A DNA stretch of 63,794 bases from Candidatus Magasanikbacteria bacterium GW2011_GWC2_37_14 (GTDB lineage Bacteria; Patescibacteriota; Patescibacteriia; Magasanikbacterales; UBA922), in contig LBSX01000011.1 in NCBI GenBank assembly GCA_000990355.1, positions 1 through 63,794 of the forward strand. Reading direction: 5' to 3'. Positions 1 through 63,794 of this stretch are shown here, piece by piece; within the stretch, counting starts at the first letter, position 1; every line of letters begins with the position of its first letter. A model generated the notes under the pieces. That model ran no database searches, was not told the DNA's origin, and saw nothing but the letters and a program-made list of their open reading frames with translations. The translations under genes and the position numbers were made by a program.

Positions 1-46
1 AAAGAGTTTTTGCTTTCTAATAAGTTTGTGGAGTAGAACCGCCCGA

Positions 47-81
47 GCAATACATCACTTAACACCTCGATAAGCGGCTCC
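47..81 (+). repeat. Boundary motif copy a (GCAATACATCACTTAACACCTCGATAAGCGGCTCC)
   Basis: Direct near-repeat of 522-554. Related copies at 1920-1948, 2907-2930, 3841-3865 and 5098-5126 share an ACATC-(A/C)-GATAACA core followed by a short dyad. Confidence 0.5.
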
Positions 82-108
82 AGAAAATTTCCTTAATTAT
101 AGTAATAT

Positions 109-137
109 GGAGTAAAATTTTCTTCCGACCCAAATTT
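109..137 (+). promoter_or_regulatory. Conserved AT-rich leader motif GGAGTAAAATTTTCTTCCGACCCAAATTT (copy 1)
   Basis: Near-identical to 1976-2004 (GGAGTAAAAAATTTTCTCGACCCAAATTT). Both copies are followed by a variable hairpin (136-185 here) and then AAACTTC...ACGTT. A -10-like TAGTAAT lies just upstream. Confidence 0.4.
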
Positions 138-270
138 CAATTCTTTCTTTTCTTTATTAACTGTAATAATGAAGAAAGAATTGAAACTTCGCTTCATCGG
201 GAAACGTTATCGGAAATATTGCTTTTTGACAAAATACTTTTAAGGGACTGTCAACCAAAAAAGGTGCAAT

Positions 271-444
271 ATGCACAGCCGAGCCGCGATGGACCAGCTA
301 CGCGCGTACGAGGAAGCCGTACAGTCGCCCTGCAGATGTCGAATCTGCGGACGAGAGTACTATCCTCAAAGGGGGGACGAACCGTGCCATCACGAGGAAG
401 AGACGGCTGGTGAACAGCCGATCGTCGAGGAGGAACACACATGA
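271..444 (+). CDS. 57-aa Cys/His/Glu-rich micro-ORF in G+C-rich insert (MHSRAAMDQLRAYEEAVQSPCRCRICGREYYPQRGDEPCHHEEETAGEQPIVEEEHT)
   Basis: ATG at 271 is preceded by AAGGTG (4-nt spacer). TGA lies at 442-444 and a 12-bp G+C hairpin follows at 454-483. The ORF is below the 60-aa cut-off of the supplied track. Coding status is unproven. Confidence 0.3.
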   Translation: MHSRAAMDQLRAYEEAVQSPCRCRICGREYYPQRGDEPCHHEEETAGEQPIVEEEHT

Positions 445-453
445 CGTCCCACG

Positions 454-483
454 GGCGAGGCCGACACCACGTCGGCGCTCGCC
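454..483 (+). terminator. G+C hairpin closing the insert (GGCGAGGCCGAC-ACCAC-GTCGGC(G)CTCGCC)
   Basis: 12-bp stem with one bulge, read directly. There is no U-tract, because the right arm of the 21-bp inverted repeat follows immediately. Confidence 0.4.
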
Positions 484-521
484 CAGTCCCTTAAAAGTAT
501 TTTGTAAGAAAAAAAGAAAAA

Positions 522-554
522 GCAATACATCCGATAACAGCCGATATGCGGTTC
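522..554 (+). repeat. Boundary motif copy b (GCAATACATCCGATAACAGCCGATATGCGGTTC)
   Basis: Direct near-repeat of 47-81. Its first half is also part of the right arm of the long inverted repeat. Confidence 0.5.
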
Positions 555-558
555 AAAA

Positions 559-597
559 ATAGTGCCCACTGAATTTTAATGGTGGCACTATTTTTTT
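559..597 (+). terminator. Rho-independent terminator
   Basis: ATAGTGCCCAC...GGTGGCACTAT stem followed by TTTTTTT (591-597). Confidence 0.6.
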
Positions 598-651
598 CAC
601 CCAAATTTTGGCCTTTTCTTTTGGGTGATAAAATGGTAAAATATATGTGCT

Positions 652-1077
652 ATGCAAGTATATAAAACTAAAATAAAGAAATTTCCTGGCACACAGTTTC
701 ACGAAGTACACGGACCGGCTTTCGGCCTTTATACCGAAATCAAAAAGAAAACAAAACGCCGAGTATATGTTAGGTCGGCGTATTTTAATAAAGATAAGAT
801 ATTCCTTGATTTGTTCTGGCATCATCTATTTGAAAAGTCTAACTGGCGGGATAGAGTCAGACGCATGAAGTATTTCGCTTGTGCTATTGAACTCATCCAA
901 AAATCACACTTTGAACCAAAAACAAAGGAAAACCCAAACAAACAAGGCGAAATACTTCATCGCTTTTATGGCACTACTGCAGAGAATGAGTTATTTTATG
1001 TACAAATCAAGGAAGACAAGAAAAAAGATCAAAAGTTTTTGATTTCAGTATTTCCATCAGATGGTGGTATGGAATAA
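652..1077 (+). CDS. Hypothetical protein, 141 aa, basic
   Basis: Clean ORF with host-like AT-rich codon usage. No motif I can assign. An extended -10-like TGGTAAAAT lies just upstream. Confidence 0.6.
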   Translation: MQVYKTKIKKFPGTQFHEVHGPAFGLYTEIKKKTKRRVYVRSAYFNKDKIFLDLFWHHLFEKSNWRDRVRRMKYFACAIELIQKSHFEPKTKENPNKQGEILHRFYGTTAENELFYVQIKEDKKKDQKFLISVFPSDGGME

Positions 1078-1144
1078 AATAAAAAAAGACCCTCCGCTAA
1101 GTGTGGTGTATAAACCACGGCCGAAAGCCTTTTTCTAAATATAT

Positions 1145-1152
1145 TGTATAAT
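1145..1152 (+). promoter_or_regulatory. Extended -10 element TGTATAAT
   Basis: Consensus extended -10, about 70 nt upstream of G+C-rich element copy 1 and 275 nt upstream of the GNAT start. Confidence 0.45.
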
Positions 1153-1220
1153 ATCTTTAAAACAATGTCAAGATGTGTCTGTGGACGAAAAGAAAAGGCC
1201 AAAACTTCGCATATCGGCGT

Positions 1221-1393
1221 ACGTTGTGACGGAATCACTCGCGCGAGCTCGTGTATTTCCGTCACAATGGGGCGCGCTTCCAGCGTTGTTGCGCTCCATC
1301 ACTCGCTCCGCTCGTGACTGGTCGCTACATCCCGCCATCCCATAAGCCTGTGGGCTTCTGGTCTGACGGGACGTCGCATAAGCGCGCCCCATT
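1221..1393 (+). ncRNA. G+C-rich structured element, copy 1 (candidate novel leader RNA or cassette-associated repeat)
   Basis: Identical to 2115-2290 except for a 3-nt indel. Contains a TTGTGACGGAA/TTCCGTCACAA hairpin, a 12-bp long-range helix (1266-1277 with 1382-1393) and a CCATAAGCC-TGTG-GGCTTCTGG hairpin. Strand assignment is tentative. Confidence 0.5.
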
Positions 1394-1426
1394 ATCTGAA
1401 ATTTTTTGTCCCTTAGCGCAACTAAC

Positions 1427-1903
1427 ATGGAAAATATAAAACTGCGACAATTTGAGGAAAAAGACAAAGAGGCTACCTACAATCTCCATATTGAGGGCTT
1501 GAAACAATCCGAAAGTTTTATCGATGATCCAAAAGCCAGAGAACAGCTTGACCAAGACCTGAAAAAGATTCGGGAAGAATATATTGATAGTGACGGAGAA
1601 TTTTTTGTAGCCATAATTGATGATAAAGTAGTAGGCATGGGCGCCTTGAGAAAAGTAGATGACATCACTGCCGAAATAAAAAGAATGAGAGTTAAGCCTG
1701 AGCTTCAGGGCAAGGGAATCGGCGCCTTAATTTTGGATAAGCTAATCGAAAAAGCAAAAGAGTTAGGCTACAAAAAATTGCTTTTGGATACATCGATAAA
1801 ACAAATTGTCGCACAAAGATTATATGAGTCGCGTGGTTTTAAGGAAAGTAGGCGAGGAGAAATATATGGCCAAGAAACTTTATACTACCAACGCGATATT
1901 TAA
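1427..1903 (+). CDS. GNAT family N-acetyltransferase
   Basis: Acetyl-CoA-binding motif region RMRVKPELQGKGIGALILDKLIEKAKELGYKKLLLDT...LYESRGF. The ATG at 1427 is preferred over the non-ATG ORF start at 1406. Confidence 0.85.
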   Translation: MENIKLRQFEEKDKEATYNLHIEGLKQSESFIDDPKAREQLDQDLKKIREEYIDSDGEFFVAIIDDKVVGMGALRKVDDITAEIKRMRVKPELQGKGIGALILDKLIEKAKELGYKKLLLDTSIKQIVAQRLYESRGFKESRRGEIYGQETLYYQRDI

Positions 1904-1919
1904 CACGAAGGGACAAAAA

Positions 1920-1948
1920 ACATCAGATAACAACGCATATCTGGCTCC
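1920..1948 (+). repeat. Boundary motif copy c (ACATCAGATAACAACGCATATCTGGCTCC)
   Basis: Contains the 6-bp dyad CAGATA-N8-TATCTG. Homologous to 47-81, 522-554 and 5098-5126. Confidence 0.5.
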
Positions 1949-1975
1949 AAAATTTTTCATTATTAGAATTAATAG

Positions 1976-2004
1976 GGAGTAAAAAATTTTCTCGACCCAA
2001 ATTT
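1976..2004 (+). promoter_or_regulatory. Conserved AT-rich leader motif (copy 2)
   Basis: GGAGTAAAAAATTTTCTCGACCCAAATTT. Followed by a TTTTCATCCC...GGGATGAAAA stem enclosing about 75 nt, then AACTTCAGATGATGCGTAAACGTT leading into copy 2 of the G+C element. Confidence 0.4.
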
Positions 2005-2114
2005 TCATCCCTTAGTTTTGATGAAAGTTTAGGCGGAGATAATAATACAAAGCATTGTCTGAAAGCAAAAGTTTATACTGCTAAGTCGGGATGAAAACTT
2101 CAGATGATGCGTAA

Positions 2115-2290
2115 ACGTTGTGACGGAATCACTCGCGCGAGCTCGTGTATTTCCGTCACAATGGGGCGCGCTTCCAGCGTTGTTGCGCTCCATCACTCGC
2201 TCCGCTCGTGACTGTGGGTCGCTACATCCCGCCATCCCATAAGCCTGTGGGCTTCTGGTCTGACGGGACGTCGCATAAGCGCGCCCCATT
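2115..2290 (+). ncRNA. G+C-rich structured element, copy 2
   Basis: Same sequence as 1221-1393 plus TGG inserted after ...CGTGACTG. Ends 33 nt before the ATG at 2324, the same spacing as copy 1 to the ATG at 1427. Confidence 0.5.
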
Positions 2291-2323
2291 GGACGAAATT
2301 ATTAAATCAAATTTTTTAATTAT

Positions 2324-2878
2324 ATGAATAACAAAGCTCTGAGAGCCCTTTTCCTGTACAATGGAATATTTGTAGGTGCCGCTGCCATGCTCGGTCCATT
2401 GTATGCTATTTATGTTGTGAAGTTTGTCGACGGTGTGACGGCCGTGAGTATTTCATGGGCAGCGTTTCTTGTTTCAACTTCAATATTCACATACATAGTT
2501 TCCAGGAAAGGTGACGGAATAAAAGAAAAAGAATATTTACTGCTTACTGGATATATTGTTAGAATATTGAGTTGGATTTTGTTGATTTTTGTCCACAATT
2601 TGACGTCATTAGTGTTGGTTCAAATTTTATTAGGTTTTGGTGAATCGCTCGGCACACCTTCTTTCAACGCATTGTTTGCTGATCATCTGGACAAAAATAA
2701 ACACATCAAAGAATATTCCAACTGGTCACTAATCGCAAATTTGACTTCCGCGGCAGGGATACTTGCCGGAGGATCAATTGTTAATAATTTTGGCTTTAAG
2801 GCATTATTCTTGTTTATGTCTGCTCTTTCGCTTGTTGCTTTCTTTGGTATATTATTGAAACCAAGAAAATTATTATAG
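2324..2878 (+). CDS. MFS-like polytopic membrane protein, half-size (184 aa)
   Basis: About six hydrophobic segments and MFS-like loop motifs (VSRKGDGIKEK, GESLGTPSFNALFADH). The length suggests a fragment or a half-transporter. Confidence 0.5.
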   Translation: MNNKALRALFLYNGIFVGAAAMLGPLYAIYVVKFVDGVTAVSISWAAFLVSTSIFTYIVSRKGDGIKEKEYLLLTGYIVRILSWILLIFVHNLTSLVLVQILLGFGESLGTPSFNALFADHLDKNKHIKEYSNWSLIANLTSAAGILAGGSIVNNFGFKALFLFMSALSLVAFFGILLKPRKLL

Positions 2879-2906
2879 CAAAAGGAACAAAAAATTTGAT
2901 TTAATA

Positions 2907-2930
2907 ACATCGCCCAACACTCGATATCCG
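2907..2930 (+). repeat. Boundary motif copy d (ACATCGCCCAACACTCGATATCCG)
   Basis: Aligns with 51-76. CTCGATATC (2919-2927) pairs with GATATCGAG (2980-2988). A partner ACATCAGATATCGAG lies at 2974-2988. Confidence 0.4.
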
Positions 2931-3045
2931 CAAGGGCTAAAGCCACATTTCGATTCCGTTTCACTTCATTGAAACATCAGATATCGAGAAACAATGTACA
3001 ATATTACTCAAGTTTGATAAACGATAAATAATTTAAAGATAAAAT

Positions 3046-3294
3046 ATGAAAGAAATATACACAAGGAGAGATTATTTAGCCCAAGACAGAACCCATCTTG
3101 CGAATGAAAGAACGCTTTTAGCATACTGGAGAACCGCACTTGCATTTTTAGGTTTAGGAGCATTTCTAATCAAATTTGTTCCTTCAGCATATTCTATGAC
3201 GTTAGCTTTAGTTTCAATACTTTTTGGGGTTGTATTATTTATTTATGGTATTGTAAGGTATCTCAAATATAAAGCAAAAATAAATGACAAATAA
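3046..3294 (+). CDS. DUF202 (YidH-like) small membrane protein
   Basis: Signature DRTHLANERTLLAYWRTALAFLGLG followed by two transmembrane helices. Confidence 0.8.
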   Translation: MKEIYTRRDYLAQDRTHLANERTLLAYWRTALAFLGLGAFLIKFVPSAYSMTLALVSILFGVVLFIYGIVRYLKYKAKINDK

Positions 3295-3721
3295 TCAAAC
3301 CCTGCTTCATACTGTCGATTGCTTCGCTCCCTCGTTCGCCTTGCAGTCTCACCACATAACACGGATTTTGAAGTTCGGATTTGCAGTCTTCACCCAAATT
3401 GCTACGCAACTTTTCAAAATCCAATATGTTATTTTACAATATTTAAGTGATAACGTTTCTTCATTTGAAAAAGAAACTCTATACCGAGAAGCTATTAAAT
3501 ATCAATACTGGGTAGCATTTTAGAAAATCTTAACATTTGATAGTTTTATTTTCATAAGTACAGCACTTATTTTACTGGTTGTACCTAAAAAAGAAAAACA
3601 GAAGTGAGTAGCTCCAGGGGACATTCACCCCTTTAATTCCCCTCTGTCCCCTGTCGCGTGATTGAAAAAATTTTGTTTTGTTTGATATAATTCAAAATAT
3701 AGTGAGATAACGAAAGAGAAA

Positions 3722-3870
3722 AGTGTACGTTCCCCCGCTGCGCTCTCATGCACTCCGCTACGCTCCGTGTCATTCGGGTCGGGCAGCAGCGTGTATCTGG
3801 TTCGCTCCCGCTGTCGCTCACCCATATCCGCCCAGGGCGGACATCAGATACACGCGTACGTTGTACGAAA
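3722..3870 (+). repeat. Divergent G+C-rich element related to the 1221/2115 family
   Basis: Shares GTACGTT(G) at both ends and CAGCGTGTATCTGGTTCGCTCC (compare 5110-5130). Contains an embedded ACATCAGATA at 3841 and ends ...ACGAAAT like the other copies. A -10-like GATATAAT lies at about 3682. Confidence 0.4.
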
Positions 3871-4024
3871 TAAATTTTTTATCCTTTTTTATATTTTCCC
3901 GTGATGATTAACGATTGATTGACGATCAAAGGAAGCGAAACAAAATTTTTCCATACGATTTTACAGGGGGTTTAGGTGTTTTTCGCCTGTGCGAACAGGC
4001 AAAAAACCGATTTTTATCTAAAAC

Positions 4025-4079
4025 TTGACCATAATTCCTTAATATGGTATACTGTAAATACTTAACTAAACCATATTAA
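4025..4079 (+). promoter_or_regulatory. Sigma70-type promoter with overlapping 10-bp inverted repeat (putative operator) for the Fic gene
   Basis: TTGACC (4025-4030), a 17-nt spacer, then TATACT (4048-4053). The inverted repeat is TTAATATGGT (4039-4048) and ACCATATTAA (4070-4079). Confidence 0.6.
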
Positions 4080-4089
4080 ACATTTTCTT

Positions 4090-5043
4090 ATGACTTATCT
4101 ATCACCAATTGTAAAAGCTCGTTTGGAAGAGAAACTAAAAAAACTCAACAAACTTCGTCCCCTGCCAAAATCTGCGGTGCAGAAACTTCGAGAAAAATTT
4201 CAAATTGAAATGACTTACAATTCAAACGCAATTGAAGGGAACTCTTTAACTTTAAAAGAGACATTTTTGGTTATTAACGAAGGCTTAACAGTGAAAGGAA
4301 AGCCATTAAAGGATCACTTAGAAGCAAAAGACCACCATGCTGCGTTGGAATATTTATATGACTTAATAGACAAAGACAAAAAACACACTGTTTCTGAAAT
4401 GCTTATAAAAAATTTACATCAAATTATTCTACAGGAAACCGATAAGGAGTGGGCTGGTCGGTACAGAAACGCGAATGTAATTATTGGCGGTGCTGACCAT
4501 ACCCCGCCAGATGCGCTACAAGTACCAAATTTAATGCGAGATTTAATTACTTTACTAAATTCACAAAAAAACAAGCTGAATATTGTTGAACTTTCTGCTT
4601 TACTACATCATAAATTAGTTTACATTCATCCATTTTTTGACGGTAATGGCAGAACAGCACGCTTGACGATGAACTTGTTTTTGATGCAAGCTGGGTATCC
4701 ACTCGTGGTAATTATGAAAACCGACCGGAAAAAATATTATGATGTGCTGGATAAAGCGGATAAAGGCAAATATGAACCGCTGATCAAATTTGTCGCTCAA
4801 TCTATAGAACGCTCGCTTGATATTTATCTCAAAACTTTAACACCTGCCACCACAAAACAAGAAAAATTTGTATCGCTGACTGAAATATCTAAAACCACGC
4901 CTTTTTCCGCCAAATACCTAAACCTGCTTGCAAGACAAGGAAAATTAGAAGCATACAAAGAGGGTCGTGATTGGTTAACTTCCAAAGGAGCAATCGAACG
5001 ATATTTGAAAAACAGAACCAGACAACGAAAAATTTCAAAATAA
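4090..5043 (+). CDS. Fic family protein (AMPylase/adenylyltransferase-type) with C-terminal HTH
   Basis: Canonical Fic motif HPFFDGNGRTARL. The C-terminal segment LTEISKTTPFSAKYLNLLARQGKLEAYKEGRDWLT resembles an excisionase/MerR-like DNA-binding domain. Confidence 0.9.
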   Translation: MTYLSPIVKARLEEKLKKLNKLRPLPKSAVQKLREKFQIEMTYNSNAIEGNSLTLKETFLVINEGLTVKGKPLKDHLEAKDHHAALEYLYDLIDKDKKHTVSEMLIKNLHQIILQETDKEWAGRYRNANVIIGGADHTPPDALQVPNLMRDLITLLNSQKNKLNIVELSALLHHKLVYIHPFFDGNGRTARLTMNLFLMQAGYPLVVIMKTDRKKYYDVLDKADKGKYEPLIKFVAQSIERSLDIYLKTLTPATTKQEKFVSLTEISKTTPFSAKYLNLLARQGKLEAYKEGRDWLTSKGAIERYLKNRTRQRKISK

Positions 5044-5097
5044 AAATGCCCCGATTACATTTTCCTCGCTGTGGCTCGGAATTAAGAATATATTATT

Positions 5098-5175
5098 ACA
5101 TCATATAACAGCGTGTATGCTGTTCCTCTTCGCTACACCCATATACTGACGCACATCGCATAAGCGCGCCCCATT
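5098..5175 (+). repeat. Truncated element: boundary motif fused to the 3' end of the G+C-rich element
   Basis: ACATCATATAACAGCGTGTATGCTGTTCC followed by ...TCGCATAAGCGCGCCCCATT. The last 22 nt are shared with copies 1 and 2. It lacks the 5' partner of the long-range helix and ends 29 nt before the ATG at 5205. Confidence 0.5.
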
Positions 5176-5204
5176 ATACGAAATATACTTAAAAAATAAT
5201 TAAT

Positions 5205-5795
5205 ATGAAAAAAATATTCTTCTTGCTGGCCGCAACAGTAATAATTATCTTGCCGGGATGTGGAATTGTTAGTAAACCAATTGTACAAATTCCCCTTCCC
5301 GCACCAGAATCCGAAAACACTTCAACTATTACACAACCTACACTATCCAACACTTCTGACACCGAATTCCAAAATAATTTAAAAAATAAAACTACCCAAG
5401 AACAAGCGGAATTAACATTAGTTCATTATTTTGATTTATTAAATCAAAAAGAATATGTCAAAACCACCATTTACAACGGCCATGGTTATGAAACTTTACA
5501 AAATTGGAATCCAGATACAAACCCCACCAACTATGCCGAACTAATTAAATATGGTTGTGAAAACAATGGTTGGCAATGTTTAAAAATAAAAAAAATAATT
5601 AGTAAAGAAGAAATCAACCCTAATGAATTTAAATTTGTAGTACAATTTTTAAATAATGACGGCACACTTTTTGAAAGAGGGCCTTGTTGTGGTTCTACGG
5701 AAGCCGAAATGCCTACCAAAAATAAATTTGAATTTATTGTAAAAAAAATAGATAATATTTTTAAAGTTATTACTAGTCCAGTGTATATACCATAA
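5205..5795 (+). CDS. Lipoprotein, function unknown
   Basis: Signal peptide with lipobox-like ILPGC. The mature part has four Cys residues and no recognisable domain. Confidence 0.65.
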   Translation: MKKIFFLLAATVIIILPGCGIVSKPIVQIPLPAPESENTSTITQPTLSNTSDTEFQNNLKNKTTQEQAELTLVHYFDLLNQKEYVKTTIYNGHGYETLQNWNPDTNPTNYAELIKYGCENNGWQCLKIKKIISKEEINPNEFKFVVQFLNNDGTLFERGPCCGSTEAEMPTKNKFEFIVKKIDNIFKVITSPVYIP

Positions 5796-5864
5796 AATCA
5801 CTTGTGGACAAATAAATTTGACCAAAATTTTTTAAACTGTTATTATAACTGTACAATTTATAAA

Positions 5865-6047
5865 TTATCTGTGGAACTGGGGTTTGATTCCCCGACTGTG
5901 CCGCAACGGTAAACCCTTTCAAGGGTAGTCCGATCTTCAGATAAACCCGCCTTGGCTCTTAAAGCTTCGGCGTGTCAAAGCCCGAGCAGGATTCTGTTGA
6001 TTTATAATCAACAAACTAAATTTCTGCCCGTTAGAGGCAGTTTTTTT
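5865..6047 (+). promoter_or_regulatory. Cobalamin (B12) riboswitch with SD-sequestering/terminator hairpin
   Basis: Core GGAACTGGGGTTTGATTCCCCGACTGTGCCGCAACGGTAAA matches the conserved GGGAA..GGTG.AA.TCC....CCGC.AC.GTAA pattern. B12-box-like AGTCCGATCTTCAGATAAACCCGCC is present. Closing helix TTATCTG (5865-5871) pairs with CAGATAA (5938-5944). Hairpin CTGCC-N7-GGCAG plus T7 (6024-6047) covers GAGG. Confidence 0.65.
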
Positions 6048-6587
6048 ATGAAAAATTTTTTAAAAAAATACAAATTCACGCTAATTCTAATATCAATAGC
6101 TTTGATACTATATTTGGGAATTGTTTTGATAATTTCAAACCTGCCTGCCCTGCCTACCGGACAGGTAGGCGGCAGGCAGGTTTCAAATCCTAAAAATCAA
6201 AGGATTGCCACACCTCGCTCGGGCGAGGTTCGCAATGACAGTGTAACCAATAGTCCAACCATCCCCCACCCTGAACCAGAATTTAAAAATCCAATTACTT
6301 TAAAAGTAAATGATGAGGAATACAAAATTGAATTGCAAGACAAGATGACAGTTTATGGTTTAATGCAGGCGCTGTCGGCTAGTTCAATAAAACCATTTAT
6401 CTTTACTACTATAGAATACCCTGGACTAGGACAATTTGTAGACAGTATCAACGACCTAAAAAACGATCGGCAAAATGGAAAATATTGGATTTATTATTTA
6501 AATGGCCAGCCCGCTCAAATCGGCATTTCTAATTACCTTTTAAAATCTAATGATTTAATTGAATGGAAATATGGCACATCATTTTAA
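6048..6587 (+). CDS. DUF4430 (transcobalamin-beta-like) domain protein, membrane-anchored
   Basis: N-terminal transmembrane helix. C-terminus GLGQFVDSINDLKNDRQNGKYWIYYLNGQPAQIGISNYLLKSNDLIEWKY fits the DUF4430 pattern. Start moved to M33 (ATG 6048) after the riboswitch. Residues LPALPTGQVGGRQV...IATPRSGEVRNDS are encoded by palindromic repeats. Confidence 0.7.
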   Translation: MKNFLKKYKFTLILISIALILYLGIVLIISNLPALPTGQVGGRQVSNPKNQRIATPRSGEVRNDSVTNSPTIPHPEPEFKNPITLKVNDEEYKIELQDKMTVYGLMQALSASSIKPFIFTTIEYPGLGQFVDSINDLKNDRQNGKYWIYYLNGQPAQIGISNYLLKSNDLIEWKYGTSF

Positions 6588-6588
6588 C

Positions 6589-8139
6589 ATGAACTCAAAT
6601 AGCCTGCCTACCGGTCAGGCAGGCAAATACCAGATAACATTTTTGATTATTTTAATTTTCTCTTTATTTTTTGTTTTGCCAGTAAAAACGAATGACACAC
6701 CACCAGAAGAAATACCAGTTATACCACCAGTCGAAGAACCAATTATTCCACCTGTAGAAGAACCAGTGGTACCTGCCGAAGAAACAACTTCCACCCCCAC
6801 AATTGAACCAGAGATAATTGAGCAAGATGTTTTAAACAGTGATGCTAGAAAAATCTTAAATTATTTTAAAACAGAACAAGATGAAACTGGGAAAATTATT
6901 AATGCCAATATTTCTGATTGGGCGATGATTTCTTTTGCAGCCAATGAACAATATGGACATGAAATTAAAAAACGTGGTGGAAAATCTTTATTTGAATATA
7001 TTTTAAATTATGATTTTACTGATGCCAGTGATTTGAATGTTTGTGCTACTTATCCACGTCATATTTTGGCACTCCTGGCCGCTGGAGTAGACAAAAATTC
7101 TACTCGCCCCCAAGAATTAAAAGAAAAACTAATTACCACTTGTTATAAAGACAATAATTTTGGCGATAATGGAATTAATGATGATGTTTTCGCTTTATTT
7201 ACTTTGTTGACCATGGACGAAACAAACGACAGTTCAGTAATTACAGACTTAATTAATACTATTCAATCTTGGCAATTAGAAAACGGGGCTTTTGCTTGGC
7301 CAGACTGGATGGACCCAAATATTAAAGTGGCTGGTGACGATATTACTGGAGTAACATTAAACGCTTTAATTTATGCTAAAAACAAAGGAATCAATGTTGA
7401 CCAAAATATAATTAATAATGTTAAAAATTATTTAAAAACTTCACAATTGCCTGATGGTGGCTGGGGTTATTATGGTGCACCAGACGTTTTGACTACCAGT
7501 TGGGTAATGATGGGGCTTAATGCTCTAAGTGAAAGCCAGGCAGAATGGACTGTGGAAGCTACAGGTAAAAACCCTTGGAGTTACTTACACCAAAACCTTA
7601 AAAACGACGGTTTTTACGAACCTTCTTGGTCCCCGGGATCAACTGATTGGTTTGCTACTAAACACGCTGTACCGGCCATTTTGGGGCTTTCCTGGCCAAT
7701 TGTAATGGAACCACGCGAGGAAGAAACTAACATTAGTAATGGACCAAATTATAACTTACCAATTATTGTTAAAAGCGATTTTCCCGAACTTTTTGCTAGT
7801 TCTACCACCACTACTTTAGAAACAACGACTACCACCCTAGAAATAGCTACTTCTACTTTAGAAATAGTTTCTACTACAATTGAAATTGTTACTACCACAC
7901 CAGAAATTACAACTATTGCACTTGATTTAAATAGTTCCACTCTGTCTGTGGTAACTTCTACTTTAGAAAACACAATTAGTACTACTACCAAAAAACAATT
8001 ACCAAAAAATAATTCAAAAACAAATAAAAAAATAATTCAAAAACCACAAAATAGTTTGCAATTAGCCTTGGCTTACTCGTGGTTTGGAAACTATCCTAAA
8101 TACTGGTATAATATTAACCAATTTAAATATAAATTTTAA
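6589..8139 (+). CDS. Secreted/anchored prenyltransferase- or terpene-cyclase-like repeat protein with Thr-rich C-terminal tandem repeats
   Basis: Motifs QLENGAFAWPDW and QLPDGGWGYYG are typical of the alpha/alpha-toroid repeat. The Pro/Glu-rich linker is PPVEEPIIPPVEEPVVP. The C-terminal TTLE/STLE repeats are encoded at about 7790-7990. The start choice (6589 versus 6559) is uncertain. Confidence 0.6.
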   Translation: MNSNSLPTGQAGKYQITFLIILIFSLFFVLPVKTNDTPPEEIPVIPPVEEPIIPPVEEPVVPAEETTSTPTIEPEIIEQDVLNSDARKILNYFKTEQDETGKIINANISDWAMISFAANEQYGHEIKKRGGKSLFEYILNYDFTDASDLNVCATYPRHILALLAAGVDKNSTRPQELKEKLITTCYKDNNFGDNGINDDVFALFTLLTMDETNDSSVITDLINTIQSWQLENGAFAWPDWMDPNIKVAGDDITGVTLNALIYAKNKGINVDQNIINNVKNYLKTSQLPDGGWGYYGAPDVLTTSWVMMGLNALSESQAEWTVEATGKNPWSYLHQNLKNDGFYEPSWSPGSTDWFATKHAVPAILGLSWPIVMEPREEETNISNGPNYNLPIIVKSDFPELFASSTTTTLETTTTTLEIATSTLEIVSTTIEIVTTTPEITTIALDLNSSTLSVVTSTLENTISTTTKKQLPKNNSKTNKKIIQKPQNSLQLALAYSWFGNYPKYWYNINQFKYKF

Positions 8140-8140
8140 T

Positions 8141-8662
8141 ATGAAAAAATACTTAATTCCTGTTTTATTAATCGTTTTGGGTTTTTCTGCTCGACTACTT
8201 CCTCATCCAGCAAATTTTGCCCCAATTGGCGCCATTGCTTTATTTGGCGCTCTTTATTTGCCAAAAAAATATGCTTTGATTGTACCAATTATCGCCATGT
8301 TCATTTCGGATATTTTTATTGGCTTTTATTCTTGGCAAATAATGCTAGCAGTTTACACTAGTTTTGTTTTAATGGGTGTAATTGGTTTGCTAGTAAGAAA
8401 CAAAAAATCATTTTCAACAATACTTGGTGGAACTTTACTTGGTTCTGTTTTATTTTTCTTAATAACTAACTTTGCAGTTTGGGCTTTTGGTACAATGTAT
8501 GCTCATAATTTTTCTGGTTTAATCCAAAGTTATACCATGGCCATTCCTTTTTTTAAAAACAGTTTATTAGGTGATATTTTTTATGTCACAATTTTGGTTG
8601 GCAGTTATGAACTCCTTAATTTGACAAGCAAATTTAAAAATAGTATTCTTCAAAAGGTATAA
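8141..8662 (+). CDS. Small polytopic membrane protein, candidate substrate-capture (ECF S-component-like) transporter
   Basis: About six transmembrane segments and the motif LLPHPANFAPIGAIALFGALYL. Third gene behind the B12 riboswitch. The family call is inferred from context. Confidence 0.45.
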   Translation: MKKYLIPVLLIVLGFSARLLPHPANFAPIGAIALFGALYLPKKYALIVPIIAMFISDIFIGFYSWQIMLAVYTSFVLMGVIGLLVRNKKSFSTILGGTLLGSVLFFLITNFAVWAFGTMYAHNFSGLIQSYTMAIPFFKNSLLGDIFYVTILVGSYELLNLTSKFKNSILQKV

Positions 8663-8685
8663 CATCTTCCCTTTGGGAGGTTTCC

Positions 8686-9024
8686 ATGGAGTTCGTAGCA
8701 ACTCTCAGATGGGGCACGGATAGGCTGACCGTCGAGGTTGACCACACCGACGACCTTGGTGGTCTGACGAAGGAGCAACTCTGCCAGGCGATCGAAAAGG
8801 CGGCGGCCAATTTTTTCACCGCGAATGACCAGTACCCGCTGTTCATCAAGCGCCAGAAGGATGGCACGCTCAAGTACCCGGCAATCTATACGCCGGTACT
8901 GTTCGTCGAAGCTCTCGAAGCGCTCTTCTCGCGCAGCCTCTCGGAGCAAATCCCGCTCAAGCCCCAAGCCGACCCTGACAGCCCGCGTGCGCATGATTGC
9001 TTCCTCGCCGAAGCCAGCGGCTAA
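8686..9024 (+). CDS. Orphan 112-aa protein encoded in a G+C-rich island
   Basis: GGGAGG lies 6 nt before the ATG. 36/60 G+C at 8701-8760 versus about 32% in the host. A hairpin follows at 9041-9064. No recognisable domain. Confidence 0.55.
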   Translation: MEFVATLRWGTDRLTVEVDHTDDLGGLTKEQLCQAIEKAAANFFTANDQYPLFIKRQKDGTLKYPAIYTPVLFVEALEALFSRSLSEQIPLKPQADPDSPRAHDCFLAEASG

Positions 9025-9040
9025 CTCCGCCCTGTCGACC

Positions 9041-9064
9041 CCTCCCGACCAGTTTGTCGGGAGG
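9041..9064 (+). terminator. G+C hairpin after the island ORF (CCTCCCGAC-CAGTTT-GTCGGGAGG)
   Basis: Perfect 9-bp stem with no strong U-tract. The host AAAAACACCCC...GGGGTGTTTTT hairpin (9086-9153) follows. Confidence 0.45.
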
Positions 9065-9163
9065 CTGTGTGACTAAAGTTATACCAAAAACACCCCGTCC
9101 CTCGTTTACTTCTCAATAGCTGGGAATTAAACCAAGGAGTTTGGGGTGTTTTTTATTTTTATA

Positions 9164-10810
9164 TTATTTAGCCGCCGCCTTGATAAACTCTCTAAACAAT
9201 GGGTGTGGACGCATGGGTCGAGATTTAAATTCGGGATGAAATTGAGTACCGACAAAAAATGGATGGTTTTTTAATTCCACAATTTCTACCAAACCTGATT
9301 CAGGATTAATACCCACGACTTGCAAACCAGCTTTTTCCATTGCATCTTGATAATCATTATTAAATTCATAACGATGACGATGACGTTCGGAAACCTGCCT
9401 GCCGGCAGGCAGGTCCTTTTCAATATTATAAGCATTAAACACTTTTGTTCCTGGCTTTAAAACACAATCATAAGCCCCCAAACGCATAGTGCCACCATAA
9501 CGATTCTGACGCACATTTTCTGCCTGTTTTGGATTAATATGAATCACCGGGTTTTTGGTTTCGGGATTAACTTCTACAGTATGGGCATCTTTTTTATTTA
9601 AAACATCACGCACAAATTCAATCGTAGCCAATTGCATACCATAGCACAAACCCAAATAAGGAATTTTATTTTCACGAGCAAATTGAATAGCTTTAATAAT
9701 TCCTTCTACCCCACGAGTACCAAATCCACCTGGCACCAAAATACCATTATATTTTTTAAGTTCTTTAATTTTGTTTTTATTTTTCTCAAATTCTTCACTA
9801 TCTACCCAATCCATTTCCACTTTTACATTATTGGCCCAAGCACCGTGTTTTACTGCTTCAATTACCGAGATATAAGAATCAGACAAAGTATAACTTCCTG
9901 TACTAAAATATTTACCCACCACGGCAATTTTTATAATTTTTTTGCCATTTTGAATTTTTTTGTACAAATTATTCCAAGCCAATAAATTAGTTTTTCTTGA
10001 TTTTATATTTAAAATTTTAAGTAATTTGTTACCAACTTCTTGTTCTTCCAAAACCAAAGGAATTTGGTAAATAGATTTTACATCTGGTGCCGAAATACAG
10101 TTATCTTTACTAATGTTACAAAACACGGCTAATTTTTCTCGGCGTGGCTTATCCAAAACAAACGGACCACGAGCCACAATAATATCGGCATTTAAACCCA
10201 CAGAGTTAAGTTCGCGCACTGCATGTTGGGTGGGTTTAGTTTTCATTTCACCCAAGTGCCCCGGCACTGGCATATAACTAACCAAAATAATGGCTACATC
10301 ATCTGGCTTTTCTAATTTCATTTTACGAGCTGCTTCCAAAAATAAAATATTTTCATATTCACCCACTGTACCACCAATTTCTATAGTAGAAATATCTGCT
10401 TTATGTAATTCGGCAGCAGTTTTGATGCGACGAATTATTTCTTCGGGGATATGAGGAACCACTTGAACACAACGGCCTTTGTACTTCATGGCTCGCTCAT
10501 TTTCTATTACCGAAGTGTAAACGCGTCCAGTGGTCATATAATTTTCCGAATTCAAATCTTCATCCAAAAATCTTTCGTAATTCCCCATGTCTTGGTCAGT
10601 TTCATCACCATCGTCGGTTACAAACACTTCACCGTGCTCCACAGGATTCATGGTTCCCGCATCTACATTTATATAAGGGTCAGCTTTCAAAGCCGTAACC
10701 GAAAAACCCTTGGCTTTAAAAATAGCTCCAAGTGATGCCGAAGTTACACCCTTGCCTACTCCAGAAAGAACACCCCCTACCACGAAAATATATTTACGAA
10801 TTTTTTTCAT
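9164..10810 (-). CDS. pyrG: CTP synthase
   Basis: N-terminus KYIFVVGGVLSGVGKGVTSASLG. Glutamine amidotransferase region GLCYGMQ and RHRHRYEFN. Full length, 548 aa. Confidence 0.95.
   Translation of the reverse strand: MKKIRKYIFVVGGVLSGVGKGVTSASLGAIFKAKGFSVTALKADPYINVDAGTMNPVEHGEVFVTDDGDETDQDMGNYERFLDEDLNSENYMTTGRVYTSVIENERAMKYKGRCVQVVPHIPEEIIRRIKTAAELHKADISTIEIGGTVGEYENILFLEAARKMKLEKPDDVAIILVSYMPVPGHLGEMKTKPTQHAVRELNSVGLNADIIVARGPFVLDKPRREKLAVFCNISKDNCISAPDVKSIYQIPLVLEEQEVGNKLLKILNIKSRKTNLLAWNNLYKKIQNGKKIIKIAVVGKYFSTGSYTLSDSYISVIEAVKHGAWANNVKVEMDWVDSEEFEKNKNKIKELKKYNGILVPGGFGTRGVEGIIKAIQFARENKIPYLGLCYGMQLATIEFVRDVLNKKDAHTVEVNPETKNPVIHINPKQAENVRQNRYGGTMRLGAYDCVLKPGTKVFNAYNIEKDLPAGRQVSERHRHRYEFNNDYQDAMEKAGLQVVGINPESGLVEIVELKNHPFFVGTQFHPEFKSRPMRPHPLFREFIKAAAK
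9393..9414. repeat. 22-bp perfect palindrome ACCTGCCTGCCGGCAGGCAGGT inside pyrG
   Basis: Translated in frame as LPAGRQV just before the conserved ERHRHRYE. The same palindrome family occurs at about 6135-6185, 6600-6625, 26322-26345 and 51165-51195. Confidence 0.8.
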
Positions 10811-10860
10811 AAGATTTAATTTATAAAAACGAGAATATTATAACACAAATTATTTAAGTA

Positions 10861-11500
10861 AACAACCACCGGCCTTAGGGCCGGTGGCTTTGTTTTTGCC
10901 GGCTTAATCGCCGGCAGGGTGGCGTTTGCTTTAGTTAAGGATTTTGTCGAAGAGAGAGGGTTGTTCTACTTCGTTGTGATGTTCTTGGTGAGTGACGTAA
11001 CGACGGATGACATACTCATCAATGCCAATTGTTGAAACAAAGTAACCTCTAGCCCATAATGATTCTTTCTCGTACAACCCATGTTTACGTTTAATCTTTT
11101 TCTTAAGCCAGGCTGAGGATTTACCTTTGATAATTTGCATGGTATACGAGATTGAATCGCGTGGTGTGGTTAAGAGACACATGTGTATATGGTCTTCTTG
11201 AATATTAAGCTCAATTATCTCCCAATGTTTCCATTTGCAAATTGACTCAAATATTCTTCGTAGTTCTTGTTTGATCTTCTCTGCCCCCAATACTTTACCA
11301 CGGTATTTAGGTGTCCACACTAGATGGTACTTTAAATCGTAAAAACAATGTGATAATGTACGGATAGTACGTTTGTGTTGTTTCATAGACGTATGAATTG
11401 TTAGTTACTAAAGCCACCCTGCCGGGTGGCTTTAGTATACGACGTTGTCTTCAAACGTACACCCCAGCTACGCTGGGGGTTTTTAGGATAATAAAAAACC
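10861..11500 (-). mobile_element. IS200/IS605-family element carrying tnpA only
   Basis: The Y1 transposase ORF is flanked by subterminal hairpins: CCACCGGCC..GGCCGGTGG and GCCGGC..GCCGGC at 10866-10915, and AAAGCCACCC..GGGTGGCTTT and CCCCAGC..GCTGGGG at 11410-11480. Exact ends are not determined. Confidence 0.7.
10931..11386 (-). CDS. tnpA: IS200/IS605 family Y1 (HUH) transposase TnpA
   Basis: Motifs YHLVWTPKYR, the HUH motif HIHM in EDHIHMCLL, and a catalytic Tyr region YVIRRYVTHQE. Typical size of 151 aa. Confidence 0.9.
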   Translation of the reverse strand: MKQHKRTIRTLSHCFYDLKYHLVWTPKYRGKVLGAEKIKQELRRIFESICKWKHWEIIELNIQEDHIHMCLLTTPRDSISYTMQIIKGKSSAWLKKKIKRKHGLYEKESLWARGYFVSTIGIDEYVIRRYVTHQEHHNEVEQPSLFDKILN

Positions 11501-11520
11501 CTCTGGAGACAGAGGGATGA

Positions 11521-11967
11521 TTAGACACTAATGACTACAACGTTGACTTCAACTTCCAGCCCATGCCCAAATTTTATTTTTACTTTTCTTTCACCTAACT
11601 CTTTTAAAGGATTGGCAATAACAACTTGGGTTGTTTTTAAACGTGCCCCCAATTGTTTCTTTATTTCATCACAAATTTTTTCTGCACCAATTGCTGAATA
11701 TAGAGTACCACTAGACGAAGCTTTGGCTTTTATTTCTATTTCTTCACCATCTATTTTACCAGCCGCTTCTTGATTTTCCGCTAATTCTTTTTCCATTTGC
11801 CGACGTAATTTTTCTTCTTGGGCTTTTGTTTCGGCAATTGAACCTTCGCTGGCAATTTTAACAAAATTATTTTTTAACAAAAAATTGCGACCATAACCAT
11901 CGGCCACTTCTTTTATTTCGCCCTTTTTACCAGAGCCTTTTACATCTTGTAAAAAGATTACTTTCAT
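11521..11967 (-). CDS. rplI: 50S ribosomal protein L9
   Basis: N-terminus [30 protein letters not shown]; length 148 aa. Confidence 0.9.
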
Positions 11968-12023
11968 ATATAGTTATTTTAACCTATACTTGATTTTTTT
12001 GCAAGTCTATGATAAAGTGGCTT

Positions 12024-12081
12024 TGTCATCCTGAACCTGTTTCAGGATCCCCTGGGATGCTGAAATAAATTCAGCATGACA
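12024..12081. repeat. Palindromic element, TGTCATCCTGAA...TTCAGCATGACA family
   Basis: Two adjacent hairpins (CCTGAA..TTCAGG and GCTGAA..TTCAGC) bounded by TGTCAT/ATGACA. Relatives at 26891-27005 and 51156-51271. Confidence 0.75.
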
Positions 12082-12092
12082 ATAACAAATCT

Positions 12093-12944
12093 ATGAAATC
12101 AGGTTTTGTAACCCTTGTTGGACGATCCAATGTAGGAAAATCAACCCTTTTAAACACCCTAGTTGGCACCAAAATCTCGGCCACTTCTTTTCGTGCCCAA
12201 ATGACTAGAAACGAAATACACGGAGTAATGACTACCCCCGAAGGCCAAGCTGTTTTTGTGGATACCCCGGGAATTTTTAAAGATCACCGGAACTTACTTT
12301 CGGCCAAACTTACCAACCGCGTAAAAGACATTTTAGGTAATCAACCGGATTTAATTATTTATGTAGTAGACCCTAGTCGCGAAATTGGTGATGAAGAACG
12401 CACCGCTTTTGGTTTAATTCGTCACTTAAGCATGCCAAAAATTTTAGTTATTAATAAATCTGATTTATCACCTCGTGAAAGAAAATATCAAGAAAGCTAC
12501 GAAAAAATGAATAGTGAATTTGATGCGGTTTTTTGTTTATCTGCTTTACGCGCCTCACACATTCAACCTCTAAAACAAAAAGTAATTGAACTTTTACCAG
12601 AAGGAGAATTAATGTACCCACAAGAACAATGGACCAACATTGATAACTATTTTTGGATTGCCGAACTTATTCGCGAAAAAATCTTTTCGGTTTTTGATAA
12701 AGAAGTACCTTATTCCACAGCAGTAACGGTAGATAATGTAGAAGAAAAAGAAGATATTATGGTAATCTCGGCCAGAATTTTAACCAATGCCGACCGTTAC
12801 AAAAAATTATTAATCGGCTCGAGAGGTAGAAAAATAAAAGAAGTTGGCATTTTGGCTCGTCGCGAATTAGAAGCGGCTCAAAATAAAAAAATATTTTTGG
12901 AACTAGAGGTAGAAGTAGACACTCACTGGGTAGAAAGAATTTAA
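12093..12944 (+). CDS. era: GTPase Era
   Basis: G1 motif GRSNVGKST, G3 motif DTPG, G4 motif NKSD, and a C-terminal KH domain (IGSRGRKIKEVG). Confidence 0.9.
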   Translation: MKSGFVTLVGRSNVGKSTLLNTLVGTKISATSFRAQMTRNEIHGVMTTPEGQAVFVDTPGIFKDHRNLLSAKLTNRVKDILGNQPDLIIYVVDPSREIGDEERTAFGLIRHLSMPKILVINKSDLSPRERKYQESYEKMNSEFDAVFCLSALRASHIQPLKQKVIELLPEGELMYPQEQWTNIDNYFWIAELIREKIFSVFDKEVPYSTAVTVDNVEEKEDIMVISARILTNADRYKKLLIGSRGRKIKEVGILARRELEAAQNKKIFLELEVEVDTHWVERI

Positions 12945-12971
12945 AAAAAATCCCGACTTAGTCGGGATTTT

Positions 12972-13316
12972 TTATTTAATAATGGCTCTAACTTTTTCTA
13001 CATCTAAAGTAATTTTTTCTATCAACTCTTCGGTATTTGGATACTTTTCTTGTTCCCCAACTTTTTGCACTGGTTCTACTTCCAAATATACTCCATAAAA
13101 ATCTGGGCCTTGATAATCTAAAAGATAAACTTCTACTTTATAGGGCTCTATTTGTATTGCCAAAGCACCAGCAAAAATTTTGTGATCCCAAATAACTTTT
13201 ACAGCATAAACTCCAGGCTGTAAGTTTAAATCTTTTTTAAATATCTCTAAATTAGCTGTAGGAAAACCCAGTTTTTTGCCAATCCCCTCACCTTTTATTA
13301 CTTTACCACCAAACAT
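12972..13316 (-). CDS. Riboflavin kinase domain protein (stand-alone RibF C-terminal domain)
   Basis: Motifs GKVIKGEGIGKKLGFPTANL and PGVYAV...VEVYLLD..GDFYG-like. 114 aa with no FAD synthetase domain. Confidence 0.75.
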   Translation of the reverse strand: MFGGKVIKGEGIGKKLGFPTANLEIFKKDLNLQPGVYAVKVIWDHKIFAGALAIQIEPYKVEVYLLDYQGPDFYGVYLEVEPVQKVGEQEKYPNTEELIEKITLDVEKVRAIIK

Positions 13317-13317
13317 A

Positions 13318-14574
13318 TTATTTTAGTAATTCCAAAGCTTTAGCTAAACCCAAATCTTTGTAAGTAATAATACCCTGACTATCTTTAATTTCTTCAAACA
13401 TTTTTTCTACAACTACGTCTGGCATAATGCCATTTTTATTTATTTGTCTTTCTTTTGGAGTATACCAATTGGCAATAGTAATTTTTACGGCCGAACCATC
13501 GGGTAAAAATTGCAAATCTTGCACCGACCCCTTGCCATAAGTTTTTTCACCAACTATTTTTGCCAAATTATAATCTTGCAAAGCTCCTGCGACAATTTCT
13601 GCTCCCGAAGCAGTACCACCATCTACCAACACAATAGTTTTTAATCCTAAAAATTTATGATCACCTAAAGTTTGATATTCTGTGCCTTGATTTTTATTAT
13701 CTTTTTCACTAACAACTATTCCCTGTTTTATCCATTCACTGGCGACACTTACGGCCGACTCCAAATAACCACCAGGATTATTTCGCATGTCCAAAATTAA
13801 GCTTTTGGGGTTGGCCAAAACAATTTCTTTGACAATCTTATCAAATTCACTGGTAGTATTTTCATTAAAATAACTAATCTGCAAATAAGCAACTTTATTA
13901 TCCAACATTTTCCAAACCACCGAAGGAATATTTATAATATCACGAACAATCACTATTTCTTCTATTTTTTCTTGGTTTAAATGATTAACAAGTAATCTAA
14001 CTTCTGAACCTTGGGGCCCACGTATTTTTTTAATTGCTTCGTCCAAGGACAATCCAAAACTATCTTCATTATTTATTTTAAAAATTTTGTCTCCGGCTTT
14101 TAAACCAGCTTTTTCGGCTGGTGAACCAGGTAATGGAGCAATTACTGTAAGTTGATTATCTTTTAAACCTACCTCGGCACCAATACCAGCAAACTTACCC
14201 GACAAATCTTGCATAAAATCTTTGGCTTCTTCTGGAGGAAAATAAATTGAATAAGGATCATTTAATCCAGCTACCAAACCTTTCATGGCCCCATAAAACA
14301 AATCAACATCATTTACTGGCTGAGTTACATGTTTTTCTTTAAGCATTTTCCAAACATCCCAAAACTCAGCAAAATCAACTTCAGTAGATTTATTTAAATT
14401 ATACAAATTTAAAACCTTGCTAATTTGTACCTGGCCATCATCATTGGTAATTTGTTTTTGTATGGTAAAATAATTTCCACAAAGCACACCCAAAGCAAAA
14501 GTGATTACAAATAAAATACCAGCGAAAAACCAGAGACTTTTATAAGTTTTATTATTTTGAGTATTTAATATCAT
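13318..14574 (-). CDS. S41 family C-terminal processing peptidase
   Basis: N-terminal transmembrane helix, PDZ region (GSPAEKAGLKAGDKI) and catalytic region DGGTASGAEIVAGALQD...GKGSVQ. Confidence 0.9.
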   Translation of the reverse strand: MILNTQNNKTYKSLWFFAGILFVITFALGVLCGNYFTIQKQITNDDGQVQISKVLNLYNLNKSTEVDFAEFWDVWKMLKEKHVTQPVNDVDLFYGAMKGLVAGLNDPYSIYFPPEEAKDFMQDLSGKFAGIGAEVGLKDNQLTVIAPLPGSPAEKAGLKAGDKIFKINNEDSFGLSLDEAIKKIRGPQGSEVRLLVNHLNQEKIEEIVIVRDIINIPSVVWKMLDNKVAYLQISYFNENTTSEFDKIVKEIVLANPKSLILDMRNNPGGYLESAVSVASEWIKQGIVVSEKDNKNQGTEYQTLGDHKFLGLKTIVLVDGGTASGAEIVAGALQDYNLAKIVGEKTYGKGSVQDLQFLPDGSAVKITIANWYTPKERQINKNGIMPDVVVEKMFEEIKDSQGIITYKDLGLAKALELLK

Positions 14575-14630
14575 AATTTTAAAAAAAGACAGGCGTATTA
14601 TAGCCTGTCTTTGTGCTTAAAGCAAGCTAT

Positions 14631-15623
14631 TTATTTTTTTAAGGTGGTTATTGGCCGAGATTGAGTAATATAAAATTTTCCACCCTCATAGGCCCACTCA
14701 ATATCACAAGGAAAACCATAATGTTTTTCAATATTTTTACAAATTCCTGCCAATTCCATAATTTGTCGGCCAGTTAATTTTTGTTTATTAGCTTCACTTT
14801 CACTTATTTCTATCCATTCGTTGGCAGTGTCTTCTTCTTTAAGATAATCTTTGGCATTAACAATTTTTTTAATTTTTGATTTATCCAGCTTGCGATTTTG
14901 TGTCCCAATATTAATATCCAAAATACTCATTTCATTTTTGGAAATTACATAACTATCTGGGGTAACTTGTCCCGAAACAATCGCTTCACCCAAGCCATAG
15001 CCCGCTTCGATAATCATTTGGTCTGGATCTTCGGTAACCGGGTGTACTGTAAAAGCAATTCCCGAAATTTCTGACTGTACCATTTTTTGCACTACCACTG
15101 CCACCGAAACATAATGATCGATTAAATTTTTCTCATGGCGATAAAAAATTGCGCGCGGGGTAAACAGTGATGACCAGCAAGTTTTTACTCGTTCTATTAC
15201 ATTTTCTTCGGTAGTATTTAAATATGTTTCTAATTCTCCAGCCCAACTAGCTATTAAAGAATCTTCGGCAGTAGCACTAGAACGCACAGCTACAAACTCT
15301 GTATCTAATTCGGCAAAAGCCTTTAAAATTTCTACTGCCAAATCTTTTGGCATTTCGTGGTCGTGAATAACATCACGAATAACATTACTAGCTTTGTCTA
15401 CACTATTGGTATCTTCGGGATTAACTTTTTTGAGCTGAGCAAGAATTTCTGAATTCAAATCTGTTTCTTCTAAAAACCGATCAAAAGCATTGGCCAAAAC
15501 TACAAAACCAGGTGGTACAGGGATTTTTGCATTGGTCATTTCGCCAAGTGAGGCGCCTTTGCCACCTGCCTGGTCAACACTTTTTTTACTAAGATCTTTA
15601 AAAAAACTAATATGTTGTGGCAT
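14631..15623 (-). CDS. Stand-alone PEP/pyruvate-binding (PPDK_N, ATP-grasp) domain protein
   Basis: Motif GGKGASLGEM..GIPVPPGFV, typical of the PEP synthase/PPDK N-terminus. At 330 aa it lacks the swivel-His and PEP-utilising domains. Confidence 0.8.
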   Translation of the reverse strand: MPQHISFFKDLSKKSVDQAGGKGASLGEMTNAKIPVPPGFVVLANAFDRFLEETDLNSEILAQLKKVNPEDTNSVDKASNVIRDVIHDHEMPKDLAVEILKAFAELDTEFVAVRSSATAEDSLIASWAGELETYLNTTEENVIERVKTCWSSLFTPRAIFYRHEKNLIDHYVSVAVVVQKMVQSEISGIAFTVHPVTEDPDQMIIEAGYGLGEAIVSGQVTPDSYVISKNEMSILDINIGTQNRKLDKSKIKKIVNAKDYLKEEDTANEWIEISESEANKQKLTGRQIMELAGICKNIEKHYGFPCDIEWAYEGGKFYITQSRPITTLKK

Positions 15624-15632
15624 AGAAAAAAA

Positions 15633-16676
15633 TTAGTGATGTTTTTTGGCTGCTGGTTCTACTGGTTTTACAACCGGAGTAGGTGCTTCTTCTTTTTTTG
15701 GTTCAGCTTTTGGAGCTGGTTTTAAATCTTCTTCATAAGCTCTTGCCAAGGCTTCAACTTCAGCCCAATCAATGGTTAATTCTACACCTTCACCCATTAA
15801 TTTTTGACGTTCGGGACTTAAAAATTTACAAACTATTTTACCTTCTTTTTCAAAAGAAACTTTAAAACCTTCAAGCGGACTAAACATTCCACCAATGTCA
15901 TGAATAGAATTTAATTTCTGACCACCACGACGCAATACTTTTACCAACCATGCTTCATTAAGACCACCATGATTTACAAACGGTACAGCAATTCTACCCG
16001 TTAAACCACCAGTTAATCTTCCTTCTGCCTGTTGTCTCAACATCAACATATTAGCCGACATCATTTTGGCAATTGAATCAATCACTTTGGGATTTTCCAA
16101 CATTTTATTAAAAGCAATTTTTTCTGCAGCCTCACCCAATTCACCTCTTTTTTTCTTATCCAACAAACCATAATTTGGCGCTAATTTTGCTAATTCAACT
16201 TTATTTTGAGCCATAGCGATTTGAAGAGCTTTTTTAACTTCTGGATCTTTAATATTTTTCATCCATTCACCATAAGTAGAAGATCTTAAAGTTTCTGTTT
16301 TGTTTTCTTCTCCAGTTATTCCTTTGGCTAATTTTTTCTCTGTAACAGCAGTACGATTTTCAGAAGTATTATAACCAATTACTTCATCATAATTATCTTG
16401 TTCTAAAATCCTGCCAAAATCTACAGCTCTAAGTTCGCCCTCTGGGCGTAATTCTTTATCATCATTTACTGGTTTTTTATTGTCTGGCAAACCAGTCAAC
16501 ATTGGATCATCCCACTCCTGAGGACCAGCAAAACGGTTGCTATGACGAAACAAAAAAACATCTACTGCTGGGGTTTCTTTTTGTTCGCGTTTTTCACGGC
16601 TTTGGGGACCAAAATATTCACGTTGCTCTCTACCACCCACATTCCTTCTTGTGGCTGTATCGGTATTTAAGACCAT
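15633..16676 (-). CDS. Histidine-phosphatase-superfamily-like protein with Lys/Pro/Ala-rich tail
   Basis: FLFRHSNR resembles the RHG motif and VNHGGLNEAW resembles the second catalytic His region. Weak call. The C-terminus is KPAPKAEPKKEEAPTPVVKPVEPAAKKHH. Confidence 0.4.
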   Translation of the reverse strand: MVLNTDTATRRNVGGREQREYFGPQSREKREQKETPAVDVFLFRHSNRFAGPQEWDDPMLTGLPDNKKPVNDDKELRPEGELRAVDFGRILEQDNYDEVIGYNTSENRTAVTEKKLAKGITGEENKTETLRSSTYGEWMKNIKDPEVKKALQIAMAQNKVELAKLAPNYGLLDKKKRGELGEAAEKIAFNKMLENPKVIDSIAKMMSANMLMLRQQAEGRLTGGLTGRIAVPFVNHGGLNEAWLVKVLRRGGQKLNSIHDIGGMFSPLEGFKVSFEKEGKIVCKFLSPERQKLMGEGVELTIDWAEVEALARAYEEDLKPAPKAEPKKEEAPTPVVKPVEPAAKKHH

Positions 16677-16722
16677 ATAATTTTAGATTAAATATTATAA
16701 TTAAATTCTAACACACTTATGA

Positions 16723-17811
16723 TTACATTTCAATAACAGTTTTATCTCCCAAAACCATACGGTGTGCCTCTGCTTCCCCGTTCTCACGTTTTATTAATTT
16801 GATGCCTTTGCCCAACAAACTGTCAGTAATATTAATACTTACTTTTATTAAGCTATTTTCTAAAAGAATTGAATCTTTAATATTGGCTCCATAGACTTCG
16901 GTACCAGCACCAATAGTCACATTAGGGCCAATAGTACAATCTTCCAAAACACAATTCTCACCAATCATTACGGGCCCTTGTATTTTTACTTGCTTACCAA
17001 TTCTTGAACCAACCCCAATCTGGACTTTGCCTTTTATTTCTGCACTTTTATCTACAGCACCATGGTTGGGAAAACTTCCTTCAGTCATTTGTTCCAAAAG
17101 TAAACGATTGGCGGTAAGTAAATCTTCTGCTTGCCCAGTGTCTTTCCAATAACCAGTTATTTCTTTGTGGCCAACTTTATAATTATTTTTCAAAAAATAC
17201 GAATGAATACTAGAAATTTCATATTCACCACGAGCACTTTTTTCTATTTTGTCATACGCTTTAAAAAATACTTTTGGCCCATACAAATAAATTCCTGTAA
17301 CCGCAAAATTATTTGGTGGGTTGGTTGGTTTTTCTATTACATCTATTAACTTATTATTTTCAAAAACTGGCACTCCAAAATGTCTGGCATCGGGCACTTG
17401 CGACAAAACCAACGTACAATCGTCATTACTTTTGCAAAATTCATCCACAATTTCTTTTAAATTACCGATCATTATATTATCGGACAAAAAAAACAAAAAA
17501 GGGTCATCGCCAATAAACTTTTCTGCCTGCTTTACCACATGAGCAATGCCTTGTGGCCCACCTGTTTGCTCAAAAAATTTAATGGTAATTCCCCAATGCC
17601 CACCATCACCAATGTATTTTTGTAATTCTGTTTCACCAGGATTAGTATTAATAAAAATTTCCTCTACCCCAGCTTCTACTGCTCTTTCAATTGCATGAAA
17701 AATCATTGGCTTGTTGGCTAGTGGCAATAGATGCTTATTAATTGTCGTAGTAATTGGAAAAAGCCGTGTCGCCCTTCCCCCTCCGGTCAAGATCGCTTTT
17801 TTTATTTTCAT
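16723..17811 (-). CDS. Sugar-1-phosphate nucleotidylyltransferase (RmlA/GlmU-like, with left-handed beta-helix C-terminus)
   Basis: Motif KAILTGGGRATRLFPITTTINKHLLPLANKPMI and C-terminal hexapeptide repeats. Confidence 0.85.
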   Translation of the reverse strand: MKIKKAILTGGGRATRLFPITTTINKHLLPLANKPMIFHAIERAVEAGVEEIFINTNPGETELQKYIGDGGHWGITIKFFEQTGGPQGIAHVVKQAEKFIGDDPFLFFLSDNIMIGNLKEIVDEFCKSNDDCTLVLSQVPDARHFGVPVFENNKLIDVIEKPTNPPNNFAVTGIYLYGPKVFFKAYDKIEKSARGEYEISSIHSYFLKNNYKVGHKEITGYWKDTGQAEDLLTANRLLLEQMTEGSFPNHGAVDKSAEIKGKVQIGVGSRIGKQVKIQGPVMIGENCVLEDCTIGPNVTIGAGTEVYGANIKDSILLENSLIKVSINITDSLLGKGIKLIKRENGEAEAHRMVLGDKTVIEM

Positions 17812-17817
17812 ATTATT

Positions 17818-18915
17818 TTACCACCAAATTAAGCCCTTAACCACTACCCAATAATACAAAGTCATTAAAGGATTACCCAGGTACTTTAGTAAAGGATTTT
17901 CCATAGACTTTTCTTGAAAATATATACCAGAAACTGCTGTTTTTAGCAAATCTCGATCGCTTACTTTGCGTAAACTTTGAATATTCTTTCTTTTGCCTAA
18001 CCATAACTGCCAACTACTTGTCTTTAACCAATACTGATAAACTTTTACCCGTTCTTTCCACCAACCACCCTTAAAAGCAAACAGCCATAAACCAAATTCC
18101 AAAATTATTGCCATTGGCAAAAGCAAAAGCAAGGTTGGCCAGCGGAAAAACATTAACATGGTGCCATAACGATTACGTTCCATCCAATAAAATTTTTCTA
18201 TACTCCGGCTAAATTGATATTTATGATAAAAAACAGAATCTTTTACTAATACTGATTTAAAACCAAGAATTTTTAAACGAAAACTATATTCCAAATCTTC
18301 ATGATATAAAAAGAAATCATGGTCCCACAAGCCATACTGTTTTAATAAATTCACTCGCATTAATAAGGCTGCACCAGAGGCATAACCAATTTCTACAACA
18401 CTTGGTAAAATTAATTCTTTGGCCTTGGCTTTGTAATCACCACAAAAACCAAAACCTAAATATTGAAAAGAATTGCCTGTGGAATTTACTAATTCTGTTT
18501 CTGGATGAAGAAGCATTAACGATTGTGCTACCCCAATAGTCTGATCCTGTTCCATTGCTTCTACCAATGGTTCCAAACAAGTGGCTGCCATAAAACCATC
18601 GTTGTTATGAAAATAGACATAATCAAAACCATTATTCAAGGCCCAGGTTATGCCTTCATTATTGCCCCCAGCAAAACCCAAGTTTTCTTTTTGAGCCAAG
18701 AGTGTTACATGGGGAATCTCTGTACCCGACATTGGCAAAACATTTTCTTCTAAATAGCGCACCGAGGGGCCATAGGTAGGATGAGGATTATCTACAACAA
18801 TAAATTCTACTTTGTCCCGCGGATAAGTTAGTTTTTTTAAAGACGAAACTACATCATCTATGTAGGGTTCGCAGTGGAATGATAAATAAACAATAGCTAT
18901 TTTTGGATAATTCAT
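17818..18915 (-). CDS. Family 2 glycosyltransferase with C-terminal membrane segments
   Basis: N-terminal Rossmann region IAIVYLSFH...FIVVDN, followed by NEG..DYVYFHNND and HEDLEYSFR. Confidence 0.8.
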   Translation of the reverse strand: MNYPKIAIVYLSFHCEPYIDDVVSSLKKLTYPRDKVEFIVVDNPHPTYGPSVRYLEENVLPMSGTEIPHVTLLAQKENLGFAGGNNEGITWALNNGFDYVYFHNNDGFMAATCLEPLVEAMEQDQTIGVAQSLMLLHPETELVNSTGNSFQYLGFGFCGDYKAKAKELILPSVVEIGYASGAALLMRVNLLKQYGLWDHDFFLYHEDLEYSFRLKILGFKSVLVKDSVFYHKYQFSRSIEKFYWMERNRYGTMLMFFRWPTLLLLLPMAIILEFGLWLFAFKGGWWKERVKVYQYWLKTSSWQLWLGKRKNIQSLRKVSDRDLLKTAVSGIYFQEKSMENPLLKYLGNPLMTLYYWVVVKGLIWW

Positions 18916-18916
18916 A

Positions 18917-19744
18917 TTAGATTTGTTTACCTCGCCATTTTAATAAATATTTAAACCAACTTTGTAAATGTATACGAGCTAGTTTATTTTTAAATAAAGC
19001 TTTGATAATACCTGGCACTTTGGCCGACTCCCGAGCGTGCACATGTTTAATAACAATATCATGCACATAATAAACTGGCCAGTGTGCTTCCCACATTCGG
19101 CGACACCAATCACAATCTTCCAAATACATAAAATATCGATCATCAAACCAACCAATTTCGTCCACCACTTCTTGGCGCACCACCATAGCGGCTCCCAAAA
19201 CCCAATCTACTGGCCGAGTTTCATTGTGATCAAAATCTTTCATAAGTAATTTGTCTGAATGTTTTCTTACCCACTTATATTTTTGATCAAAATTAATTTG
19301 TTTTAAGGGTTTAATTAAAAGTGAAGCAAAATCAAAGCGATAACAAGAATATTGTAAACTGCCATCCATATTTAAAAGCTTGGGGCCAATACAACCAATC
19401 TTAGGGTGGTCATCCATAAACTTAATAATACGCTCAATTACTTTTGAATTTTCAGGGACAATAGTATCACGATTTAAAGCAAAATAATACCGCGCTGGCA
19501 TGGACTTAAAACCAATAGAGTTGCCTTTGCCAAAACCCACATTACCACCACAATTAATATATTTAACTTGGCCAAATTTTGCAGCTAAATCATCTTTGAT
19601 GCCATCACGATTTTCCGAATTATCGGCCACGGTGACTTGTACACTATACGGACAATTTTTAATATCTGCCAAAACCGAATCTACAGCGCGCAAAATATCG
19701 TCCTTCATTAAATAATTTAAAAATACAATGTTAATGTCTTTCAT
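18917..19744 (-). CDS. Family 2 glycosyltransferase
   Basis: Motifs INIVFLNY...VTVADNSEN and YLEDCDWCRR. Start moved to M10 (19744) to avoid overlap with the upstream gene. Confidence 0.8.
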   Translation of the reverse strand: MKDINIVFLNYLMKDDILRAVDSVLADIKNCPYSVQVTVADNSENRDGIKDDLAAKFGQVKYINCGGNVGFGKGNSIGFKSMPARYYFALNRDTIVPENSKVIERIIKFMDDHPKIGCIGPKLLNMDGSLQYSCYRFDFASLLIKPLKQINFDQKYKWVRKHSDKLLMKDFDHNETRPVDWVLGAAMVVRQEVVDEIGWFDDRYFMYLEDCDWCRRMWEAHWPVYYVHDIVIKHVHARESAKVPGIIKALFKNKLARIHLQSWFKYLLKWRGKQI

Positions 19745-19748
19745 AAAA

Positions 19749-21410
19749 TTAATCACCAAGTTCTTTAACATGCCCTTTTTTAGCTTCTTGTTTTAAGTAA
19801 TCTAATTTTTTTAAATCTTCAGCAACTTTATCCCTTTGTTCTGGATTAAAATTTTCTTCCAACTCAGAAATAAGTCCCGGTAATGTTTGTGCATAACGTT
19901 TACTGTGTAAAATGCTAGCAAAATTTCTTAATTTTATTTGTCTTGTATAATCAAATATTGAACCATTATTATGAACTAAATCTATTGCACGATCGACTAA
20001 AACCAATTTCTCGGAAAAATGACTATTTTCGTCTTTTTCTCCATTGATATCCCACATTTGTTTAACAATTTCAATTATTTTTTCCCAAAGTTCCGTTTCT
20101 GAACCAACATAATCAGAAGTTGTTCTAATTAAAAATAGTTTTATTTCTTCCAAACTAACTTTTGGTGGCAATGAATGTTGATAACGATACATGTATTTAC
20201 TCAAACTTCTTTGTAAAACTACATTTAACAAACCTTTCTTCAACCATTCAAAAATTTTGGCTGTAATTTCTTTTTCATGATCCCTAAAATTTGCTCTGCG
20301 AATTCTAGTCTCTATTGCAGAAAATTCTTTTCCATTAACAAAAACGTTTTTGCCACTTACATAATCTGTAAATTTTTTTCTATCCAAATATTCTGTCTCT
20401 ACTTCGTCCAAGGCTTGATTAGCACGCGTTGCAATATAAAACTCAGCAACTTGTTCCGAAGCATTCACTCCAATAAAATCTTTAACATCAATTTTTAACT
20501 CAGGTACTTCTGTTTCTTTTTCAACTAAGTCTACATTTTTTTCATCTGTTTTGTAGCCTAATTTATTTCCCAATTCAATAAGTTTTTTAGCACTACCATA
20601 AAGTCGATTGTTAATTGTTTGGTTTAGTATTTCATTATAATCTTCTTGAGTAAAAAAATTTTGTGGCTTATCTGCTAAAATAAATAGATTACTCAAAGCT
20701 TCAAAATCAAAATAATATAAATACCTTTTCACTAGTTCGGTCATTTTGTCTTTATCGGGGAGATCTTCTTTGTTTTCTAAAACAAACCTTTCTAACGCTT
20801 CCTCTGAAAAAGAACCTAAACTCAAAAAAACTTGTTCTAAATAAAATTCATTCTTCAACTTTGTTAATACTTCCCAGCCAAGATTACGAAAATTTGTAAG
20901 TTCATATGCCAAAATTATAGCATTCTCTTTTTCTAAAATTTTAATTGCAATTTCATTATGTTCCAAGCCTTCAAAATTCCCCAAATTGTGAACTAAACCA
21001 GAACAACAACTTCCCTCGTCTATAATAAAATCTGCAATTTCTGTATGGTTTAAACCCTTAAAATTAGAAAGATATTCTGCAAGATAGTTACCATTACCTT
21101 CAGCAATCAATTTTAAGGCAACTTCTTTATGATCCAAACCTTCAAAAAATGGTAAAAATTCTGCTACATAATGCAAGGCTTTTCTAGCAATCATTTTGTC
21201 GCAAATTTCTTTATGATACCCCTTATTATTCTCTAAATACGTTAACAAATAATTAGGCTGTTCTGCGTACGAACAGGCTAACATATTTTGTAATAAAACA
21301 TCAACACTGTTTTCATCGAACGGAACAACAACCTCTACCACTTCATTAGCAGGTAGTGTGGTTTCGTCCACAAAATTTTCAAAGCTTAAATCTCTTGCAG
21401 TTTCTGACAT
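19749..21410 (-). CDS. Hypothetical 553-aa protein with internal about 35-aa repeats
   Basis: Repeats FFEGLDHKEVALKLIAEGNGNYLAEYL, NFKGLNHTEIADFIIDEG and NFEGLEHNEIAIKILEKEN. No signal peptide or transmembrane segment. Embedded in the glycan cluster. Confidence 0.6.
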   Translation of the reverse strand: MSETARDLSFENFVDETTLPANEVVEVVVPFDENSVDVLLQNMLACSYAEQPNYLLTYLENNKGYHKEICDKMIARKALHYVAEFLPFFEGLDHKEVALKLIAEGNGNYLAEYLSNFKGLNHTEIADFIIDEGSCCSGLVHNLGNFEGLEHNEIAIKILEKENAIILAYELTNFRNLGWEVLTKLKNEFYLEQVFLSLGSFSEEALERFVLENKEDLPDKDKMTELVKRYLYYFDFEALSNLFILADKPQNFFTQEDYNEILNQTINNRLYGSAKKLIELGNKLGYKTDEKNVDLVEKETEVPELKIDVKDFIGVNASEQVAEFYIATRANQALDEVETEYLDRKKFTDYVSGKNVFVNGKEFSAIETRIRRANFRDHEKEITAKIFEWLKKGLLNVVLQRSLSKYMYRYQHSLPPKVSLEEIKLFLIRTTSDYVGSETELWEKIIEIVKQMWDINGEKDENSHFSEKLVLVDRAIDLVHNNGSIFDYTRQIKLRNFASILHSKRYAQTLPGLISELEENFNPEQRDKVAEDLKKLDYLKQEAKKGHVKELGD

Positions 21411-21453
21411 AATTTATTTAAAGTTCTTGTATTAGTGTTAATTTATGTGATAA

Positions 21454-22668
21454 TTAATGTTTCCACCACTTCCTCATTTCTCGCCAACTTACTCTTCTTA
21501 TTTCTTTTATCTTTTTCCTTTTTATTTTTAACTGGTCAAAATTTTTATAAAGTTCTCCTAAACCTTTTAAAACTTGTCTATCAAACAATAAAAAATATAC
21601 AAACTTCTTTAATTCATACCATTTTATAAACGGCAAGTCAAGTAGATAATTTTGCCAATACTCATTTTTTATTAAAGTCATTAAATGATTTTTGTAACTG
21701 TGATATTTTACCCAGGATGACTGTTGTTTTTTATTGGCAATAGCGATTGAATCACCAAGATTTTCTGGACCAGCTGCCGAACGATCGTGATATGCAACGG
21801 CATTTAACAATACATACGCTTTGTGCCCGGCCAAACGTAAACGATAAGCCAAATCCACATCTTCTTTATAAGAACCATAAGTTTCATCAAACAAACCAAT
21901 CTCGTCAATTACCGATTTTCTAAACATTGGCAGAGCGCCAGAAACTCCGAAAACTTCTGCACTGTCATTGCGAGTCACGCCCGAGCGTGACGTGGCAATC
22001 CCCTGCTTCATCGGGATTGCTTCGTCAGCCTTTTTGTCGGCTTCCTCGCAATGACACGATGACCAATCTTCGCCTGCGTTTAATTCAACCACTCGTCTAT
22101 TCCTTAAAACCTTTAAGCCAAGGGTGTCAATTTGGTTGGTAAAACTTTTTTCAATGTCCCCCTCTTTCCAAGAGGGGGTAGGCCTGCCCGACATGCCGTC
22201 AAGGCAGGCGGAGGGAGTTGCCGAGGTTTGCCCAAACTCCGGCAAACTCTCCCGGCCTGTGGGCCACCCTCTCTTGGTAAGAGAGGGACAACTAAAATCC
22301 CATTTCATTAATCTTGGACTTACCACTGCTACTTCACTACTACTATTCATAAATTCAACCAACTTTTCCAAACAATCTGGCATTAAAAACATGTCTTGAT
22401 TAAGTAACAATACATATTCTGTTTTACAATCCACAATCAACTGATTATGACCACCAGCAAAACCTTTATTTTCTTTATTGATAATTAATTCATATTCAAC
22501 AGGAAAATTTTGTAATTCAATTTTTATTTTTTCTACCGTATCATCTGTAGAAGCATTATCTAAAATAATTAATTTATAATTATTAAAAGTCTGTTTTCTT
22601 AGAGAATCAAAAAGATACGGAATATATTTGTTACCGTTCCAAGTGAGTAAGTGTATTGCTAGTTTCAT
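21454..22668 (-). CDS. Family 2 glycosyltransferase carrying about 220 nt of in-frame palindromic-element insertions
   Basis: GT2 motifs are LTWNG...LIILDNASTDDT and YKEDVDLAYR. The middle (GWPTGRESLPEFGQTSATPSACLDGMSGRPTPSWKEG... CHCEEADKKADEAIPMKQGIATSRSGVTRNDS) is encoded by repeats at about 22159-22290 and 21964-22055. Confidence 0.8.
   Translation of the reverse strand: MKLAIHLLTWNGNKYIPYLFDSLRKQTFNNYKLIILDNASTDDTVEKIKIELQNFPVEYELIINKENKGFAGGHNQLIVDCKTEYVLLLNQDMFLMPDCLEKLVEFMNSSSEVAVVSPRLMKWDFSCPSLTKRGWPTGRESLPEFGQTSATPSACLDGMSGRPTPSWKEGDIEKSFTNQIDTLGLKVLRNRRVVELNAGEDWSSCHCEEADKKADEAIPMKQGIATSRSGVTRNDSAEVFGVSGALPMFRKSVIDEIGLFDETYGSYKEDVDLAYRLRLAGHKAYVLLNAVAYHDRSAAGPENLGDSIAIANKKQQSSWVKYHSYKNHLMTLIKNEYWQNYLLDLPFIKWYELKKFVYFLLFDRQVLKGLGELYKNFDQLKIKRKKIKEIRRVSWREMRKWWKH
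21964..22055. repeat. GTCATTGCGAG...CTCGCAATGAC palindromic element (about 90 bp family)
   Basis: Same family as 37535-37611, 47167-47250 and 50631-50724, with a partial copy at about 6195-6245. Shared core GGCAATCC...GGATTGCTTCG. Confidence 0.8.
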
Positions 22669-23507
22669 AATTTATCATTTAACCAGGCCAATACTAAACC
22701 AAAAGGTCTTGTTAGCCAAATCCATATCCATTTATGCATCGGTTCCCATTTTTGAAAATACTGCAACATACTCTTGGTAAAATTTTTCTGTTTCCAATAA
22801 GTAGCGCGTTTTTTAAAACTTTGTCCAACAAAATCAATACACGAAATAATTGGCGTGTACATTACTTTGTAACCTGCTTGCCAAACTTCCCTACAAGTAT
22901 CTACATCTTCAAACCAAATAAAATAACGCGGGTCAAAGGCCCAACCTAATTTTTCATAAACATCACGGCGCACAATCATAAACGAACCACGAACTGACGG
23001 GACCTCTTGTTCTTTTTCTGGATCAAAATCTTTCATATAATAATTATCCAGAATTTGTGGCATTAAATGTGGAATTTTAAAGATAAGTGCCACCATTTCC
23101 CAAACTTTAGGGAACCGACGTGGCTTGGCATCCTCATTAAATTTTCCAAATTGATCTAATAATTTGCAACTGGCAAGTCCTACTTTTGGATTATTCCTCA
23201 TCCACTCTACCATTTTATCCAAACTACCCTCTGCAACTTGATTGTCAGCATTTAAAAATAATAAAAATTCACCATTAGAAATCTTGGCACCCTGGTTATT
23301 GCCGGCACCAAAACCAAGATTTTCTAAACTTTTTATTAAAACTACCGAAGGATATTTTTCCACAAATTCTGTAGTTTTATCTTTGGAAGCATTATCTACC
23401 ACAATTTGTTCAAACTCAATATTTTTACAACCCAAAACTACAGATTTAATTTGTTTTTCAATAAAATCTTCTGAATTCCAAGTAACGGTAATAACAGACA
23501 AATCCAT
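22665..23507 (-). CDS. Family 2 glycosyltransferase
   Basis: Motifs LSVITVTWNS...VVDNASKDKT and FEDVDTCRE. Confidence 0.85.
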   Translation of the reverse strand: MDLSVITVTWNSEDFIEKQIKSVVLGCKNIEFEQIVVDNASKDKTTEFVEKYPSVVLIKSLENLGFGAGNNQGAKISNGEFLLFLNADNQVAEGSLDKMVEWMRNNPKVGLASCKLLDQFGKFNEDAKPRRFPKVWEMVALIFKIPHLMPQILDNYYMKDFDPEKEQEVPSVRGSFMIVRRDVYEKLGWAFDPRYFIWFEDVDTCREVWQAGYKVMYTPIISCIDFVGQSFKKRATYWKQKNFTKSMLQYFQKWEPMHKWIWIWLTRPFGLVLAWLNDKL

Positions 23508-23510
23508 AAA

Positions 23511-23861
23511 TTAAACTCTATTATAATCATCTTCTAAACGAATAATATCATCCTCACCAAAATATTTACCAGTCTGAATTTCTATAAAAATTAAATCATC
23601 TTTCAACTTATTGGCAACTCGATGCTTACTTTGTACAGGAATATCAACAGACTCCCCTTTTTTAACAAGCAAATCCTGATCATTTAATGTTACCAAAGCC
23701 TCACCAGCTACCACATACCAATGTTCACTGCGTTGATAATGCAATTGATAACTTAATCTTTGTCCAGAGCTAACCAAAATTTCTTTTACTTTATAATTTG
23801 GATTATCAACTAAAACTTTGTAAAAACCCCAAGGCCGTTCTTCTGTTTCCATAATTAACAA
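23511..23861 (-). CDS. Cupin domain protein (type II mannose-6-phosphate isomerase C-terminal-like)
   Basis: Motif ERPWGFYKVL...SYQLHYQRSEHWYVVAGEA...VDIPVQSKHRV. Confidence 0.7.
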   Translation of the reverse strand: MLIMETEERPWGFYKVLVDNPNYKVKEILVSSGQRLSYQLHYQRSEHWYVVAGEALVTLNDQDLLVKKGESVDIPVQSKHRVANKLKDDLIFIEIQTGKYFGEDDIIRLEDDYNRV

Positions 23862-23876
23862 AATAAAATTTGCTTG

Positions 23877-24743
23877 CTATTTTAAATATTCTTGCAAAGC
23901 TTCTTGCCAACTTCTCTGCTTCGGCATTTTGGTATTTAATAATTCAGAAAAATTAGGCCGTTTGGCTGGACGCGGAAATTTGTCGGCCGACACTGGATTA
24001 CACTTAACTTGCAAATTTTTTAATTTAAAAATTTCTTCGGCAAATTGATACCAAGTACAAGCTCCGCTATTGGCTCCATGATAAATTCCATGTGGTTTTT
24101 TTTGTTCTAACAACTCCCTGGTAAATTTTGCCAAATCTTTTACATAAGTCGGACATGTTTTTTCATCATCTACCAAATCTAATTCTTGTTTACCCTGAAC
24201 GCCAGCTGAAGGGTTTCCTTTTACCAAATCCAACATAATATCTACAAAACTTTTTTTGGCCATTTCACTAGCGCCTGCCGGGCCAAACAAACGCGACAAA
24301 CGAATTAAATAATATTTGACTGTTCCCATTTTTAATAATTGTTCGCCCAAAACTTTGCTTTGACCATATTTATTTATTGGGTCATTGTAAGCCTCTTCGG
24401 TATAACCGCTCTTCCTATCTCCTTTAAATACATAGTCACTGGAATAGTGAACCAAAATAATATCTAAATTTTTACAACTTTCCGCTAAATAACCTACAGC
24501 TTGCCCATTTACTAATTCAGCAATTTTAAAATCAGCAGAATTTTCTTCAATCTTGTCTACAGCATTATAAGCCGTGGCATTAATTAAAACATCTGGTTTA
24601 ATTTCTGTTAATTTTATTTTTATTTTATTTTTATCAGTAATATCTAGTTCTTCTTTATCATACGCAAAAACTTCACAGTCTTTAAATTCTGTTTGCAAGG
24701 CTTGACCCAACATTCCCTTTGCACCAGTAATTACTATTCTCAT
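23877..24743 (-). CDS. rfbD: dTDP-4-dehydrorhamnose reductase
   Basis: Motifs MRIVITGAKGMLG, YSSDYVF and YGQSK (the SDR YxxxK). Typical length of 288 aa. Confidence 0.85.
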   Translation of the reverse strand: MRIVITGAKGMLGQALQTEFKDCEVFAYDKEELDITDKNKIKIKLTEIKPDVLINATAYNAVDKIEENSADFKIAELVNGQAVGYLAESCKNLDIILVHYSSDYVFKGDRKSGYTEEAYNDPINKYGQSKVLGEQLLKMGTVKYYLIRLSRLFGPAGASEMAKKSFVDIMLDLVKGNPSAGVQGKQELDLVDDEKTCPTYVKDLAKFTRELLEQKKPHGIYHGANSGACTWYQFAEEIFKLKNLQVKCNPVSADKFPRPAKRPNFSELLNTKMPKQRSWQEALQEYLK

Positions 24744-24744
24744 A

Positions 24745-25161
24745 TTATTTATCAGCCACTATTTTTTTAAATTCTTCGTAATCTTCTATATAGTCAGAAC
24801 GATCGGGATTGTAATTTGTTGAACTTAGAGCCAATAACACCGCATCTGGTGAAAAATCTTTAAAATGATGCCAAACATAGGCTGGTACATACAAGGCAGA
24901 AGTTGGCGCAGTCATTTTAATTTCCTCCAAGCCATTTCCCCTATCAATTACGGCTGTACAAGTTCCACATTGTAAAATAAAAAATTCTTCTTCTACTTTG
25001 TGACAATGCGCCCCAGTAATATCCTTTGGTTCGGTAATAAAATACACACGCTTAACCTCAAAATCAATGTAGTCCTTTAATTCTATGGGACTCATGACAA
25101 ATTTTGACGTGTTGATTTTTTTAAGTTCAAATTTTTGGAATGTTTTCATAGGGTTTGTCAT
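24745..25161 (-). CDS. WxcM/FdtA-like cupin (dTDP-4-keto-6-deoxyhexose 3,4-ketoisomerase-like)
   Basis: KRVYFI..GAHCHKVEEEFFILQCGTC...YVPAYVWHHFKDFSPDAVLLALSS..Y...DYI.DYEEF matches the FdtA pattern. The first codons overlap a repeat, and M5 (25149) is an alternative start. Confidence 0.7.
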   Translation of the reverse strand: MTNPMKTFQKFELKKINTSKFVMSPIELKDYIDFEVKRVYFITEPKDITGAHCHKVEEEFFILQCGTCTAVIDRGNGLEEIKMTAPTSALYVPAYVWHHFKDFSPDAVLLALSSTNYNPDRSDYIEDYEEFKKIVADK

Positions 25162-25242
25162 TCCCGCGAAAGCGGGAATCTAAAAAATAATTACTGGATT
25201 CCTGCTGGAGTTTACACTCGTGTAAACGGGTGCAGGAATGAC
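25157..25242. repeat. Palindromic element (GTCATTCCCGCGAAAGCGGGAATC ... GGATTCCTGC..GCAGGAATGAC)
   Basis: Intergenic copy between the fdtA-like and rfbB genes. The first hairpin belongs to the CGTCAT(C/T)CCCGCG family. Confidence 0.7.
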
Positions 25243-25248
25243 AGTTGT

Positions 25249-26304
25249 TTAAGTAGCACTTTTCATTTTCTCATCAGAGCGAACCAAATTTTCTTGAAAT
25301 TTATTCATCTCATCTTTTTTCTTAGTACGTAATTTTTCTACCCACTCAGTATTGTTTTGATACCATTCTACAGTTTCTCGTAAACCTTGCTCAAATTTTT
25401 CTTGTGTGTAATCCGGAGTCCAACCTAAAGATTTTATTTTTGCAGCATCAATGGCATAACGACGATCATGGCCCGGACGATCCGTCACATATTCAATTCT
25501 GTCTTCTCCTAAACCCAAAATATTTAAAATCATCTTGGTTAATTCCAAATTACTGCGTTCATTGTCGGCGCCCACATTGTACACTTCGCCCGGCACACCT
25601 ACATGCAACATCAAATCCAAAGCTTTGGCATGGTCCATTACATGAATCCAATCGCGAACATTTAAACCATCACCATATACTGGTACTTTTTCTCCTTTTA
25701 ACAACTTAAAAATAAAAAAAGGAATTACTTTTTCAGGGAATTGAAATGAACCATAGTTATTGGAACAATGAGTCACCACCACTGGCACTTTGTGAGTAAC
25801 AAAATAAGCATTACACATTAAATCCCCTCCGGCTTTGGCCGCCGCATAAGGCATATTGGGCCAAATTGGCGTGCTCTCGGTAAATTCTCGGTCTTCATCC
25901 AATTCCAAGGCTCCATAAACTTCGTCGGTAGAAACATTAACAAATTTTTGTACGTTGTTAAATTTTACAGCATCTAAAATCATTTGTACTCCCAAAGTAT
26001 TAGTCAACACAAAATCTTTACAACCACCATGAATGGAACGATCCACATGAGTTTCGGCTGCAAAATTTATTACATGATCAGTCTTATTTTCTTGTATCAC
26101 TTCGTTTAATTTATCCAAATCGGTAATATCACCTTGAACAAATTTATAATTAGGATTATTCTCCACTTCTTTTAAATTATCCAAATTACCAGCATAAGTA
26201 AGCTTGTCAAAATTAACAATTTTGTAATCGCTGTATTTTTTTAACATGTAGCGAATAAAATTGCTACCAATAAATCCCGCCCCCCCACAAACTAGTAAAT
26301 TCAT
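25249..26304 (-). CDS. rfbB: dTDP-glucose 4,6-dehydratase
   Basis: Motifs MNLLVCGGAGFIGSNF, STDEVYG and YAAAKAG. Confidence 0.9.
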   Translation of the reverse strand: MNLLVCGGAGFIGSNFIRYMLKKYSDYKIVNFDKLTYAGNLDNLKEVENNPNYKFVQGDITDLDKLNEVIQENKTDHVINFAAETHVDRSIHGGCKDFVLTNTLGVQMILDAVKFNNVQKFVNVSTDEVYGALELDEDREFTESTPIWPNMPYAAAKAGGDLMCNAYFVTHKVPVVVTHCSNNYGSFQFPEKVIPFFIFKLLKGEKVPVYGDGLNVRDWIHVMDHAKALDLMLHVGVPGEVYNVGADNERSNLELTKMILNILGLGEDRIEYVTDRPGHDRRYAIDAAKIKSLGWTPDYTQEKFEQGLRETVEWYQNNTEWVEKLRTKKKDEMNKFQENLVRSDEKMKSAT

Positions 26305-26343
26305 AATGTTATAAAGTTTAATACCTGCCTGCCGGCAGGCAGG

Positions 26344-26883
26344 TTATTTATGTAAAAATTCATGATGCACCATGGCCCATGCTGCCATAGTCTGTCCGTC
26401 CCAAATCTCATTTTTATGCACCATTTCATCTACTTCATCTGGTCGGCGCAGTAAAATTTCAATTTGTTCAGTGTCATCTAATTCTTGATGACGCATTTCA
26501 TCTACTTCGGCTAAAAAAATATGTACTTGATCTTTTACAAATCCTGGCGAGGGTTGGAACATGCCTATTTTAACAAACTCATGAGCCAGACAACCGGTTT
26601 CTTCCAATAATTCTGCCTTGGCAGTATCCAAAGGAGTTTGATTTGATTTTATGCCACCTCCAGGAAAACCAATACATTCTTTGTCTTCTAAATAACGATA
26701 TTGACGAATTAAAACCAAACGTCCATCTTCCAAAACTGGCACAACCATAGAAAAGCCTGGAGTTTCACCATAAAAAAAATCACCTGGTTCACCATTGGGT
26801 TTCTCATAAACATCACGTTTATATTTCCACCAAGGATTTTCACCCAAAATTTCTTCGGAGATTTTTTTTAAATGTTTGTTCAT
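26344..26883 (-). CDS. NUDIX hydrolase
   Basis: Nudix box GGGIKSNQTPLDTAKAELLEETG. Confidence 0.85.
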   Translation of the reverse strand: MNKHLKKISEEILGENPWWKYKRDVYEKPNGEPGDFFYGETPGFSMVVPVLEDGRLVLIRQYRYLEDKECIGFPGGGIKSNQTPLDTAKAELLEETGCLAHEFVKIGMFQPSPGFVKDQVHIFLAEVDEMRHQELDDTEQIEILLRRPDEVDEMVHKNEIWDGQTMAAWAMVHHEFLHK

Positions 26884-26996
26884 AATCGACTGTCATGCTG
26901 AATCCTGAAATTAATTCAGGACAAGTACCATTTCAGCATCTTTCCATTGTATAATTTGCTAATAAAAATTAATTTATGAGAGATCCTGAAACGAGT

Positions 26997-27410
26997 TCAG
27001 GATGACTTTCCAAACAACTTCCACACTTCTTCAACCTTCAATTCTCCCGGATTTTTAATAATTGAATGTACACTACCACCACCATCCTTTTCCCAGCGTG
27101 GAAAAATATGCCAGTGTACATGGGGCACTACCTGACCGCCGGCTGGTTGGTCATTAATCCCTATATTAAAACCCGCTGGTTGTAAAACTGTTTGTAATTT
27201 CTCTTCCACCCTTTTTAACGCAACCGCCATTTTTTGCCATTCTTCTTCTGTCATTGCCGACAAATCCACAAAATGTTTTTTGGGAATAATTACTGTATGA
27301 CCTTTGCTATGAGGAAAAATATCCAAAAAAGCCAAAACAAAGTCATCTTCGTAGACCGTATAATTTGGCACTTCTTTATTAACAATTTTACAAAAAATAC
27401 AATTTTCCAT
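26997..27410 (-). CDS. HIT family hydrolase
   Basis: Histidine triad HVHWHIFPR and N-terminus CIFCKIV. Confidence 0.9.
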   Translation of the reverse strand: MENCIFCKIVNKEVPNYTVYEDDFVLAFLDIFPHSKGHTVIIPKKHFVDLSAMTEEEWQKMAVALKRVEEKLQTVLQPAGFNIGINDQPAGGQVVPHVHWHIFPRWEKDGGGSVHSIIKNPGELKVEEVWKLFGKSS

Positions 27411-27426
27411 ATAACAAAATATTACC

Positions 27427-29727
27427 TTATTTCGTATTCTTTTTCAAGTCTTCTTGCCAGACGAACAAATTACCAATTTCCACAGGCTGACTGCCAAACA
27501 ATTCACCATTCTTATGTCTTAAGTCTTCTGTCATCTGTCCGGATACAAACCAACAATTCTCTGACCTAGTTTTTTCATGTGCTAATTTTAAAATGCTTTC
27601 CCGAGGATTATTTAGCATTTCATTATACATAATAGTTAATTCTGGTTGTCCAAACTGAGCATCAATTGGAAATCCTCCACCCACAATTTGCTTGGCACTT
27701 ACGGCTTCTAGTGGCAACAAAACCCAGGTGTCGGCAAGGATACAATGCTCCATGTTTCCCTCCCCTACAAGGGGAGGGTTAGGTCTACCTGCCGACGAGG
27801 CAGGGTGGGTTTTCGTTTCATCATTCCAAAGATAATTCGCCACAGCCAATTCATCTTTACTTACCACTCTTGAATCTGGGCCACTAGCATAAGTAAAAGT
27901 TACAAACCAACTAAATATTATTACAAAAATAATCAAAATTATTTTTTTAAAATATTTAATATTTAATATTGAATATTTTGATATTTTTTCTATTAAAAAT
28001 ATTATTCCTTGAATAACAAAAATAATTAATAACAAAGATAGAACCATGTCCAATCTTCTGGTAAACAAGCGGTCACCATCTAAAACAAACCAACCAATTA
28101 AATAACCACCAAACACGGTAGAAAATAACAAACCAATAGTTTGAATTTTAGATTCTACATTTTTAAATATTTTATAAATACCTCCACCTACAAATAACCA
28201 CAAAATTATCATCGCCGGAATTAACCACCAACGCCAAACATTAAAAATATTACCCACAAAAGCGTAATCTGGTGTGTGATTAAAAATTAAATTACCACTT
28301 AAAATATCGTGAGGTCGTACAGCACTAGCCGTAAACCAACCACTAAATTGACCAAGCAGTTGTTTAAAATTTTGCCATAAATTAAAATTTTCTGGAGTAA
28401 AACTAATTTTACTTACAAGTTCAATAATGGGAATAATAAAAATACTAGCAAAAATCAGCACGGTCCAACTAATTTTATTTTTTAAACTATTTTCTTGATT
28501 ATGTTTTAAATAATTAACAATAAATCCAAATAAAACAAAAATCCAAGTTAAAATAAAATACAAAGAATAATTAAAAATCATCAAAACACTTAGGAACATT
28601 GCCAAACGTTTTTGCGAACGATAATGATCACGCCAATATTGTAGCCACAAAATTAACACAAAAAGAAAACCTAGAAAACCCAAACTTACTGGCAGAGTAA
28701 AACTTGCCATAGCTTGTAAAGGAAAGGGTAAAAATGACAACCAGACTAACCACAAACCTTTGCGCCGGGAATTAAAAATTAAAGAACCCAAACGATAAAA
28801 TAAAAACGGTGTAAACAAAGACCACAAAATTGGCATTAGCCACAGATTAATATTCAAAACACTTATACTCAATGTTTCACTAAGTAAAACTGTTGTCCCC
28901 CACAAATAACCATAACTATACTTATGCGGAATTAAAAAAGCCTCGGGCAAATCCACCCCCACTACCTCGCGCCATTTGGCTGATTCCCCTACCAACACTG
29001 GCAATTCCAATCCACCATTGATAATTTTATTTTCTACCGCCACGTGACGCCAAACATCCCCGCCCCAGGGGTTAAGATGCGACATTGGTAAATAAACATG
29101 CAATAAAAATGACTGAAAAACCAAAATCCAAAGTATTGTCCGCAAACTAAATTTTGAAAAAAGAAAAATCCCCGACAAAATTAAACTAACAAAAAATAAT
29201 GGTAAAAAATAAACGCTTATTTCTTGCCAAGGCGAAAGCAACACCCCGCTAGCTTGTTTAGAATGCAACACAAACAAAGCACCAATAAAAACTACCAAAT
29301 ACAAAATCAAAAACCAAAAAGGTTTACCAAATAAAATTATTTCTTCATTTTCACTTTCAAAACTATTTTCAGGTTCTTTAATTTTTTTCTTATTCAAATT
29401 ATAAAACAACAGACTTACAATTGCCGTTAAAATAAAGCACAGCCAAATTAAAAATGACGTCAGTGTATAATAAATTATAAAAATAGCGCTAAAAATTGCC
29501 AACAAATTAAAAACGGTAAACAAACTAAAAACTTTGTTTAGGATTTGCGTGTTGTTAATGGCCAATACTCGCCGCCAAATTGTTTGCCAATAAGGGACAA
29601 CAATAAACAAATAACAGATAACAGATAACAGGCCAACAAATAAGTTGTGCCAAAACAAAAGTTGGAAATACAACAAAAACAAAGTTACCAATAAACCCAA
29701 TAAACGCCAATATTTGCTTTGGAGCAT
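27427..29727 (-). CDS. Large polytopic membrane protein (766 aa), putative GT-C-type glycosyltransferase or polymerase
   Basis: More than 15 hydrophobic segments plus a C-terminal soluble domain. The function call is from context only. An in-frame repeat insertion (THPASSAGRPNPPLVGEGNMEH) is encoded at about 27757-27812. Confidence 0.45.
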   Translation of the reverse strand: MLQSKYWRLLGLLVTLFLLYFQLLFWHNLFVGLLSVICYLFIVVPYWQTIWRRVLAINNTQILNKVFSLFTVFNLLAIFSAIFIIYYTLTSFLIWLCFILTAIVSLLFYNLNKKKIKEPENSFESENEEIILFGKPFWFLILYLVVFIGALFVLHSKQASGVLLSPWQEISVYFLPLFFVSLILSGIFLFSKFSLRTILWILVFQSFLLHVYLPMSHLNPWGGDVWRHVAVENKIINGGLELPVLVGESAKWREVVGVDLPEAFLIPHKYSYGYLWGTTVLLSETLSISVLNINLWLMPILWSLFTPFLFYRLGSLIFNSRRKGLWLVWLSFLPFPLQAMASFTLPVSLGFLGFLFVLILWLQYWRDHYRSQKRLAMFLSVLMIFNYSLYFILTWIFVLFGFIVNYLKHNQENSLKNKISWTVLIFASIFIIPIIELVSKISFTPENFNLWQNFKQLLGQFSGWFTASAVRPHDILSGNLIFNHTPDYAFVGNIFNVWRWWLIPAMIILWLFVGGGIYKIFKNVESKIQTIGLLFSTVFGGYLIGWFVLDGDRLFTRRLDMVLSLLLIIFVIQGIIFLIEKISKYSILNIKYFKKIILIIFVIIFSWFVTFTYASGPDSRVVSKDELAVANYLWNDETKTHPASSAGRPNPPLVGEGNMEHCILADTWVLLPLEAVSAKQIVGGGFPIDAQFGQPELTIMYNEMLNNPRESILKLAHEKTRSENCWFVSGQMTEDLRHKNGELFGSQPVEIGNLFVWQEDLKKNTK

Positions 29728-29750
29728 AATTTAAGCTAAAATAGCCTTAT

Positions 29751-31877
29751 ATGAATAGACTAATACTCAATGGCAAGTATATCATTTTATCTTTGCTAAT
29801 TACAACCCACACTATTTGGGCTATTCACAACCCACAAAGCGTGTATTGGGGCGTTACTGCCCTTTGTTTGTATTACTTGTTTTTTGGTTTTTATGCTGGA
29901 ATTTTTTTATTGCCGAAAGAAAACCGCTTTTGGAAAATGATTTTTGGCGCTTTAAGTACAATGTTTGTTCAAATAATTTTCTTAACCATTATTTATTGGT
30001 TTTACCAATTCAATGCCAATATTTTAATTGTCATCACAGTATTAATTCCAATTTTAATTGGCCTGCAAAAACAACAACCCGATGATATTTTTGCCAATGT
30101 TGAAAAAATCTTGGATTATGATTCTTATGTACAGGTAAAATCATATCTGGGTACAAAGTTCTTTTCTTTTTTGTTTATTTTATTTGATTTAGCTTTATTT
30201 TTTACGCTTTGGCAAAGACAATCCACGGACACAATTATTTCTCCTTGGAAATTAGTTGGTCCGCGCTTTTTTATTTTATTTTTTATAAGCACTTTGCTCT
30301 TGCTGTGGATCTTACAAAAATCCAAAGAAAAAGCCTGGAATGTCTTTTTAATTATTATTCATTCCTTATTAATTTTAAATGTTTGCCAAATTGTTTACGC
30401 TCTAGGCTTTGGTTTTGACCCAATTATCCATGAGTCTGCAGAAAAGTGGATCGCTCAAAATGGAGTAATTGCCCCCAAAGAGCCCTATTACTTGGGCCAA
30501 TATATGCTCGTTTTGACTTGGAATTTTATAAGTCATTTAAAAATTACTGCTTTGGACCAATATTTAGTTCCAATGATGTCGGGAATTATTTTGCCTTTAG
30601 TTTCGTATTTTTCTTTAAGTCGAACAAAATATGCCGACAAGCTTTTCCCGGCTTTGGCCTTAATTCCTTTATTACCTCTTTCTTTTTTAATCATGACTAC
30701 ACCCAATAACCTGGCCTTATTGTTATTTTTTATGGTAATTTTTTGGCTGTGGTACGAAGAAAGTCAAACAAATTCTCGCATTTGGATATTTTCTGTTTTA
30801 TTAATTATTGCCATTACTTTAATTCATCCGTTTATTGGCCTGCCGGCTGGTTTAATTTATTTACTTTATAAATTGTGGCAAAGAAATTCCTTAATAAGCT
30901 ACTTTGTGGGTGTTCCAAGTTTAATTGTAATTATTCCCTTAACACTCTATGCCAATGCCCTACGCTTGGGAGAAAGAATGATTTTAGGCAATCCGTTAAA
31001 TAATTTGAATAATTTTTTAAGTATTTTTAATTTTCCGCACTGGATTTGGCTGGATAAAGGAAATTTGGCTTGGCAAGCTTTGTATATTTATCGTCAAGCG
31101 ATTGTTGGCTTGTTTGTAATTGTCGCTGGCTATGGAATGTATTTAGCAATTAAAAAATATCAAGAAAAAATTACCTGGTTTTTAATAATGTTAATTCCTG
31201 GTTTATTTATTGGCGCCTTTGTACTAGCCACAGCAGTAAATTTTCCTGTCGTAATTTCTTATGAACAAAAAAGTTATGCCACTCGCCTCTTGCAAATGAT
31301 TTTAATTATTCTTTTGCCTTTTTTTATTATTGCTTTGCGAGAATTATTTATTATTATTAGAAAGAAAACTTTTTGGCAATTTTTTGTAGCTACATTTTTT
31401 GCCTTATTACTTTTAATTTCTTGGTATTTTACTTACCCTACTCGCGATCCAATTTCTTTTTATACTGGTTACAACATCCGCGCCGTTGATATTCAAACAA
31501 TACACTTTATAGATAATCGAAATAAGGGTGTAAAAGATTACATTGTGTTGAGCAATCAATATATTGCTGCGGCAGCTTTACGTGAATTTAGTTTTGCTAA
31601 ATATTTTGATACGGCCATTGGCCAAGAATATTTTTATTCCATTCCTACTGGTGGGCCACTCTACCAATATTTTCGCAAAATGGTTTACGAACAACCCAAA
31701 CGACAATGGATGGAAGAGGCTATGCGTTTTGCTGGAGTTAAAAAAGCTTATTTTGTGCACACCAATTACTGGGCGCCAGCTGGAGAAATCCGCGATGCCG
31801 CCAAATTGGAGGCCGATAAGTGGTGGGAGCTGGGCGAAGGTAGAACTTGGGTTTATGAATACGTTTTAGATAAGTAG
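29751..31877 (+). CDS. Large polytopic membrane protein (708 aa), putative GT-C-type glycosyltransferase or polymerase
   Basis: Divergent from 27427-29727 with a 23-nt spacer. Many transmembrane segments plus a C-terminal soluble domain. Confidence 0.45.
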   Translation: MNRLILNGKYIILSLLITTHTIWAIHNPQSVYWGVTALCLYYLFFGFYAGIFLLPKENRFWKMIFGALSTMFVQIIFLTIIYWFYQFNANILIVITVLIPILIGLQKQQPDDIFANVEKILDYDSYVQVKSYLGTKFFSFLFILFDLALFFTLWQRQSTDTIISPWKLVGPRFFILFFISTLLLLWILQKSKEKAWNVFLIIIHSLLILNVCQIVYALGFGFDPIIHESAEKWIAQNGVIAPKEPYYLGQYMLVLTWNFISHLKITALDQYLVPMMSGIILPLVSYFSLSRTKYADKLFPALALIPLLPLSFLIMTTPNNLALLLFFMVIFWLWYEESQTNSRIWIFSVLLIIAITLIHPFIGLPAGLIYLLYKLWQRNSLISYFVGVPSLIVIIPLTLYANALRLGERMILGNPLNNLNNFLSIFNFPHWIWLDKGNLAWQALYIYRQAIVGLFVIVAGYGMYLAIKKYQEKITWFLIMLIPGLFIGAFVLATAVNFPVVISYEQKSYATRLLQMILIILLPFFIIALRELFIIIRKKTFWQFFVATFFALLLLISWYFTYPTRDPISFYTGYNIRAVDIQTIHFIDNRNKGVKDYIVLSNQYIAAAALREFSFAKYFDTAIGQEYFYSIPTGGPLYQYFRKMVYEQPKRQWMEEAMRFAGVKKAYFVHTNYWAPAGEIRDAAKLEADKWWELGEGRTWVYEYVLDK

Positions 31878-31979
31878 AAGTATGTCCTGCCACAGCGGGA
31901 TCCCGCCTCATGGCGGGAGGTGTATGAGTACACATTGAGATAATTTTTAATTTATAATTTTAAATTTTTAAACAACTGT

Positions 31980-32495
31980 ATGCACGAAATTGATAAATTA
32001 AATGTTTGTATTCCAATAATTTCAGCAATTATTGAAAGACAACATGACGGCGAAACAGAAATTTTAGTACAAACCAGATGGAAACCAGAAAACGACCCAA
32101 AATATTCTGGGACTTTGGAAATCCCCGCGGGTTGGATTGATAGGTATGAAAATGTATATGATGCAGTAAAAAGAGAAGTTTTGGAAGAAACTGGTTTAAA
32201 TGTTGTAGAAATATTTCCAAATATAAAAACCAAAACACACTCCCCCAGCGGTGATGGCTCTTTTGCTTTTCAACCTTTTTGTTGCCAGCAACAAATTAAA
32301 GCTGGTAAACCGTGGATTGGTTTTGCTTTTATTTGTAAAGTAGAAGACAAAGAACCAAAAGCTAGAAAAGAAGAATGCAAAGATATTAAATGGCTTAAAA
32401 AATCTGAATTGAAAGAAATTTTTGAAAAAACTCCAGAAAAAATTTTTACTTTGCAACTTGGGGTTTTGGATTACTATTTTAATTATAAAAAATAA
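31980..32495 (+). CDS. NUDIX hydrolase
   Basis: Nudix box AGWIDRYENVYDAVKREVLEETGL. Confidence 0.8.
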   Translation: MHEIDKLNVCIPIISAIIERQHDGETEILVQTRWKPENDPKYSGTLEIPAGWIDRYENVYDAVKREVLEETGLNVVEIFPNIKTKTHSPSGDGSFAFQPFCCQQQIKAGKPWIGFAFICKVEDKEPKARKEECKDIKWLKKSELKEIFEKTPEKIFTLQLGVLDYYFNYKK

Positions 32496-32496
32496 T

Positions 32497-32880
32497 ATGG
32501 GTAGTCAAATAATCATCAACGACACTTTACAAATTACTACAGAACAAGGATTTCCTGTAGAAGTTTTAAATTTAGAAAAACATCAAAATTCACCAATTAC
32601 TTTGGCAGAGGTAGAAAATAAAATTTTTACTTTCCATAAATCTAGCGCCCGAATTTACCACACTCCCCCAACCCGCTGTTTTTTGGTGCAAAATATCAAT
32701 GGTAAATGGTTGTATTGGGGAAAGATTCTAATGCTGGAACAAACAATAACGAGTGACGATAATTATTCACAAACTACCACGGGAAAATATAAAATAATTG
32801 AAATTTATAATCCCGAATATCAAAAACAAATCACGCTTCACGAAACTCCAGAGGGGTTGAGTTATTTTTTAAAAGACTAA
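32497..32880 (+). CDS. Hypothetical protein (127 aa)
   Basis: ATG at 32497 lies 1 nt after the NUDIX stop, suggesting translational coupling. No motif recognised. Confidence 0.55.
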   Translation: MGSQIIINDTLQITTEQGFPVEVLNLEKHQNSPITLAEVENKIFTFHKSSARIYHTPPTRCFLVQNINGKWLYWGKILMLEQTITSDDNYSQTTTGKYKIIEIYNPEYQKQITLHETPEGLSYFLKD

Positions 32881-32890
32881 ATACACAAAC

Positions 32891-33016
32891 GTAAACCCTC
32901 CCCTCGTAGGGAGGTGTCCCGATTCGCATCGGGACGGTGGGGTTCGTTGTACTAACATGAACCCCCACCCTCCGACTGCGACGTCGGAGGACTCCCCCTA
33001 CGAGGGGGAGGTTTAC
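32891..33016. repeat. 126-nt G+C-rich cluster of palindromes that can fold as a four-way junction
   Basis: Outer about 20-bp helix GTAAACCCTCCCCTCGTAGGG with CCCTACGAGGGGGAGGTTTAC. Three abutting hairpins at 32916-32935, 32936-32969 and 32970-32989. The outer arms can alternatively form local hairpins. Confidence 0.6.
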
Positions 33017-33023
33017 CAAACAA

Positions 33024-33122
33024 AAAACCCCAGCTCCACTACGTTGCGCCGGGCAGGCTAGTAAACTTTGTTAAAAAGATAGTCTAGCTTGCCAGGCGCA
33101 GTGAAACGGAGACTGGGGTTTT
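33024..33122 (+). terminator. Extended imperfect hairpin with U-rich tail
   Basis: AAAACCCCAGCTCC pairs with GGAGACTGGGGTTTT, and GCGCCGGGCAGGCTAG pairs with CTAGCTTGCCAGGCGC. Followed by TTTTGTGTTTT. Confidence 0.4.
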
Positions 33123-33285
33123 GTGTTTTCAACTATTTATAATAATTTTATAAACACTTGAGTCACCCTTGGTCCTCCAAGGCCAAGGTGCTCCTAAGTT
33201 AATAGGAAAAGAACGAGAAAGAAAGAACGTGGATTATTTTGCCCCGGAGCTGGGGCACAAGGTGGGATGGGGAAAGGCCTTGTCG

Positions 33286-34197
33286 TCAGGGCTGTTGATC
33301 GCGTTCGACGCTGATCAAGGTCGGAGCGGCATCTTTGAGTTTGCCATCCCCGTATGCCTCGACAACCGTAGCCATAGGGAATCGATCTTGGTCTATCGGT
33401 AAGCGGTAATGAACGAGCACATAGTTGAACCCGACTATGTGAACTTGTTCCACGCTCGTCCGAAGCAAGATCTCGTCGGGGTTGTTTTTCCACAAGGTCA
33501 GCTGCCAATCGTGGTGACTGATGTTGTAAAATATTACCCCGTAGAAAAGCGTGGAGTTGTTGAGCACGATGACCGGTTGGCCGAGCAGGTTCTGGTCCAG
33601 GTCCACCCAGTCCAGGTCTCCGGGTTCGTTTTCGGGATTGCGCCGCGGAAGCTCGAGCACCATCTGCATTTCTTCTTTTTCGAACTTCCATAGGTAGTGC
33701 GAGGTCAAGGCGTAGACCTTGCCCTCGACCTCGTACCAAACGAGTACCCGCTCGTTCACGGGCAAGTTTTTCTCGTTGCCCGGGAATACACCTTTACACA
33801 TGGACCCAAACGACGACAAGGTGTAAAGTCGTTCAGCTTTGGGCAGCTCGATCCATTCGTTGTTGATCTCGAAATGGTCTTCGAACTTGTAGGTCATTTC
33901 TTGCGACACCTCGATCTTTTGGCCACTCTGCGTCGTGTAGGTCAAGATGCGGTAGAACCTGTCTGGAATTTGGCTGGCTCTGAGAACCACCGGTTCTCTG
34001 TTCCAATCCAGGTAAGTCATCACCGGCTTCAAGCGCCGGGGCACGACCCAGTTCGAGTTGTCCTTCGGGCCGTGCAAGGGCACGACCCAGGACTCGTTCT
34101 GGCCGGTCAGCTCGAAGCCGCGATTGACCATGGTCGAACCGCAGCCACCACACACCAGCGCCAAGCCCAGGATCACGAGCGCGACGAACGTCTTCAT
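33286..34197 (-). CDS. Orphan secreted/lipoprotein-like protein (303 aa) in a G+C-rich island
   Basis: GGAGG lies 5 nt before the ATG. Signal peptide MKTFVALVILGLALVCGGCG. 39/60 G+C at 33601-33660. Hairpin GCCCCAGCTCCGGGGC after the stop. No recognisable domain. Confidence 0.7.
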   Translation of the reverse strand: MKTFVALVILGLALVCGGCGSTMVNRGFELTGQNESWVVPLHGPKDNSNWVVPRRLKPVMTYLDWNREPVVLRASQIPDRFYRILTYTTQSGQKIEVSQEMTYKFEDHFEINNEWIELPKAERLYTLSSFGSMCKGVFPGNEKNLPVNERVLVWYEVEGKVYALTSHYLWKFEKEEMQMVLELPRRNPENEPGDLDWVDLDQNLLGQPVIVLNNSTLFYGVIFYNISHHDWQLTLWKNNPDEILLRTSVEQVHIVGFNYVLVHYRLPIDQDRFPMATVVEAYGDGKLKDAAPTLISVERDQQP

Positions 34198-34453
34198 GAC
34201 GTCCTCCGTTTGCTGTACCCCACACGCCAGTGCAGGACAGCATAGCGAACATTAAGAAACAAAGCAAAGGCTGTTTCGAAGCCTGTTCCTCTTTGTAAAA
34301 GAGCGAAAAAAGTGCTCAACAAAACAATTTTTTCGCTTTTTTACAGCTTAATTTTAAACAGTTCATTATAGCACAAAAAAGACCTTTTGTCAAGGCCTTT
34401 GTGCACAGTTGATAATAAATTTTGGCTTAAATTAGCTGTTTCTGGATTAACAG

Positions 34454-34826
34454 CAACCCCGGCAACTCCCCCTACCCCCTCTTGGTAAGAGGGGGATGAC
34501 AACAACGTTCACTCGTTCGTTCACGCGCGCACAAACACAAGGTAAAAATTTAGTGGCGAGTATGAGTGATCCTTCGGAGCTCTTTAGCGAAGAAGGATTT
34601 GCTCGTTTAGAGCCGAGCTTTCTCGGCTCGCACGAGCAAAAACGAATGACGAGGCGAAGTTTTTACTCCACTTTTTTGAAAAAGTGGAAGTAAGAGTAAT
34701 TGGACGATTTCTGGATTCCTGTCTGCACAGGAATGACAAACTACTACCCCTCCTTAATCCTCCCCTTATAAAGGGGAGGAAAACCAACCCCAGCAAACTC
34801 CCCCTACCCCCTCTTGGTAAGAGGGG
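34454..34826. repeat. Repeat-dense segment bounded by about 41-bp direct repeats
   Basis: CAACCCC(G/A)GCA(A)ACTCCCCCTACCCCCTCTTGGTAAGAGGGG at 34454-34494 and 34785-34826. The interior is a chain of short hairpins (GAGCCGAG..CTCGGCTC, CTCCACTTTTT..AAAAAGTGGAG, GGATTCCTGT..ACAGGAATGAC, CCTCCCC..GGGGAGG). Confidence 0.75.
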
Positions 34827-34832
34827 AAAAAA

Positions 34833-35900
34833 TTAAGTAAACCGCTTCATTCTCTTTACCAACTCTTCCAAATCCCCTGGCTTAAAGAGCCAAGCATTTT
34901 CATTAACCGTTAAAAGCTCTCGCACTCCCCCAGTATCCGAGGCAATAATATAAAAACCATTTTGCAAAGCCTCCAAAATTACTTTGGGGCGATTTTCCAA
35001 ACAAGTGGAAGTAAATAATAATACTTGGCATTTTTCATACACGCGTGCCAAATCTTCTCTTTCTAATCTTCCATAAATATTTACATTATTAAATTCTTGC
35101 GACCACAATTCTACCAAGGGCAAAAGTTCGCCATCACCCACAATGTGTAAATTGGCGCGACCACTAATGCTTTCCCAAGCTTGTAACAGTAATTCCACAC
35201 CTTTGTGTTTGACCAAAGAACCAACAAACAAAAAATCAGTTACTTCGGGCAATTCTTTAGGTAAACGTAAAACCATTTTTTCATTTTTGGTTTCCCAACG
35301 ACTGCCTGGAAAAAACTTTTTAAACCAATAAAATTCTTCTAAAAATTTTGATAAAGCAATTACTACTTCGGGTCGGCCAAATTTCTTTTTCATTAAAAAA
35401 CCATAAAACTTTTGGCTAAATTTTAGTTTTTCACCCGGCCAAGCAATTACGCCACTCGGTTCAATTAATTGCACGTCGTGTAAATAATGAACCTGCTTTA
35501 TCCCTATTTTCTGAATTATTTTTGGAATACCAAAACCAATACCAGTTAAATTGTGTGTCCAAACTTCGTCGGGACGTTCTTTTTTTAAAATATCTTTTAC
35601 TTCTTTGTTTAACCAAAAATTAAAAATATCAAAAAAATGCCAAATTAATTTGGTAAGCAAACCATGCTTGGCCAAATCTTTATACCAAAAAATATTTGGC
35701 TGCCAAAGTCGATAAATAGTTACTTTGCCATCTTTGCCAGCCACAGGGTGAATGTAAGACCAACCTTGATAAGGCCGAGCAGTAATAATCATTACTTGCT
35801 GGCCTTGACTAACGAGTTCAACGGCTTGTTCTTCCACAAAGCGTTCCGTGCCACCCACTGCATAAGGCGGATAAAGATTGTTGATTAAACAAATTTTCAT
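34833..35900 (-). CDS. Family 4 (group 1) glycosyltransferase
   Basis: N-terminus KICLINNLYPPYAVGGTERFV. C-terminal E..P.V.LEA...G..IIAS..GG..E motif (ENRPKVILEALQNGFYIIASDTGGVRE). Confidence 0.85.
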   Translation of the reverse strand: MKICLINNLYPPYAVGGTERFVEEQAVELVSQGQQVMIITARPYQGWSYIHPVAGKDGKVTIYRLWQPNIFWYKDLAKHGLLTKLIWHFFDIFNFWLNKEVKDILKKERPDEVWTHNLTGIGFGIPKIIQKIGIKQVHYLHDVQLIEPSGVIAWPGEKLKFSQKFYGFLMKKKFGRPEVVIALSKFLEEFYWFKKFFPGSRWETKNEKMVLRLPKELPEVTDFLFVGSLVKHKGVELLLQAWESISGRANLHIVGDGELLPLVELWSQEFNNVNIYGRLEREDLARVYEKCQVLLFTSTCLENRPKVILEALQNGFYIIASDTGGVRELLTVNENAWLFKPGDLEELVKRMKRFT

Positions 35901-36095
35901 GTTAAGGTATAAGGTGTAAGCTATAAGGTATAATGAGGAAATTATACCTTAAATTTGAATTATTTTAAACATATCAACATCTAATGCACAATAACAACCA
36001 TCCTCATACTTGAAATATTTTGCTAATTTAGCTACTATACACGGGCTACTGACAGATCAATCATAAGTCTTATACCTTAAGTCCTTACACCTGTT

Positions 36096-37529
36096 ATGGA
36101 TATTACCCAAATAGAAAAAATTCCTCCACAAAACCTAGAAGCCGAAATGTCACTCTTGGGCTCTATTTTGATTGACAAAGATGCCATGTACAAAATTGCC
36201 GACATTGTGGAAACAGAAGATTTTTACAAAAATGCCCATGCCACTATTTATGAAGCAATAATTGAATTGTACACTAAAAATGAACCAATTGATGTTTTGA
36301 CTCTTGGTAACCGTTTGGAAGAATTAAAAGCTTTGGAAAAAATCGGTGGTCGCAGTTATTTAATTAATCTTTCCAATACTGTTCCAACTTCTTCTCATAT
36401 TGTAGAATATGCCAAAATTGTTCATCGCAAATCCACTCTGCGCAAGCTTTTGGGTGCGGCTAGTGAGATTACTAAATTGGGTTATAAAGAAGACACCGAA
36501 ACAGTAGAAGAAGTATTAGACGAAGCTCAACAACAATTATTTAGTGTTACCCAAAAACATTTAAAAAAAACTTTTGTCCCCATTAGAAATGTTTTGAGTG
36601 ATGCTTTTGAACGCATTGATGAACTGCATCGTGAAAAAGGTAAATTACGTGGCTTGCCCACTGGTTTTAAAACTTTGGATAATTTATTGGCCGGTTTTCA
36701 AAAATCCGATTTAATTATTTTAGCTGCTCGCCCTAGTGTAGGAAAAAGTTCTTTGGCTATGGACTTTGCCCGAAATGTAGCTATCCGCGCCAAAACACCA
36801 GTGGGAATATTTTCTTTGGAAATGAGTAAAGAACAGCTAGTAGATCGTTTGCTTTGTGCCGAAGCTGGAGTAGATTTGTGGAAAATGCGTACTGGTAACT
36901 TGTCCGATCGGCCAGACAGCAATGATTTTCCCCGGATTGGCCATGCTATGGGTGTATTATCCGAAGCGCCAATTTATTTGGATGACGCGCCAAACAACAA
37001 TGTCATGCAGATTCGTACCAAGGCTCGCCGTTTACAAGCCGAACATGGTTTGGGTTTAATTATAATTGACTATTTACAATTAATGGAATCACACCACAGT
37101 CGTGGTGGCGACAATCGCGTGCAAGAAGTAGCCGAAATTACCAGAGGTTTAAAAGGTATTGCTCGTGAATTAAATATTCCGGTTTTGGCACTTTCACAGC
37201 TGTCACGTAGTGTGGAACAAAGCAAACCCGCTATTCCAAAATTATCCCATTTACGTGAGTCAGGTTCTATTGAACAAGATGCCGACGTAGTAATGTTTAT
37301 TTATCGTAAATCCGCTGATCGTAATTATAATTTAGAAGAAATTCCCCCTGATGAACGTAATATTGCCGAAATTCATATTGCCAAACACAGAAATGGTCCA
37401 ACTGGTTTGGTGCGTTGCTATTTTGATGACACTCGCGCCAGCTTTAGAAATTTGGATACAGAATTTAGTGGTTTTAATACTACACCTACACCAATCACCC
37501 CAGTTAAACCCGCCATCCCTGCTTTTTAA
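36096..37529 (+). CDS. dnaB: Replicative DNA helicase
   Basis: N-terminus PPQNLEAEMSLLGSILID, Walker A ARPSVGKSSLAM, and the IIIDYLQLM and SQLSR motifs. Confidence 0.95.
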   Translation: MDITQIEKIPPQNLEAEMSLLGSILIDKDAMYKIADIVETEDFYKNAHATIYEAIIELYTKNEPIDVLTLGNRLEELKALEKIGGRSYLINLSNTVPTSSHIVEYAKIVHRKSTLRKLLGAASEITKLGYKEDTETVEEVLDEAQQQLFSVTQKHLKKTFVPIRNVLSDAFERIDELHREKGKLRGLPTGFKTLDNLLAGFQKSDLIILAARPSVGKSSLAMDFARNVAIRAKTPVGIFSLEMSKEQLVDRLLCAEAGVDLWKMRTGNLSDRPDSNDFPRIGHAMGVLSEAPIYLDDAPNNNVMQIRTKARRLQAEHGLGLIIIDYLQLMESHHSRGGDNRVQEVAEITRGLKGIARELNIPVLALSQLSRSVEQSKPAIPKLSHLRESGSIEQDADVVMFIYRKSADRNYNLEEIPPDERNIAEIHIAKHRNGPTGLVRCYFDDTRASFRNLDTEFSGFNTTPTPITPVKPAIPAF

Positions 37530-37534
37530 TCAAT

Positions 37535-37611
37535 GTCATCGTGAGCCCCTCCAAAGGGGCGTGGCGATCCCCCGGGATTGCTTCGCCCGCTCGAGCGGGA
37601 CTCGCAATGAC
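37535..37611. repeat. GTCATCGTGAG...CTCGCAATGAC palindromic element (intergenic copy)
   Basis: Same family as 47167-47250 and 50631-50724. Confidence 0.75.
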
Positions 37612-37625
37612 AATATAATACTAAT

Positions 37626-37928
37626 ATGTTCACCAAACTAAAACAATTTAAAGATTTGCGCACCCAAGCAAAACAATGGCAAAATACTATGGGCGAAGAA
37701 TCGGCAACTGGCGAAGCAGCTTTTGGTAAAGTAAAAGTTACTTTAAATGGTAATTTGGAAGTTAGTAATGTGGAAATTGCTGACGAATTATTAGCAACCG
37801 ATAAAAAAGATAAATTACAAACAGCTGTAAAAGAAGCCCACAACGAAGCTTTGAAAAAAATTCAAAAAATCATGGCTGTAAAGATGAAAGAAATGGGTGG
37901 CTTGCCACAAATTCCTGGTTTATCATAG
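37626..37928 (+). CDS. ybaB: YbaB/EbfC nucleoid-associated protein
   Basis: Pattern ...GEAAFGKVKVTLNGNLEVSNVEIADELL...DKLQTAVKEAHNEALKK. About 100 aa and adjacent to recR. Confidence 0.85.
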   Translation: MFTKLKQFKDLRTQAKQWQNTMGEESATGEAAFGKVKVTLNGNLEVSNVEIADELLATDKKDKLQTAVKEAHNEALKKIQKIMAVKMKEMGGLPQIPGLS

Positions 37929-37995
37929 CGTCATTCCCGCGAAGGCGGGAATCTTAAAAAAAGAAAACAAGATCCCCGCCTTCGCGGGGATGACG
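37929..37995. repeat. CGTCATTCCCGCG...CGCGGGGATGACG palindromic element (about 65 bp family)
   Basis: Two hairpins (CCCGCGAAGGCGGG and CCCCGCCTTCGCGGGG) bounded by CGTCAT/ATGACG. Relatives at 47953-48016, 49463-49527 and 57946-58010. Confidence 0.8.
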
Positions 37996-38000
37996 AAAGT

Positions 38001-38591
38001 ATGTACTCCTCACCAATAAAAAACTTAATCTCTGCTTTTACCAAACTCCCTAGTGTTGGCGAAAGAACGGCCGAGCGCTTTGTTTTTTATTTACTCAAAT
38101 CTGGCAAAAAAGAAGTAGCCGAATTAACATTAGCCTTAAAACAATTATTTATTGAAGTAACTAGCTGTAAAAATTGTTGGGATTTTGCCGATACAACTCC
38201 CTGTGCTATTTGCGCGGATAAAAAAAGAGACAATAACATTATTTGTGTCGTTGCCGAACCGCAAGATTTGCAAGTATTGGAAAAAACCAATGCTTTCAAT
38301 GGTGTTTACCATGTTTTACGGGGAGTAATTAAAAGCTCAGAAAATAATTTGGGAGAATTAAAAATAAAAGAACTTTTGGAAAGAGCAAAAAACAAAGATC
38401 TAAGAGAAATTATTTTAGCGCTTAATCCAAATTTGGAAGGCGAAACTACAGCCATGGCATTGGAAAAATTAATTAAAGAAAAAAATCCCCAAATTAAAAT
38501 TAGCCGACTTGCTCGTGGGCTGCCAATGGGGGGAGATCTGCAATACGCCGATGAAATTACTTTGAGTAATGCTTTGAAACATCGGAATTAA
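38001..38591 (+). CDS. recR: Recombination protein RecR
   Basis: Motif LPSVGERTAERFVFYLL, a C4 zinc finger (CKNC...CAIC) and a Toprim domain. Confidence 0.95.
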   Translation: MYSSPIKNLISAFTKLPSVGERTAERFVFYLLKSGKKEVAELTLALKQLFIEVTSCKNCWDFADTTPCAICADKKRDNNIICVVAEPQDLQVLEKTNAFNGVYHVLRGVIKSSENNLGELKIKELLERAKNKDLREIILALNPNLEGETTAMALEKLIKEKNPQIKISRLARGLPMGGDLQYADEITLSNALKHRN

Positions 38592-38634
38592 AACTGTTGA
38601 GAATAAAAAAGTCCCGATTAAATCGGGACTTTTT

Positions 38635-38946
38635 TTATTTTGTAGAAACTTTAACTTTGGTAAAATGTTGACGATGACCAGTGGATTTTTTATAACGTAT
38701 TTTTCTTTTATACTTAACCACCAAGATTTTTTTGGTTCTACCTTGAAGTACACATTCGGCTTTAAGCACTACTCCTTCTAAATAGGGAGCGCCAATTTTT
38801 ACATTGGTACCATCATCATTGGCAGTTAATAATACTTTGTCAAAAACAACTTCCTGGCCTGCTTCGACAAGCAATTTTTCTACTTGCAAAGCTTCGCCAT
38901 TTTTTACCAAATATTGTTTACCACCAGTAGCAATTACGTAATACAT
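38635..38946 (-). CDS. rplU: 50S ribosomal protein L21
   Basis: Motifs MYYVIATGGKQYLV and KRKIRYKKSTGHRQHFTKV. Confidence 0.9.
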   Translation of the reverse strand: MYYVIATGGKQYLVKNGEALQVEKLLVEAGQEVVFDKVLLTANDDGTNVKIGAPYLEGVVLKAECVLQGRTKKILVVKYKRKIRYKKSTGHRQHFTKVKVSTK

Positions 38947-39026
38947 ATAAAATAATTTAATTAAGGAAAACAGTGTCCTAATTCTACTTCAATTTGGAAT
39001 ATTTGTCAACCCCACATTCCACAGGC

Positions 39027-39491
39027 TTAGTTTTTGCCAGGCAAACCAAGTTTATCCCCTATTTTTAAGCCAAATTTATTGGCCCACCCTGCTGGTAATT
39101 CCAAAACAATATCTGCTTCGACCCGAGGGTAATATTTGGTAAGTTGTGCTTCTGCAGCCTTTTCTGGTTGTAAATTTGGCGCAATATCTACGATCTTGCC
39201 ATCGGCAAACCACACAATATCTAGTGGAAAAAGCATATCACGCATTACCATGGTTGGTTTAAATTTTTGGTTATAAACAAACAACATACCACTATACTCA
39301 CCTAAATTTTTACGATCACTTAGGCCTTTAAAATAATGATAATTATTATTGGCTACCAAAACCTTTAAGGTTTGCCCGGCCAAAGTAACTTCGGCATTAG
39401 GCCAACGTAATTGCCACAATTTTAAACCAGTGTAGCTTAAAAGCAAAACCACAATAAAAATTAAATGCCACTTTTTAAATTTATTTTCCAT
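39027..39491 (-). CDS. DUF192 domain protein
   Basis: Motif GLSDRKNL..GMLFVY......MVMRDMLFPLDIVWF, with an N-terminal transmembrane helix. Confidence 0.75.
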   Translation of the reverse strand: MENKFKKWHLIFIVVLLLSYTGLKLWQLRWPNAEVTLAGQTLKVLVANNNYHYFKGLSDRKNLGEYSGMLFVYNQKFKPTMVMRDMLFPLDIVWFADGKIVDIAPNLQPEKAAEAQLTKYYPRVEADIVLELPAGWANKFGLKIGDKLGLPGKN

Positions 39492-39499
39492 AGAAAAAA

Positions 39500-40570
39500 C
39501 TAAACTTTTTCTTCTTTATGAGTAAACCAAATTGCCAAAGCCAACATCAAAATAAAAATTAAAATCAAAGCCATTAATTTTTGCTGGCTTTGTAAAAATA
39601 AAGTCGTAATGCCAAACAAAAATGAAACTAAATATAAAAGTAAAACAGCTTGCTGGTGATTTAATCCAGATTGTAAAAGCAAAAAATGTAAATGTTCAGA
39701 ATCACCCTGAAAAATTGGTCTTTTCTTTTGCCATCTCCGAAAAATCACCCGCATAATATCGAGCATTGGCACAGCCATTACCAAGAGTGTAGTAGCAATT
39801 TTTCCACCAGAAATAATTGCCAAACAACCTAAAATAAAACCTAAAAACAAACTTCCACCTTGACCCAAAAATATTCTAGCTGGATAAAAATTCCAAACTA
39901 AAAAACCCAAACAAGCTCCAGCAAAAATCAAAGCCAACATGGCCAAATCTGGTTGTAGCCATTTGGTTTGTAAACTTAGAGCGGCGATTAAAACCGCACC
40001 AATAATAATAATGCCTGTGACCAAACCATCCAAACCATCTAAAATTTTGGTAGTAAGCATCATGCCCATTAACCAAACAAAAACCACAATATTAGAAAAA
40101 AGAAAAAAATTACCCCATTCGGTATTGGACCAAGAAAACAAATTTAAATTTATTACTCCACCAAAAGGATTAGTAATGATTTCGGGGCCAATGCCAAAAG
40201 CAATAACAATTCCTGCGGCCAAAAAAGCAAAGAAAAGTTGTTTAATAGGTGATAAATTATATTTATCATCCAACAAGCCACCAATCATTAAAACCAAACT
40301 ACCCAAAAACAAAGCTAACAAATAACTGGATTTGATATGCGGGGCGCTGTAACCAGTAAATTTAAAAACCAATAACACTACTAAAAAGAAAGCCAAAAAA
40401 ATTGCCCAGCCACCGCCTAAAGCAATTTTATGTTTGTGGATTTTTCTGGCCAAGGCCTTTGGTTTATCTACAATTCCCAGGCGCAACATTAATAAACGTA
40501 CCACAGGGGTAAGAAACAAAGCCAATAAAAATGCTAATAAAGAATAAAAAAAATAATTCATAATCACCAC
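39500..40570 (-). CDS. Glycosyltransferase family 4 (MraY/WecA-type polyprenyl-phosphate sugar-1-phosphate transferase)
   Basis: About ten transmembrane segments. Motifs DDKYNLSP and NFYPARIFLGQGGSLFLGF. Confidence 0.8.
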   Translation of the reverse strand: MVIMNYFFYSLLAFLLALFLTPVVRLLMLRLGIVDKPKALARKIHKHKIALGGGWAIFLAFFLVVLLVFKFTGYSAPHIKSSYLLALFLGSLVLMIGGLLDDKYNLSPIKQLFFAFLAAGIVIAFGIGPEIITNPFGGVINLNLFSWSNTEWGNFFLFSNIVVFVWLMGMMLTTKILDGLDGLVTGIIIIGAVLIAALSLQTKWLQPDLAMLALIFAGACLGFLVWNFYPARIFLGQGGSLFLGFILGCLAIISGGKIATTLLVMAVPMLDIMRVIFRRWQKKRPIFQGDSEHLHFLLLQSGLNHQQAVLLLYLVSFLFGITTLFLQSQQKLMALILIFILMLALAIWFTHKEEKV

Positions 40571-40579
40571 AAAATCTTG

Positions 40580-43339
40580 TTATTTTGCTTTTTCTACTAA
40601 TACTTTTAAATCCCCACCAATAGTCACCACATCACGACGGGCTAATTTATTTTCCAAAATTAATTCTGCCAAACTATTTTCTACAGTGTCCTGAATTGCC
40701 CGGCGCATTGGACGAGCGCCAAACTCAGGGTCGTATCCAACATTAGCCAAAGCTTCTAAAGCAGAATCCGCAATTTTAAGCTCCACACCGCGTTTTTCCA
40801 AATCTTTGCCAACTTGTAACAACATTATTTTGGCCACCTGCATAATTTCGTAACGAGTAAGAGTTTTAAATAAAATAATTCCATCAAAACGATTTAAAAA
40901 TTCTGGACGATAATATTGTTTTAATTCATGTTTAACAAGTTGTTGACGAATACTTTCTAGTGAAACACCTTGAGAAAATTGTTCTTGTACAAAACCAGTA
41001 CCAGCGTTGGAAGTAGCAATAATAATTGTATTGGTAAAATCGATTACTCGACCTGTAGAATCAGTAAGCCGCCCATCATCAAACACTTGTAAAAATAAAT
41101 TTAAAACGTCAGGATCGGCTTTTTCCATTTCGTCTAATAATACCAATGAAAAGGGATGTTGACGCACGGCTTCGGTAAGTAGACCGCTACCTTGTTGTCC
41201 AGGCTGACCAAGTAAACGATAGATACTTGATTTATCTTGAAATTCACTCATATCTATGCGAACCATTTTGTCTTCTCCTCCAAAATATACTTCGGCAATG
41301 GTTTTGGCTAATTCGGTTTTTCCTACACCTGTTGGTCCCAAAAATAAAAAGTTGGCAATTGGTCGTTTTTGTGAACGAATGTCTACTCGAGCCCGACGCA
41401 AAGCATTGGCAATTAATTTTACGGCTTCATCTTGACCAATCACCCGCTCGTGCATTTTTTGTTCTAAACGTAATAATTTTTCTGATTCATTTTCGGTTAA
41501 ACTAGTAATGGGTACCCCGGTTTTTTTACTAATCACTTCGGCTACAGCTTCGCCATCTACCAATTGATTTTCTCCTCTTTCACTGCGCACCAAACTAGCC
41601 GCCTCACTCATAATCAATAAGGCACTTTCGGGTAAATTTTGTTCGTGCAAATAAGTTTTGGCCATTTTTACACAACTAGCCAAAGCTTCATAGGAAAAGA
41701 AAACATTGTTTTTGTATTCCACATGTCCAACTTTTGATTCCAAAACTTGCACTGACTGGTTATCATTCATTTCTTTGATATCTACTCTGGATAATACCGT
41801 ACCTAGTTCTGTATTTAAAACTCTTTTATTGTAATTAGCTGTTGTAGCAGTAGAAAAAGTTAAAAATTTTCCTGGCCCCAAATATTCTGCCAAAGTTTGC
41901 GAAACATCTACCCCACCATCGACACTGTCACTTACCCCAACCAAATCATCAATATTTTTAATAAACAAAATAATATTTTTGGCTCGGCCTACCTCGTGCA
42001 TAATTCTAATTAAACGTTCTTCGGCCCCACTCGCCGTAGTGCCAGCCAATAAATTAGCAGTAGATAGTTGTACCAAACGCTTATCTTTTAGTCTATCTGG
42101 CACATCATCTTCAATCATTTTTTGAGCAATACCTTCTATAATACTCATTTTGCCAACTCCTCGTTCGCCAACCAAAGCCACACTTTGTCGTCCGCCTTCA
42201 ATAATCCGAAAAATTTCTTTAATTTCTTCGTCACGACCAACACAAGGAGCCAAATAACCATACTTGGCAGCCATAGTTAAATCCTGGCTAAAACTATTTA
42301 AATATGGCGTAGCTACTGCCGTCATGGCCCGATCTAACCCGTGTTTACTTCTATGGGCGGCGGCTTTTTGAAATTTATAGTATTGTCTTCTTAAACGTTC
42401 ATGAATTCGAAGCCATTCTGTAACGTTGGCTAATTTATCTTTATCAATTTTAAAATCATAGAGCATTTCTTGAATAACTTGTGAATCCAACACCACTGCC
42501 AAAAGCAATTCTGTAACATGAACATACTCTTGTCGAGCATTTCTGGCTAGTTGGTATGCTCTAAATAAAATTTGCTCTAAATCATTACCTACCTTTGGTA
42601 ATTGTTTGTCTGTGCTTTTTACAAAATAATTGGCAAGCTGTGCTTGTAGTAATTTTATTGGGACACCCAAACGTAAAAATACAGTACTAACACGTGACGA
42701 AGACAATAAACTATAAAAAATATGAAAGGAAGTAATTTCTGCCGCCCCGCTTTTTTTTGCCAAAAAATATGCTTCTTCTAAAACTGATAAATTTTCTTCG
42801 GTAAAAGTAGCACTAATATCTTTACGTTTATAACGTGGCATTTTGGTGGCAGATGTCCAATTTTGTAACAAATTATTTTCTTCTGTTTCTAAGGTGTTTT
42901 TATTTGCGTCTTTATATGAAACAATATCTACGATTTCTGGAGCTTTGCCCAAAACTATTAAACGATAAAATAAATAACAAAAACCTATTAAAGCTAACCA
43001 AAATAGAGTTGCTAAAACTGGACCATTGAACCAAAAATCAAAAGTATACAAAAGATCCCACCATTTTAATAAATAGATATTGTAAAAAAATAAAATTAAC
43101 AAACCAAAAGAAAAAATAAACGACCCCAAAATTCGCAAATACTCTAAACGACGACGAGCACGACGCAGACTAATATGGTAAAGATTTATTGGTTTACCCC
43201 AATATAAAAATTTGTGATATAAAAAAACACCCATGCTCATACCAGCACATTCTGGACACCTTAAAATACCATGCACACCAGTATTCTTACAAACGTTACA
43301 AGATAAAATATTTATGGGTTTGGCTTTATCAAAAAGCAT
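40580..43339 (-). CDS. ClpC/ClpB-like double AAA+ ATPase with N-terminal zinc ribbon and two transmembrane helices
   Basis: The zinc ribbon is CNVCKNTG...CPECAG. Two hydrophobic helices follow, then Clp_N-like repeats. D1 has GERGVGKMS and D2 has GPTGVGKTELAK. Sensor region GARPMRR. Confidence 0.8.
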   Translation of the reverse strand: MLFDKAKPINILSCNVCKNTGVHGILRCPECAGMSMGVFLYHKFLYWGKPINLYHISLRRARRRLEYLRILGSFIFSFGLLILFFYNIYLLKWWDLLYTFDFWFNGPVLATLFWLALIGFCYLFYRLIVLGKAPEIVDIVSYKDANKNTLETEENNLLQNWTSATKMPRYKRKDISATFTEENLSVLEEAYFLAKKSGAAEITSFHIFYSLLSSSRVSTVFLRLGVPIKLLQAQLANYFVKSTDKQLPKVGNDLEQILFRAYQLARNARQEYVHVTELLLAVVLDSQVIQEMLYDFKIDKDKLANVTEWLRIHERLRRQYYKFQKAAAHRSKHGLDRAMTAVATPYLNSFSQDLTMAAKYGYLAPCVGRDEEIKEIFRIIEGGRQSVALVGERGVGKMSIIEGIAQKMIEDDVPDRLKDKRLVQLSTANLLAGTTASGAEERLIRIMHEVGRAKNIILFIKNIDDLVGVSDSVDGGVDVSQTLAEYLGPGKFLTFSTATTANYNKRVLNTELGTVLSRVDIKEMNDNQSVQVLESKVGHVEYKNNVFFSYEALASCVKMAKTYLHEQNLPESALLIMSEAASLVRSERGENQLVDGEAVAEVISKKTGVPITSLTENESEKLLRLEQKMHERVIGQDEAVKLIANALRRARVDIRSQKRPIANFLFLGPTGVGKTELAKTIAEVYFGGEDKMVRIDMSEFQDKSSIYRLLGQPGQQGSGLLTEAVRQHPFSLVLLDEMEKADPDVLNLFLQVFDDGRLTDSTGRVIDFTNTIIIATSNAGTGFVQEQFSQGVSLESIRQQLVKHELKQYYRPEFLNRFDGIILFKTLTRYEIMQVAKIMLLQVGKDLEKRGVELKIADSALEALANVGYDPEFGARPMRRAIQDTVENSLAELILENKLARRDVVTIGGDLKVLVEKAK

Positions 43340-43343
43340 AAAA

Positions 43344-43703
43344 TTAATTTAAAGCCTGATAAAACATGAAAACCAAAAAAATTGGTATGTTAATCCACAA
43401 CAAAAATATAACAAAAACTACTAATAACCAAATAAACAAAGCAATGCTCCGAAAAATAACATTAAAAAAACGCATCATTACACTAACCAGCCGACCCTGA
43501 AAATCACTTTGCCCAAACATTGGTACAAACAAATTTTTTAACCACAAACCAGGAGCCAATAAAATATTTCCATCCAAAAATAAATTCCAACAAAATTTGG
43601 TGGAATGCAAAATACCACTGGTAAACCACCAAATGGGAAAATACAGAAAATCAAGAAAAAATTCCAAAGTCAAGCGTTGCAAAACTAAAATCCACATACA
43701 CAA
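43344..43703 (-). CDS. Small membrane protein
   Basis: Three or four hydrophobic segments and no motif. Lies 4 nt upstream of the Clp ATPase gene. Confidence 0.5.
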   Translation of the reverse strand: MCMWILVLQRLTLEFFLDFLYFPIWWFTSGILHSTKFCWNLFLDGNILLAPGLWLKNLFVPMFGQSDFQGRLVSVMMRFFNVIFRSIALFIWLLVVFVIFLLWINIPIFLVFMFYQALN

Positions 43704-43793
43704 AAGACTTTATAACATTATAACTTTCAACTTTATAACTGTTATTATTATAGCATAAAAAATAAAAAACTCCCATAAAGGGAGTTTTGACTT

Positions 43794-44138
43794 TTAGCGT
43801 CGGGCTACAGCTGTACCCAGAATTGTTACATATTTTACATTATCTGCCGCCACCAAGCCCAATTCCGAAACCCTATTTTCTATATTTTTAAGCGATCTTT
43901 GTTCGGCAATTTCCAAATCTAATTTTTGACTTTCTTTTTCCAAATCACTAATCTTTTTTTGCAAATCATTTATGGCAAAGCCTTTGGTAGAAGCCGAACT
44001 TGTTTGCCAAATAAAAAGCATCCCTAAAACAACAATTAGACAAAACAAAAATCCTCGACAACCAGTATTTATTAACCAAGATTTGTTTTGTAATTTATGA
44101 TCGCGTAAGGTTTTTTGTTGGCAAAGATATGGACTCAT
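43794..44138 (-). CDS. FtsL-like cell division protein
   Basis: Single transmembrane helix followed by a coiled coil (DLQKKISDLEKESQKLDLEIAEQRSLKNIENRV). Sits immediately after rsmH. Confidence 0.6.
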   Translation of the reverse strand: MSPYLCQQKTLRDHKLQNKSWLINTGCRGFLFCLIVVLGMLFIWQTSSASTKGFAINDLQKKISDLEKESQKLDLEIAEQRSLKNIENRVSELGLVAADNVKYVTILGTAVARR

Positions 44139-45070
44139 ATTTTTTCAATTACTCTAAGTTTGGCTGATCGAGCGCGAGGATTACTTTGGTATTCTTCCTC
44201 GGCACACTCAATAGGCTTTTTGTTAATAATTAAAATATTTTTTTCTTTGTTCTTCTTAAAAAAATGCTTTACAATCCTATCTTCCAATGAATGAAAACTG
44301 ATTACTGCCAAACGCCCACCTGGTGACAATACTTTTACAGCTTGTGGTAAAACATCTTGCAAAGCCACCAATTCATTGTTTACTTCAATACGCAAAGCTT
44401 GAAATATTTTGGTGGCTGGGTGTAACCCGCCAATCCAAGGTACTTTTTCTAGTACAGACGCATGATTATGCGTCTCTACCACACCTAATTTTTTTCGATA
44501 AACTTGTAAAATTATTTCTACCAAATCACCTACGGTTTTAATTTGTTTAATTTTTCTAGTATTTACAACAGCTTCGGCAATTTTCTTACTTAATTTTTCT
44601 TCACCATAATCCGCAAAAATCGTCGCTAATTCTTTTTCAGTACGAGTGTTTAAAATATCAGTTGCCGAACCAATATTCTCTCCAGAATAGCGCATATCCA
44701 ATGGTTCTTCGGGGTGTTGAAAACTAAATCCCCGGCCTCGTTCTTCAAATTGTGGACTAGACCAACCCAAATCAATTAAAATCGCATCAACTCCAGCAAA
44801 ATTATTTTCTTGAACAATTTTATTTAAATTACGAAAATTATCACGAACAAAGATTACTTGACCCTCAAAATTGTAAAGATATTGTTTGGCTTGTAAAACT
44901 GCTTCTGGATCAGCATCTATTCCCATTAACCTGCCACTAGTGGCTACTTTTTCCAAAATTTTCTCGGCATGACCACCATCACCCAAAGTGCAGTCAACAA
45001 CTCTCATACCAGGACTTAGTTTCAGAGCAGTTAATAGTTCGGTTAACAGTACTGGTACGTGCCTAGTCAT
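44135..45070 (-). CDS. rsmH: 16S rRNA (cytosine1402-N4)-methyltransferase
   Basis: Motifs HVPVLL, DCTLGDGGHAE, DLGWSSPQ and SFHSLEDR. Start moved to M11 (45070) because the first 10 codons of the ORF lie in an AT-rich repeat. Confidence 0.9.
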   Translation of the reverse strand: MTRHVPVLLTELLTALKLSPGMRVVDCTLGDGGHAEKILEKVATSGRLMGIDADPEAVLQAKQYLYNFEGQVIFVRDNFRNLNKIVQENNFAGVDAILIDLGWSSPQFEERGRGFSFQHPEEPLDMRYSGENIGSATDILNTRTEKELATIFADYGEEKLSKKIAEAVVNTRKIKQIKTVGDLVEIILQVYRKKLGVVETHNHASVLEKVPWIGGLHPATKIFQALRIEVNNELVALQDVLPQAVKVLSPGGRLAVISFHSLEDRIVKHFFKKNKEKNILIINKKPIECAEEEYQSNPRARSAKLRVIEKI

Positions 45071-45071
45071 A

Positions 45072-45190
45072 ATTTTCAATTCACAATTTACAATTTTCAA
45101 ACAATTACCAATTTACAATTTTCAAACACATATTGGAAATTATGTCATTGAAAATTCATTGTAAATTGACAACTGGTAATTGAAAATTTA
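45072..45190. repeat. About 120-bp AT-rich repeat with internal inverted symmetry (copy 1)
   Basis: CAATTTACAATTTTCAAACAATTACCAATTTACAATT...ATTGAAAAT.CATTGTAAATTGACAACTGGTAATTGAAAAT. About 80% identical by eye to 48186-48305. Confidence 0.7.
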
Positions 45191-45622
45191 TTATACTCCT
45201 AATTCTGCCATCTGTTCGGCAATTTTATTGCTTTCTGTTTCTGTTTTCTTTTTATAAACATTCCACTTGCCACTATCCCAAAGTTCTAACCGAGAATATA
45301 GACCAGCGACAATAACTTCTTTTTTAAATCCAGCAAAAATACGCAAATATTCTGGCAACATTACCCGGCCCTGTTTATCTATTTCTACATCCATGGCTCC
45401 AGCCAACATTAATCTAGCAAAAGCCCGAGTGTTGGCTTGGGCAAAAGGCAAATTGGCTAATTTTTCGGCTAATTTTTGCCATTCACTTTTGGTATACAAG
45501 AAAAGACAGTTATCCAAGCCCTTGGTTACTATTGCACCTTTGGCAAGGTCCAAGCGAAACTTTTTTGGTACTGCCAAACGTCCTTTTTCATCTAAATTGT
45601 GTGAATATTCTCCAATAAACAT
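45191..45622 (-). CDS. mraZ: Transcriptional regulator MraZ
   Basis: Motif MFIGEYSHNLDEKGRLAVPKKFR and a second SpoVT-AbrB repeat DKQGRVMLP. Confidence 0.9.
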   Translation of the reverse strand: MFIGEYSHNLDEKGRLAVPKKFRLDLAKGAIVTKGLDNCLFLYTKSEWQKLAEKLANLPFAQANTRAFARLMLAGAMDVEIDKQGRVMLPEYLRIFAGFKKEVIVAGLYSRLELWDSGKWNVYKKKTETESNKIAEQMAELGV

Positions 45623-45640
45623 AATTTCACTAATTTCTTA

Positions 45641-45723
45641 ACACAGATAGCACAGATAAATAAATAGACAAGCATTTTATTTATTTGATAATCTGTGTGA
45701 TCTGTGTCAAAAAATCTGTGTTT
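45641..45723 (-). promoter_or_regulatory. Array of five ACACAGAT-type repeats upstream of mraZ (candidate MraZ operator)
   Basis: On the + strand, CACAGAT occurs twice (45642-45657) and its complement ATCTGTG three times (45691-45720), giving dyad symmetry around an AT-rich spacer. TTGACA overlaps on the minus strand. Confidence 0.4.
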
Positions 45724-46041
45724 ACTTTTCCCCATTTTTCCCCACGTACTACCATTATAATCCACTTGGCTAGATAAAGCAAGGGTTTTATCCCACTTTA
45801 TCCACAGCGTAAAAGGCCTACGGCCTTACGCTACAGGCACCCTTCCTCCCCCTGCCCGAGATGGAGGTTAGGAGGGCGTGGGAGAAACCTCTTAAGTCTT
45901 TATCAATTGCCTATCCGGGCAAAATGAATATTAATAGTTTAGCGTAAAAAAATTATAAGGCGTTGACAAACCGAACAAAACAGCGTAGTGTATTTAGCAG
46001 TAGTCGACCGCCACCAAAAACAACGCAAGCCGGGGGATTCC

Positions 46042-46383
46042 ATGACAAAGCTGATGCTGGACCTGATTGCCCTGTTCGTACTGCTCCTGAAGGGCGAGGC
46101 CGACCGCGACGCGTTCGACGACAAGCTCAACGAGTACTTCCTGGCCAAGGCCGAGGCCGATGGCGCCACCGCGGGCCACACCGAGACACTGGAAGTGCCC
46201 GCCGCGCCGACCCCGGCCAACCTGACCGCCGACGGCATGGACGCGCCGGTCGAAGCCACCGACGCGCCCGAGGCCGAAGCCGCCGAAGCCGAAGTGCCCG
46301 TCGTGCTCGACGAAGCGCCCGCCGAGGTCGCCGCCGAAGAAGCGCCCGTCGCCGAGGCCACCGAGGCCACCGTCGTCGCGTAG
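46042..46383 (+). CDS. Orphan 113-aa protein with N-terminal hydrophobic helix and Ala/Glu/Pro-rich low-complexity tail, in a G+C-rich island
   Basis: TTGACA-17 nt-TAGTGT at 45965-45993 and GGGGGA 6 nt before the ATG at 46042. 44/60 G+C at 46141-46200. Hairpin GCCC-TTCC-GGGC directly after the stop. The track ORF starts earlier (45988). Confidence 0.5.
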   Translation: MTKLMLDLIALFVLLLKGEADRDAFDDKLNEYFLAKAEADGATAGHTETLEVPAAPTPANLTADGMDAPVEATDAPEAEAAEAEVPVVLDEAPAEVAAEEAPVAEATEATVVA

Positions 46384-46644
46384 GCCCTTCCGGGCTGAAG
46401 GATCACCAACCCTCAGCTGAGTGGCGATCCAACGCGACATGTTCTGACTACACTCGTAAATGAAGGATACTTGGCGGTTGACTGAATTTACGAGCCCAAA
46501 TGGGGGGATGGAGGGAGACGATGAACCGGAGGGTTCAACGTCATGTTCGAGGCAGATGTTCGTCGTCTGTCTCCGTTCCAGTGAATATTTTTAAAAAGTA
46601 TTTAGTGGAAAACAAAAAATCTACCAACTAGGTAGATTTTTTGT

Positions 46645-48147
46645 TTATATAATAATTTTCCTTAGACTTCTTTGATACTTAATCGCAAAGCGATGAGCTT
46701 CATCACGTACACGAATTAATAGATCTTTATTACTATTTATCCATTTAACAATTTCTCTATTTCGTAATTTCGAAATTTTCGGATTTCGTACATATATAAA
46801 ATCGTTCTTTTTTCTTTCTGGTCCTTTAGCTATGCCAACAACTGGTATTGTTTGTCCCCTCCTGCCCGAGGAGGGGTGACCCAACGTCGCAGTTGGGTCG
46901 GGGTGGTGGGAGAGAATTTTACAAACTCGATTTACTTGTGGCACTCCCCCATCAACCAAAATTACTTGGGGTATTCCCCACTCGTTGTGCTTAAGACGCC
47001 TCTCAATAACTTCGGCAAGACAATCCACATCACTTTGTCCCACAACAGTTTTAATTTTAAATTTTCGATATTCTTTCTTATTTGGTTCACTATTTTCAAA
47101 CACTACCATACTACCAACTTTTCCAGAGCTTCCTAAATTTGAAATGTCATACCCTTCAATACGCATGTCATTGCGAGCCTCGCTCGAGCGAGGCGTGGCA
47201 ATCCCTTGCTTAGGTGGGATTGCTTCGTCGCTAAGGCTCCTCGCAATGACAGGTGACTCGACAAAACTTTTATTTAGAAGCGCAATATCTTGAATTTTTT
47301 GTAAATTTTTAATTTGATCACGCAATCTTCCTGCTTCTTCAAACTCGTGATTTTTAGAAGCCCGCTTCATGTCGTACTCTAAATTTTTTAATAAACTTTT
47401 TTTCTTACCATTCAAAAATTGCACTAACGGCTTAATTACTTTCTTTTTGTATTCGGCCGAACTTATTTCTCCAGTGCATACACCCAAACACTGACCTAGT
47501 TGATAATAAAAACAAGGTTTTTTTGGTAGAGACGCAAAATTTTGCGTCTCTACGCGAGGTATACATGTAGAAATATAAAATAATTTACGAAGCAAGTTTA
47601 TCATTTCTTTGGTTTTAAGACCTGGATATGGACCAAATAATAACCCCCCTCGCCCCCCTTTACCAAGGGGGGTAAGTGAACGTACTTTTTTCCCCCCCTT
47701 ATTAAAGGGGGGTTGGGGGGTTGTTGGCAATTTCAATTCATGCTCACGAACAGTTAAAACTTTAGGAAATTTATCATCAGTAATAACAATATAATTCCAA
47801 CTTTTATCATCTTTCAAATCAACATTGTATTTTGGCTGAATTTTTTTAATGGTGTTTGCTTCCAAAATTATTGCTTCTAGTACAGAATCTGTTTGAATAG
47901 TTTTAATATCTACTACTTCATGAATCATTTGTTCAATCGGACGTCTAACAAGCGTCATCCCCGCGTAGGCGGAGATCTTATTTGGCTGCAAGATTCCCGC
48001 TTTCGCGGGAATGACGCCACGAAAATAACTTCTCACTCTATTTCTCAAACTCGTCGCCTTGCCCACATAAATCAATTTTTTTTTGATATTATAAAAAAGA
48101 TAAATACCGGAACGATCTGATAAATTTTTTAGTTTATTTTCTAACAT
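46645..48147 (-). CDS. uvrC: Excinuclease ABC subunit C, interrupted in frame by at least five palindromic elements
   Basis: GIY-YIG motif SGIYLFYN...IYVGKATSLRNRVRSYF, UvrBC motif and Endo V-like region. Repeat-encoded stretches are [83 protein letters not shown] and HPDPTATLGHPSSGRRGQ. Confidence 0.9.
   Translation of the reverse strand: MLENKLKNLSDRSGIYLFYNIKKKLIYVGKATSLRNRVRSYFRGVIPAKAGILQPNKISAYAGMTLVRRPIEQMIHEVVDIKTIQTDSVLEAIILEANTIKKIQPKYNVDLKDDKSWNYIVITDDKFPKVLTVREHELKLPTTPQPPFNKGGKKVRSLTPLGKGGRGGLLFGPYPGLKTKEMINLLRKLFYISTCIPRVETQNFASLPKKPCFYYQLGQCLGVCTGEISSAEYKKKVIKPLVQFLNGKKKSLLKNLEYDMKRASKNHEFEEAGRLRDQIKNLQKIQDIALLNKSFVESPVIARSLSDEAIPPKQGIATPRSSEARNDMRIEGYDISNLGSSGKVGSMVVFENSEPNKKEYRKFKIKTVVGQSDVDCLAEVIERRLKHNEWGIPQVILVDGGVPQVNRVCKILSHHPDPTATLGHPSSGRRGQTIPVVGIAKGPERKKNDFIYVRNPKISKLRNREIVKWINSNKDLLIRVRDEAHRFAIKYQRSLRKIII
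47167..47250. repeat. GTCATTGCGAG...CTCGCAATGAC element inside uvrC
   Basis: 84 bp, read through in frame. Nearly identical over its first 50 nt to 50631-50680 in uvrA. Confidence 0.85.
47953..48016. repeat. CGTCATCCCCGCG...CGCGGGAATGACG element inside uvrC
   Basis: 64 bp, in frame. Same family as 49463-49527 (uvrA), 37929-37995 and 57946-58010 (intergenic). Confidence 0.85.
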
Positions 48148-48185
48148 ACTTATACCATCTTGCTGAAAAGCGGGATGTTTTTAAA

Positions 48186-48305
48186 AATTCTCAATGATCA
48201 ATTTACAATTTCCAATCAATTACCAATTTACAATTATCAATCACCCAATGAAAATTATTTAATTGAAAATTTATTGTAAATTGAAAATTGATAATTGCAA
48301 ATTAC
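48186..48305. repeat. About 120-bp AT-rich repeat (copy 2)
   Basis: Between the uvrC start and the uvrA stop. Homologous to 45072-45190. Confidence 0.7.
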
Positions 48306-48359
48306 AACACTCTCTTTAAATACTGCCCCCGTCTTCGCTAAAGCTACGTCGGGCAAGCT

Positions 48360-51149
48360 CTATAAAACACGCTTTAGGTATTCACCAGTGTAACTACCTT
48401 TTTTACAAGAAACTTCTTCTGGTGTGCCAGTTGCTACCAATTCTCCGCCCTTATCGCCACCTTCAGGTCCAAGATCAATAATCCAATCAGCACATTTAAT
48501 TACATCCAAATTGTGTTCAATTACCATGACAGTATTACCTTGATTAACTAAACGCTCTAACACGACTAATAATTTTTTTACATCTTCATAATGCAAACCA
48601 GTAGTAGGTTCATCCAATAAATACAATGTTTTGGTGGTACCGTGTTTAGCCAATTCACGCGAGAGTTTGATGCGTTGAGCTTCGCCACCCGACAAAGTTG
48701 TAGCCGATTGTCCCAAAGTTAAATAATCCAAACCAACTTCATTTAGAATTTTCAATTTATCATAAATCATCGGAATGTCTTTAAAAAATTCCTCAGCATC
48801 TTCAATAGTCATGGCCAACACTTCGGCAATATTTTTTTCTTTAAAATATATGTCCAGAGTTTCTTGATTAAATCTTTTGCCTTTACAAATATCACAAACA
48901 ATTTCTACACTTGGTAAAAAATGCATTTCTATTTCCAAAGTACCACGACCACTACAATTCTCGCACCTACCACCACTAACATTAAAGCTAAAACGCCCAG
49001 ATTTAAAGCCTTTCATTCTGGCTTCGGGAGTTTCGGCAAACAATTCACGAATATGATCATAAGCTTTGGTATAAGTAGCCGGGTTGGAACGCGGAGTACG
49101 ACCAATTGAACTTTGGTCAATGGTAATCATGCGATCCAAATATTCTGTACCGGTTAAACTTTTATGCTCTCCCACTGGTTTATGCATTCGAAATAAACGA
49201 TTATTTATTTCTTTGTACAAAATATCGTGCATTAGGGTAGATTTGCCCGATCCTGAAACACCAGTTAAACAAACAAAACGTCGCAAAGGTATTTCCACAC
49301 TAATATTTTTTAAGTTATGTTCAGTTGCTCCTTTAATTTTTAATTTTGGAGTAGCCGCATCAACTTTTCGTCTCTTTTCGGGAATGGGAATTTTTATTTC
49401 TCTACGCAAATATTTTCCTGTAAGGGATTTTGCCGGGTCACCAAAAATTTTACAATCAATGGCGTCATCCCCGCGTAGGCGGGGATCTTTTTTTGTTTGT
49501 AAGATTCCCGCTTTGGCGGGAATGACGCTAATAAGATTTTCTTTAGTTCCTGAATATACAATCTCTCCCCCATGTTTACCTGCTCCTGGACCAAAATCCA
49601 CTACCCAATCACTAGCCAAAATTGTGTCTTCATCATGTTCTACCACAATTATAGTATTACCCACATCACACAAATTTCGTAATGTTTTTACCAAACGATC
49701 ATTATCTTTTTGATGGAGTCCAATAGTTGGTTCGTCTAATACATATAAGGCGCCAACTAATTTAGTCCCCACTTGTGAAGCCAAACGGATGCGCTGGGCC
49801 TCTCCACCACTCAAAGTTCCGGCACGTCGATTTAAAGTTAAATAATGTAAACCTACGTCATACATAAATTGCAAACGATTGGCAATTTCTTTTAAAACTG
49901 CTCCAGCAATTTCTTGTTCTCGGGGTGGCAAATTAATTTCTGTTTCCGCAAAAAATTCTCTGGCTTCGGCAATTGGCAAACTAGTAACTTCAAAAATATT
50001 TTTTTCATTAACTTTTACACTTAAAGCATTTTCGTTTAGACGTTTACCCAAACATTTAGGACAAACTTCTTCGGAAAATAATTCTTTGGTGCCCAAACCT
50101 GTACAATGTTCACAATAACCATAGGGGCTGTTAAAACTAAACAAACGTGGTTCAATTTCGGGAAAACTAAAACCATCATTAGGACAAGAATATTCTGTAC
50201 TAAAAATTTGTTCTTTTGGCTTACCCTGAGCAGAGTCGAAGGGATAAATAATTGTGCAAAGACCTTTTGATAATCCCACTGCTGTTTCCACTGCCTCGGC
50301 AAGACGCCCAATAATCTCGAGCGACGAAGCGAGAGATCCCTTTTCTTTGGGTTTTAAATCATCTTTACTACTATCTTTCTTTAATGCAATTGCAGTTGCT
50401 TTGGAAAGGGATTCCTCGTCGCCTGTGGGCTCACTCGGAATTACCAGACGATCAACAACCACTTCAATAGTATGTTTTTTATCTTTTACCAAAACAATTC
50501 TTTCCTTTAAACTTTTCATTTTTCCGTCTACTCTTACTTCAAGAAAACCTGAATTATACAAATCATAAAGCATTTGATAATACTCCCCTTTTCTTCCTCG
50601 TACCACTGGAGCAAGTATTATCAATTCACTGTCATTGCGAGCCTCGCTCGAGCGAGGCGTGGCAATCCCTTTCTTAGTCTGGGATTGCTTCGTCAGCACC
50701 TCCCCGGCGCTTCCTCGCAATGACGCACTAATTCGCTCCACCATTTCGTCGGTTGTCATTTTTTCTATTTTTGTACCACAAAGTGGACAATGAGGTTCAC
50801 CAATTCTGGCATATAAAACACGAAGATAGTCATAAATCTCGGTAATAGTCGCCACTGTAGAGCGCGGATTGGCACTATGAGCTTTTTGATCAATGGAAAT
50901 TGCCGGCGATAAACCAGTTATTTCATCAACATCGGGTTTTTGCATACCACCCAAAAATTGCCGAGCATAGGCAGACAATGATTCTATATATCGACGTTGA
51001 CCTTCGGCAAAAATTGTATCAAAAGCTAGAGAAGATTTTCCCGAACCAGAAAGCCCTGTAAACACAATCATTTTGTTACGTGGCAACTCTAAATCAACAT
51101 TTTTTAAATTATGTTCTCGTGCGCCTTTAATAATAATTTTATTTTGCAT
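48360..51149 (-). CDS. uvrA: Excinuclease ABC subunit A, with two in-frame palindromic-element insertions
   Basis: Two ABC modules ([14 protein letters not shown] and [10 protein letters not shown]; LSGGEAQR twice) and zinc fingers. Start moved to MQNKIII (51149) because upstream codons lie in a repeat. Confidence 0.95.
49463..49527. repeat. CGTCATCCCCGCG...GGCGGGAATGACG element inside uvrA
   Basis: Encodes [22 protein letters not shown] in frame. Confidence 0.85.
50631..50724. repeat. GTCATTGCGAG...CTCGCAATGAC element inside uvrA
   Basis: Encodes [33 protein letters not shown] in frame. Confidence 0.85.
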
Positions 51150-51424
51150 AACAACTGTCATCTTGAATTTACCTGCCTATCGGCAGACAGGTTTCAGGAT
51201 CTTTCCTAAAATTATACTTATTTAGACGTTTTTTAACTGTCAAAAGATGCTGAAACAAGTTCAGCATGACAAACAAAAAACCAAAAACACCTCTTTCCGA
51301 GGTTTAACTAAAAATATATAAAAAGAACATAGCCTAAATCAATGCTATTATTATACCAAACTAGTATGTTTTGTCAATTATTGATTTTGTATTATAATAT
51401 AAATAATCTTAAATATCATTCATT

Positions 51425-52129
51425 ATGAAAGTCACTTCTAAAGTATCCTTGATCGTTAACATTTTTGTAGTTTTTTTTGGTCTGGCAATTTTTATATTAG
51501 GAATTTTATTAATTAAACATTCAATTTTCGTAGAAGAAACCTTTCAAACTGCCACGGGCACAATTTATAATATTAAAACAGAACCACTTGGTGTAGATCT
51601 GCCCGGTTCTTATCTGGATTACCTGCAAATTGAATTTTCTTTACCAAGTGGAGAAAAAATTAGATTTACTAATGACTATAATCAAGAAAATGTTAAATAT
51701 AAAATTGGTGATACTTTACCTATTTATTATAACCCAGAAAAACCTGAAAATGCCTACATAGCTGACTATCGTTTTTTATTTATAACAGGAGGAGTTTGTC
51801 TTTTAATGGGTGTTGCGTTCATGATTTTTGCGGGACAATATGTGATTAAAAAATCTTCTCGTAAAAAAATTATTGCCAACATAAAACGAACAGGAACAAA
51901 AATTCAAGTTCCGCTTTTAGAGGTTAAAGAAGATTTGGAAACTACTATAATGGAAAAACACCCATTTATAATTAGTGTAAAAAAAGAAGATGGAAATATT
52001 TTATACAGCGACGAAATTTGGAATTACAACCCACAAAAACTCCAACCCGGGCAAATGATTGACGTTTATTTTGACGTGCAAAAACCAGCTGACTATTATA
52101 TAGATGTAGAATTTTTAAACGAAGAGTAA
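51425..52129 (+). CDS. DUF3592-like membrane protein
   Basis: Transmembrane helix, beta-rich domain, transmembrane helix, then a C-terminal domain. The family call is tentative. Confidence 0.45.
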   Translation: MKVTSKVSLIVNIFVVFFGLAIFILGILLIKHSIFVEETFQTATGTIYNIKTEPLGVDLPGSYLDYLQIEFSLPSGEKIRFTNDYNQENVKYKIGDTLPIYYNPEKPENAYIADYRFLFITGGVCLLMGVAFMIFAGQYVIKKSSRKKIIANIKRTGTKIQVPLLEVKEDLETTIMEKHPFIISVKKEDGNILYSDEIWNYNPQKLQPGQMIDVYFDVQKPADYYIDVEFLNEE

Positions 52130-54151
52130 TTATTTATTTCTTTTTTTCAATTCTCTCACTTCATCCCGTAAAATCACCGCCAACTCAAATTCCAAATTTT
52201 TGGCCGCTGCTTTCATTTGTTTTTCTTTATCTTTAATAATTTCTTCCAGCGGTCGATTGTCACCCAACAAATCTAATTCCAAAATATTATTTTTGGTATT
52301 TCGGACTTTCGCACCTTTTGTATTTCGTACATTAGTAATTCCCAGTTCTCCCAAAATATCTTTAATACTTTTCTGAATTGTTTTTGGTGTAATATTATGT
52401 TTTTTATTATAAGCAAGCTGAATTTCACGACGACGTTGGGTCTCGTCTACAGCTTTTTTGATTGAACCAGTAATATTATCGGCATACAAAATTACTTGGC
52501 CATTTACATTACGCGCCGCCCGACCAATAGTTTGAATTAAACTGGTACTACTACGCAAAAAACCTTCTTTATCCGCATCCAAAATTGCCACTAGGGACAC
52601 TTCGGGCATATCCAAGCCTTCCCGCAACAAATTAACTCCCACCAAAACATCAATTACTCCTTTGCGTAAATTGGTAATTGTTTCAATGCGTTCCAAAGTT
52701 TGAATATCACTATGGATATAACCAACTTTATACTTTTTGTTTAATAAATAATCATTCAAATCTTCGGCCATTTTTTTAGTAAGGGTGGTTACGAGAACTC
52801 GCTCATTACTTTTTACTCTTTCATCAATTCTAACTATCAAATCTTCTATTTGTGATTTTGTTTTTCCACCTGTTATGGGCTTAATAATAATCTCGGGGTC
52901 AATAAGTCCAGTCGGCCTCACAATTTGTTCTACCACTTGTTCGCTCTCTCTTATTTCATAATCGCTAGGTGTAGCCGAAATATATAGTACTTTATTTATT
53001 CGTTCTTCAAATTCCGTATAATTTAAAGGACGATTATCGCGAGCACTGGGCAATCTAAACCCGTGTTCCACCAAAGTATCTTTACGAGATTTATCCCCAG
53101 CAAACATCCCACCAATTTGGGGTACTGTTACATGCGATTCATCAATCACGGTAAGAAAATCCTTATCACTTCTAAAAAAATAATCTAGCAAAGAAAATGG
53201 CGGTTCGCCCAGACTACGGCCATCAAAATGTCGTGAATAATTTTCTATGCCATTGCAATAACCAATATTTTTAATCATTTCCAAATCATAATTGACTCGA
53301 CGTTTTAATCTTTCATATTCTAATACTTTTCCTTTTTTTTCAAAAAAAGCTAATTGCTGTTTTAATTCTTGTTTGATAGTTTTGAAAGCCCTGGTGCGCA
53401 TTTCGGGACTCGCTACATAATGTTTGGCTGGAAACAACCACATGTCACTTACATTGTGTTTTACTTTTCTGGTGACAGCATCTACCATTTCAATCAAATT
53501 TATTTTATCCGATATTTCTAAACGATAAATTATTTCTTCATTCACTGGCATTACTTCAAACACTTGCCCACGCAAGCGAAATGTTCCGCGTTTTAAATCC
53601 GAATTAGTTCTTTCAAATTGCATTTCCACCAATTGTGCCAACATTTCTTGTCGATTTAATTTTTGCCCCATTTCTAAATGTAAAACAATTTTTTCATATT
53701 CTTCGGGCGAACCCAAGCCATAAATACATGAGACCGAGGCCACAATAATTACATCTTTGCGCGTTAAGAGCGCTTGGGTACAAGCATGACGCAAGCGATC
53801 AATTTCTTCATTTATTTGTGCTTCTTTTTCTATATAAGTGTCACTGCCAGGCATATAGGCCTCGGGCTGATAGTAATCATAATAAGAAACAAAATATTCA
53901 ACCGCATTATTAGGAAAAAATTCACGAAATTCATTGCAAAGCTGGGCTGCCAAAGTTTTGTTGTGAGCAATTACCAAAGTTGGCATTTGTGTTTTTTCTA
54001 TTACGTTCGCTATTGTAAAAGTCTTGCCACTCCCAGTAACACCCAGCAAAGTTTGTTTTTTCATCCCCTTTTCTAAACCAAAAACCAAAGACTTTATTGC
54101 CTCTGGTTGACTCCCTGCTGGTTTGTAAGGTGAATGGATTTTGAATTTCAT
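52130..54151 (-). CDS. uvrB: Excinuclease ABC subunit B
   Basis: Motifs GVTGSGKTFT, DESH and the helicase motifs, with a C-terminal UVR domain (LEFELAVILRDEVRELK). Confidence 0.95.
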   Translation of the reverse strand: MKFKIHSPYKPAGSQPEAIKSLVFGLEKGMKKQTLLGVTGSGKTFTIANVIEKTQMPTLVIAHNKTLAAQLCNEFREFFPNNAVEYFVSYYDYYQPEAYMPGSDTYIEKEAQINEEIDRLRHACTQALLTRKDVIIVASVSCIYGLGSPEEYEKIVLHLEMGQKLNRQEMLAQLVEMQFERTNSDLKRGTFRLRGQVFEVMPVNEEIIYRLEISDKINLIEMVDAVTRKVKHNVSDMWLFPAKHYVASPEMRTRAFKTIKQELKQQLAFFEKKGKVLEYERLKRRVNYDLEMIKNIGYCNGIENYSRHFDGRSLGEPPFSLLDYFFRSDKDFLTVIDESHVTVPQIGGMFAGDKSRKDTLVEHGFRLPSARDNRPLNYTEFEERINKVLYISATPSDYEIRESEQVVEQIVRPTGLIDPEIIIKPITGGKTKSQIEDLIVRIDERVKSNERVLVTTLTKKMAEDLNDYLLNKKYKVGYIHSDIQTLERIETITNLRKGVIDVLVGVNLLREGLDMPEVSLVAILDADKEGFLRSSTSLIQTIGRAARNVNGQVILYADNITGSIKKAVDETQRRREIQLAYNKKHNITPKTIQKSIKDILGELGITNVRNTKGAKVRNTKNNILELDLLGDNRPLEEIIKDKEKQMKAAAKNLEFELAVILRDEVRELKKRNK

Positions 54152-55500
54152 ATCTCTACCGTCTCCCCCATCTCGGGCACAAAAGTTTTAATATTAAAAT
54201 TATCACGCAAACGATGTGCAAGTTCGGTAGCCGCATGCGGTTCGCCATGTACACAAAAAATTTGTTCGGGTTTTTTAACAGCTTTTTCTACCCAAAATAA
54301 TAATTTTTTCTGATCACCGTGAGCTGACAAACCACCAACAGCTTTAATTGCACATTTAACTTTTACTTCTTCATTAAAAATTTTTACTTTGCTCGCTCCT
54401 TCATAAAGTTTACGACCGAGAGTATTTTGTGCTTGATAGCCAATCAAAAGCAGTGTAGAAGCAGGGTCGGATAAATAACGTAAAGCGTGATGTAAAATTC
54501 TACCACCATTCATCATCCCTGCTCCAGCAATTATTATTTTTGCGCCCCGAACTTGGTTAATTCTTTTTGATTCTTCGCGAGTATAAGTTAATTGCAAACG
54601 TGGAAAAGCTAAGAAATCATCACCACTTTGTCTTAACTTTGCTGCTTCAACGTCATAATACTCTGGATATTTTTCATAAACCTTCATGGCGTCAATAGCC
54701 AAGGGACTATCCAAAAAAACTGGCACTTCAGGTAGGGTTTTGTCGTATTCCACCAACATATTTAATTCATACAACAATTCTTGAGTTCTTTCCAAAGAAA
54801 ATGAAGGAATCATAATGGTGCCACCGCGTTTTACTCCATCTTTAATTAAATCTAAAATCATTCCCTTTCTAGTTTTGATACCTTCGTGTAAACGATCACC
54901 ATAAGTAGATTCTAAAACCAAAGTTTGAGCTATACCTAACTGTTCAGTATCTTTAACAATTGGTTCATTAATATTGCCAATATCACCCGAAAAAATAATT
55001 TGTTTATTTTCGGCAGTTATGGTAATAAAAGCCGAACCAAAAATATGACCAGCATCACGCCAAACTGCTTTTACCCCAGGTAAAATTTCTATCAGGTCGT
55101 GATAATCTAAACCTTGGCAAAGAGCCACTGTATTGGCAATATCTACGTTATCAAACAAAATTGGCATGCCATATTTTTCATTTTCATCTTGCATAATATG
55201 ATAAGCATCACGCCAAACCAATTCTGCCAATTCCACAGTGGCTTTCGTCATAAAAACACTCCCCTTAAAACCTTCACGCACCAACTTTGGTAAACGGCCT
55301 ACATGATCCAAATGAGCATGAGTAATTAAAACGGCATTAATTTCTGAAGGTTTGAATGGAAAAGCATCGTGATTTTTACCTTCATTAAAATTTGAGCCCT
55401 GGAACATACCACAATCTACCAAAATCTTGTGTTTATTAACTTCTAATAAATGACAAGAACCAGTGACTTCGTGGGCTGCCCCGCAAAATGTAAGTTTCAT
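54148..55500 (-). CDS. Beta-CASP family metallo-beta-lactamase (RNA-metabolising, CPSF/RNase J-like)
   Basis: Motif LITHAHLDHVGRLP, a beta-CASP region and C-terminus HGEP. Its start overlaps the uvrB stop by 4 nt. Confidence 0.85.
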   Translation of the reverse strand: MKLTFCGAAHEVTGSCHLLEVNKHKILVDCGMFQGSNFNEGKNHDAFPFKPSEINAVLITHAHLDHVGRLPKLVREGFKGSVFMTKATVELAELVWRDAYHIMQDENEKYGMPILFDNVDIANTVALCQGLDYHDLIEILPGVKAVWRDAGHIFGSAFITITAENKQIIFSGDIGNINEPIVKDTEQLGIAQTLVLESTYGDRLHEGIKTRKGMILDLIKDGVKRGGTIMIPSFSLERTQELLYELNMLVEYDKTLPEVPVFLDSPLAIDAMKVYEKYPEYYDVEAAKLRQSGDDFLAFPRLQLTYTREESKRINQVRGAKIIIAGAGMMNGGRILHHALRYLSDPASTLLLIGYQAQNTLGRKLYEGASKVKIFNEEVKVKCAIKAVGGLSAHGDQKKLLFWVEKAVKKPEQIFCVHGEPHAATELAHRLRDNFNIKTFVPEMGETVEI

Positions 55501-55628
55501 AGTAAAAGTCTTAAGTTATAAGTTATAAGTTGTAAGTAAATCCTATGACTTACAACTTCATTTAAATTATAGCATCAAATTCCAGACTATACAAAGGCTC
55601 TTTTTTTTGTTATAATAATTCATATTCT

Positions 55629-56297
55629 ATGCGTCGACACCGAGAATCAATTGAAATTCAAGAACCACCAATCAAAGAACTTGGCAAAAAACGTTCTTGT
55701 TTAAAAAGCACTTGCACCACTGGCTGTGGTTGTATTGTTATTTTTATAATTGCTTCACTACTTTTGGTAAAATTTATTGCCGCCCCACGTGCCAAAGAAT
55801 TAAAACAAATACCAGCTAATTTTCCAACTGGAATTCCTATTTACGATAAAGACAATATTGATAAAATTACTTATCTTTCTGGTGCCCAAAAAAATCGTGG
55901 TTTGGAAATCGCCGGCTATTTACCCAAATTTGTACTTTCTCCAATTATGTTGCTTGTAGAGAAAAAAACCCTTGAACCTAGCCAAAACATTCAAGCCGAA
56001 TATGATTGGAAAAATATTAATGAACTAATTAAAAAACCCATTGCTGATCATCGCAGTATTTTACAAATAGAATGGTCGGGATTGCCGGCCGAGCCAGAGT
56101 TTATTAAATCTTTTTTAATTGAAGAGCTTAAAAAAAATTATTATTACGAAATCACTGCTAACAGCGAAAATATTGATCAATTTATCTTTAACAGCCCCAA
56201 CAAAAATATTGAAGGTTCGGTTTATATTCAAAAAAATGATCCAAGCAAAAAAGGCACAGATTACATGTCTTTAATTGTTAATTACCCAGAAGAATAG
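55629..56297 (+). CDS. Hypothetical membrane-anchored protein
   Basis: One transmembrane helix (GCGCIVIFIIASLLLVKFI) and no motif. Confidence 0.5.
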   Translation: MRRHRESIEIQEPPIKELGKKRSCLKSTCTTGCGCIVIFIIASLLLVKFIAAPRAKELKQIPANFPTGIPIYDKDNIDKITYLSGAQKNRGLEIAGYLPKFVLSPIMLLVEKKTLEPSQNIQAEYDWKNINELIKKPIADHRSILQIEWSGLPAEPEFIKSFLIEELKKNYYYEITANSENIDQFIFNSPNKNIEGSVYIQKNDPSKKGTDYMSLIVNYPEE

Positions 56298-56298
56298 G

Positions 56299-57918
56299 AT
56301 GTTTAAAAAATTTCGCTCCGAGACCAATTCTTTTACTGCCGCTGCCCTTATACTTGGGGCAGCGTCTTTTACTTCACGTTTTGTAGGTATTATTCGCGAC
56401 CGTATTTTTGCTCATCAATTTGGCGCTAGCGACATTTTGGATGCTTATTTTTCGGCTTTCAAAATTCCCGACTTACTTTATATACTTTTAATCAGTGGGG
56501 CTTTAAGTGTAGGTCTAATTCCGGTATTTACCAAACTTTTATTAAAAGATAAAAAAGAAGCTTGGGTGTTAATTAGTAATATTACCAACATTGCAGGAAT
56601 TTTTTTATCATTAGCTTCGTTTATTTTAATTATTTTTACTCCCCAACTTGTACCTTTGGTTGCTCCTGGTTTTGATGCTGAAAAAACCAAACTAACCATT
56701 AACATGACCAGAATAATGTTTTTGAGTCCACTTTTTTTGGGTCTATCGGCAATAGTGGGAGGTGTATTACAATCATTAAAAAACTTTTTAATTTATTCTC
56801 TTTCTCCTATTTTTTATAATTTGGGTATTATTCTTGCAGCTTGGTTCTTGGTGCCAATGATTGGGCCAATTGGTTTGGCTTGGGGTGTAGTTTTTGGAGC
56901 TATATTGCACTTGGCAGTACAGTTACCAACTTTTTTTAAAACTGGTTATGTTTATAAAGCTATAATAAATTTTAAAGATACGAATCTTCGCTTAATTGGC
57001 AGATTAATGGTTCCTAGAATATTGGCCCTTTCGGCTTTGCAAATAAATTTAATTGTCACCACAGCTATTGCTTCCACATTGTCAACTGGTAGTATTACAG
57101 TTTTTAATTATGCAAATAATTTACAATCATTCCCTTTGGGCCTGGTGGGGGTATCGTTTGCAATAGCCATTTTTCCGACTTTGTCGGCACTAGCAGCACA
57201 AAACAAAACAGCTGATTATATTAAAAATCTTTCTTCGGCTGTACGACAAATATTGTTCTTTATAACTCCGCTAACGGTAATTTTTTTACTTTTACGAGCC
57301 CAGATTGTTCGTTTGCTCTTGGGCACCGGACAATTTGATTGGAGTGCCACTATTAATACAGCCGATACTTTGGCATTTTTTTCTTTGGGATTTTTTGCCC
57401 AAGCACTTTTACCACTTTTGATCCGCGCTTATTATGCTTTGGAAGATACCAAAACTCCTTTTTTAATTTCTCTTGTTTCTGTAACAGTCAACATTGGTTT
57501 AAGCTTTTTGTTTACTCACGGTAGTTACAATCTAGGTACAGCTGGTTTGGCCTTGGCCTATTCTTTGGCTGGTACTTTAAACGCGGCGCTACTTTGGGTA
57601 TTTTTACATTTAAAAACTGGTGGGCTTGATGAAAATAGAATCATAACCTCTATTTTTAAAATTTCTACTGCTGGTTTATTTATGGGCATTGTTATTCAAG
57701 CTGGTAAATATTTAATTGCTCCTTTGGTAGATATGCAAACTTTTTTGGGAATCTTTATACAGGGTAGTGCTACGGGAATTATTGGCCTCTTAATCTATAT
57801 AATTATTGGCTTACTTCTAAAATCTCATGAAATGATTGTTTTTGTAAACACACTAAAAAATAAATTTATAAAAACTAAAAATCTCCCACCAGATATTTCG
57901 GGAATTAGTGAAATATAA
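56299..57918 (+). CDS. murJ: Lipid II flippase MurJ
   Basis: Motif SRFVGIIRDRIFAHQFGASDILDAYFSAFKIPD and about 14 transmembrane segments. Start at the ATG at 56299, directly after the upstream stop. Confidence 0.9.
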   Translation: MFKKFRSETNSFTAAALILGAASFTSRFVGIIRDRIFAHQFGASDILDAYFSAFKIPDLLYILLISGALSVGLIPVFTKLLLKDKKEAWVLISNITNIAGIFLSLASFILIIFTPQLVPLVAPGFDAEKTKLTINMTRIMFLSPLFLGLSAIVGGVLQSLKNFLIYSLSPIFYNLGIILAAWFLVPMIGPIGLAWGVVFGAILHLAVQLPTFFKTGYVYKAIINFKDTNLRLIGRLMVPRILALSALQINLIVTTAIASTLSTGSITVFNYANNLQSFPLGLVGVSFAIAIFPTLSALAAQNKTADYIKNLSSAVRQILFFITPLTVIFLLLRAQIVRLLLGTGQFDWSATINTADTLAFFSLGFFAQALLPLLIRAYYALEDTKTPFLISLVSVTVNIGLSFLFTHGSYNLGTAGLALAYSLAGTLNAALLWVFLHLKTGGLDENRIITSIFKISTAGLFMGIVIQAGKYLIAPLVDMQTFLGIFIQGSATGIIGLLIYIIIGLLLKSHEMIVFVNTLKNKFIKTKNLPPDISGISEI

Positions 57919-57920
57919 AA

Positions 57921-57945
57921 TCCGCCTCTTCGGCGGATTTTTTTT
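57921..57945 (+). terminator. Rho-independent terminator of murJ
   Basis: TCCGCC-TCTT-CGGCGGA followed by TTTTTTTT. Confidence 0.75.
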
Positions 57946-58010
57946 CGTCATCCCCGCGCAGGCGGGAATCTTTACTTGAGCGATAGATTCCCGCCTGCGC
58001 GGGAATGACG
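57946..58010. repeat. CGTCATCCCCGCG...CGCGGGAATGACG element (intergenic copy)
   Basis: Same about 65-bp family as the copies inside uvrA and uvrC. Confidence 0.8.
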
Positions 58011-58018
58011 CTAAGTTA

Positions 58019-59167
58019 TTACAAACTTATAGCACTTTTCAGCTCTTCCACTTTATCTACTTTTTCCCAACTAAATTCTGGCCGACCAAAATGGCCATAA
58101 GCAGCACTATTTAGATAAACTGGTTTGAGTAAATCCAAATGTTCAATAATTTTTCCCGGACGAAAATCAAATACTTTTTTTACTGCTTCAACTAATTTTT
58201 CTTCATCTACTTTTCCTGTACCAAAAGTATCTACATGAATACTAGTTGGTTCTGCTCGGCCAATTACATAAGCCACCTGAACTTCCACTCTATCTGCCAA
58301 ACCAGCGGCGACAATGTTTTTGGCCACATAACGAGCCATATAGGCACCGGAACGATCTACTTTGCTTGGATCTTTACCGGAAAAACAACCACCACCATGA
58401 CGGCCCATGCCACCATAGGTATCCACAATAATTTTGCGTCCTGTAAGGCCAGTGTCACCTTGAGGTCCACCAATTACAAACTTACCAGTCATGTTAATAA
58501 AAAATTCTGTCTCGGCATTTAAATATTCCGCACAAACTGGTTTAATAACTTTCTCAATAATATCTTTGCGTAAATCTTCCAGAGACACGGTTTCGTGATG
58601 TTGCGCAGCCACCACCACATTTTTTAATTTTACTGGTTTGCCATTTTCGTATTCTACCGCAACTTGCGTTTTACCATCTGGTCGCAAATAATTAATTTCA
58701 CCACTCTTACGCACTTCGGCCAAACGTTTGGCTAATTTATGCGACAAAAGAATTGGCAAAGGCATTAATTCTGGAGTTTCATTGCTGGCATAACCAAACA
58801 TAAGACCTTGATCCCCTGCTCCTTGTTCTTCGACTGATTGTTTATTAACCCCTTGGGCAATATCTGGAGATTGTTCGTGAATAGAAACCAAAACTCCGGC
58901 ATGCTCGGCATCAATACCAAAGGCAGGGTCGGTATAGCCAATATTTTCCAAAACTCCGCGCACAATTTTTTGCACGTCGATATCGGCATGTGTGGTAACT
59001 TCACCGCCAACAATTACCAAACCTGTGGTAGTAAAACATTCTACTGCCACATGGGAATTTTTGTCTTGAGTTAAAAGCGCGTCCAACACGGCGTCGGAAA
59101 TTTGATCGCAAATCTTGTCTGGGTGTCCTTCGGTAACTGATTCCGAAGTAAAAATGTATTTTGACAT
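58019..59167 (-). CDS. metK: S-adenosylmethionine synthetase
   Basis: Motifs [28 protein letters not shown]-like (GGGCFSGKD) and DRSGAY. Confidence 0.95.
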
Positions 59168-59269
59168 ATGTTTTGTTTGGCCATTACCCCCCTTGGTAAA
59201 GGGGGGGGGCTAGGGGGGATATTGGCCAATAACCCCCTTAATCCCCCTTTATTAAGGGGGAAATTAAGT

Positions 59270-59408
59270 ATTAAAAAAACGACTTTAGTCGTTCAAGAAG
59301 ATAGACTCGTCCGCCGTAGCCTTAGCGTAGGCGAAAGAATTTTGCTAGCAAGTAATCCCGACCTAGTCGGCATAAAACTTTCTAGCAAAAAGCACCATTT
59401 TCTTGAAC
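59270..59408 (-). promoter_or_regulatory. Structured metK leader with terminator (candidate riboswitch, class unassigned)
   Basis: On the minus strand, a P1-like helix GUUCAAGAA...UUCUUGAAC (59408-59291) encloses UUUUGCUAG...CUAGCAAAA and CCGAC-UAG-GUCGG hairpins. Its 3' arm overlaps the terminator AACGAC-UAAA-GUCGUU plus U7 (59293-59270). Confidence 0.35.
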
Positions 59409-59449
59409 ATAAAAATTATAACAAAATTATAAAAAACAATCAAGAGCAA

Positions 59450-59977
59450 TTAAGCATCGGATCTTAAACCATAATGCTTAAAGACTTGCCCAGCATTCAG
59501 ATTAGTTGTATTTTTGATATCAATTTTAAGTTTTTTTAAGATTGACAAGATATCCTTTTCTGGCCCTTCTAACTCCAAGTAAGTAGGTATTTCTGGATAT
59601 TTATCAATTTCAAACCTTACTTTATGCAAACGATAGGAAATTCTAGTCTTTTTTCGTTTCGTTACACAAAAAAGACCCAAACCATTTAAAATCTTTTCCA
59701 TTAAAGCAAAATCTGATACTTCTACTTGGGTTTCTTCCGAAACTTTGAAGAAAGTTTGATAATTTATTCCTTTGAATTTAAAATTCAAAAAAGTATTGTT
59801 TCCTTCTTTTCTTAAACGACAAAGATTATGAGCTTTTTTTATACTTCTATTTTTAAAATCAAAAATTCGTTCATCAAACAAAGTTTTTTTCATTATCCGT
59901 TTAGCACCAAGAGCCAAAATCTTTTTAATAATTTCTTTTTCATTAATTTCCAAAACTTTTAATTCAATTTCTTTCAT
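59450..59977 (-). CDS. CYTH domain protein (class IV adenylate cyclase / triphosphate tunnel metalloenzyme)
   Basis: N-terminal EIELK (ExExK) motif. 175 aa with a beta-rich pattern. Confidence 0.7.
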   Translation of the reverse strand: MKEIELKVLEINEKEIIKKILALGAKRIMKKTLFDERIFDFKNRSIKKAHNLCRLRKEGNNTFLNFKFKGINYQTFFKVSEETQVEVSDFALMEKILNGLGLFCVTKRKKTRISYRLHKVRFEIDKYPEIPTYLELEGPEKDILSILKKLKIDIKNTTNLNAGQVFKHYGLRSDA

Positions 59978-60003
59978 AGTTCAATAAACTCACTACAAAT
60001 AAA

Positions 60004-60609
60004 TTATTTTCCAACTTTAAACATTGCTTCATGCCCAGGAATAATATAATCGGCAATTGCCAAAATTTTCTCTCGGCTTTTGTTGTATTCTTCTAGACTA
60101 TACAAAAAATCTGGATCGGCTTGTATATTCATATCTGCCATAGCCACACCGTTTATAGCATCGCCAGCTATCACAATTTTGCCTAATTCCGTTTCTACTA
60201 CTACCGAAACATGATCAATAGTATGGCCAATTGTTTCAATTACTTTTACATTATCGGCAATTGGTTCATTTACAATATCAAATCTCTCTATACATCCTTC
60301 AACAATTTTATGAGTCTGGCCGAGATAATTACTATGAATAAATCTATTATAAATTATTGCCTGGGGAAACAAAAAAATATTAGTTGTGTGATCAATATGT
60401 GTATGAGTTAAAATAACTGCTTGTATATCAGTTGTTTTTAAACCTTCATCTTTTAGAGCTTTAAGTAATTTATCTTTATTAACAAAAGCTCCTGGATCGA
60501 CGATGATGTTTATGTTACTTTTAATTAAAGTGGTAGTTGCACCTAAATCCATTTTCCCGTCAGCATTCATTTCGTGTACACCTTCCACTAAAACTTTTAC
60601 TTCTGTCAT
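60004..60609 (-). CDS. MBL-fold metallo-hydrolase
   Basis: Motif THTHIDH, with a later GH and D..H. Start at MTEVKV (60609), 1 nt after the permease stop. Confidence 0.8.
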   Translation of the reverse strand: MTEVKVLVEGVHEMNADGKMDLGATTTLIKSNINIIVDPGAFVNKDKLLKALKDEGLKTTDIQAVILTHTHIDHTTNIFLFPQAIIYNRFIHSNYLGQTHKIVEGCIERFDIVNEPIADNVKVIETIGHTIDHVSVVVETELGKIVIAGDAINGVAMADMNIQADPDFLYSLEEYNKSREKILAIADYIIPGHEAMFKVGK

Positions 60610-60610
60610 A

Positions 60611-61756
60611 TTAAAATAATTTAACCACACTATAAACCCCACCAACCAAGAGTGCTAAGACCAAGAGACCACTTAATAATACTACATGATGTAGTTTGTA
60701 TTTGCCAGTGGGTAAATCTCCGACTTGTTTGGCTTTCCAATAAATTAAAAGTAATAATAATGATTCAGTAGTTAAAAATACCCCGCCCACAATATCGATC
60801 ATGACGATAAACTTTCTAAAACCAGCCACAAATAAAATTAACGGCACGCCACAAGCCACCAAAGTTGCCAAGGGTTTAGAAAATTTATAATCCCAAGATA
60901 AAGAATGACGAAACATTAAGGCGTGCGCCAAAAAACCCATACCCATGGCCAAAGCCGCAAAAATATTACCAAACCAAAATAAATAACTACCAATTTTTTG
61001 TCCCAAACCGATGGTAGCAATTTCGGTAGTAGCTTTGCCAGTAACTCCCAATACTGTGAGTGTAAAAAGTATATAAACAACTATACAAATTAAACTGGAA
61101 ATTAAAATTGCCAATTTAAACTTTTTCTTATCATTTTTTAATAAACTATGAGATTCTAAAACTGCGCCACTACCAGAATAAGCAAATAAAATTACCCCAA
61201 AAGGCAATAAAAATGAAGTAAAATTATGATAAGTAAAATTGATCGTTTCTACATGTGGTACACTAACTAAACTAATAAAAATAATTACGGCCAAAATTAT
61301 TAAACTTAAAAAGAAATCAATTACTTTTAAAACTCGCATGCCCGTATAAACCAAAAATGTAGCAACACCCCAAAAAATTATTCCCCAGGTATTGGGGTCA
61401 CCGCCAAATAATTGTGACAATGATTGTCCTTCACCAATTATATAAACATTTAAAATACCAAACATTACAAAGTACACCAGCAGGGTCATAGTTACTTCGC
61501 CCCAAGTGCCTAAATATTTTTTGGCCAAACCAACCATTTGAAATTCGCCTTTGGTGCGTACGGCAATCTCACCAATAAGCAAATTAAAACCAAGCATGAT
61601 CACACCTAAAAAAAGCAAATAAAAAAGCCCAATAAAACTACCTACCTGGGCTACAGCATACGGCACTCCCAACACTCCCGCGCCAATGGTGCCCGCGACA
61701 ATCAAAGCAATGCCTTCGAATAAACCAATTTCTCTATGGAAGACTCCTTGATGCAT
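60611..61756 (-). CDS. Amino acid permease (APC superfamily, aromatic-amino-acid-permease-like)
   Basis: About 11 transmembrane segments and N-terminus GLFEGIALIVAGTIGAGVLGVPYAV. Start chosen at MHQGV (61756), which follows AGAAGAG. The ORF extends to 61861. Confidence 0.7.
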   Translation of the reverse strand: MHQGVFHREIGLFEGIALIVAGTIGAGVLGVPYAVAQVGSFIGLFYLLFLGVIMLGFNLLIGEIAVRTKGEFQMVGLAKKYLGTWGEVTMTLLVYFVMFGILNVYIIGEGQSLSQLFGGDPNTWGIIFWGVATFLVYTGMRVLKVIDFFLSLIILAVIIFISLVSVPHVETINFTYHNFTSFLLPFGVILFAYSGSGAVLESHSLLKNDKKKFKLAILISSLICIVVYILFTLTVLGVTGKATTEIATIGLGQKIGSYLFWFGNIFAALAMGMGFLAHALMFRHSLSWDYKFSKPLATLVACGVPLILFVAGFRKFIVMIDIVGGVFLTTESLLLLLIYWKAKQVGDLPTGKYKLHHVVLLSGLLVLALLVGGVYSVVKLF

Positions 61757-61870
61757 TACTATCTCTTCTTTTTGTATTCTTTTGTAATTAAAACCAAACA
61801 TAGTAGTGATATTATAACATATCTTGACACACAAATAAATATATTGTATAATTTTAAACAATCAATATCT

Positions 61871-61944
61871 GCACGCCTAGCTCAGTTGGTTAGAGCATCT
61901 CGTTTACACCGAGAGGGTCGAGGGTTCGAATCCCCCGGCGTGTA
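61871..61944 (+). tRNA. tRNA-Val (anticodon TAC)
   Basis: Hand-folded cloverleaf. Acceptor GCACGCC with GGCGTGT (one G-U pair), D stem GCTC/GAGC, anticodon stem TCTCG/CGAGA with loop TTTACAC, and T loop TTCGAAT. No encoded CCA. Confidence 0.85.
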
Positions 61945-63400
61945 CAATTGAAGAAATATCAAATGGTCGGCCGCTCTCGGCGGCCAAATTATACGGGGGC
62001 TGCCACGAAAAAACCAATTGGCGGTTTTGTAAAAGGTGGTGTGAGCCAATATTTTTAAGAAATGGTGTCATTTCCGTTTGGTTGTTGGTTTCCAGTAATT
62101 TGTTGGCTTTGTTAAGCGATAAAACAAAATCCTTAGCGAGTCCGAGCCAATTCATTCCTTTCTCTTCAATGTCTTTAATTTTCTCTTTTAATTCTAACTT
62201 TCTAGTTAGGATTTTTTGTTTTCGCTCGGTATATTCGCCTGTGGATAACACACCCGCAAGAAAGACGTCTAACAACTTTTCCAGTGTTGTTTCTATTTTT
62301 GCTAATTCGTTTTTAAGGTTTTGAATATTTGCTGTATGTGTTGAAGTATCTTTGGTATATTCTGCTTCCAAATCAAAAAATACCTTTTCTAACTCCACAT
62401 CTGACAAAGAAATTTTTTGTAAATATTCTTTTATTTGCGTAAACAAAATATTATCACGCAAAAATAATTCTTCGCAAGGTCCTTTCTTGCGAGTGCAACG
62501 GTAATAAACATATTCTTTTCCGCTTTTCTTGCGTTTGTATTCCGCGGTTATGGCCGCACCACAAGAACATTTCATTAACCCAAGAAAAGTAAAATGATGT
62601 TTTTTGTATTTATGCGGTTTACCTTTTTCCAATAAAATTTCTTGCACACGGTCAAATAGTTTTTTAGAAATAATTGGTTCTTGCTTGCCCTCGTGGATTT
62701 CTCCGCTATATTTCATTAAACCAATGTAAAAAACATTGCGTAGGGTTTTGGATATTTGGCTTAGCTGGATTTGCGCCTCTGAACGACTTAAAAGATTATT
62801 TTGTATTGACCACTGACGAAGTGAGAATAAAGTATGCTGACCAGTCGCATACTGTTCAAAAAATTCGCGCAACTTTGGCGCCTTGTCCTGGTCAACATCT
62901 ATTCCTCGGGTTTTCGGATTATTCAAATATCCCATGGGTGCCTTACTTGGCCAAATACCATTACGAATTTTTTGTCTTAGCCCTCGTTTTACATTTTCCC
63001 GCAAATTATCTACAAAGTATTTACTTTGCCCAAAAGCGATTTGAAGCATAAATAATCCTTGAGGTGTCGGTTCAAACCAGAAGCAAGGAAATTTCATAGA
63101 TTTAATAACGCCACGGTCAACCAGATGAATTATCTTGCCACCATCCACACTGTTTCTCGCCAATCTGTCTGGGTGCCAACAAATTATCCCGTCAGCTTTA
63201 CCTTTTTCGAGAAATGACACCATTTCGCCGAAAACAATTCGGCCGGGCTCTTTGGCAGTTTTGGCCTCGTCTAACGAGGCGACAATTTCCAGTTTTTCTT
63301 TGGCGGCAAATTCTTTTAATTCGGTAAGTTGGGCTTCAATGCTTAATACCTGTCGGTCGTCTTCTTCGGTACTCTTGCGAGCGTAAATTACATAACGCAT
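61904..63400 (-). CDS. Large serine recombinase (resolvase domain + recombinase domain + zinc ribbon + coiled coil)
   Basis: N-terminus MRYVIYARKSTEEDDRQVLSIEAQ contains the catalytic Ser region, followed by DRLARN and a zinc ribbon CSCG...YYRC. The last about 14 codons are the complement of the tRNA-Val 3' part. Confidence 0.9.
   Translation of the reverse strand: MRYVIYARKSTEEDDRQVLSIEAQLTELKEFAAKEKLEIVASLDEAKTAKEPGRIVFGEMVSFLEKGKADGIICWHPDRLARNSVDGGKIIHLVDRGVIKSMKFPCFWFEPTPQGLFMLQIAFGQSKYFVDNLRENVKRGLRQKIRNGIWPSKAPMGYLNNPKTRGIDVDQDKAPKLREFFEQYATGQHTLFSLRQWSIQNNLLSRSEAQIQLSQISKTLRNVFYIGLMKYSGEIHEGKQEPIISKKLFDRVQEILLEKGKPHKYKKHHFTFLGLMKCSCGAAITAEYKRKKSGKEYVYYRCTRKKGPCEELFLRDNILFTQIKEYLQKISLSDVELEKVFFDLEAEYTKDTSTHTANIQNLKNELAKIETTLEKLLDVFLAGVLSTGEYTERKQKILTRKLELKEKIKDIEEKGMNWLGLAKDFVLSLNKANKLLETNNQTEMTPFLKNIGSHHLLQNRQLVFSWQPPYNLAAESGRPFDISSIVHAGGFEPSTLSV
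61994..62030. repeat. 37-bp inverted repeat, left copy (CGGGGGCTGCCACGAAAAAACCAATTGGCGGTTTTGT)
   Basis: Perfect reverse complement of 63468-63504. Lies inside the 3' end of the recombinase ORF and contains the central palindrome CCAATTGG. Confidence 0.95.
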
Positions 63401-63467
63401 AAAACAAAAAAGTTAAAAACAATTTGGATAAAAATTTTCTTTTCCCGTCCCGTTATTACATCGGGAC

Positions 63468-63504
63468 ACAAAACCGCCAATTGGTTTTTTCGTGGCAGCC
63501 CCCG
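63468..63504. repeat. 37-bp inverted repeat, right copy
   Basis: ACAAAACCGCCAATTGGTTTTTTCGTGGCAGCCCCCG, 68 nt upstream of the recombinase start codon. Confidence 0.95.
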
Positions 63505-63794
63505 CAATTGTACTGTATTATAAAAAGTGTTCGGACCCGCCTTCGTAAAAACTTTGGCGAGGCAGGCGAATTTTATCAGCCCCCATTTTTACAAAAACGG
63601 TGTCGCGGTCTTTCAAAACTGCCAAAGAGCCCGTTAAAAATATTGGCTCGCACCACCTTTTGGGAAAAGAAAATTTTTAGACATATTTGGACAGAAATTT
63701 AACTATTTCTGTCTTTTTATTATACTTAAATTAGTGTATTTGGCTTAATTTAGCGAAAATTGTGGCCATACTATTGACAAAACCCTATTTTTAT

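Follow-up and report, generated by a model that had tools for sequence, protein, structure and literature searches.

The first 5800 nucleotides of the window (the whole stretch of 63,794 nucleotides analysed here, from Candidatus Magasanikbacteria GW2011_GWC2_37_14) raise the question of what kind of element strings together co-oriented genes separated by a recurring motif. The original prediction, made from the sequence of the window, was of a cassette array with site-specific-recombinase sites, similar to an integron or CALIN. We found that positions 1–5800 are the distal part (the far two-thirds) of a ~7.7-kb chromosomal gene-cassette array, and the cassette interpretation is supported by a recombinase and an attI-like site on the left. 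We think it likely that a Xer-type recombinase runs the locus as an integron-like, dif-anchored cassette platform. The shufflon-style arrangement that had also been suggested is not what we observed: no segment within a single gene is invertible, and every site and gene points in the same direction.

A tyrosine recombinase and a dif-like site at the start of the array

The array had been expected to run off the left edge of the window, and a search for a recombinase in that direction had been proposed. Contig extension placed the array start, a dif-like site, 2.5 kb further left and recovered a divergent tyrosine recombinase of 281 aa, 2.6 kb left of the window edge, with the attI-like site adjoining it. 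The order is the recombinase on the opposite strand, then co-oriented DsrE, SHOCT and GDSL-lipase genes, then the genes of the window. The catalytic R-K-H-R-H-Y residues are invariant, and the closest solved structure is VchIntIA, the Vibrio integron integrase (PDB 2a3v, E=2e-51). We rejected the identification of the enzyme as an IntI because the IntI-specific insertion of roughly 45 residues (I2 helix region) is absent. Among the NCBI models, the protein passes XerA (253 bits, cut-off 220) and fails the integron-integrase model TIGR02249 (243 bits, cut-off 265). It is 65–87% identical across the phylum and vertically inherited, like a housekeeping gene. The enzyme looks to be the Xer recombinase of this lineage, with a dif-like site as its substrate.

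This conserved site, GTTGGCATAA-AGGTAG|TTnnnnGAAAT, lies about 110 bp upstream of the recombinase gene. The integration site is conserved through ...AAAGGTAG in 12 loci and diverges past the TT, and 18 of 22 arm positions agree with E. coli dif (manual count). A dif-like palindrome also lies immediately upstream of the recombinase gene in other CPR relatives. Given the missing IntI insertion and the vertical inheritance, the adjacency of the recombinase could partly reflect Xer/dif pairing.

The recurring motif is one half of attC-like sites

The motif ACATCNNNNAAC occurs 10 times in the window, compared with 1.99 ± 1.31 expected (0 of 100 shuffles reach 10). Half of the copies fall within 52–5109, all on the + strand (at 52, 527, 1920, 2907 and 5098). 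What recurs is the left half of an attC-like imperfect palindrome, of which there are seven or eight (85–210 nt, one of about 700 nt), laid out as R''(ACATCnnnnAAC)-A-L''-loop-L'-(A)AAC-R'(GTTnnnnGAAAT) with complementary arms of 11–12 nt. TTnnnnGAAAT, the right arm of the dif-like site, is also found in the half-sites. Spacers are asymmetric, with 6 nt on one arm and 9–10 nt on the other, the right half-site (L'-spacer-R'), leaving 2–3 bulged bases. AAC/GTT core triplets are present, although canonical attC cores had been reported as lacking.

A covariance model of the whole site (R1) matched the window six times (52–217, 1920–2129, 2907–3004, 3349–3440, 3774–3871 and 5098–5184) and gave no match in 5185–63794, confirming that the motif recurs and is restricted to the array. 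In 221 kb of Magasanikbacteria loci the model had 36 matches, all within arrays and co-oriented with them; 1.02 Mb around unrelated recombinases yielded a single match. The attC-like sites are thus confined to the array adjoining the recombinase in every genome examined. No Rfam family matches them.

The motif copies listed originally were real, but 2974–2988 and 3841–3865 are the right halves (L' plus R') of the sites at 2907–3004 and 3774–3871. The segments 2907–2930 and 2974–2988, listed as partners, are the R''-L'' half of one site and its L' half, not equivalent half-sites. The list missed the degenerate sites at 3349–3440 and 3774–3871, as well as a site with a 141-aa gene in its loop (527–1219). 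Similarly, the short dyad CAGATA-N8-TATCTG does reflect the inversely oriented half-sites R'' and L'', but the stronger symmetry is long-range, between L'' and L' and between cassette ends.

L'' pairs with L' 60–190 nt downstream. Across the 12 training sites this stem is 90.7% paired, with compensatory changes at 10 of 12 pairs (0 of 500 shuffles equal this); in 19 independent sites it is 95.8% paired, with compensatory changes at 9 of 12 pairs. In six of seven sites, folding is more stable for the bottom strand than for the top. One conserved L-stem pair is G.T on the top strand and would be A.C on the bottom, which counts against a settled choice of folding strand. Variable positions of R'' and R' within one attC are frequently unpaired, as would be the case for a hybrid R' that the following cassette shares. 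The arrays also hold a second hairpin family and a shared 5' leader.

Cassettes of the window

All features of the window array are on the + strand, and the gene families named in the original prediction were confirmed with Pfam. The window opens within the 3' end of a GDSL-lipase cassette (1–63), which terminates in R'' ACATCACTTAAC (52–63). Its Lipase_GDSL gene (8771–9385 of the extended contig, L001) starts left of the window, and the cassette start, TTAAGTGAAAT (L001 8706), is complementary to 52–62 (ends match at 20 of 26 positions). Site 1 (52–217; R'' 52–63, L'' 65–77, L' 189–201, R' 206–217, G|TT at 206|207) was read directly from the sequence, is homologous to 1943–2018 and scores only 17.6 bits with R1 because its loop is long. 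It is followed by a cassette (207–538) with terminal inverted repeats at 206–250 and 484–538 (I2, 28 nt, 93%; I8, 22 nt, 91%) and a GC-rich 57-aa ORF (271–444, 58–62% GC) without a Pfam match.

Site 2 (527–1234; R'' 527–538, L'' 540–551, L' 1208–1219, G|TT at 1223|1224) holds the 141-aa ORF (652–1077) within its loop. Its L'' and L' are complementary (GCCGATATGCG and CGCATATCGGC, read directly from the sequence), and an inner hairpin, 603–622 with 1188–1207, flanks the gene (inverted repeat I11, 20 nt, 95%). The ORF has no Pfam family; a homologue is present in the L180 array. A GC-rich non-coding cassette (copy A, 1224–1391) precedes the GNAT acetyltransferase cassette (1392–1931; ORF 1427–1903, start alternatively 1406; Acetyltransf_1, E=3e-21), which is bounded by terminal inverted repeats at 1392–1414 and 1908–1930 (I7, 23 nt, 91%) and whose start and end match at 22 of 26 positions. 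Site 3 (1920–2129; R'' 1920–1931, L'' 1932–1943, L' 2100–2112, G|TT at 2117|2118; R1 25.6 bits, E=0.008) leads into a second GC-rich non-coding cassette (copy B, 2118–2288) and a half-size MFS transporter cassette (2289–2918; ORF 2324–2878; MFS_1, E=2e-18), with terminal inverted repeats at 2289–2317 and 2889–2917 (I3, 29 nt, 90%) and 23 of 26 end positions matching.

Site 4 (2907–3004; R1 61.5 bits, E=3e-11), whose L stem appears in the single-stranded DNA fold, precedes the DUF202 cassette (2994–3360; ORF 3046–3294; DUF202, E=9e-17), which has R1 matches at both ends and a degenerate R'. After site 5 (3349–3440; 71.9 bits, E=1e-13) comes a cassette without a convincing ORF (3430–3786), with a ATTCACCCCT...CCCTCT hairpin (about 3600–3660) and a GC-rich tail; about 3610–3893 (L001 13022–13305) is 84% identical to L093 2842–2535, in the array of another genome. 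The GC-rich site 6 (3774–3871; 62.1 bits, E=2e-11) is followed by the Fic/HTH cassette (3861–5109; ORF 4090–5043; Fic, E=7e-24, and HTH_17). The array's last site, site 7 (5098–5184; 64 bits, E=8e-12), is 81% identical to the final site of the L008 array. The lipoprotein-like cassette beyond it (5174–5800; ORF 5205–5795, 196 aa) ends the array, since no attC-like site follows it (no R1 match past 5184). The next distal feature is a conserved AdoCbl riboswitch and DUF4430 operon, the same distal flank as in L008.

Cassette ends and GC-rich elements

Cassette junctions lie at or a few bases from G|TT, so that each cassette begins with TTnnnn and finishes with the complement, nnnnAA. A cassette-specific stretch of 15–45 bp extends this inverted repeat, the first 20–45 nt pairing with the last 20–45 nt. 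Start and end match at ≥20 of 26 positions in 13 of 23 consecutive pairs (background 10.5 ± 3.6, maximum 21). Cassettes reach 7 kb and can be multi-gene, and arrays hold up to about 14 units.

The GC-rich elements had been described as attached to the motifs. Instead, 1224–1391 and 2118–2288 are separate non-coding cassettes at G|TT junctions. A 203-bp GC-rich non-coding cassette occurs in four copies, 100% identical, at four G|TT junctions, one of them the integration site itself, and the flanks diverge exactly at G|TT and CCCCA|TT. Copies A and B are identical to the 203-bp L001 copies except for internal deletions of 33 nt and 30 nt, respectively. The GC-rich elements are non-coding cassettes or foreign GC-rich cargo, and lie outside the recombination motif.

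Variation between genomes

We compared related loci, where gain or loss of units had been anticipated, and found different cassettes between the same flanks rather than an invariant locus. Orthologous recombinases in other Candidatus Magasanikbacteria adjoin the same site, followed by quite different co-oriented cassettes. L001 and L008 carry wholly different cassettes between shared flanks (Dus/FolD/GT2 and AdoCbl riboswitch-DUF4430), and cargo at other orthologous loci includes restriction-modification, Abi, Fic, HD and NUDIX genes. Individual cassettes recur at other positions in other arrays: the Fic cassette is 84.9% identical at the DNA level to one in L095 and 83.7% to one in L094, whereas the recombinase genes of these genomes are 72–73% identical, below the 84–85% of the cassette. 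Contigs L217 and L218 have an identical recombinase and lack five cassettes. The missing cassettes do turn up as short contigs from the same samples, so their absence may come from collapse of the assembly over the repeated GC cassette. We saw no recombination product, circular cassette or unambiguous strain-level rearrangement.

Proposed mechanism and alternatives

In the proposed mechanism, the recombinase would recognise a folded, single-stranded form of the attC-like site, probably of the bottom strand, by binding its R and L boxes. At G|TT it would exchange one strand, either with the double-stranded dif-like site, giving insertion, or with a second attC, giving excision. Replication would then resolve the junction, as it does when an integron recombines attC with attI and when CTX-phi integrates at dif. 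Since the consensus right arm (TTnnnnGAAAT) opens every cassette, each insertion would restore a full dif-like site beside the recombinase gene. Classical two-strand exchange by tyrosine recombinases requires spacer homology. The attC spacers vary among sites and differ from the integration-site spacer, which argues against such an exchange.

A less likely explanation, to which we give modest weight, is that the cassettes are stacked IMEX or 'dif modules' that move as Acinetobacter pdif modules have been proposed to, by conventional Xer recombination of duplex sites with the chromosomal dif. R''-6 nt-L'' would then be an ordinary 11-6-11 site and the hairpins irrelevant. The XerA-type enzyme that fails the integron-integrase model, the dif-like integration site, the canonical 6-nt spacer of the left half-site, the pdif-like alternation of half-site orientation along the array and the palindromes upstream of the gene in other CPR relatives would all be accommodated. 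However, duplex sites have no need of compensatory changes that keep L'' and L' complementary at non-conserved positions, the 9–10-nt spacer of the right half-site is too long for a duplex tyrosine-recombinase core, and the spacer mismatches would block the second strand exchange. Moreover, the junctions lie on the R' side, which forms a proper site only when folded.

Hairpin covariation would also fit an RNA-level role. It is improbable, in our view, that the hairpins are terminators, processing sites, REP-like repeats or other generic intergenic elements in an ordinary hypervariable genomic island, next to a housekeeping Xer and its dif site that are unrelated to gene turnover. The sites do lie between co-oriented genes and so are transcribed, they have G.U-compatible pairs on the sense strand, the second hairpin family and 5' leader accompany them, and the recombinase is vertically inherited; yet such elements would not account for half-sites sharing the dif-like right arm, covariation of the two ends of each cassette, an identical 203-bp element placed precisely at the G|TT of four sites, the dif-like one among them, the restriction of sites to recombinase-adjacent arrays in every genome examined, or the lack of Rfam matches. 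Least probable of all, with hardly any weight, is movement by a single-strand HUH (Y1) transposase of the IS200/IS605 or RAYT type without involvement of the tyrosine recombinase: a 151-aa Y1_Tnp ORF does occur on the minus strand at 10931–11386, about 5.7 kb past the end of the array, but there is none within 10 kb of the arrays in L008, L011 and L092–L095, all of which adjoin a tyrosine recombinase, and the inverted half-sites of tyrosine-recombinase type, AAC/GTT cores and resemblance to the dif-like site point elsewhere.

Comparison with known systems

We found no description of this platform, and no report of integrons in CPR, in the searchable literature. The integron-like platform that we favour resembles sedentary chromosomal integrons, such as the Vibrio superintegron, in its recombinase divergent from a co-oriented array that begins at an adjacent integration site. 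It also shares their species-typical imperfect palindromes (R''-L''...L'-R', AAC/GTT cores, an asymmetric unpaired spacer and bulged bases), the G|TT junction that makes the first bases of a cassette complement its own R'', accessory and defence-type cargo, and an enzyme whose closest solved relative is VchIntIA. Unlike in integrons, the enzyme lacks the ~45-residue insertion that defines IntI and contacts extrahelical bases, the integration site is dif-like, cassettes can be multi-gene (to 7 kb) and share a 5' leader besides having 15–45-bp cassette-specific terminal inverted repeats, genes can occupy the attC loop, and the host is a CPR bacterium. To our knowledge, integron cassettes do not carry long cassette-specific terminal inverted repeats.

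The folded single-stranded attP of CTX-phi is recombined with dif1 by XerC and resolved by replication. Like this and other IMEX at dif, the locus combines a Xer-type enzyme without the I2 domain and a dif-like chromosomal target, with a hairpin site built from two inversely oriented dif-like halves, a non-homologous spacer and a regenerated dif-like site that allows tandem stacking. In contrast to CTX-phi, it carries small gene cassettes without replication or phage functions, up to about 14 per array, and the recombinase gene is within the locus. The CTX-phi stem has no bulged bases (PMC4792948), whereas the hairpins here are bulged.

A single, vertically inherited tyrosine recombinase of ~275 aa that passes the XerA model and is encoded no more than about 100 bp from a 28-bp-type palindromic site is also typical of XerS/difSL, XerH/difH, archaeal XerA/dif and the 'Cand' subgroup of Xer-related recombinases from candidate phyla (PMC8138268). 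The only role described for these systems is chromosome-dimer resolution. We know of no cassette array or attC-like hairpins reported next to them. Acinetobacter pdif modules similarly place genes between inverted pairs of Xer-type half-sites in alternating orientation, with sites shared by neighbours. Those are duplex 11-6-11 XerC/XerD plasmid sites far from xer genes; here every second site has a 9–10-nt spacer, the stems show covariation, and the recombinase gene anchors the array, which is on the chromosome.

As in archaeal integrons, an integron-type platform occurs in an uncultivated small-genome lineage outside the classical hosts (Ghaly et al. 2022, PMC9668308). The archaeal IntIs possess the IntI-specific domain and were detected with IntegronFinder (Ghaly et al. 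2022, PMC9668308), whereas the recombinase described here would fail an IntI-domain filter. A Xer-like enzyme without the domain that defines integron integrases, paired with a dif-like site, bears on the origin of integrons.

Recurring palindromes delimit the genes of the array

We verified the gene content of window 1-5800 using open reading frame (ORF) prediction and Pfam searches. The predicted families and their uniform plus-strand orientation held: the region encodes a 141-aa ORF without a family, a GNAT protein, a half-size MFS_1 protein, DUF202, Fic with HTH_17, and a 196-aa lipoprotein-like ORF. The recurring core motif claimed for the intergenic spaces, ACATCNNNNAAC, is also real, with 10 copies in the window where 2.0 would be expected; the first 5.1 kb hold five of them, every one on the plus strand. 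Repeat analysis revealed inverted repeats of 20-45 nt flanking each gene (206-250/484-538, 1392-1414/1908-1930, and 2289-2317/2889-2917). The left repeats have TTnnnnGAAAT as their outer end and the right ones ACATCnnnnAA, the n positions of the two being complementary. In addition, a second arm that directly follows the motif can pair with a sequence lying 60-190 nt further downstream. Two of the copies listed in the original prediction, at 2974-2988 and 3841-3865, are genuine elements but correspond to such downstream pairing partners rather than to the same motif.

A 57-aa Cys-rich ORF (271-444, plus strand) is located inside a segment of 58-62% GC (251-483) in a genome of ~36% GC, which suggests cargo from a GC-rich donor inside an otherwise typical AT-rich cassette frame. 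In L095, an orthologous Magasanikbacteria locus, a cassette with a 61-aa ORF (2583-2182) has ends that resemble those of this cassette. Outside the array, at least four units of a 21-nt tandem repeat (7811-7915, plus strand; 67-71% identical to the reference copy) fall in the Thr/Ser-rich C-terminal part of a 526-aa ORF (6559-8139).

A Xer-like recombinase lies to the left of the array

An exact-protein look-up of the 141-aa ORF retrieved L001, an 82-kb groundwater scaffold that extends the window leftwards (window x corresponds to L001 x+9349, then x+9382 and x+9412 past two small indels). The original prediction had proposed this side for a recombinase search, and the extension does encode a 281-aa tyrosine recombinase on the minus strand (L001 5911-6756). 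An integration site (~6845-6866) separates the gene from the plus-strand cassette array (6866 to ~14581), in which DsrE, SHOCT, and a GDSL lipase precede the window genes. The same attI-type layout, with the site beside the recombinase gene and co-oriented cassettes following, occurs in the orthologous loci L008, L011, and L092-L095. The recombinase protein is assigned to Candidatus Magasanikbacteria GW2011_GWC2_37_14 and its orthologues are 65-87% identical across that phylum. No paralogue was detected by tblastn in the 63.8-kb window or the fetched flanks.

Integrons are recognized by an integrase of the IntI clade with an additional domain, ~35-55 residues around patch III (the I2 helix). 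This domain is absent from the recombinase. Its best solved relative is VchIntIA, the Vibrio integron integrase (2a3v; E=2e-51), with XerA and XerD ranking behind. The alignment to VchIntIA is in two pieces (query 13-183 with IntI 12-186, and query 199-276 with IntI 242-319); IntI residues 187-241 are skipped, and ~40 IntI residues have no counterpart. In a multiple alignment, IntI-type proteins from Vibrio, Azonexus, and Calditrichia carry ~45 residues that are missing from the Magasanikbacteria proteins. Among NCBIfam models only XerA passed (NF040815 recomb_XerA_Arch, 253 bits against a cut-off of 220). The integron-integrase model TIGR02249 scored 243 bits, under its cut-off of 265, and PRK15417 scored 167 against 435. 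The catalytic R-K-H-R-H-Y residues are invariant, as in simple tyrosine recombinases of the Xer family. In a published classification, Xer-related recombinases of candidate phyla form their own 'Cand' subgroup, and the integron insertion is described as essential for integron function (PMC8138268); the insertion is the criterion by which IntIs are called, archaeal ones included (PMC9668308).

Among the matches listed in a profile scan of genome contigs with the recombinase, relatives were at most 46% identical and none was from Magasanikbacteria. These loci served as a negative control for the covariance model described below and to show the IntI insertion. The closest non-CPR relative among the matches listed (46% identity), from a Spirochaetota MAG (L012), is also without the insertion. 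A ParA-like two-gene unit follows its gene and then a single attC-like hairpin (12756-12863, plus strand; …CAGCATATAAC…GTTATATGAAAG…). Related platforms may exist outside the CPR.

The integration site resembles dif

The pattern GTTGnnATAA-AGGTAG|TT is found ~110 bp upstream of every recombinase orthologue, conserved up to the G and divergent past the TT in 12 loci. The junction with the first cassette reads ...AAAGGTAG|TT. With its commonest right arm the site is AGTTGGCATAA-AGGTAG-TTATGTGAAAT, with arms identical to those of Escherichia coli dif (GGTGCGCATAA-TGTATA-TTATGTTAAAT) at 18 of 22 positions, and it has the 28-bp dif-type format of two 11-bp inverted arms and a 6-bp spacer. A dif-like palindrome lies directly upstream of the gene in more distant CPR relatives too (e.g., ATTTCAGATAGAGATTAGTTATCTGAAAT in a Gracilibacteria contig). 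The recombinase and its site therefore resemble the Xer/dif pairs of single-recombinase systems such as XerS and XerH. When metagenome contigs were scanned for the integration-site pattern, four of the 120 matching stretches fetched had a close recombinase orthologue (68-81%) adjoining.

We also checked whether the site lies near a replication terminus. The loci disagree: L001 and the window show a convergence of gene orientation and skew at about 8.7-9.1 kb of the window, whereas the flanks of L011 and L095 look divergent. In all of them skew tracks the coding strand. A conserved palindrome (TATACCCCACTGGGCTATAAG-like; L001 6788-6812, with equivalents in L008, L009, L011, and L093-L095) separates the dif-like site from the start codon of the recombinase and may be an operator or promoter element. 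A LexA-like gene is present in the L094 array (7305-7898).

Sites between cassettes are attC-like

An alignment of twelve compact sites, taken from three genomes, gives the layout R''(ACATCnnnnAAC)-A-L''(11-12 nt)-loop-L'-(A)AAC-R'(GTTnnnnGAAAT), with a conserved CCCA(T/A)AT stretch in the loop. In these training sites 90.7% of L-stem positions are paired and 10 of 12 pairs are compensatory; shuffles and slid registers did not come close. In 19 independent sites the L stem is 95.8% paired, with 9 of 12 pairs compensatory. A covariance model built from the sites had 36 matches in 221 kb of Magasanikbacteria loci, all within arrays and co-oriented, with none in window 5185-63794 and none on the far side of any recombinase. 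The same model gave a single match in 1.02 Mb around 80 unrelated recombinases.

As single-stranded DNA, the sites fold into two stems with a 3-nt bulge between them. The bottom strand is more stable than the top in six of the seven folded sites; one conserved G.T pair favours the top strand, whereas free energies favour the bottom strand. In all sites the R''-L'' arm has a 6-nt spacer and the L'-R' arm one of 9-10 nt. The alignment, covariation, and folds together give the features of attC: an imperfect palindrome with AAC/GTT, structure conserved over sequence, an unpaired spacer, and extrahelical bases. Searches of Rfam, with gathering thresholds on the whole window and in E-value mode on 1-7000, returned no family for either the attC-like sites or the elements rich in GC; the sole matches were a tRNA and an AdoCbl riboswitch below threshold.

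A second recurring hairpin, with the loop ATTCACCCCT...CCCTCT, is located between the cassette ORF upstream and the attC-like site downstream (window ~3600-3660; L001 8301-8319 and 13035-13057; L008 5998-6020; L011 8397-8419; also L093 and L095). Among 219 loci it is confined to the Magasanikbacteria loci that bear arrays, where it has the orientation of the cassettes. A terminator is one possible role, another protein-binding site a second.

Cassette boundaries and a non-coding cassette

To assess the boundaries, we compared the start of each cassette with the reverse complement of its end over 26 nt. At least 20 positions matched in 13 of 23 consecutive pairs, against a background of 10.5 +/- 3.6; the pairs under 20/26 are decayed or missed sites. 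The boundary falls at G|TT, where the first bases of a cassette complement its own R'', and the exchange nucleotide is resolved to the GTT(nn) stretch. Variable R''/R' positions within one attC are often unpaired, which would follow if neighbouring cassettes share R' in the manner of integron arrays.

The GC-rich elements of L001 provide exact boundaries. Four copies are 100% identical over 203 bp, and their flanks part exactly at G|TT and CCCCA|TT; one copy occupies the integration site. The element folds strongly and comes with an R''-L''...L'-R' of its own. We considered a structured RNA, a bridge-RNA-like guide, and a MITE, and rejected them in favour of a non-coding cassette because of the G|TT and A|TT bounds, the element's own R''-L''...L'-R', and its absence from the integration site of most relatives. 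Compared with all four L001 copies, the two window copies (1224-1391 and 2118-2288; L001 counterparts 10572-10773 and 11499-11700) are missing 33 and 30 nt, a stretch that includes the element's own R''-L''. These deletions may be real microheterogeneity or an assembly difference.

Cassettes vary between conserved flanks

We compared the contexts of eight recombinase orthologues. On the 3' side of the recombinase, the closer genomes keep Dus, FolD, GT2, and DnaX in synteny, whereas the co-oriented gene set on the 5' side differs in every genome. L001 and L008 have the distal flank in common (AdoCbl riboswitch and DUF4430) but none of the ~ten genes between. The riboswitch-like element (window 5852-5993, plus strand; 43.7 bits against the Rfam gathering score of 50, E=1e-5) is directly upstream of a DUF4430/DUF6580 operon, and the same pair forms the L008 distal flank (~480-119, minus strand). 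Cargo of the other arrays includes type I and II restriction-modification, MutH, Abi_alpha, Abi_C, Fic, HD, NUDIX, and methyltransferases.

Some cassettes recur in different genomes. The L001 Fic cassette is 84.9% and 83.7% identical in DNA to cassettes at other array positions in L095 and L094 (recombinase gene, 72-73%). A GC-rich non-coding cassette (window ~3610-3893) is 84% identical to one in L093 (recombinase gene, 71.7%), and the 203-bp GC-rich cassette is 95% identical to copies in L009/L010 (recombinase gene, 84%). The 141-aa gene recurs in the array of another locus (L180). In addition, a 5' leader of ~130 nt (…GGGCTATCGCCCAG…AGGGGnATAAGGTGTTTTCTCCGCTCCGCT…; 81-88% identical) heads cassettes with unrelated cargo, namely DsrE, rhodanese, type I restriction-modification, and Fic (L001 7067-7194, L095 9892-9766, L008 9868-9763, L092 1865-1760, and L094 1268-1142), with a weaker relative at window ~3960-4020. 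It may be a portable promoter or leader module.

Two other samples contain an identical recombinase with a shorter array (L217 9101-10000 and L218 2121-3020), in which the integration site and one GC-rich cassette are followed directly by the MFS cassette, skipping DsrE, SHOCT, the lipase, the 57-aa ORF, the 141-aa ORF, and GNAT. Either deletion between identical GC-rich cassettes or assembly collapse could account for this. We did not accept it as proof of excision, because the breakpoint is the repeated 203-bp cassette and the skipped cassettes are present as short contigs (L004, L005) in the same samples. Many contigs with this recombinase or one of its CPR/DPANN relatives (L009, L010, L013, L016, L028, L033, and L037) end 130-600 nt upstream of the recombinase start codon, consistent with an assembly effect of a repeat-rich or polymorphic array.

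Proposed mechanism

The array architecture, its junctions, the covariation and specificity of the sites, and the variability between conserved flanks are the observations on which a mechanism can be proposed. The recombinase would act on the folded site, by single-strand exchange at G|TT and replicative resolution. We infer this because pairing is selected at non-conserved positions, because only the folded form puts R box-spacer-L box beside the observed junction, and because the partner spacers are non-homologous. The reactive strand may be the bottom one, in keeping with its greater stability in six of seven folds. Insertion would remake a full dif-like site, given that every cassette begins with the consensus right arm. 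It is only in the excised circle that the hairpin would be made longer by the cassette-specific part of the terminal repeat; speculatively, this could favour capture over loss.

Significance

No description of such arrays, nor of a natural system linking Xer and integron, was found in open-access papers and preprints, and CPR are not listed in IntegronFinder surveys in the open-access literature. IntI is thought to descend from Xer-like recombinases, with single-strand hairpin recombination gained along with the I2 helix (PMC4792948, PMC7790495). Here, a Xer-type enzyme without the I2 domain, at a dif-like site, stands at the start of an array that shows all the architectural hallmarks of integron cassettes. 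We suggest tentatively, as a somewhat doubtful possibility, that the housekeeping Xer and dif of Magasanikbacteria double as an integron, the I2-less enzyme capturing and stockpiling cassettes at dif via folded single-stranded attC-like hairpins, perhaps also in other CPR. If true, the array would stand between Xer/dif-IMEX systems and integrons, as a natural intermediate or through independent convergence, and hairpin cassette capture would not need the IntI-specific domain. The array provides a concrete test case for whether hairpin-based capture preceded the I2 domain or had two origins.

The array also points to a dedicated gene-capture platform in CPR bacteria, a group in which little is understood about how genes are acquired horizontally. 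Restriction-modification, Abi, and Fic genes are among its cargo, as is some GC-rich, apparently foreign DNA. If the tentative reading above holds, the platform would be a main route by which accessory and defence genes turn over in these minimal genomes. IntegronFinder-type tools, for which the IntI-specific domain is a requirement, would miss the recombinase and call no complete integron; arrays of this kind may therefore be widespread but have escaped counting.

Comparison with known systems

The logic proposed for recombination in the array is that of attC x attI in integrons, and CTX-phi integration at dif follows the same logic as we propose (PMC4792948). In the Acinetobacter pdif type, each module lies between two inversely oriented duplex 11-6-11 XerC/XerD sites. 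This is not so in the array, which is chromosomal, has a single recombinase, and carries a 6-nt spacer only in the R''-L'' half against 9-10 nt in L'-R'. A reading as IS200/IS605 or REP-RAYT hairpin elements, which would call for a consistent association with a Y1 HUH transposase, was rejected: Y1_Tnp occurs only near the L001/window array and is absent from six other loci. The gene concerned is a 151-aa IS200/IS605-type Y1 transposase ORF (window 10931-11386, minus strand) ~5.7 kb past the array end, identified as Y1_Tnp by Pfam on the identical L001 gene. A shufflon would have short inverted repeats around invertible segments in the 3' end of one gene, with an Rci-type recombinase. That reading, raised in the original prediction, was rejected, because here every site and gene points the same way and each unit is a complete gene unrelated to the others. 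As the field defines integrons, the array does not qualify, since its recombinase lacks the IntI domain; by the mechanism proposed above it would work like one, anchored on a Xer/dif-type module.

Follow-up and report, generated by a model that had tools for sequence, protein, structure and literature searches.

A stretch of 63,794 nucleotides from the genome of an uncultivated groundwater bacterium, a Candidatus Magasanikbacteria (contig LBSX01000011.1; the whole stretch is called the window here) carries near its start a small G+C-rich reading frame at the apex of a long AT-rich inverted repeat, which raises the question of what kind of element this arrangement belongs to. An earlier note, written from the sequence alone, took positions 47-597 for a self-contained unit in which a G+C-rich module had been dropped into the tip of a hairpin. 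The features that it listed were all present, far above chance, in place or a few bases off, and its interpretation was partly supported. Here, we propose that the locus is likely to be part of an integron-like cassette array with 'split' folded sites, carried by a chromosome of the Magasanikbacteria type (CPR/Patescibacteria).

The inverted repeat was present as described: 229-250 paired perfectly with 484-505, and the whole repeat extended over approximately 45 bp. The inner segments 223-250/484-511 (28 nt) and the outer segments 206-227/517-538 (22 nt) showed complementarities of 93% and 91%, respectively, and the right arm contained an A-rich bulge of approximately 10 nt. The arms directly abut the insert (GGGACTG on its left, CAGTCCC on its right), and loss of 251-483 would therefore give a loop-less palindrome, as had been pointed out. 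The G+C content was 60.9% in the insert and 28-30% in the arms, against a window mean of 36%. Folding, which had been suggested as a check, indicated a strong structure both for RNA (100-600, −195.5 kcal/mol, z = −11.8, equalled by none of 100 shuffled sequences) and for DNA (186-552, −88.8 kcal/mol, z = −10.3). The two boundary motifs (46-64 and 521-539) were 84% alike.

The abrupt shifts of composition at 250/251 and 483/484 would also be expected if G+C-rich reads of another organism had been stitched into an AT-rich contig. However, six contigs that had been assembled independently from separate samples (in ENA, JGI, and Logan), with different assemblers, were 100% identical across both junctions; hence, the hairpin and its insert are not an artefact at the assembly level. 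A diverged orthologous cassette in other metagenomes, with 72% identity in the ORF, had its junctions in identical places and was framed by the same arms in four additional contigs. We consider the chance of a chimera negligible.

We then ask what the insert encodes. The SD-like AAGGTG, the 57-codon ORF, and the G+C hairpin behind it were all found (Table 1). Compared with its equally long orthologue on contig L098, the ORF gave a dN of 0.25 and a dS of 0.99 (dN/dS approximately 0.25), and C21, C23, C26, C38, and H40 were retained. The 57-codon ORF is thus a genuine protein-coding gene as judged by these substitutions. Its GC3 was 0.64, compared with 0.24-0.36 in host genes. The search for the peptide was answered in part: no homologue except itself was found among 5.8e9 clustered proteins, and no Pfam or NCBIfam family matched, but other metagenome contigs yielded the L098 orthologue. 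The single-sequence AF2 model of the 57-aa protein had a pLDDT of 67, too low a confidence to base a fold search on.

The same arms carried at least six unrelated small-ORF payloads in other metagenomes (contigs L016, L098/L116, L119/L120, L122, and L125), confirming that the payload is a module separate from the AT-rich scaffold. The left arm was 98% identical in L016 and L119 despite their other payloads; in L119, the identity from the right arm onward was 87.5% over 738 nt, and only the apex differed. The right arm was 98.9% identical to that of the L098 cassette, and arm conservation overall was 94-99%, against 72% for the 57-codon ORF. The expectation that one scaffold carries different G+C-rich payloads thus held for the diversity of the payloads but not for their composition, as the other payload ORFs in these arms (P2-P4, P6, and P7) had G+C contents of 44-52%. 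Neither the metagenome scan nor the viral contigs yielded an empty copy of the 207-250/484-538 arms, and no empty-site polymorphism at the cassette level was detected within the same population. The predicted empty palindromes do have counterparts elsewhere in nearly empty hairpin cassettes, namely the 44-nt hairpin with which each G+C element begins and L119 7352-7455.

Comparison of whole contigs placed the boundaries elsewhere than at 47 and 597. That segment is not self-contained: it spans the preceding cassette's attC-like site (52-206), the ends and payload of the next cassette (207-537), and the start of the latter's own attC-like site, which extends to 1223. Both edges of the homology blocks of 207-1223 in five contigs (L098, L116, L119, L120, and L016) fell exactly at (G/A)^TT, and the neighbours differed, four upstream and three downstream, so that 207-1223 forms one cassette. 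The crossovers would lie at 206^207 and 1223^1224, within ...ACG^TT....

Table 1 Features at the start of the window.
Feature	Positions	Strand	Basis and details
3' end of GDSL-lipase ORF, payload of the preceding cassette	1-36	+	Gene calls on the source scaffold; stop TAG 34-36
Right-end arm of lipase cassette	41-63	+	R''-type half-site ACATCACTTAA-C (52-63); 'boundary motif' of the earlier note
attC-like folded site of lipase cassette	52-206	+	Covariation alignment row, leader homology; R'' 52-63, L'' 66-76, leader 109-137, apical hairpin 132-189, L' 190-200, spacer GAAAC-G 201-206
Complete cassette	207-1223	+	Homology to L098, L116, L119, L120, and L016 begins and ends here
Left arm	207-250	+	Includes R'-type half-site TTATCGGAAAT (207-217)
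Payload	251-483	+	SD AAGGTG 261-266, 57-codon ORF 271-444, G+C hairpin 453-484
57-aa ORF	271-444	+	Predicted N-terminal helix, CxCxxC...CxH knuckle, acidic tail
Right arm	484-538	+	A-rich bulge; R''-type half-site ACATCCGATAA-C (527-538); second 'boundary motif' of the earlier note
L'' box GCCGATATGCG of the 207-1223 cassette's own attC-like site	540-550	+	Perfect 11-bp complement of 1208-1218
Terminator-like hairpin and T-run	555-597	+	Folding
Apical part of the attC-like site of the 207-1223 cassette	598-1207	+	CACCCAAATTT (598-608)
L' box CGCATATCGGC (1208-1218), unpaired GTAC (1219-1222), closing G1223	1208-1223	+
G+C element copy, ORF-less cassette	1224-1391	+	Opens with empty hairpin TTGTGACGGAAT...ATTTCCGTCACAA
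attC-like site of GNAT cassette (cassette 1392-2117)	1920-2117	+	'Neighbouring unit' of the earlier note

The right arm of the preceding lipase cassette pairs with that cassette's start, TTAAGTGAAATATTGCTCGGGC, as a 22-nt inverted repeat. Within its attC-like site, the hairpin reported at 136-185 was recovered as a pairing of 132-149 with 172-189. The leader and its flank (76-151) were 72% alike to 1943-2018; the likeness that had been noted to the unit at 1920-2114 is therefore real, but it compares two neighbouring attC-like sites rather than one scaffold with two payloads. The GNAT site (approximately 1919-2119) shared 93% identity with L021 4977-5177, even though the two genomes have recombinases that are only 55% identical. 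The U-tract terminator was likewise found, and L016 and L119 have another sequence with an equally paired hairpin at its position. Since this terminator-like hairpin lies inside the attC-like site, the cassettes may not be promoterless. Further along the same site, an inverted repeat (603-622/1188-1207) encloses a 141-aa ORF (652-1077). The encoded 141-aa protein was rejected as an accessory factor, since over 800 homologues were spread across the CPR classes and stood in ordinary contexts. A whole gene, with its own likely promoter, inside one attC-like site counts against the integron reading, as does the terminator-like hairpin there. A search of the whole window with Rfam 15 at gathering thresholds returned tRNA-Val alone, and positions 1-3000 gave nothing significant at E values up to 10; Rfam holds no attC model. 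A promoter scan gave no convincing site.

A common grammar was observed across the array. Each cassette started with TTnnnnGAAAT (R' type) and its body ended with ACATCnnnnAA-C (R'' type); our own array contained eight such starts and six ends (ACATCnnnnAA), and the variable bases matched within each cassette. Behind the body end follows the attC-like hairpin, composed of an L'' box, a variable apex, an L' box, three unpaired extra bases, and a G that abuts the next TT, so that the 3' side carries a constant excess of 3 nt. R'' matched R-Y-N-Y-A-A-C in most sites. In nine contigs, all but one of 36 starts and all but one of 33 ends had the same orientation relative to the recombinase (67 of 69 sites in total), and the homology blocks stopped at (G/A)^TT, as expected of integron cassettes in one orientation with G^TT junctions. 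The L boxes covaried: over 15 site pairs, hand-picked out of 28 candidates, which counts against the integron reading, 94.3% of positions were paired and double changes occurred at 8 of 11 positions, while none of 500 shuffles equalled this pairing and slid controls reached 17-39%. Where attC sites are imperfect hairpins with R''/L''...L'/R' boxes, RYYYAAC/GTTRRRY cores, and extrahelical bases, the sites here had AAC/GTT cores, the R-Y-N-Y-AAC motif, the extra bases, and strong L-box covariation, yet lengths of up to 1 kb and R boxes paired between a cassette's own ends. Such end-pairing was seen in all 21 cassettes examined (nine contigs, 21-79 columns), and an A.A and an A.C mismatch recurred in 20 of them. 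Mosaic boundaries also occurred at an R''-type site (L021) and inside the arms, neither of which a pure integron model predicts; and start (F) and end (R) sites alternated, with inner half-sites covarying per segment, as in dif modules.

A tyrosine recombinase of 281 aa (Phage_integrase/SAM_4) is encoded approximately 2.5 kb upstream of the window, diverging from an array of approximately 14 co-oriented small ORFs that include DsrE, SHOCT, a GDSL lipase, the 57-aa and 141-aa ORFs, GNAT, an MFS fragment, DUF202, and Fic. Its best solved relative was the integron integrase VchIntIA (178 bits), followed by XerA (161) and XerD (103). Residues 13-183 aligned with VchIntIA 12-186 and 199-276 with 242-319, 15 residues replacing 55. 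The enzyme therefore lacks the approximately 40-residue IntI additional domain (VchIntIA 187-241), which counts against the integron reading; its length and collinear alignment agreed with XerA (5hxy). It passed the NCBIfam XerA model (253 bits, cut-off 220) and failed the integron integrase model TIGR02249 (243 bits in two stretches, cut-off 265). The additional domain is considered to be needed for attC recombination (PMC9668308), and it has been located around patch III (Messier and Roy 2001, as cited in PMC9668308). An attI-like site (...AGTTGGnATAAAGGTAG^TT) was found approximately 110-125 nt from the recombinase start codon. This candidate was clearly conserved in 11 of 13 genomes and more diverged in L021 and L022, and the sequence to the right of its TT varied between genomes, as in integron attI sites at the sequence level, where the left half is constant and the first cassette supplies the right half. 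A G+C-type element followed it in 6 of the 13 genomes. Viral relatives of the recombinase were only 30-32% identical, giving no sign of viral carriage, and next to relatives below approximately 47% identity (DPANN archaea and Flavobacterium) the site motifs were not above background. A location at a dif site or replication terminus was dropped as the main reading, as the flanks of L013, L016, and L021 showed no consistent strand or skew switch; the upstream flank on our own scaffold spans 9 kb only.

Summarizing these results, we propose the following model. The AT-rich inverted repeat would be the pairing of the two ends of the 207-1223 cassette, extending the R-box half-sites approximately 35 bp inward and holding the G+C-rich payload in its loop. 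In single-stranded DNA, the end-pairing stem would provide the R box and the adjacent hairpin the L box. The recombinase would cleave at (G/A)^TT, and cassettes would be excised and then inserted at the attI-like site in integron fashion. An excised 207-1223 circle would join ...GGCGTACG to TTATCGG... (in longer form, ...CATATCGGCGTACG to TTATCGGAAATATTGC...), and deletion of the cassette would leave the junction of ...GGGAAACG with TTGTGACGG... (longer, ...CATCGGGAAACG with TTGTGACGGAATC...). The arm-plus-attC scaffold may thus be a conserved vehicle within which payloads are exchanged or captured; the route by which they enter the arms, the mode of swapping, and the level, DNA or RNA, at which the hairpin acts are the more conjectural parts of the model.

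Other explanations account for parts of the data. The arms could act mainly in RNA, a role that may coexist with cassettes: approximately 110-597 would be a transcription unit whose leader supplies a -10-like TAAAAT, followed by a long 5' UTR, the ORF, and the terminator, and UTR pairing would close the mRNA into a stem serving as an RNase III processing site or as a fold-back for stability or translation, as in hok-type mRNAs. The terminator-like hairpin at 555-597 lies beyond the right arm, and in L016 and L119 its pairing is kept but its sequence is not; in every payload variant, the stems reach as far as the SD on one side and the stop codon on the other; G.T pairs, allowed only in + strand RNA, were seen by eye in the innermost, payload-specific stems of P2 and P3; and payloads P2-P4 and P6, though not P1 and P7, are small, hydrophobic, toxin-like proteins. 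Against this, the repeat always starts exactly at a recombination half-site with its two invariant mismatches and also occurs in ORF-less units, the promoter is a consensus guess that the scan did not bear out, and G.T mismatches (7) were no commoner than A.C-type ones in the 21 cassettes, whose mismatch types do not tell DNA from RNA pairing. We regard this explanation as unlikely, if still a serious one. Slightly less likely still, in our view, is a dif-module-like system acting on duplex DNA, in which Xer-type core sites (arm, spacer, and arm) of alternating orientation delimit D modules (payload segments with TTnnnnGA arms) and C modules (leader/hairpin segments), as in the pdif arrays of Acinetobacter; modules would be exchanged by two successive recombinations, and the long repeats would be by-products. 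It draws on the alternating site orientation, with half-sites travelling along with the segment beside them in keeping with the C/D grammar (PMC13141974), on the dif-like 11-6/7-11 geometry of the attI-like and R-type sites, on the XerA-like recombinase that passes the NCBIfam model and has no IntI additional domain, and on L021, where the attC-like segment 1919-2119 alone is shared and the upstream payload segment differs. However, starts and ends differ systematically (three extra bases per start, GAAAT vs GATGT), and the leader-side arm varies yet stays complementary across the hairpin, which a protein-binding arm in duplex DNA would not need. Nearly all sites share one orientation (67 of 69), whereas dif modules invert readily (PMC13141974); the recombinase gene is adjacent and divergent with a conserved attI-like site; and the flanks of L013, L016, and L021 bear no sign of a replication terminus.

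The model of the earlier note, spelled out here as the breakage at its tip of a pre-existing perfect palindrome, an ORF-less hairpin cassette, and the joining there of a foreign G+C-rich fragment, a gene with its terminator hairpin, by illegitimate repair or a hairpin-tip-specific activity, would amount to de novo cassette formation. Unrelated payloads in conserved arms, their foreign composition (GC3 0.43-0.65 vs 0.24-0.36 in the host), the resemblance of every payload to a compact expression unit (SD, ORF, and G+C hairpin), and the existence of short or empty hairpin cassettes all agree with it. Yet metagenome and viral collections gave no empty copy of the arms, and every payload brings 4-13 bp of additional pairing at its borders, a feature that inserting a fragment into a loop would not by itself create. 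Homologous recombination between paralogous cassettes with the same arms, two to three per array in L098, L116, and L120, would be simpler. As the orthologue still has a high GC3 at a dS of approximately 1, the payload has been long resident in such arms, which also tells against this model. We find this route improbable. Far more improbable is a MITE or small transposon with a passenger gene at 207-537: terminal inverted repeats of approximately 45 bp do bound a 331-bp segment, and several copies have the same ends, but there is no target-site duplication (AAACG at 202-206, CAGCC at 538-542), the terminal repeats differ from cassette to cassette beyond a shared 11-mer, all copies sit at one kind of site in one orientation, and the block boundaries were 207 and 1223 rather than 207 and 537 in three of four comparisons.

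The integron-like array that we prefer bears on two open questions about integrons, namely by which steps Xer/dif-type recombination gave rise to IntI and the folded attC, and how cassettes come into being, as it combines an integron grammar with a recombinase of Xer architecture and has payloads that differ within a frame conserved at 94-99%. If the array is active, the additional domain would be dispensable for an integron-type lifestyle, payload capture could be studied in a natural system, and a platform for gene exchange would be added to the CPR bacteria, about whose mobile elements little is known. No report of integrons in CPR bacteria was found in the literature searched, and an integron-like gene-capture array of this kind has apparently not been described before. 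As standard integron finders depend on the IntI C-terminal signature and on canonical attC sites, they probably miss it. We tentatively raise the possibility, without leaning towards it, that the arrays represent a distinct and hitherto undescribed class of gene capture in Magasanikbacteria, with a recombinase without the additional domain, a split site, and frames for foreign genes. If true, they would make a path by which cassettes form de novo visible, and might stand in evolution between Xer/dif systems and integrons.

Among known systems, single Xer recombinases with a dif site beside their own gene, and elements that exploit Xer, are represented by XerS/difSL, XerH/difH, and XerA. Like them, the locus has a single Xer-type recombinase with a candidate target site beside its gene, and the cassette start TTATnnGAAAT seems to resemble TTATGTTAAAT, the XerD arm in the dif site of E. 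coli. Unlike those systems, the locus is an array of approximately 14 units and not one site or element, and the flanks of three related genomes are unlike a replication terminus.

In the dif modules of Acinetobacter, XerC/XerD act at pdif sites that delimit C and D modules, and segments are exchanged between replicons (PMC13141974). As in our array, inversely oriented sites alternate, two kinds of segment each have inner half-sites, some are ORF-less, and single segments are exchanged. In contrast, pdif sites are equivalent 28-bp sites (11-6-11) used by host XerC/XerD on Acinetobacter Rep_3 plasmids, whereas here a single dedicated recombinase adjoins the array on the chromosome of a CPR host. 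Starts in our array have three bases more than the ends and the attI-like site, with GAAAT vs GATGT; one start and one end are reversed among 69 sites; and the hairpins covary strongly.

The array resembles integrons, especially sedentary chromosomal ones, in which the folded bottom strand of attC recombines with duplex attI and the product is resolved by replication. The likeness lies in several features: a recombinase gene diverging from co-oriented small accessory genes with a conserved attI-like site adjoining, the G^TT junction with ...AAC / GTT... cores (R-Y-N-Y-AAC), and imperfect attC-like hairpins conserved in structure and not in sequence, with unpaired extra bases on one strand. Further parallels are the foreign composition of the cassettes, the occurrence of cassettes that have no ORF, and the sharing of cassettes by genomes whose recombinases are only 55% identical. 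The array differs in its recombinase, which has the length of XerA and no IntI additional domain, and in its attC-like sites, which range from 80 to 1000 nt and can enclose a gene as well as a terminator-like hairpin. Because the ends of each cassette pair with each other over 20-75 nt, which is not a described feature of integrons, the R box would come from the cassette's own ends and not from its neighbours. Finally, identical arms here carry different payloads, in a CPR host.

The AT-rich inverted repeat near the start of the window, together with its G+C-rich insert, probably belongs to one cassette of an integron-like array. Repeat finding, composition and folding recovered the elements that the earlier note had described: inverted-repeat arms (223–250/484–511, 28 nt, 93%; 206–227/517–538, 22 nt, 91%), a hairpin at 132–149/172–189, boundary motifs 84% alike (46–64 vs 521–539), a leader with 72% homology (76–151 vs 1943–2018), the ORF with its AAGGTG, and both the G+C and T-run hairpins. 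The G+C content was 60.9% in the insert (251–483) versus 28–30% in the arms and 36% in the window. One long stem closed the insert in the RNA fold of 100–600 (−195.5 kcal/mol, z = −11.8); the DNA fold of 186–552 reached −88.8 kcal/mol (z = −10.3). An assembly chimera was excluded because six contigs that differ in sample and assembler were 100% identical across the 250/251 and 483/484 junctions.

The window begins within the array; for the 9.3 kb in front of it we used L001, a public assembly of the same scaffold (subtracting 9349 from an L001 position gives the window position). There, ~2.5 kb before the window starts, the opposite strand carries the gene of a 281-aa tyrosine recombinase. All genes past it point away from it to ~9100 of the window, where the array ends and pyrG starts on the other strand. 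The array genes encode DsrE-like, SHOCT, GDSL lipase, 57-aa, 141-aa, GNAT acetyltransferase, MFS fragment, DUF202, Fic/DOC and other products; the Fic/DOC-domain protein, which has a C-terminal HTH, could have a toxin-like or addiction function stabilising the array. The best solved relative of the recombinase was the Vibrio integron integrase VchIntIA, followed by archaeal XerA and XerD, and the alignment left out VchIntIA 187–241, the IntI additional domain. Among NCBIfam models, it scored over the cut-off of XerA (named 'tyrosine recombinase/integron integrase') and just under that of integron integrase. Its closest relatives (47–79% identity) were from Candidatus Magasanikbacteria and other Patescibacteria MAGs, and it could also serve as the cell's own Xer.

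BLAST of the window against related contigs (L-numbers) gave 201–1225 as one block, 77% identical in L098, L116 and L120; L119 and another locus in L120 conserve only 201–246 (98%) and 488–1225 (87.5%). The block has four distinct neighbours upstream and three downstream, and homology stopped at ...ACG^TT or ...ACA^TT every time; because it does so despite differing neighbours, 207–1223 is best taken as the cassette unit. The boundaries in the earlier note, which had treated 47–597 as self-contained and 1920–2114 as a sister unit on the same scaffold, were thereby redrawn: the lipase cassette's attC-like site holds the first boundary motif, leader and hairpin, and the supposed sister is the corresponding site of the GNAT cassette. 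L021 has a 93% identical copy of the latter site although its recombinase shares just 55% identity, a disparity that indicates exchange between genomes.

An attC-like hairpin carries the 141-aa ORF at its tip; the ORF is nearly leaderless, with a TGnTAAAAT −10-like box directly upstream; its 3′ hairpin motif is conserved and also occurs in L126, a Moranbacteria contig. The protein has >800 homologues at 64–97% identity across CPR classes, without a family assignment. In L126 (5169–6690), its homologue lies in a 1.39-kb insert whose flanking 128-nt direct repeat (81% identical) is the start of an ABC-transporter gene. The 141-aa gene may belong to a separate mobile element of its own.

Coordinates of cassette features, related inserts and other elements (window positions unless a contig is named)
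Feature	Position	Remarks
attC-like site, lipase cassette	52–206	holds first boundary motif, leader, hairpin, AAACTTC...ACGTT
57-aa ORF	271–444	AAGGTG in front
G+C hairpin	453–484
Hairpin and T-run	555–597
141-aa ORF	652–1077	flanks 598–1207; 3′ hairpin motif 1081–1135
attC-like site, GNAT cassette	1920–2117
Fic/DOC cassette	4090–5043
P1 orthologue	L098, L112, L116, L120	57 aa
P2	L016	82-aa membrane protein
P3	L098, L116	65 aa
P4	L119, L120	87 aa
P6	L122	90 aa; diverged arm variant
P7	L125	77 aa; diverged arm variant
Recombinase-side palindrome	L001 6780–6805	same place in L010, L013, L016
ORF-less G+C element, 4.5 copies	1224–1391, 2118–2288, 5100–5173 (partial); L001 6866–7066, 8505–8705	~65% G+C
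Second G+C-rich insert	8656–9125	112-aa ORF 8686–9024, GC3 0.74
IS200-like Y1 transposase gene	10931–11386 (−)	adjoins pyrG
Foreign island	33190–34270	303-aa ORF (−), GC3 0.75, lipoprotein-like N-terminus
Foreign island	45995–46590	Ala/Glu/Pro-rich acidic ORF (~46043–46383), 64% G+C
Short G+C-rich hairpin repeats	21963–22026, 47166–47229, 50630–50693, 6184–6243; 25157, 37930, 47954, 49464, 57947; 9393, 26323, 51171
Inverted repeat, 37 nt, perfect	61994–62030/63468–63504
Inverted repeat, 28 nt, 96%	62031–62058/63634–63661
498-aa ORF	61904–63400 (−)	adjoins tRNA-Val 61871–61945

The inverted repeat begins exactly at the half-sites (207–217 with 527–537) and runs inward up to the payload, that is, the insert between the arms. 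Such end-pairing was found in 21/21 cassettes examined in nine contigs, over 21–79 alignment columns and with a sequence of its own each time, and two mismatches, A.A and A.C (GAAAT vs ACATC), recurred in 20 of them. Gene-less cases also occurred: a 44-nt hairpin, TTGTGACGGAAT...ATTTCCGTCACAA, opens every G+C element, and L119 carries a 104-nt almost empty hairpin cassette (7352–7455). On these alignments, the AT-rich inverted repeat is read as pairing between the two ends of the cassette itself.

The grammar of the sites was derived by reading intergenic stretches and scanning for recurrent words. In front of each payload stands ...ACG (or CCA) with the start-site TTnnnnGAAAT, and behind it the end-site ACATCnnnnAA-C, whose core matches R-Y-N-Y-A-A-C; the two sites of a cassette are complementary at their four variable bases (TTAAGTG/CACTTAA, TTATCGG/CCGATAA, TTATCTG/CAGATAA). 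A 9–11-nt box comes after the end-site, such as GCCGATATGCG at 540–550, and the box before the next start-site (CGCATATCGGC, 1208–1218) is its exact complement. From 28 end/start pairs of the window's array and related contigs, 15 with recognisable boxes were hand-picked for covariation; in these 15, 94.3% of cells paired, compensatory double changes occurred at 8 of 11 box positions, and 0/500 shuffles matched the pairing (slid controls, 17–39%). The spacing between core and box is 1 base at AAC (5′ side) and 4 bases at GTT (3′ side), which leaves three unpaired bases in excess on one strand when the site folds. The array's hairpins resemble attC sites in their conserved structure with free sequence, AAC/GTT cores and one-strand extra bases. 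The smallest attC-like site seen (~80 nt, L119 809–887) reads ACATCATATAAC-A-CGGCATATACG...CGTATATGCCG-AAAC-G^TT.

The start codon of the recombinase gene lies 110–125 nt from an attI-like site, ...AGTTGGnATAAAGGTAG^TT. Most of the 13 genomes in the comparison conserve this site, with the sequence past TT varying by genome. Relative to the recombinase, 35/36 start-sites and 32/33 end-sites in nine contigs were oriented alike; near more distant recombinase relatives, the motifs occurred only at background level. Between the start codon and the attI-like site is a conserved palindrome, TATACCCC-n3/4-GGGcTATA, followed by two direct TTTTAGC repeats. The palindrome and repeats may serve as operator and accessory binding sites; their placement resembles that of the LexA box and the DR1/DR2 repeats in class 1 integrons.

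Scaffold and payload are separable, as the earlier note had proposed, though the evidence for this is different: scanning metagenomes for the arm and comparing genome loci revealed the same arms with unrelated inserts. Further arm-family members were present in L095, L106 and L124; the detailed comparison covered P1 (the 57-aa ORF insert) to P4, P6 and P7, each with a ribosome-binding site, a small ORF and a G+C hairpin, and their GC3 (0.43–0.65) exceeded that of host genes (0.24–0.36). One array can hold two or three same-arm cassettes. The empty palindrome that the note proposed to look for, the window cassette's arms without an insert, was found neither in the metagenome scan nor in viral contigs. 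Because arms and UTRs are 94–99% identical between the window's cassette and its L098 orthologue versus 72% for the ORF, the cassette frame appears to be under strong constraint or else homogenised. The simplest route of payload change would be homologous recombination between paralogues with the same arms, and the most interesting one capture at the hairpin tip.

The micro-ORF had equal length in L098 and no frameshift. Of the codon differences, 12 are synonymous and 18 non-synonymous, third positions account for 24 of the 48 base differences, and dN is 0.25 versus dS 0.99. Cys21, Cys23, Cys26, Cys38 and His40 were conserved. Codon comparison thus argues that the note's micro-ORF is a real gene. 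A single-sequence model (pLDDT 67) predicted a helix and a small knuckle, with the acidic tail disordered. A search of 5.8e9 clustered proteins returned no homologue besides the protein itself; the L098 orthologue was found via same-arm loci.

The ORF-less G+C element has long and short forms, a 33-nt indel apart. It is bounded by GTT^GTGACGG...CCCCA^TT and begins with the 'empty' hairpin, after which comes a stem, AATGGGGCGCGCTT...AAGCGCGCCCCATT. This element type lies directly 3′ of the attI-like site in 6/13 genomes (the window's, L010, L012, L019, L021 and L022) and may be either a selfish cassette or one of the platform's structural components. The second G+C-rich insert, at the array's far end, is flanked by GGTATAAC...GTTATACC, with AAC...GTT in the reverse order of cassette ends; its 112-aa ORF had no family match. 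Two compositionally foreign islands lie outside the array. Short G+C-rich hairpin repeats of several families (for example TGTCATTGCGAG...GGCAATCC, GTCATTCCCGCGAAAGCGGGAATC and ACCTGCCTGCCGGCAGGCAGGT) are scattered over the window, some within ORFs, and with the Y1 transposase look like a REP/RAYT-type system. The 37-nt and 28-nt inverted repeats flank the 498-aa ORF, a region that may be an insertion sequence or invertible segment.

We propose that the adjacent recombinase would act site-specifically at (G/A)^TT on folded sites, the exact cleavage bond and strand being presumed by analogy. In the array, a cassette would build the R box from its own ends and take the L box from the hairpin next to it. 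Excision as a single-stranded circle would make the two stems continuous, forming one attC-like site with the payload as its far loop. Such a folded-DNA role of the arms has somewhat less than an even chance. An RNA-level role, as closed mRNA or RNase III stem, would be compatible with the cassette reading and is suggested by the conserved structure of terminator 555–597 and by stems extending to the SD and stop codon, but the mismatch types give RNA no advantage, and we consider it unlikely.

The main rival to the integron-like array is a duplex system built of C and D modules, as in Acinetobacter dif modules (PMC13141974). Although alternating sites, a Xer-like enzyme and single segments common to the window's array and L021 would suit it, start- and end-sites are not equivalent, the hairpins covary and orientation is near-invariant, which makes it rather improbable. 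A MITE was excluded, as arm sequence is each cassette's own and site orientation near-uniform. The related sequences compared stem from few environments.

A literature search of a limited collection, in which absence is not proof, returned no integrons or cassette arrays for Magasanikbacteria or other CPR. By analogy, the array is predicted to work like an integron, but its recombinase lacks the additional domain that marks an integron integrase. The array further differs in its attC-like sites, which can bear a gene and a terminator, its swappable payloads and its end-pairing, since a cassette's own ends are not known to pair in canonical integrons. With Acinetobacter dif modules it shares the alternating-site grammar, but it departs from what defines those modules: its sites are not equivalent, it does not use host XerCD and its modules do not invert readily.

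Follow-up and report, generated by a model that had tools for sequence, protein, structure and literature searches.

We found that a 204-nt G+C-rich element, present as two shortened copies in the analysed window (63,794 nucleotides of a Candidatus Magasanikbacteria contig), is probably a gene-less, predicted mobile and probably selfish cassette of an integron-like gene-capture array. The array system is best read as an Xer-type "proto-integron" whose recombinase is without a domain considered indispensable for integrons.

The G+C-rich element and its fold

A within-window repeat comparison showed that the copies at 1221-1393 and 2115-2290 are identical over their first 100 nt and again from 1320 and 2217, respectively, to ...CCCCATT, the sole difference being 3 nt (TGG) at the join. 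The element proper starts at GTTGTG, 2 nt inside the repeat start (1223 and 2117). Both copies are G+C-rich islands (56-58% in a window of 36%). In the contigs that span a whole copy (L001, which is an independent assembly of the same locus, L002, L003, L004, and L112), every complete copy is 204 nt long. Relative to this length, the window copies (171 and 174 nt) have internal deletions of 33 and 30 nt, which take out one strand of a helix (the 3' partner of P2), and the apparent 3-nt indel between them reflects different deletion end points. Thus, the sequence-only reading of this DNA was right about the two near-identical repeats, the TGG difference, and the G+C-rich islands, but the element starts further in than it had proposed and the copies are deletion forms.

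All four copies in L001 are bounded by ...AC|GTTGTG and CCCCA|TT and alternate with ORF cassettes, and the TTANNYG downstream of each matches the right end of that downstream cassette. The common ending ...YGAAAT, which had been taken for a feature of the element, belongs to the next cassette. The earlier observation of a 33-nt gap between the end of each copy in the window and an ATG (1427 and 2324) is correct, and short cassette 5' ends explain why this gap is constant. The genes downstream of the element are unrelated; a copy in first position precedes whichever cassette is there. The last 19 nt of the element repeat (CGCATAAGCGCGCCCCATT) occur again at 5157-5175 (three matches versus 0.02 expected). 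The "truncated relative" described at 5098-5175 does carry this 3' end, but its 5' half is that of an ordinary site (Table 1). The "diverged relative" (3722-3870) proves to be another kind of ORF-less G+C-rich unit. It carries an ordinary site at its 3' end and has 84% identity to a segment of another genome's array.

Table 1. Cassettes, sites, and other features located in the window
Feature	Position	Strand	Details
Ordinary attC-like site closing lipase cassette	52..205	-	Ends ...GGGAAAC before G|TT at 206
Lipase site, right-end box	52-63		ACATCACTTAAC
Lipase site, stem S1	65-76/190-201		
Lipase site, inner stem	128-151/170-195		With CCCAAAT/AAACTTCG
Cassette with 57-aa ORF	206..538	+	ORF 271-444, ~60% G+C
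Inverted arms of 57-aa-ORF cassette	206-250/484-538		Left GTTATCGGAAAT, right ACATCCGATAAC
attC-like site of 57-aa-ORF cassette	527..1222	-	S1 540-550/1208-1218; holds a whole 141-aa ORF (652-1077) between inner arms 600-622/1188-1209
G+C-rich ORF-less cassette, copy 1	1223..1391	-	Strand marked is the better folder; G|TT crossover 1223/1224; ends ...CCCCA at 1391
Copy 1, hairpin H1	1224-1234/1257-1267		
Copy 1, long-range helix P1	1269-1277/1382-1390		
Copy 1, P2 5' strand	1282-1293		Partner deleted in window assembly
Copy 1, attC-like 3' arm	1375-1384		Position is that of CGCATAAGCG, which lies in this arm
GNAT cassette	1391..2116	+	Left arm 1391-1414; ORF 1427-1903; right arm 1908-1931 (ACATCAGATAAC 1920-1931)
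GNAT cassette, attC-like site	1920-2116		S1 1933-1943/2101-2112
G+C-rich ORF-less cassette, copy 2	2117..2288	-	H1 2118-2128/2151-2161; P1 2163-2171/2279-2287
MFS-like cassette	2288..2996	+	Left arm 2288-2317; ORF 2324-2878; right arm 2889-2918
MFS-like cassette, attC-like site	2907 to ~2996		S1 2920-2928/2980-2988
Second kind of ORF-less G+C-rich unit	3727..3859	-	Ordinary attC-like 3' half, S1 3789-3800/3845-3855, then GTAC|GTTGTACGAAAT
Fic cassette	3860..5109	+	Left end GTTGTACGAAAT 3860-3871; ORF 4090-5043; right end ACATCATATAAC 5098-5109
Fic cassette, own promoter-like sequence	4025-4053		TTGACC-17-TATACT
Hybrid site, distal array end	5098..5173	-	Ordinary 5' half 5098-5122 plus the element's last ~19 nt 5155-5173
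Downstream of hybrid site	5174-5184		TTATACGAAAT, then lipoprotein ORF
IS200-type Y1 transposase gene	10931-11386		

The hairpins TTGTGACGGAA/TTCCGTCACAA and CCATAAGCC/GGCTTCTGG and the long-range helix of 12 bp, as recognized previously, are all present in the MFE fold of the element. The noncoding payload (~85 nt) pairs with its own left end (H1), its own right end (P2), and the 3' spacer (P1), so that the whole unit folds into a compact hairpin and three-way junction. Independent folds of 10 family members returned the same architecture. Evidence for the structure comes from these folds, from tests of own versus cross pairing, and from a model of the element's 5' module; a full-length structure on a MAFFT alignment was not used because the element centre and the stems of ordinary sites were misregistered. 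H1 was 92% paired with 7 of 12 pairs compensatory, and its covariation was 0.381 versus 0.110 in shuffled alignments (0/500). Compensatory pairs were also present in P1, and the left end covaries with the internal right end (GTTGTGC/GCACAAC, GTTATGC/GCATAAC, and GTTTGCC/GGCCAAC).

The two strands do not fold equally well. Folding z scores of the element were -5.4 on the + strand and -8.65 on the - strand, and the bottom strand was the more stable one in all 10 family members, by 5 to 10.7 kcal/mol. The same held for 10 of 11 ordinary sites, giving 20 of 21 sites combined, with one tie. Further, the array has 47 copies of GCGNAGC on its bottom strand versus 7 on its top strand; as DNA, d(GCGNAGC) forms a hyperstable mini-hairpin. 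The folding-energy asymmetry and the GCGNAGC bias point, indirectly, to recombination of the bottom strand.

The proposed cassette array and the adjacent recombinase

The array consists of accessory genes on the same strand (DsrE, lipase, GNAT, MFS, Fic, and others). We defined a cassette as the DNA between consecutive crossovers, each at [G/A]|TT; the predicted crossover at G|TT was placed from the cassette boundaries. Each cassette starts with TTANNYGAAAT and a cassette-specific arm and ends with the complementary arm and ACATCRNNTAAC, behind which lies a hairpin site that resembles attC (…TAAC … G|TT…) made up of a stem (S1), a side hairpin, an inner stem, and an apical loop. The arms match their own partners for 22 to 36 nt, beginning precisely at the crossover TT, in no fewer than 17 cassettes (10 genomes). 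The S1 arms pair site-specifically as well (own runs of 7 to 13 bp versus a cross-pair median of 4). Sites numbered 32 on the array strand and 2 on the opposite strand, compared with 7 and 6 beyond the recombinase, and the site search picked up the 3' half of the element as an ordinary site. Bottom-strand folds of eight sites had essentially perfect stems with a one-sided 2- to 4-nt bulge between the boxes and no recurrent extrahelical bases.

The array architecture and the end motifs recur in L007 to L010 and many more loci. L001 and L007 have flanking genes in common but not array DNA, and contigs L011 and L019 stop 3 to 4 nt beyond the crossover. When mobility was sought by exact-protein look-ups, contigs were co-linear or broken inside repeats, and the only short array was that of L112. 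The breakpoints in L112 lie inside identical repeats, and its short array could have arisen by excision, by homologous recombination, or by an assembler path through the repeat.

A 281-aa tyrosine recombinase is encoded on the source contig upstream of the window, 8.5 kb from it, divergent from the array; no second tyrosine recombinase was found in the 72 kb covered. Its best match among solved structures was the Vibrio integron integrase IntI4 (2a3v; 1.8e-51). Residues 184 to 198 of the recombinase (15 aa) correspond to residues 187 to 241 of IntI4 (55 aa), and the I2 region is therefore absent. The recombinase scored 243 bits, in two stretches, against TIGR02249, which is under the cut-off of 265, and 253 against NF040815, which is above the cut-off of 220. 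Homologues are uniformly ~273 aa long and are 65 to 87% identical across Magasanikbacteria; such conservation would fit a housekeeping Xer. Neither the recombinase, which lies outside the window, nor the inverted arms bracketing the genes had been mentioned in the sequence-only reading.

A dif-like core site (...AGTTCGCATATAAC-TA|GTTANNCGAAAT) lies ~108 nt from the start codon of the recombinase. Across loci whose recombinases are 47 to 100% identical, this junction keeps a distance of ~101 to 129 nt from the start codon, and in both arms it resembles E. coli dif. To the right of the array, GC skew is strongly negative; it is ~0 inside the array and to its left, where the flank is only 8.5 kb, too short for skew to mark a replication terminus at the array. 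Promoter-like hexamers in both directions, which are weak consensus matches, occur in the stretch of ~110 nt that separates the element from the start of the recombinase gene.

The element lies exactly between two predicted crossover points, in an array beside a tyrosine recombinase, and has the end and site grammar of ordinary sites, which favors the cassette-associated recombination structure among the roles suggested previously. We propose that it would act as bottom-strand single-stranded DNA, in the manner of the attC sites of integrons and the attachment site of CTX phage. The recombinase may exchange one strand at G|TT, with replication resolving the junction. That the recombinase has no I2, and the sites no recurrent extrahelical bases, speaks against this proposal, and such single-strand recombination would be by analogy with CTX phage and Xer. 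Owing to its very stable, self-contained fold, the element might recombine frequently, re-insert at the recombinase-proximal site, and so multiply as a selfish mini-cassette.

The array could instead be a double-stranded Xer/dif module in which duplex dif-like sites alternate in orientation, as in Acinetobacter pdif modules. The element would then be a very small module moved by two-strand Xer recombination and its hairpins a by-product of inverted sites. In favor of this, the recombinase is Xer-like and has no I2, and both the junction and each site's 3' arm are dif-like, with 11-nt arms around a short central region. The inverted arm motifs that flank genes also agree with it, as does the ORF at 652-1077 between inner arms, which is expected if both kinds of interval carry cargo. 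We nevertheless consider a duplex mechanism unlikely. A side hairpin of 20 to 50 nt in the 5' arm separates the stem from the CCAAAT motif, so that the conserved motifs meet only when folded. Moreover, the bottom strand is systematically the more stable one, the mini-hairpin motif is enriched on that strand only, and the 22- to 36-nt cassette arms and the site-specific stems covary, which duplex recognition would not need.

Distribution of the element and alternative roles

A covariance model of the element gave 31 matches in 17 loci, all on the array strand and all upstream of the recombinase, in Magasanikbacteria, Falkowbacteria, and other CPR MAGs. The sequence-only reading had pointed to Patescibacteria, and rightly so. 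Homologues and covariation, to which the sequence-only reading had looked for support, are thus both present, the latter as compensatory pairs in H1 and P1. In 12 of the 13 loci that have both the recombinase and the element, a copy is the first unit, beside the conserved dif-like junction. An earlier suggestion of a selfish structured repeat is compatible with these data in that copies are identical within a genome, occur several to an array, and come first in nearly all of these loci.

First position could reflect a platform function instead of selfish re-insertion. The element would then be a component kept by the recombinase-proximal site, where its possible tasks include shaping or shielding the dif-like site, insulating the two divergent promoters, and supplying a highly efficient partner site that drives excision and shuffling of the cassettes next to it. 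Its placement fits such a role, and the family persists, with compensatory changes, across recombinases that are only 47 to 48% identical. The alternation of copies with ORF cassettes in L001 and the promoter-like hexamers facing both ways by the recombinase start could be read in the same sense. However, many related arrays have an ordinary cassette first and no copy at all (L007, L008, L009, L013, L015, L018, L020, L022, and others), insertion at the recombinase-proximal site would by itself place the most active cassette first, and the promoter matches are weak. A platform component thus seems improbable, and we favor the selfish cassette.

It is very unlikely that the element is a structured RNA, either a cis-acting leader of the downstream ORF, as the sequence-only reading had considered, or a small RNA from the opposite strand. 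Strong nonrandom folding, covarying helices, and two copies 33 nt 5' of ORFs would suit an RNA, but the element matched no Rfam family even at E <= 10. A scan of the whole window at gathering thresholds returned one tRNA only, and at E <= 10 over positions 1 to 6000 the matches on the element were at chance level (sX9 at 20.6 bits versus a gathering threshold of 44); its placement in no known RNA class agrees with the earlier reading. The leader hypothesis is further weakened by strand, since the sense strand folds less well than its complement in all 10 members, and by the unrelatedness of the downstream genes. An antisense RNA would lack a consistent promoter, as its upstream neighbor is a variable cassette. 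In addition, the ends and the 3' half are common to ordinary intercassette sites, and the element is bounded by crossover points.

We give almost no credence to a small bottom-strand protein gene or an assembly artefact: gene callers do report a 78- to 86-aa ORF, open from the ATG within CCCCAT in L001, L014, and L095, and the 3-nt difference in the window keeps its frame, but 6 of 10 family members have one to four stops and there is no conserved frame, which rules out coding, and the identical element in independent assemblies from several samples rules out an artefact. A DGR template or variable repeat, a retron, a group II intron fragment, and a hammerhead-like core were dropped on reading the sequence; the copies are identical rather than A-mutated, no reverse transcriptase lies nearby, the element is too small, and core motifs are incomplete.

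Relation to integrons and other known systems

Integrons, the main gene-capture device of bacteria, consist of intI, attI, and an array of cassettes ending in attC, and ORF-less cassettes occur. Sedentary chromosomal integrons have homogeneous attC families, for instance the Vibrio cholerae repeats. The system resembles integrons in its tyrosine recombinase, which is oriented divergently from a set of single-gene accessory cassettes that all lie on one strand; in its conserved recombinase-proximal site (the layout of L001 and L007 to L010); in cassette boundaries that fall at [G/A]|TT and carry ...AAC and GTT... boxes; in sites that are imperfect palindromes, with stems that differ in sequence yet covary; in a better-folding strand that is the complement of the ORFs; and in flanks, but not cassettes, that are common to related genomes. 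A further likeness is that repeated near-identical structured units were first noticed as intergenic repeats.

The array differs from integrons in that its recombinase lacks the IntI-specific I2 and falls under the TIGR02249 cut-off, and in that its sites have a one-sided 2- to 4-nt bulge instead of recurrent extrahelical bases. Its boxes (TTANNYGAAAT / ACATCRNNTAAC) exceed those of integrons in length and show a 2-nt asymmetry that is invariant, and the cassettes have complementary arms of 22 to 36 nt beyond them. The host, too, is different, being a small-genome CPR bacterium; in the open-access literature searched, we found neither integrons reported from CPR nor integron-like arrays described for CPR/Patescibacteria. 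The intI_Cterm profile of IntegronFinder covers the IntI-specific additional domain (the I2 helix near patch III), and standard tools, which require the I2 profile, cannot call an integron here.

To our knowledge, the origin of integrons from Xer-type recombinases is an open question. Integron integrases need the I2 helix to handle folded attC sites. The accepted view has this helix co-evolving with the extrahelical bases of attC, so that one must ask which of the two arose first (PMC4792948); Escudero et al. (2016) state this as a "chicken-and-egg" problem in the origin of integrons. The hairpin of CTX phage, by comparison, mimics duplex DNA without extrahelical bases (PMC4792948). If active, the I2-less system would be a living intermediate or an independent solution, and integron-type gene capture would extend to the small-genome CPR radiation. 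More tentatively, as a possibility that we would not yet favor, CPR bacteria (Magasanikbacteria, Falkowbacteria, and relatives) may carry a natural "proto-integron" in which an I2-less Xer-type recombinase, possibly the cell's own chromosome-dimer resolvase acting at the dif-like site beside its gene, captures single-gene cassettes and stockpiles them via folded single-stranded sites without extrahelical bases, with the element parasitising or servicing the platform. If so, hairpin cassettes and arrays can predate I2, which bears directly on the problem posed by Escudero et al. (2016). Being compact, highly structured, gene-less, and nearly always at the insertion site, the element is a ready substrate for a test in a heterologous host. 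Further, G+C-rich islands that look like structured RNA upstream of CPR accessory genes should be checked for cassette grammar before they are labelled riboregulators.

The array shares with Xer/dif IMEX such as CTX phage hairpins that would mimic duplex dif without extrahelical bases, an Xer-type recombinase without I2, and a target that is dif-like. Repeated integration into a single site would give rise to a tandem array. In contrast to IMEX, its units, some ten or more in number, are single-gene cassettes and gene-less units rather than phages or islands, its target adjoins the recombinase gene, and its sites form a conserved family with a grammar of their own.

On Acinetobacter plasmids, the inversely oriented XerC/D sites of pdif modules flank genes, and mobility is thought to proceed via duplex DNA. 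Inverted Xer-type arm motifs that bracket cargo, and alternating intervals either of which can carry it, are common to both systems, but the array is chromosomal, unidirectional, and next to a recombinase gene, and its hairpin sites have covarying stems and strand asymmetry.

Short G+C-rich hairpin repeats between genes are also typical of REP/BIME, REPIN-RAYT, and IS200/IS605, and a Y1 transposase gene is present in the window. We dropped a link to IS200/IS605 as no repeat is common to the element and positions 10855-11500, and the element has no sequence in common with the hairpins flanking that gene. Unlike REP and IS200 sequences, the element is confined to the arrays, where it lies on one strand at crossover points.

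The element and its locus

The two copies of the G+C-rich repeat in the window are near-identical, as the sequence-only reading had claimed (1221-1320 equals 2115-2214, and identity returns from 1320 and 2217 through ...CCCCATT), and both are islands of 56 to 58% G+C in a window of 36%. The single 3-nt indel claimed between them holds as a difference of 3 nt at the join, but it is the gap between the end points of two deletions (33 versus 30 nt). The complete element is 204 nt long in every whole copy, both in L001, an 82-kb contig from an independent assembly of the locus on which window position 1 is position 8542, and in the other contigs spanning one (L002 to L004 and L112). The window copies lack 33 and 30 internal nt, so that the 3' strand of helix P2 is gone; these losses reflect either genuine variation or misassembly of a four-fold repeat. 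L001 carries two further copies upstream of the window, one of which starts 109 nt from the start codon of a recombinase. The 3'-terminal 19-mer of the element also occurs again farther along (3 matches versus 0.02 expected by chance).

In the source organism, Candidatus Magasanikbacteria GW2011_GWC2_37_14 from groundwater, this tyrosine recombinase is divergent from a plus-strand run of accessory genes (DsrE, SHOCT, GDSL lipase, a 57-aa ORF, a 141-aa ORF, GNAT, MFS-like, DUF202, Fic, and lipoprotein). Its closest solved structure is the Vibrio integron integrase IntI4 (1.8e-51), to which it aligns in two stretches; 15 residues stand against 55 in IntI4 at the intervening gap, the I2 region, which by this alignment is absent from the recombinase. 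Its NCBIfam scores exceed the cut-off set for the XerA "recombinase/integron integrase" model and fall short of the one set for the integron-integrase model. L001 and the related locus L007 have flanks in common (FolD, glycosyltransferase, Dus, and recombinase on one side; DUF4430 on the other) and no array DNA in common.

The distal edge of the array is marked by a riboswitch-like sequence (full-length AdoCbl model match at 43.7 bits, short of the gathering score, 50; E = 9.5e-6), which lies just beyond the last cassette and precedes the DUF4430/DUF6580 genes; the L007 array likewise stops at a DUF4430 gene. GC skew across L001 1-8541 plus window 1-63794 was strongly negative on the right side of the array (-0.1 to -0.25 across 57 kb) and ∼0 within the array and to its left, where the flank is only 8.5 kb; a skew switch, marking a replication terminus and with it a dif site, may lie close to the array.

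Coordinates of features at the locus and in related contigs (window positions unless a contig is named)
Feature	Position	Strand	Remark
Tyrosine recombinase, 281 aa	L001 5103-5948	-	upstream of window
Inverted repeats, each bracketing a single gene	206-250/484-538; 1392-1414/1908-1930; 2289-2317/2889-2917		repeat finder
ORF of foreign composition	271-444		Cys-rich 57-aa cassette ORF
attC-like site with internal ORF	527-1222		inner arms 600-622/1188-1209 (CCCAAAT / AAACTTCG)
141-aa ORF, complete	652-1077		between the inner arms
Nucleotides missing from element copies	around 1320; 2214-2217		counterparts L001 9861-9893; 10788-10816
Sigma-70-like promoter of Fic cassette	4025-4053		TTGACC, 17 nt, TATACT
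3'-terminal 19-mer of element	5157-5175		
AdoCbl (B12) riboswitch-like sequence	5852-5993	+	
ORF for 526-aa secreted-looking protein	6559-8139		21-nt repeats at 7811-7915
ORF of foreign composition	8686-9024		island 8663-9109
Y1 transposase gene (IS200/IS605 type)	10931-11386	-	hairpins 10867-10916 and 11411-11478
ORF of foreign composition	45988-46383		island 45995-46463, 67% G+C; Ala/Glu-rich low-complexity protein
Sites of the same kind	L087 12447-12552, 16025-16167; L068 11694-11849		ACTTCNNNTAAC ... AAAC|GTTAGNCGA(C/A)AT

Cassette grammar and the boundaries of the element

On balance, we favor the reading that the element is an ORF-less cassette of an Xer-type integron-like array that acts as folded bottom-strand DNA and is probably selfish. 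The cassette grammar was derived from the inverted repeats in the window and from four related loci (L007 to L010). A unit starts with [G/A]|TT (the bar marking the predicted crossover) and TTANNYGAAAT followed by a unit-specific arm, and it ends with the complementary arm and ACATCRNNTAAC, after which comes a hairpin site. The site runs from stem S1 through a side hairpin, CCAAAT, an inner stem with apical loop, and ACTTC to the return strand of S1, with (A/T)AC before the next G|TT.

This grammar is supported by three non-circular tests, on site location, stem covariation, and arm complementarity. Upstream of the recombinase, searching by motif and stem located 32 sites on the array strand and 2 on the other strand, against 7 and 6 on the far side. 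At sites found by end motifs alone, perfect runs of 7 to 13 bp with the site's own partner, in many different sequences, were present in 16 of 30 (cross-pair median, 4). The left arm is the reverse complement of the unit's own right arm, 22 to 36 nt from the crossover TT, in at least 17 cassettes from 10 genomes, and the sole invariant mismatch is GAAAT versus GATGT. The Fic ORF and a module of right arm plus site recur in other arrays beside different neighbors, and the homology of the latter in L001 ends at the crossover.

The recombinase-proximal junction, ...AGTTCGCATATAAC-TA|GTTANNCGAAAT, is conserved across loci whose recombinases are 47 to 100% identical, and its right arm comes from the first cassette. 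Compared with E. coli dif (GGTGCGCATAA-TGTATA-TTATGTTAAAT), it resembles a core of the dif type, 11-6-11. This core brings to mind a duplex Xer/dif module as the identity of the element, an account that we judge unlikely; the strand preferences described below point to a folded single strand.

The boundaries of the element follow the cassette grammar. All L001 copies have ...AC|GTTGTG as their left boundary and ...CCCCA|TT as their right boundary, and the TTANNYG found 3' of the element agrees with the right end of the cassette that comes next, to which it thus belongs. Relatives occur in L014, where the recombinase is 67% identical, in a genome of the Falkowbacteria (L049; recombinase 48% identical), and on six contigs from metagenomes, and a covariance model of the 5' module yielded more. 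They make the build of the element clear: the left end is canonical (e.g., GTTGTGCAAAAT), a non-coding payload of ∼85 nt comes next, and after it stand a right end (ACATCGCACAAC) and the 3' half of a site (...ACTTC-GGATATGCCGC...CCCA|TT), both canonical as well. Left and right ends covary among family members, just like those of cassettes. Moreover, element 3' halves were detected as ordinary sites, and one ordinary site in L077 is nearly identical to the 3' half of the element.

Several cassettes have features of their own. The 141-aa ORF (no Pfam match) lies between the inner arms of its site, which suggests that a site can take up cargo on its inner (L-box) side and not just on its outer side. 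The Fic cassette has its own strong sigma-70-like promoter ∼40 nt 5' of the ORF, and the leaders of other cassettes are short; an ORF in the L009 array shares 84% identity with that of the Fic cassette, but has unlike flanks. Sites of the same kind occur in two MAGs labeled Bacillota/Clostridia (L087 and L068), downstream of recombinases 42 to 43% identical to that of L001 and on the same strand; the system may extend beyond the CPR or have another layout there.

Distribution of the element and array dynamics

The 5'-module model, searched over 1.07 Mb (91 sources), gave 31 strong matches in 17 loci in addition to the two window copies. In loci with a recombinase, every one of these was on the array strand and upstream of that gene; the remaining matches were two weak ones on the reverse strand that echo the same hairpins. 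In 12 of the 13 loci with both recombinase and element (all but L095), a copy comes first after the junction, its 5' end lying 102 to 145 nt from the start codon. Any one genome has identical or almost identical copies, those of different genomes differ, and in L001 they alternate with ORF cassettes. If entry is recombinase-proximal, as in integrons, the unit that recombines most will usually be first and will multiply, which favors a selfish, hyperactive mini-cassette; such an element would spread by excision and re-insertion. The main alternative to a selfish mini-cassette, that the element is a component of the recombination platform, is in our view unlikely; many related arrays lack a copy altogether.

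L112 (sample ERZ27254739; 38.9 kb; segment 1-8954) has the junction, one element copy, and then directly the MFS cassette, without 4.43 kb of L001 that holds five ORF-bearing units and three element copies. Because the breakpoints lie within identical copies, excision, homologous recombination, and assembler behavior are indistinguishable here. Two contigs stop 3 to 4 nt beyond the junction crossover (L011, ...GGTA|GTTA; L019, ...AGGA|GTT), and many MAG contigs stop a few nucleotides at most from the predicted crossover beside the recombinase gene or inside the first element copy (L012, L014, L029, L041, and L047 also), as expected where sequence becomes repeated or strain-variable. Given this systematic break at the array start, arrays are probably under-represented in binned genomes.

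Folding strand and comparison with known systems

The helices listed in the sequence-only reading are present in the minimum-free-energy fold, whose stability is far above that of shuffled sequence (z, -5.4), and the opposite strand folds even better (-97.3 versus -83.4 kcal/mol; z, -8.65). By pairing with the left end, the payload forms H1; its pairing with the right end and spacer gives P2, and that with the 3' spacer gives P1. Independent folds recovered H1 and a three-way junction in all 10 members analyzed. H1 is paired in 92% of cells, with compensatory changes in 7 of 12 pairs and a covariation score of 0.381 (shuffles, 0.110, 0/500; slid controls, ≤0.107). P1 also has compensatory pairs and ranges from GGGGCGCGC/GCGCGCCCC to GTGTGTGCTT/AAGCACACAC.

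With DNA parameters, the bottom strand, which is the complement of the cassette ORFs, was more stable by 5 to 10.7 kcal/mol in 10/10 elements, and 10 of 11 ordinary sites showed the same preference (1 tie). Apical loops read GCGNAGC on the bottom strand; d(GCGAAGC), like its GNA variants, forms a hyperstable mini-hairpin in DNA. This motif was counted 47 times on the array bottom strand and 7 times on the top, versus 30 and 21 in a larger control flank. In the 5' arm of ordinary sites, the side hairpin separates the stem from CCAAAT, so that the conserved motifs align with the contiguous 3' arm only in the folded strand. Together, strand stability, GCGNAGC bias, and side-hairpin geometry lead us to favor folded single-stranded bottom-strand DNA as the acting molecule over a sense-strand RNA leader. 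The RNA leader, one of the roles first proposed, is not supported, and a structured RNA is very improbable; the element had no Rfam family match at the gathering threshold or at E ≤ 10. A coding gene or an artefact is exceedingly improbable; family members share no conserved reading frame.

Of the other proposed roles, that of a recombination structure is supported by the cassette grammar and crossover bounds, and that of a selfish repeat is compatible with the first position and multiple identical copies. Under the reading of the element as a folded cassette, the recombinase would act on these sites, with the folded bottom strand as substrate and exchange at G|TT followed by replicative resolution. 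The array system appears to work like an integron, and integron attC and CTX phage sites do work as folded single strands. Site folds have a one-sided 2- to 4-nt bulge beside the crossover and no recurrent extrahelical bases in the bottom strand. As both defining features tested, the I2 domain and extrahelical bases, are missing, we do not file the system as an integron. In hairpin style it resembles CTX-type Xer integration, in which a hairpin lacking extrahelical bases mimics duplex DNA and is used by Xer recombinases without I2 (Escudero et al., PMC4792948). A tyrosine recombinase survey places candidate-phyla enzymes in an Xer-related "Cand" group and does not mention arrays. We found no description of integron-like arrays in CPR bacteria in the searchable full-text literature, which does not prove absence. 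The finding bears on how integrons arose from Xer recombinases.

Elsewhere in the window, the Y1 transposase gene, between pyrG and the L9 gene, is flanked by G+C-rich hairpins unrelated in sequence to the element. Three ORFs of strongly foreign composition (58 to 67% G+C versus 36% for the genome) may be recent acquisitions from high-G+C donors; the two scanned against Pfam (271-444 and 8686-9024) had no match. Finally, the gene for the secreted-looking protein contains four to five tandem 21-nt repeats encoding a Thr-rich repeat (TTTLE-like) near the C-terminus.
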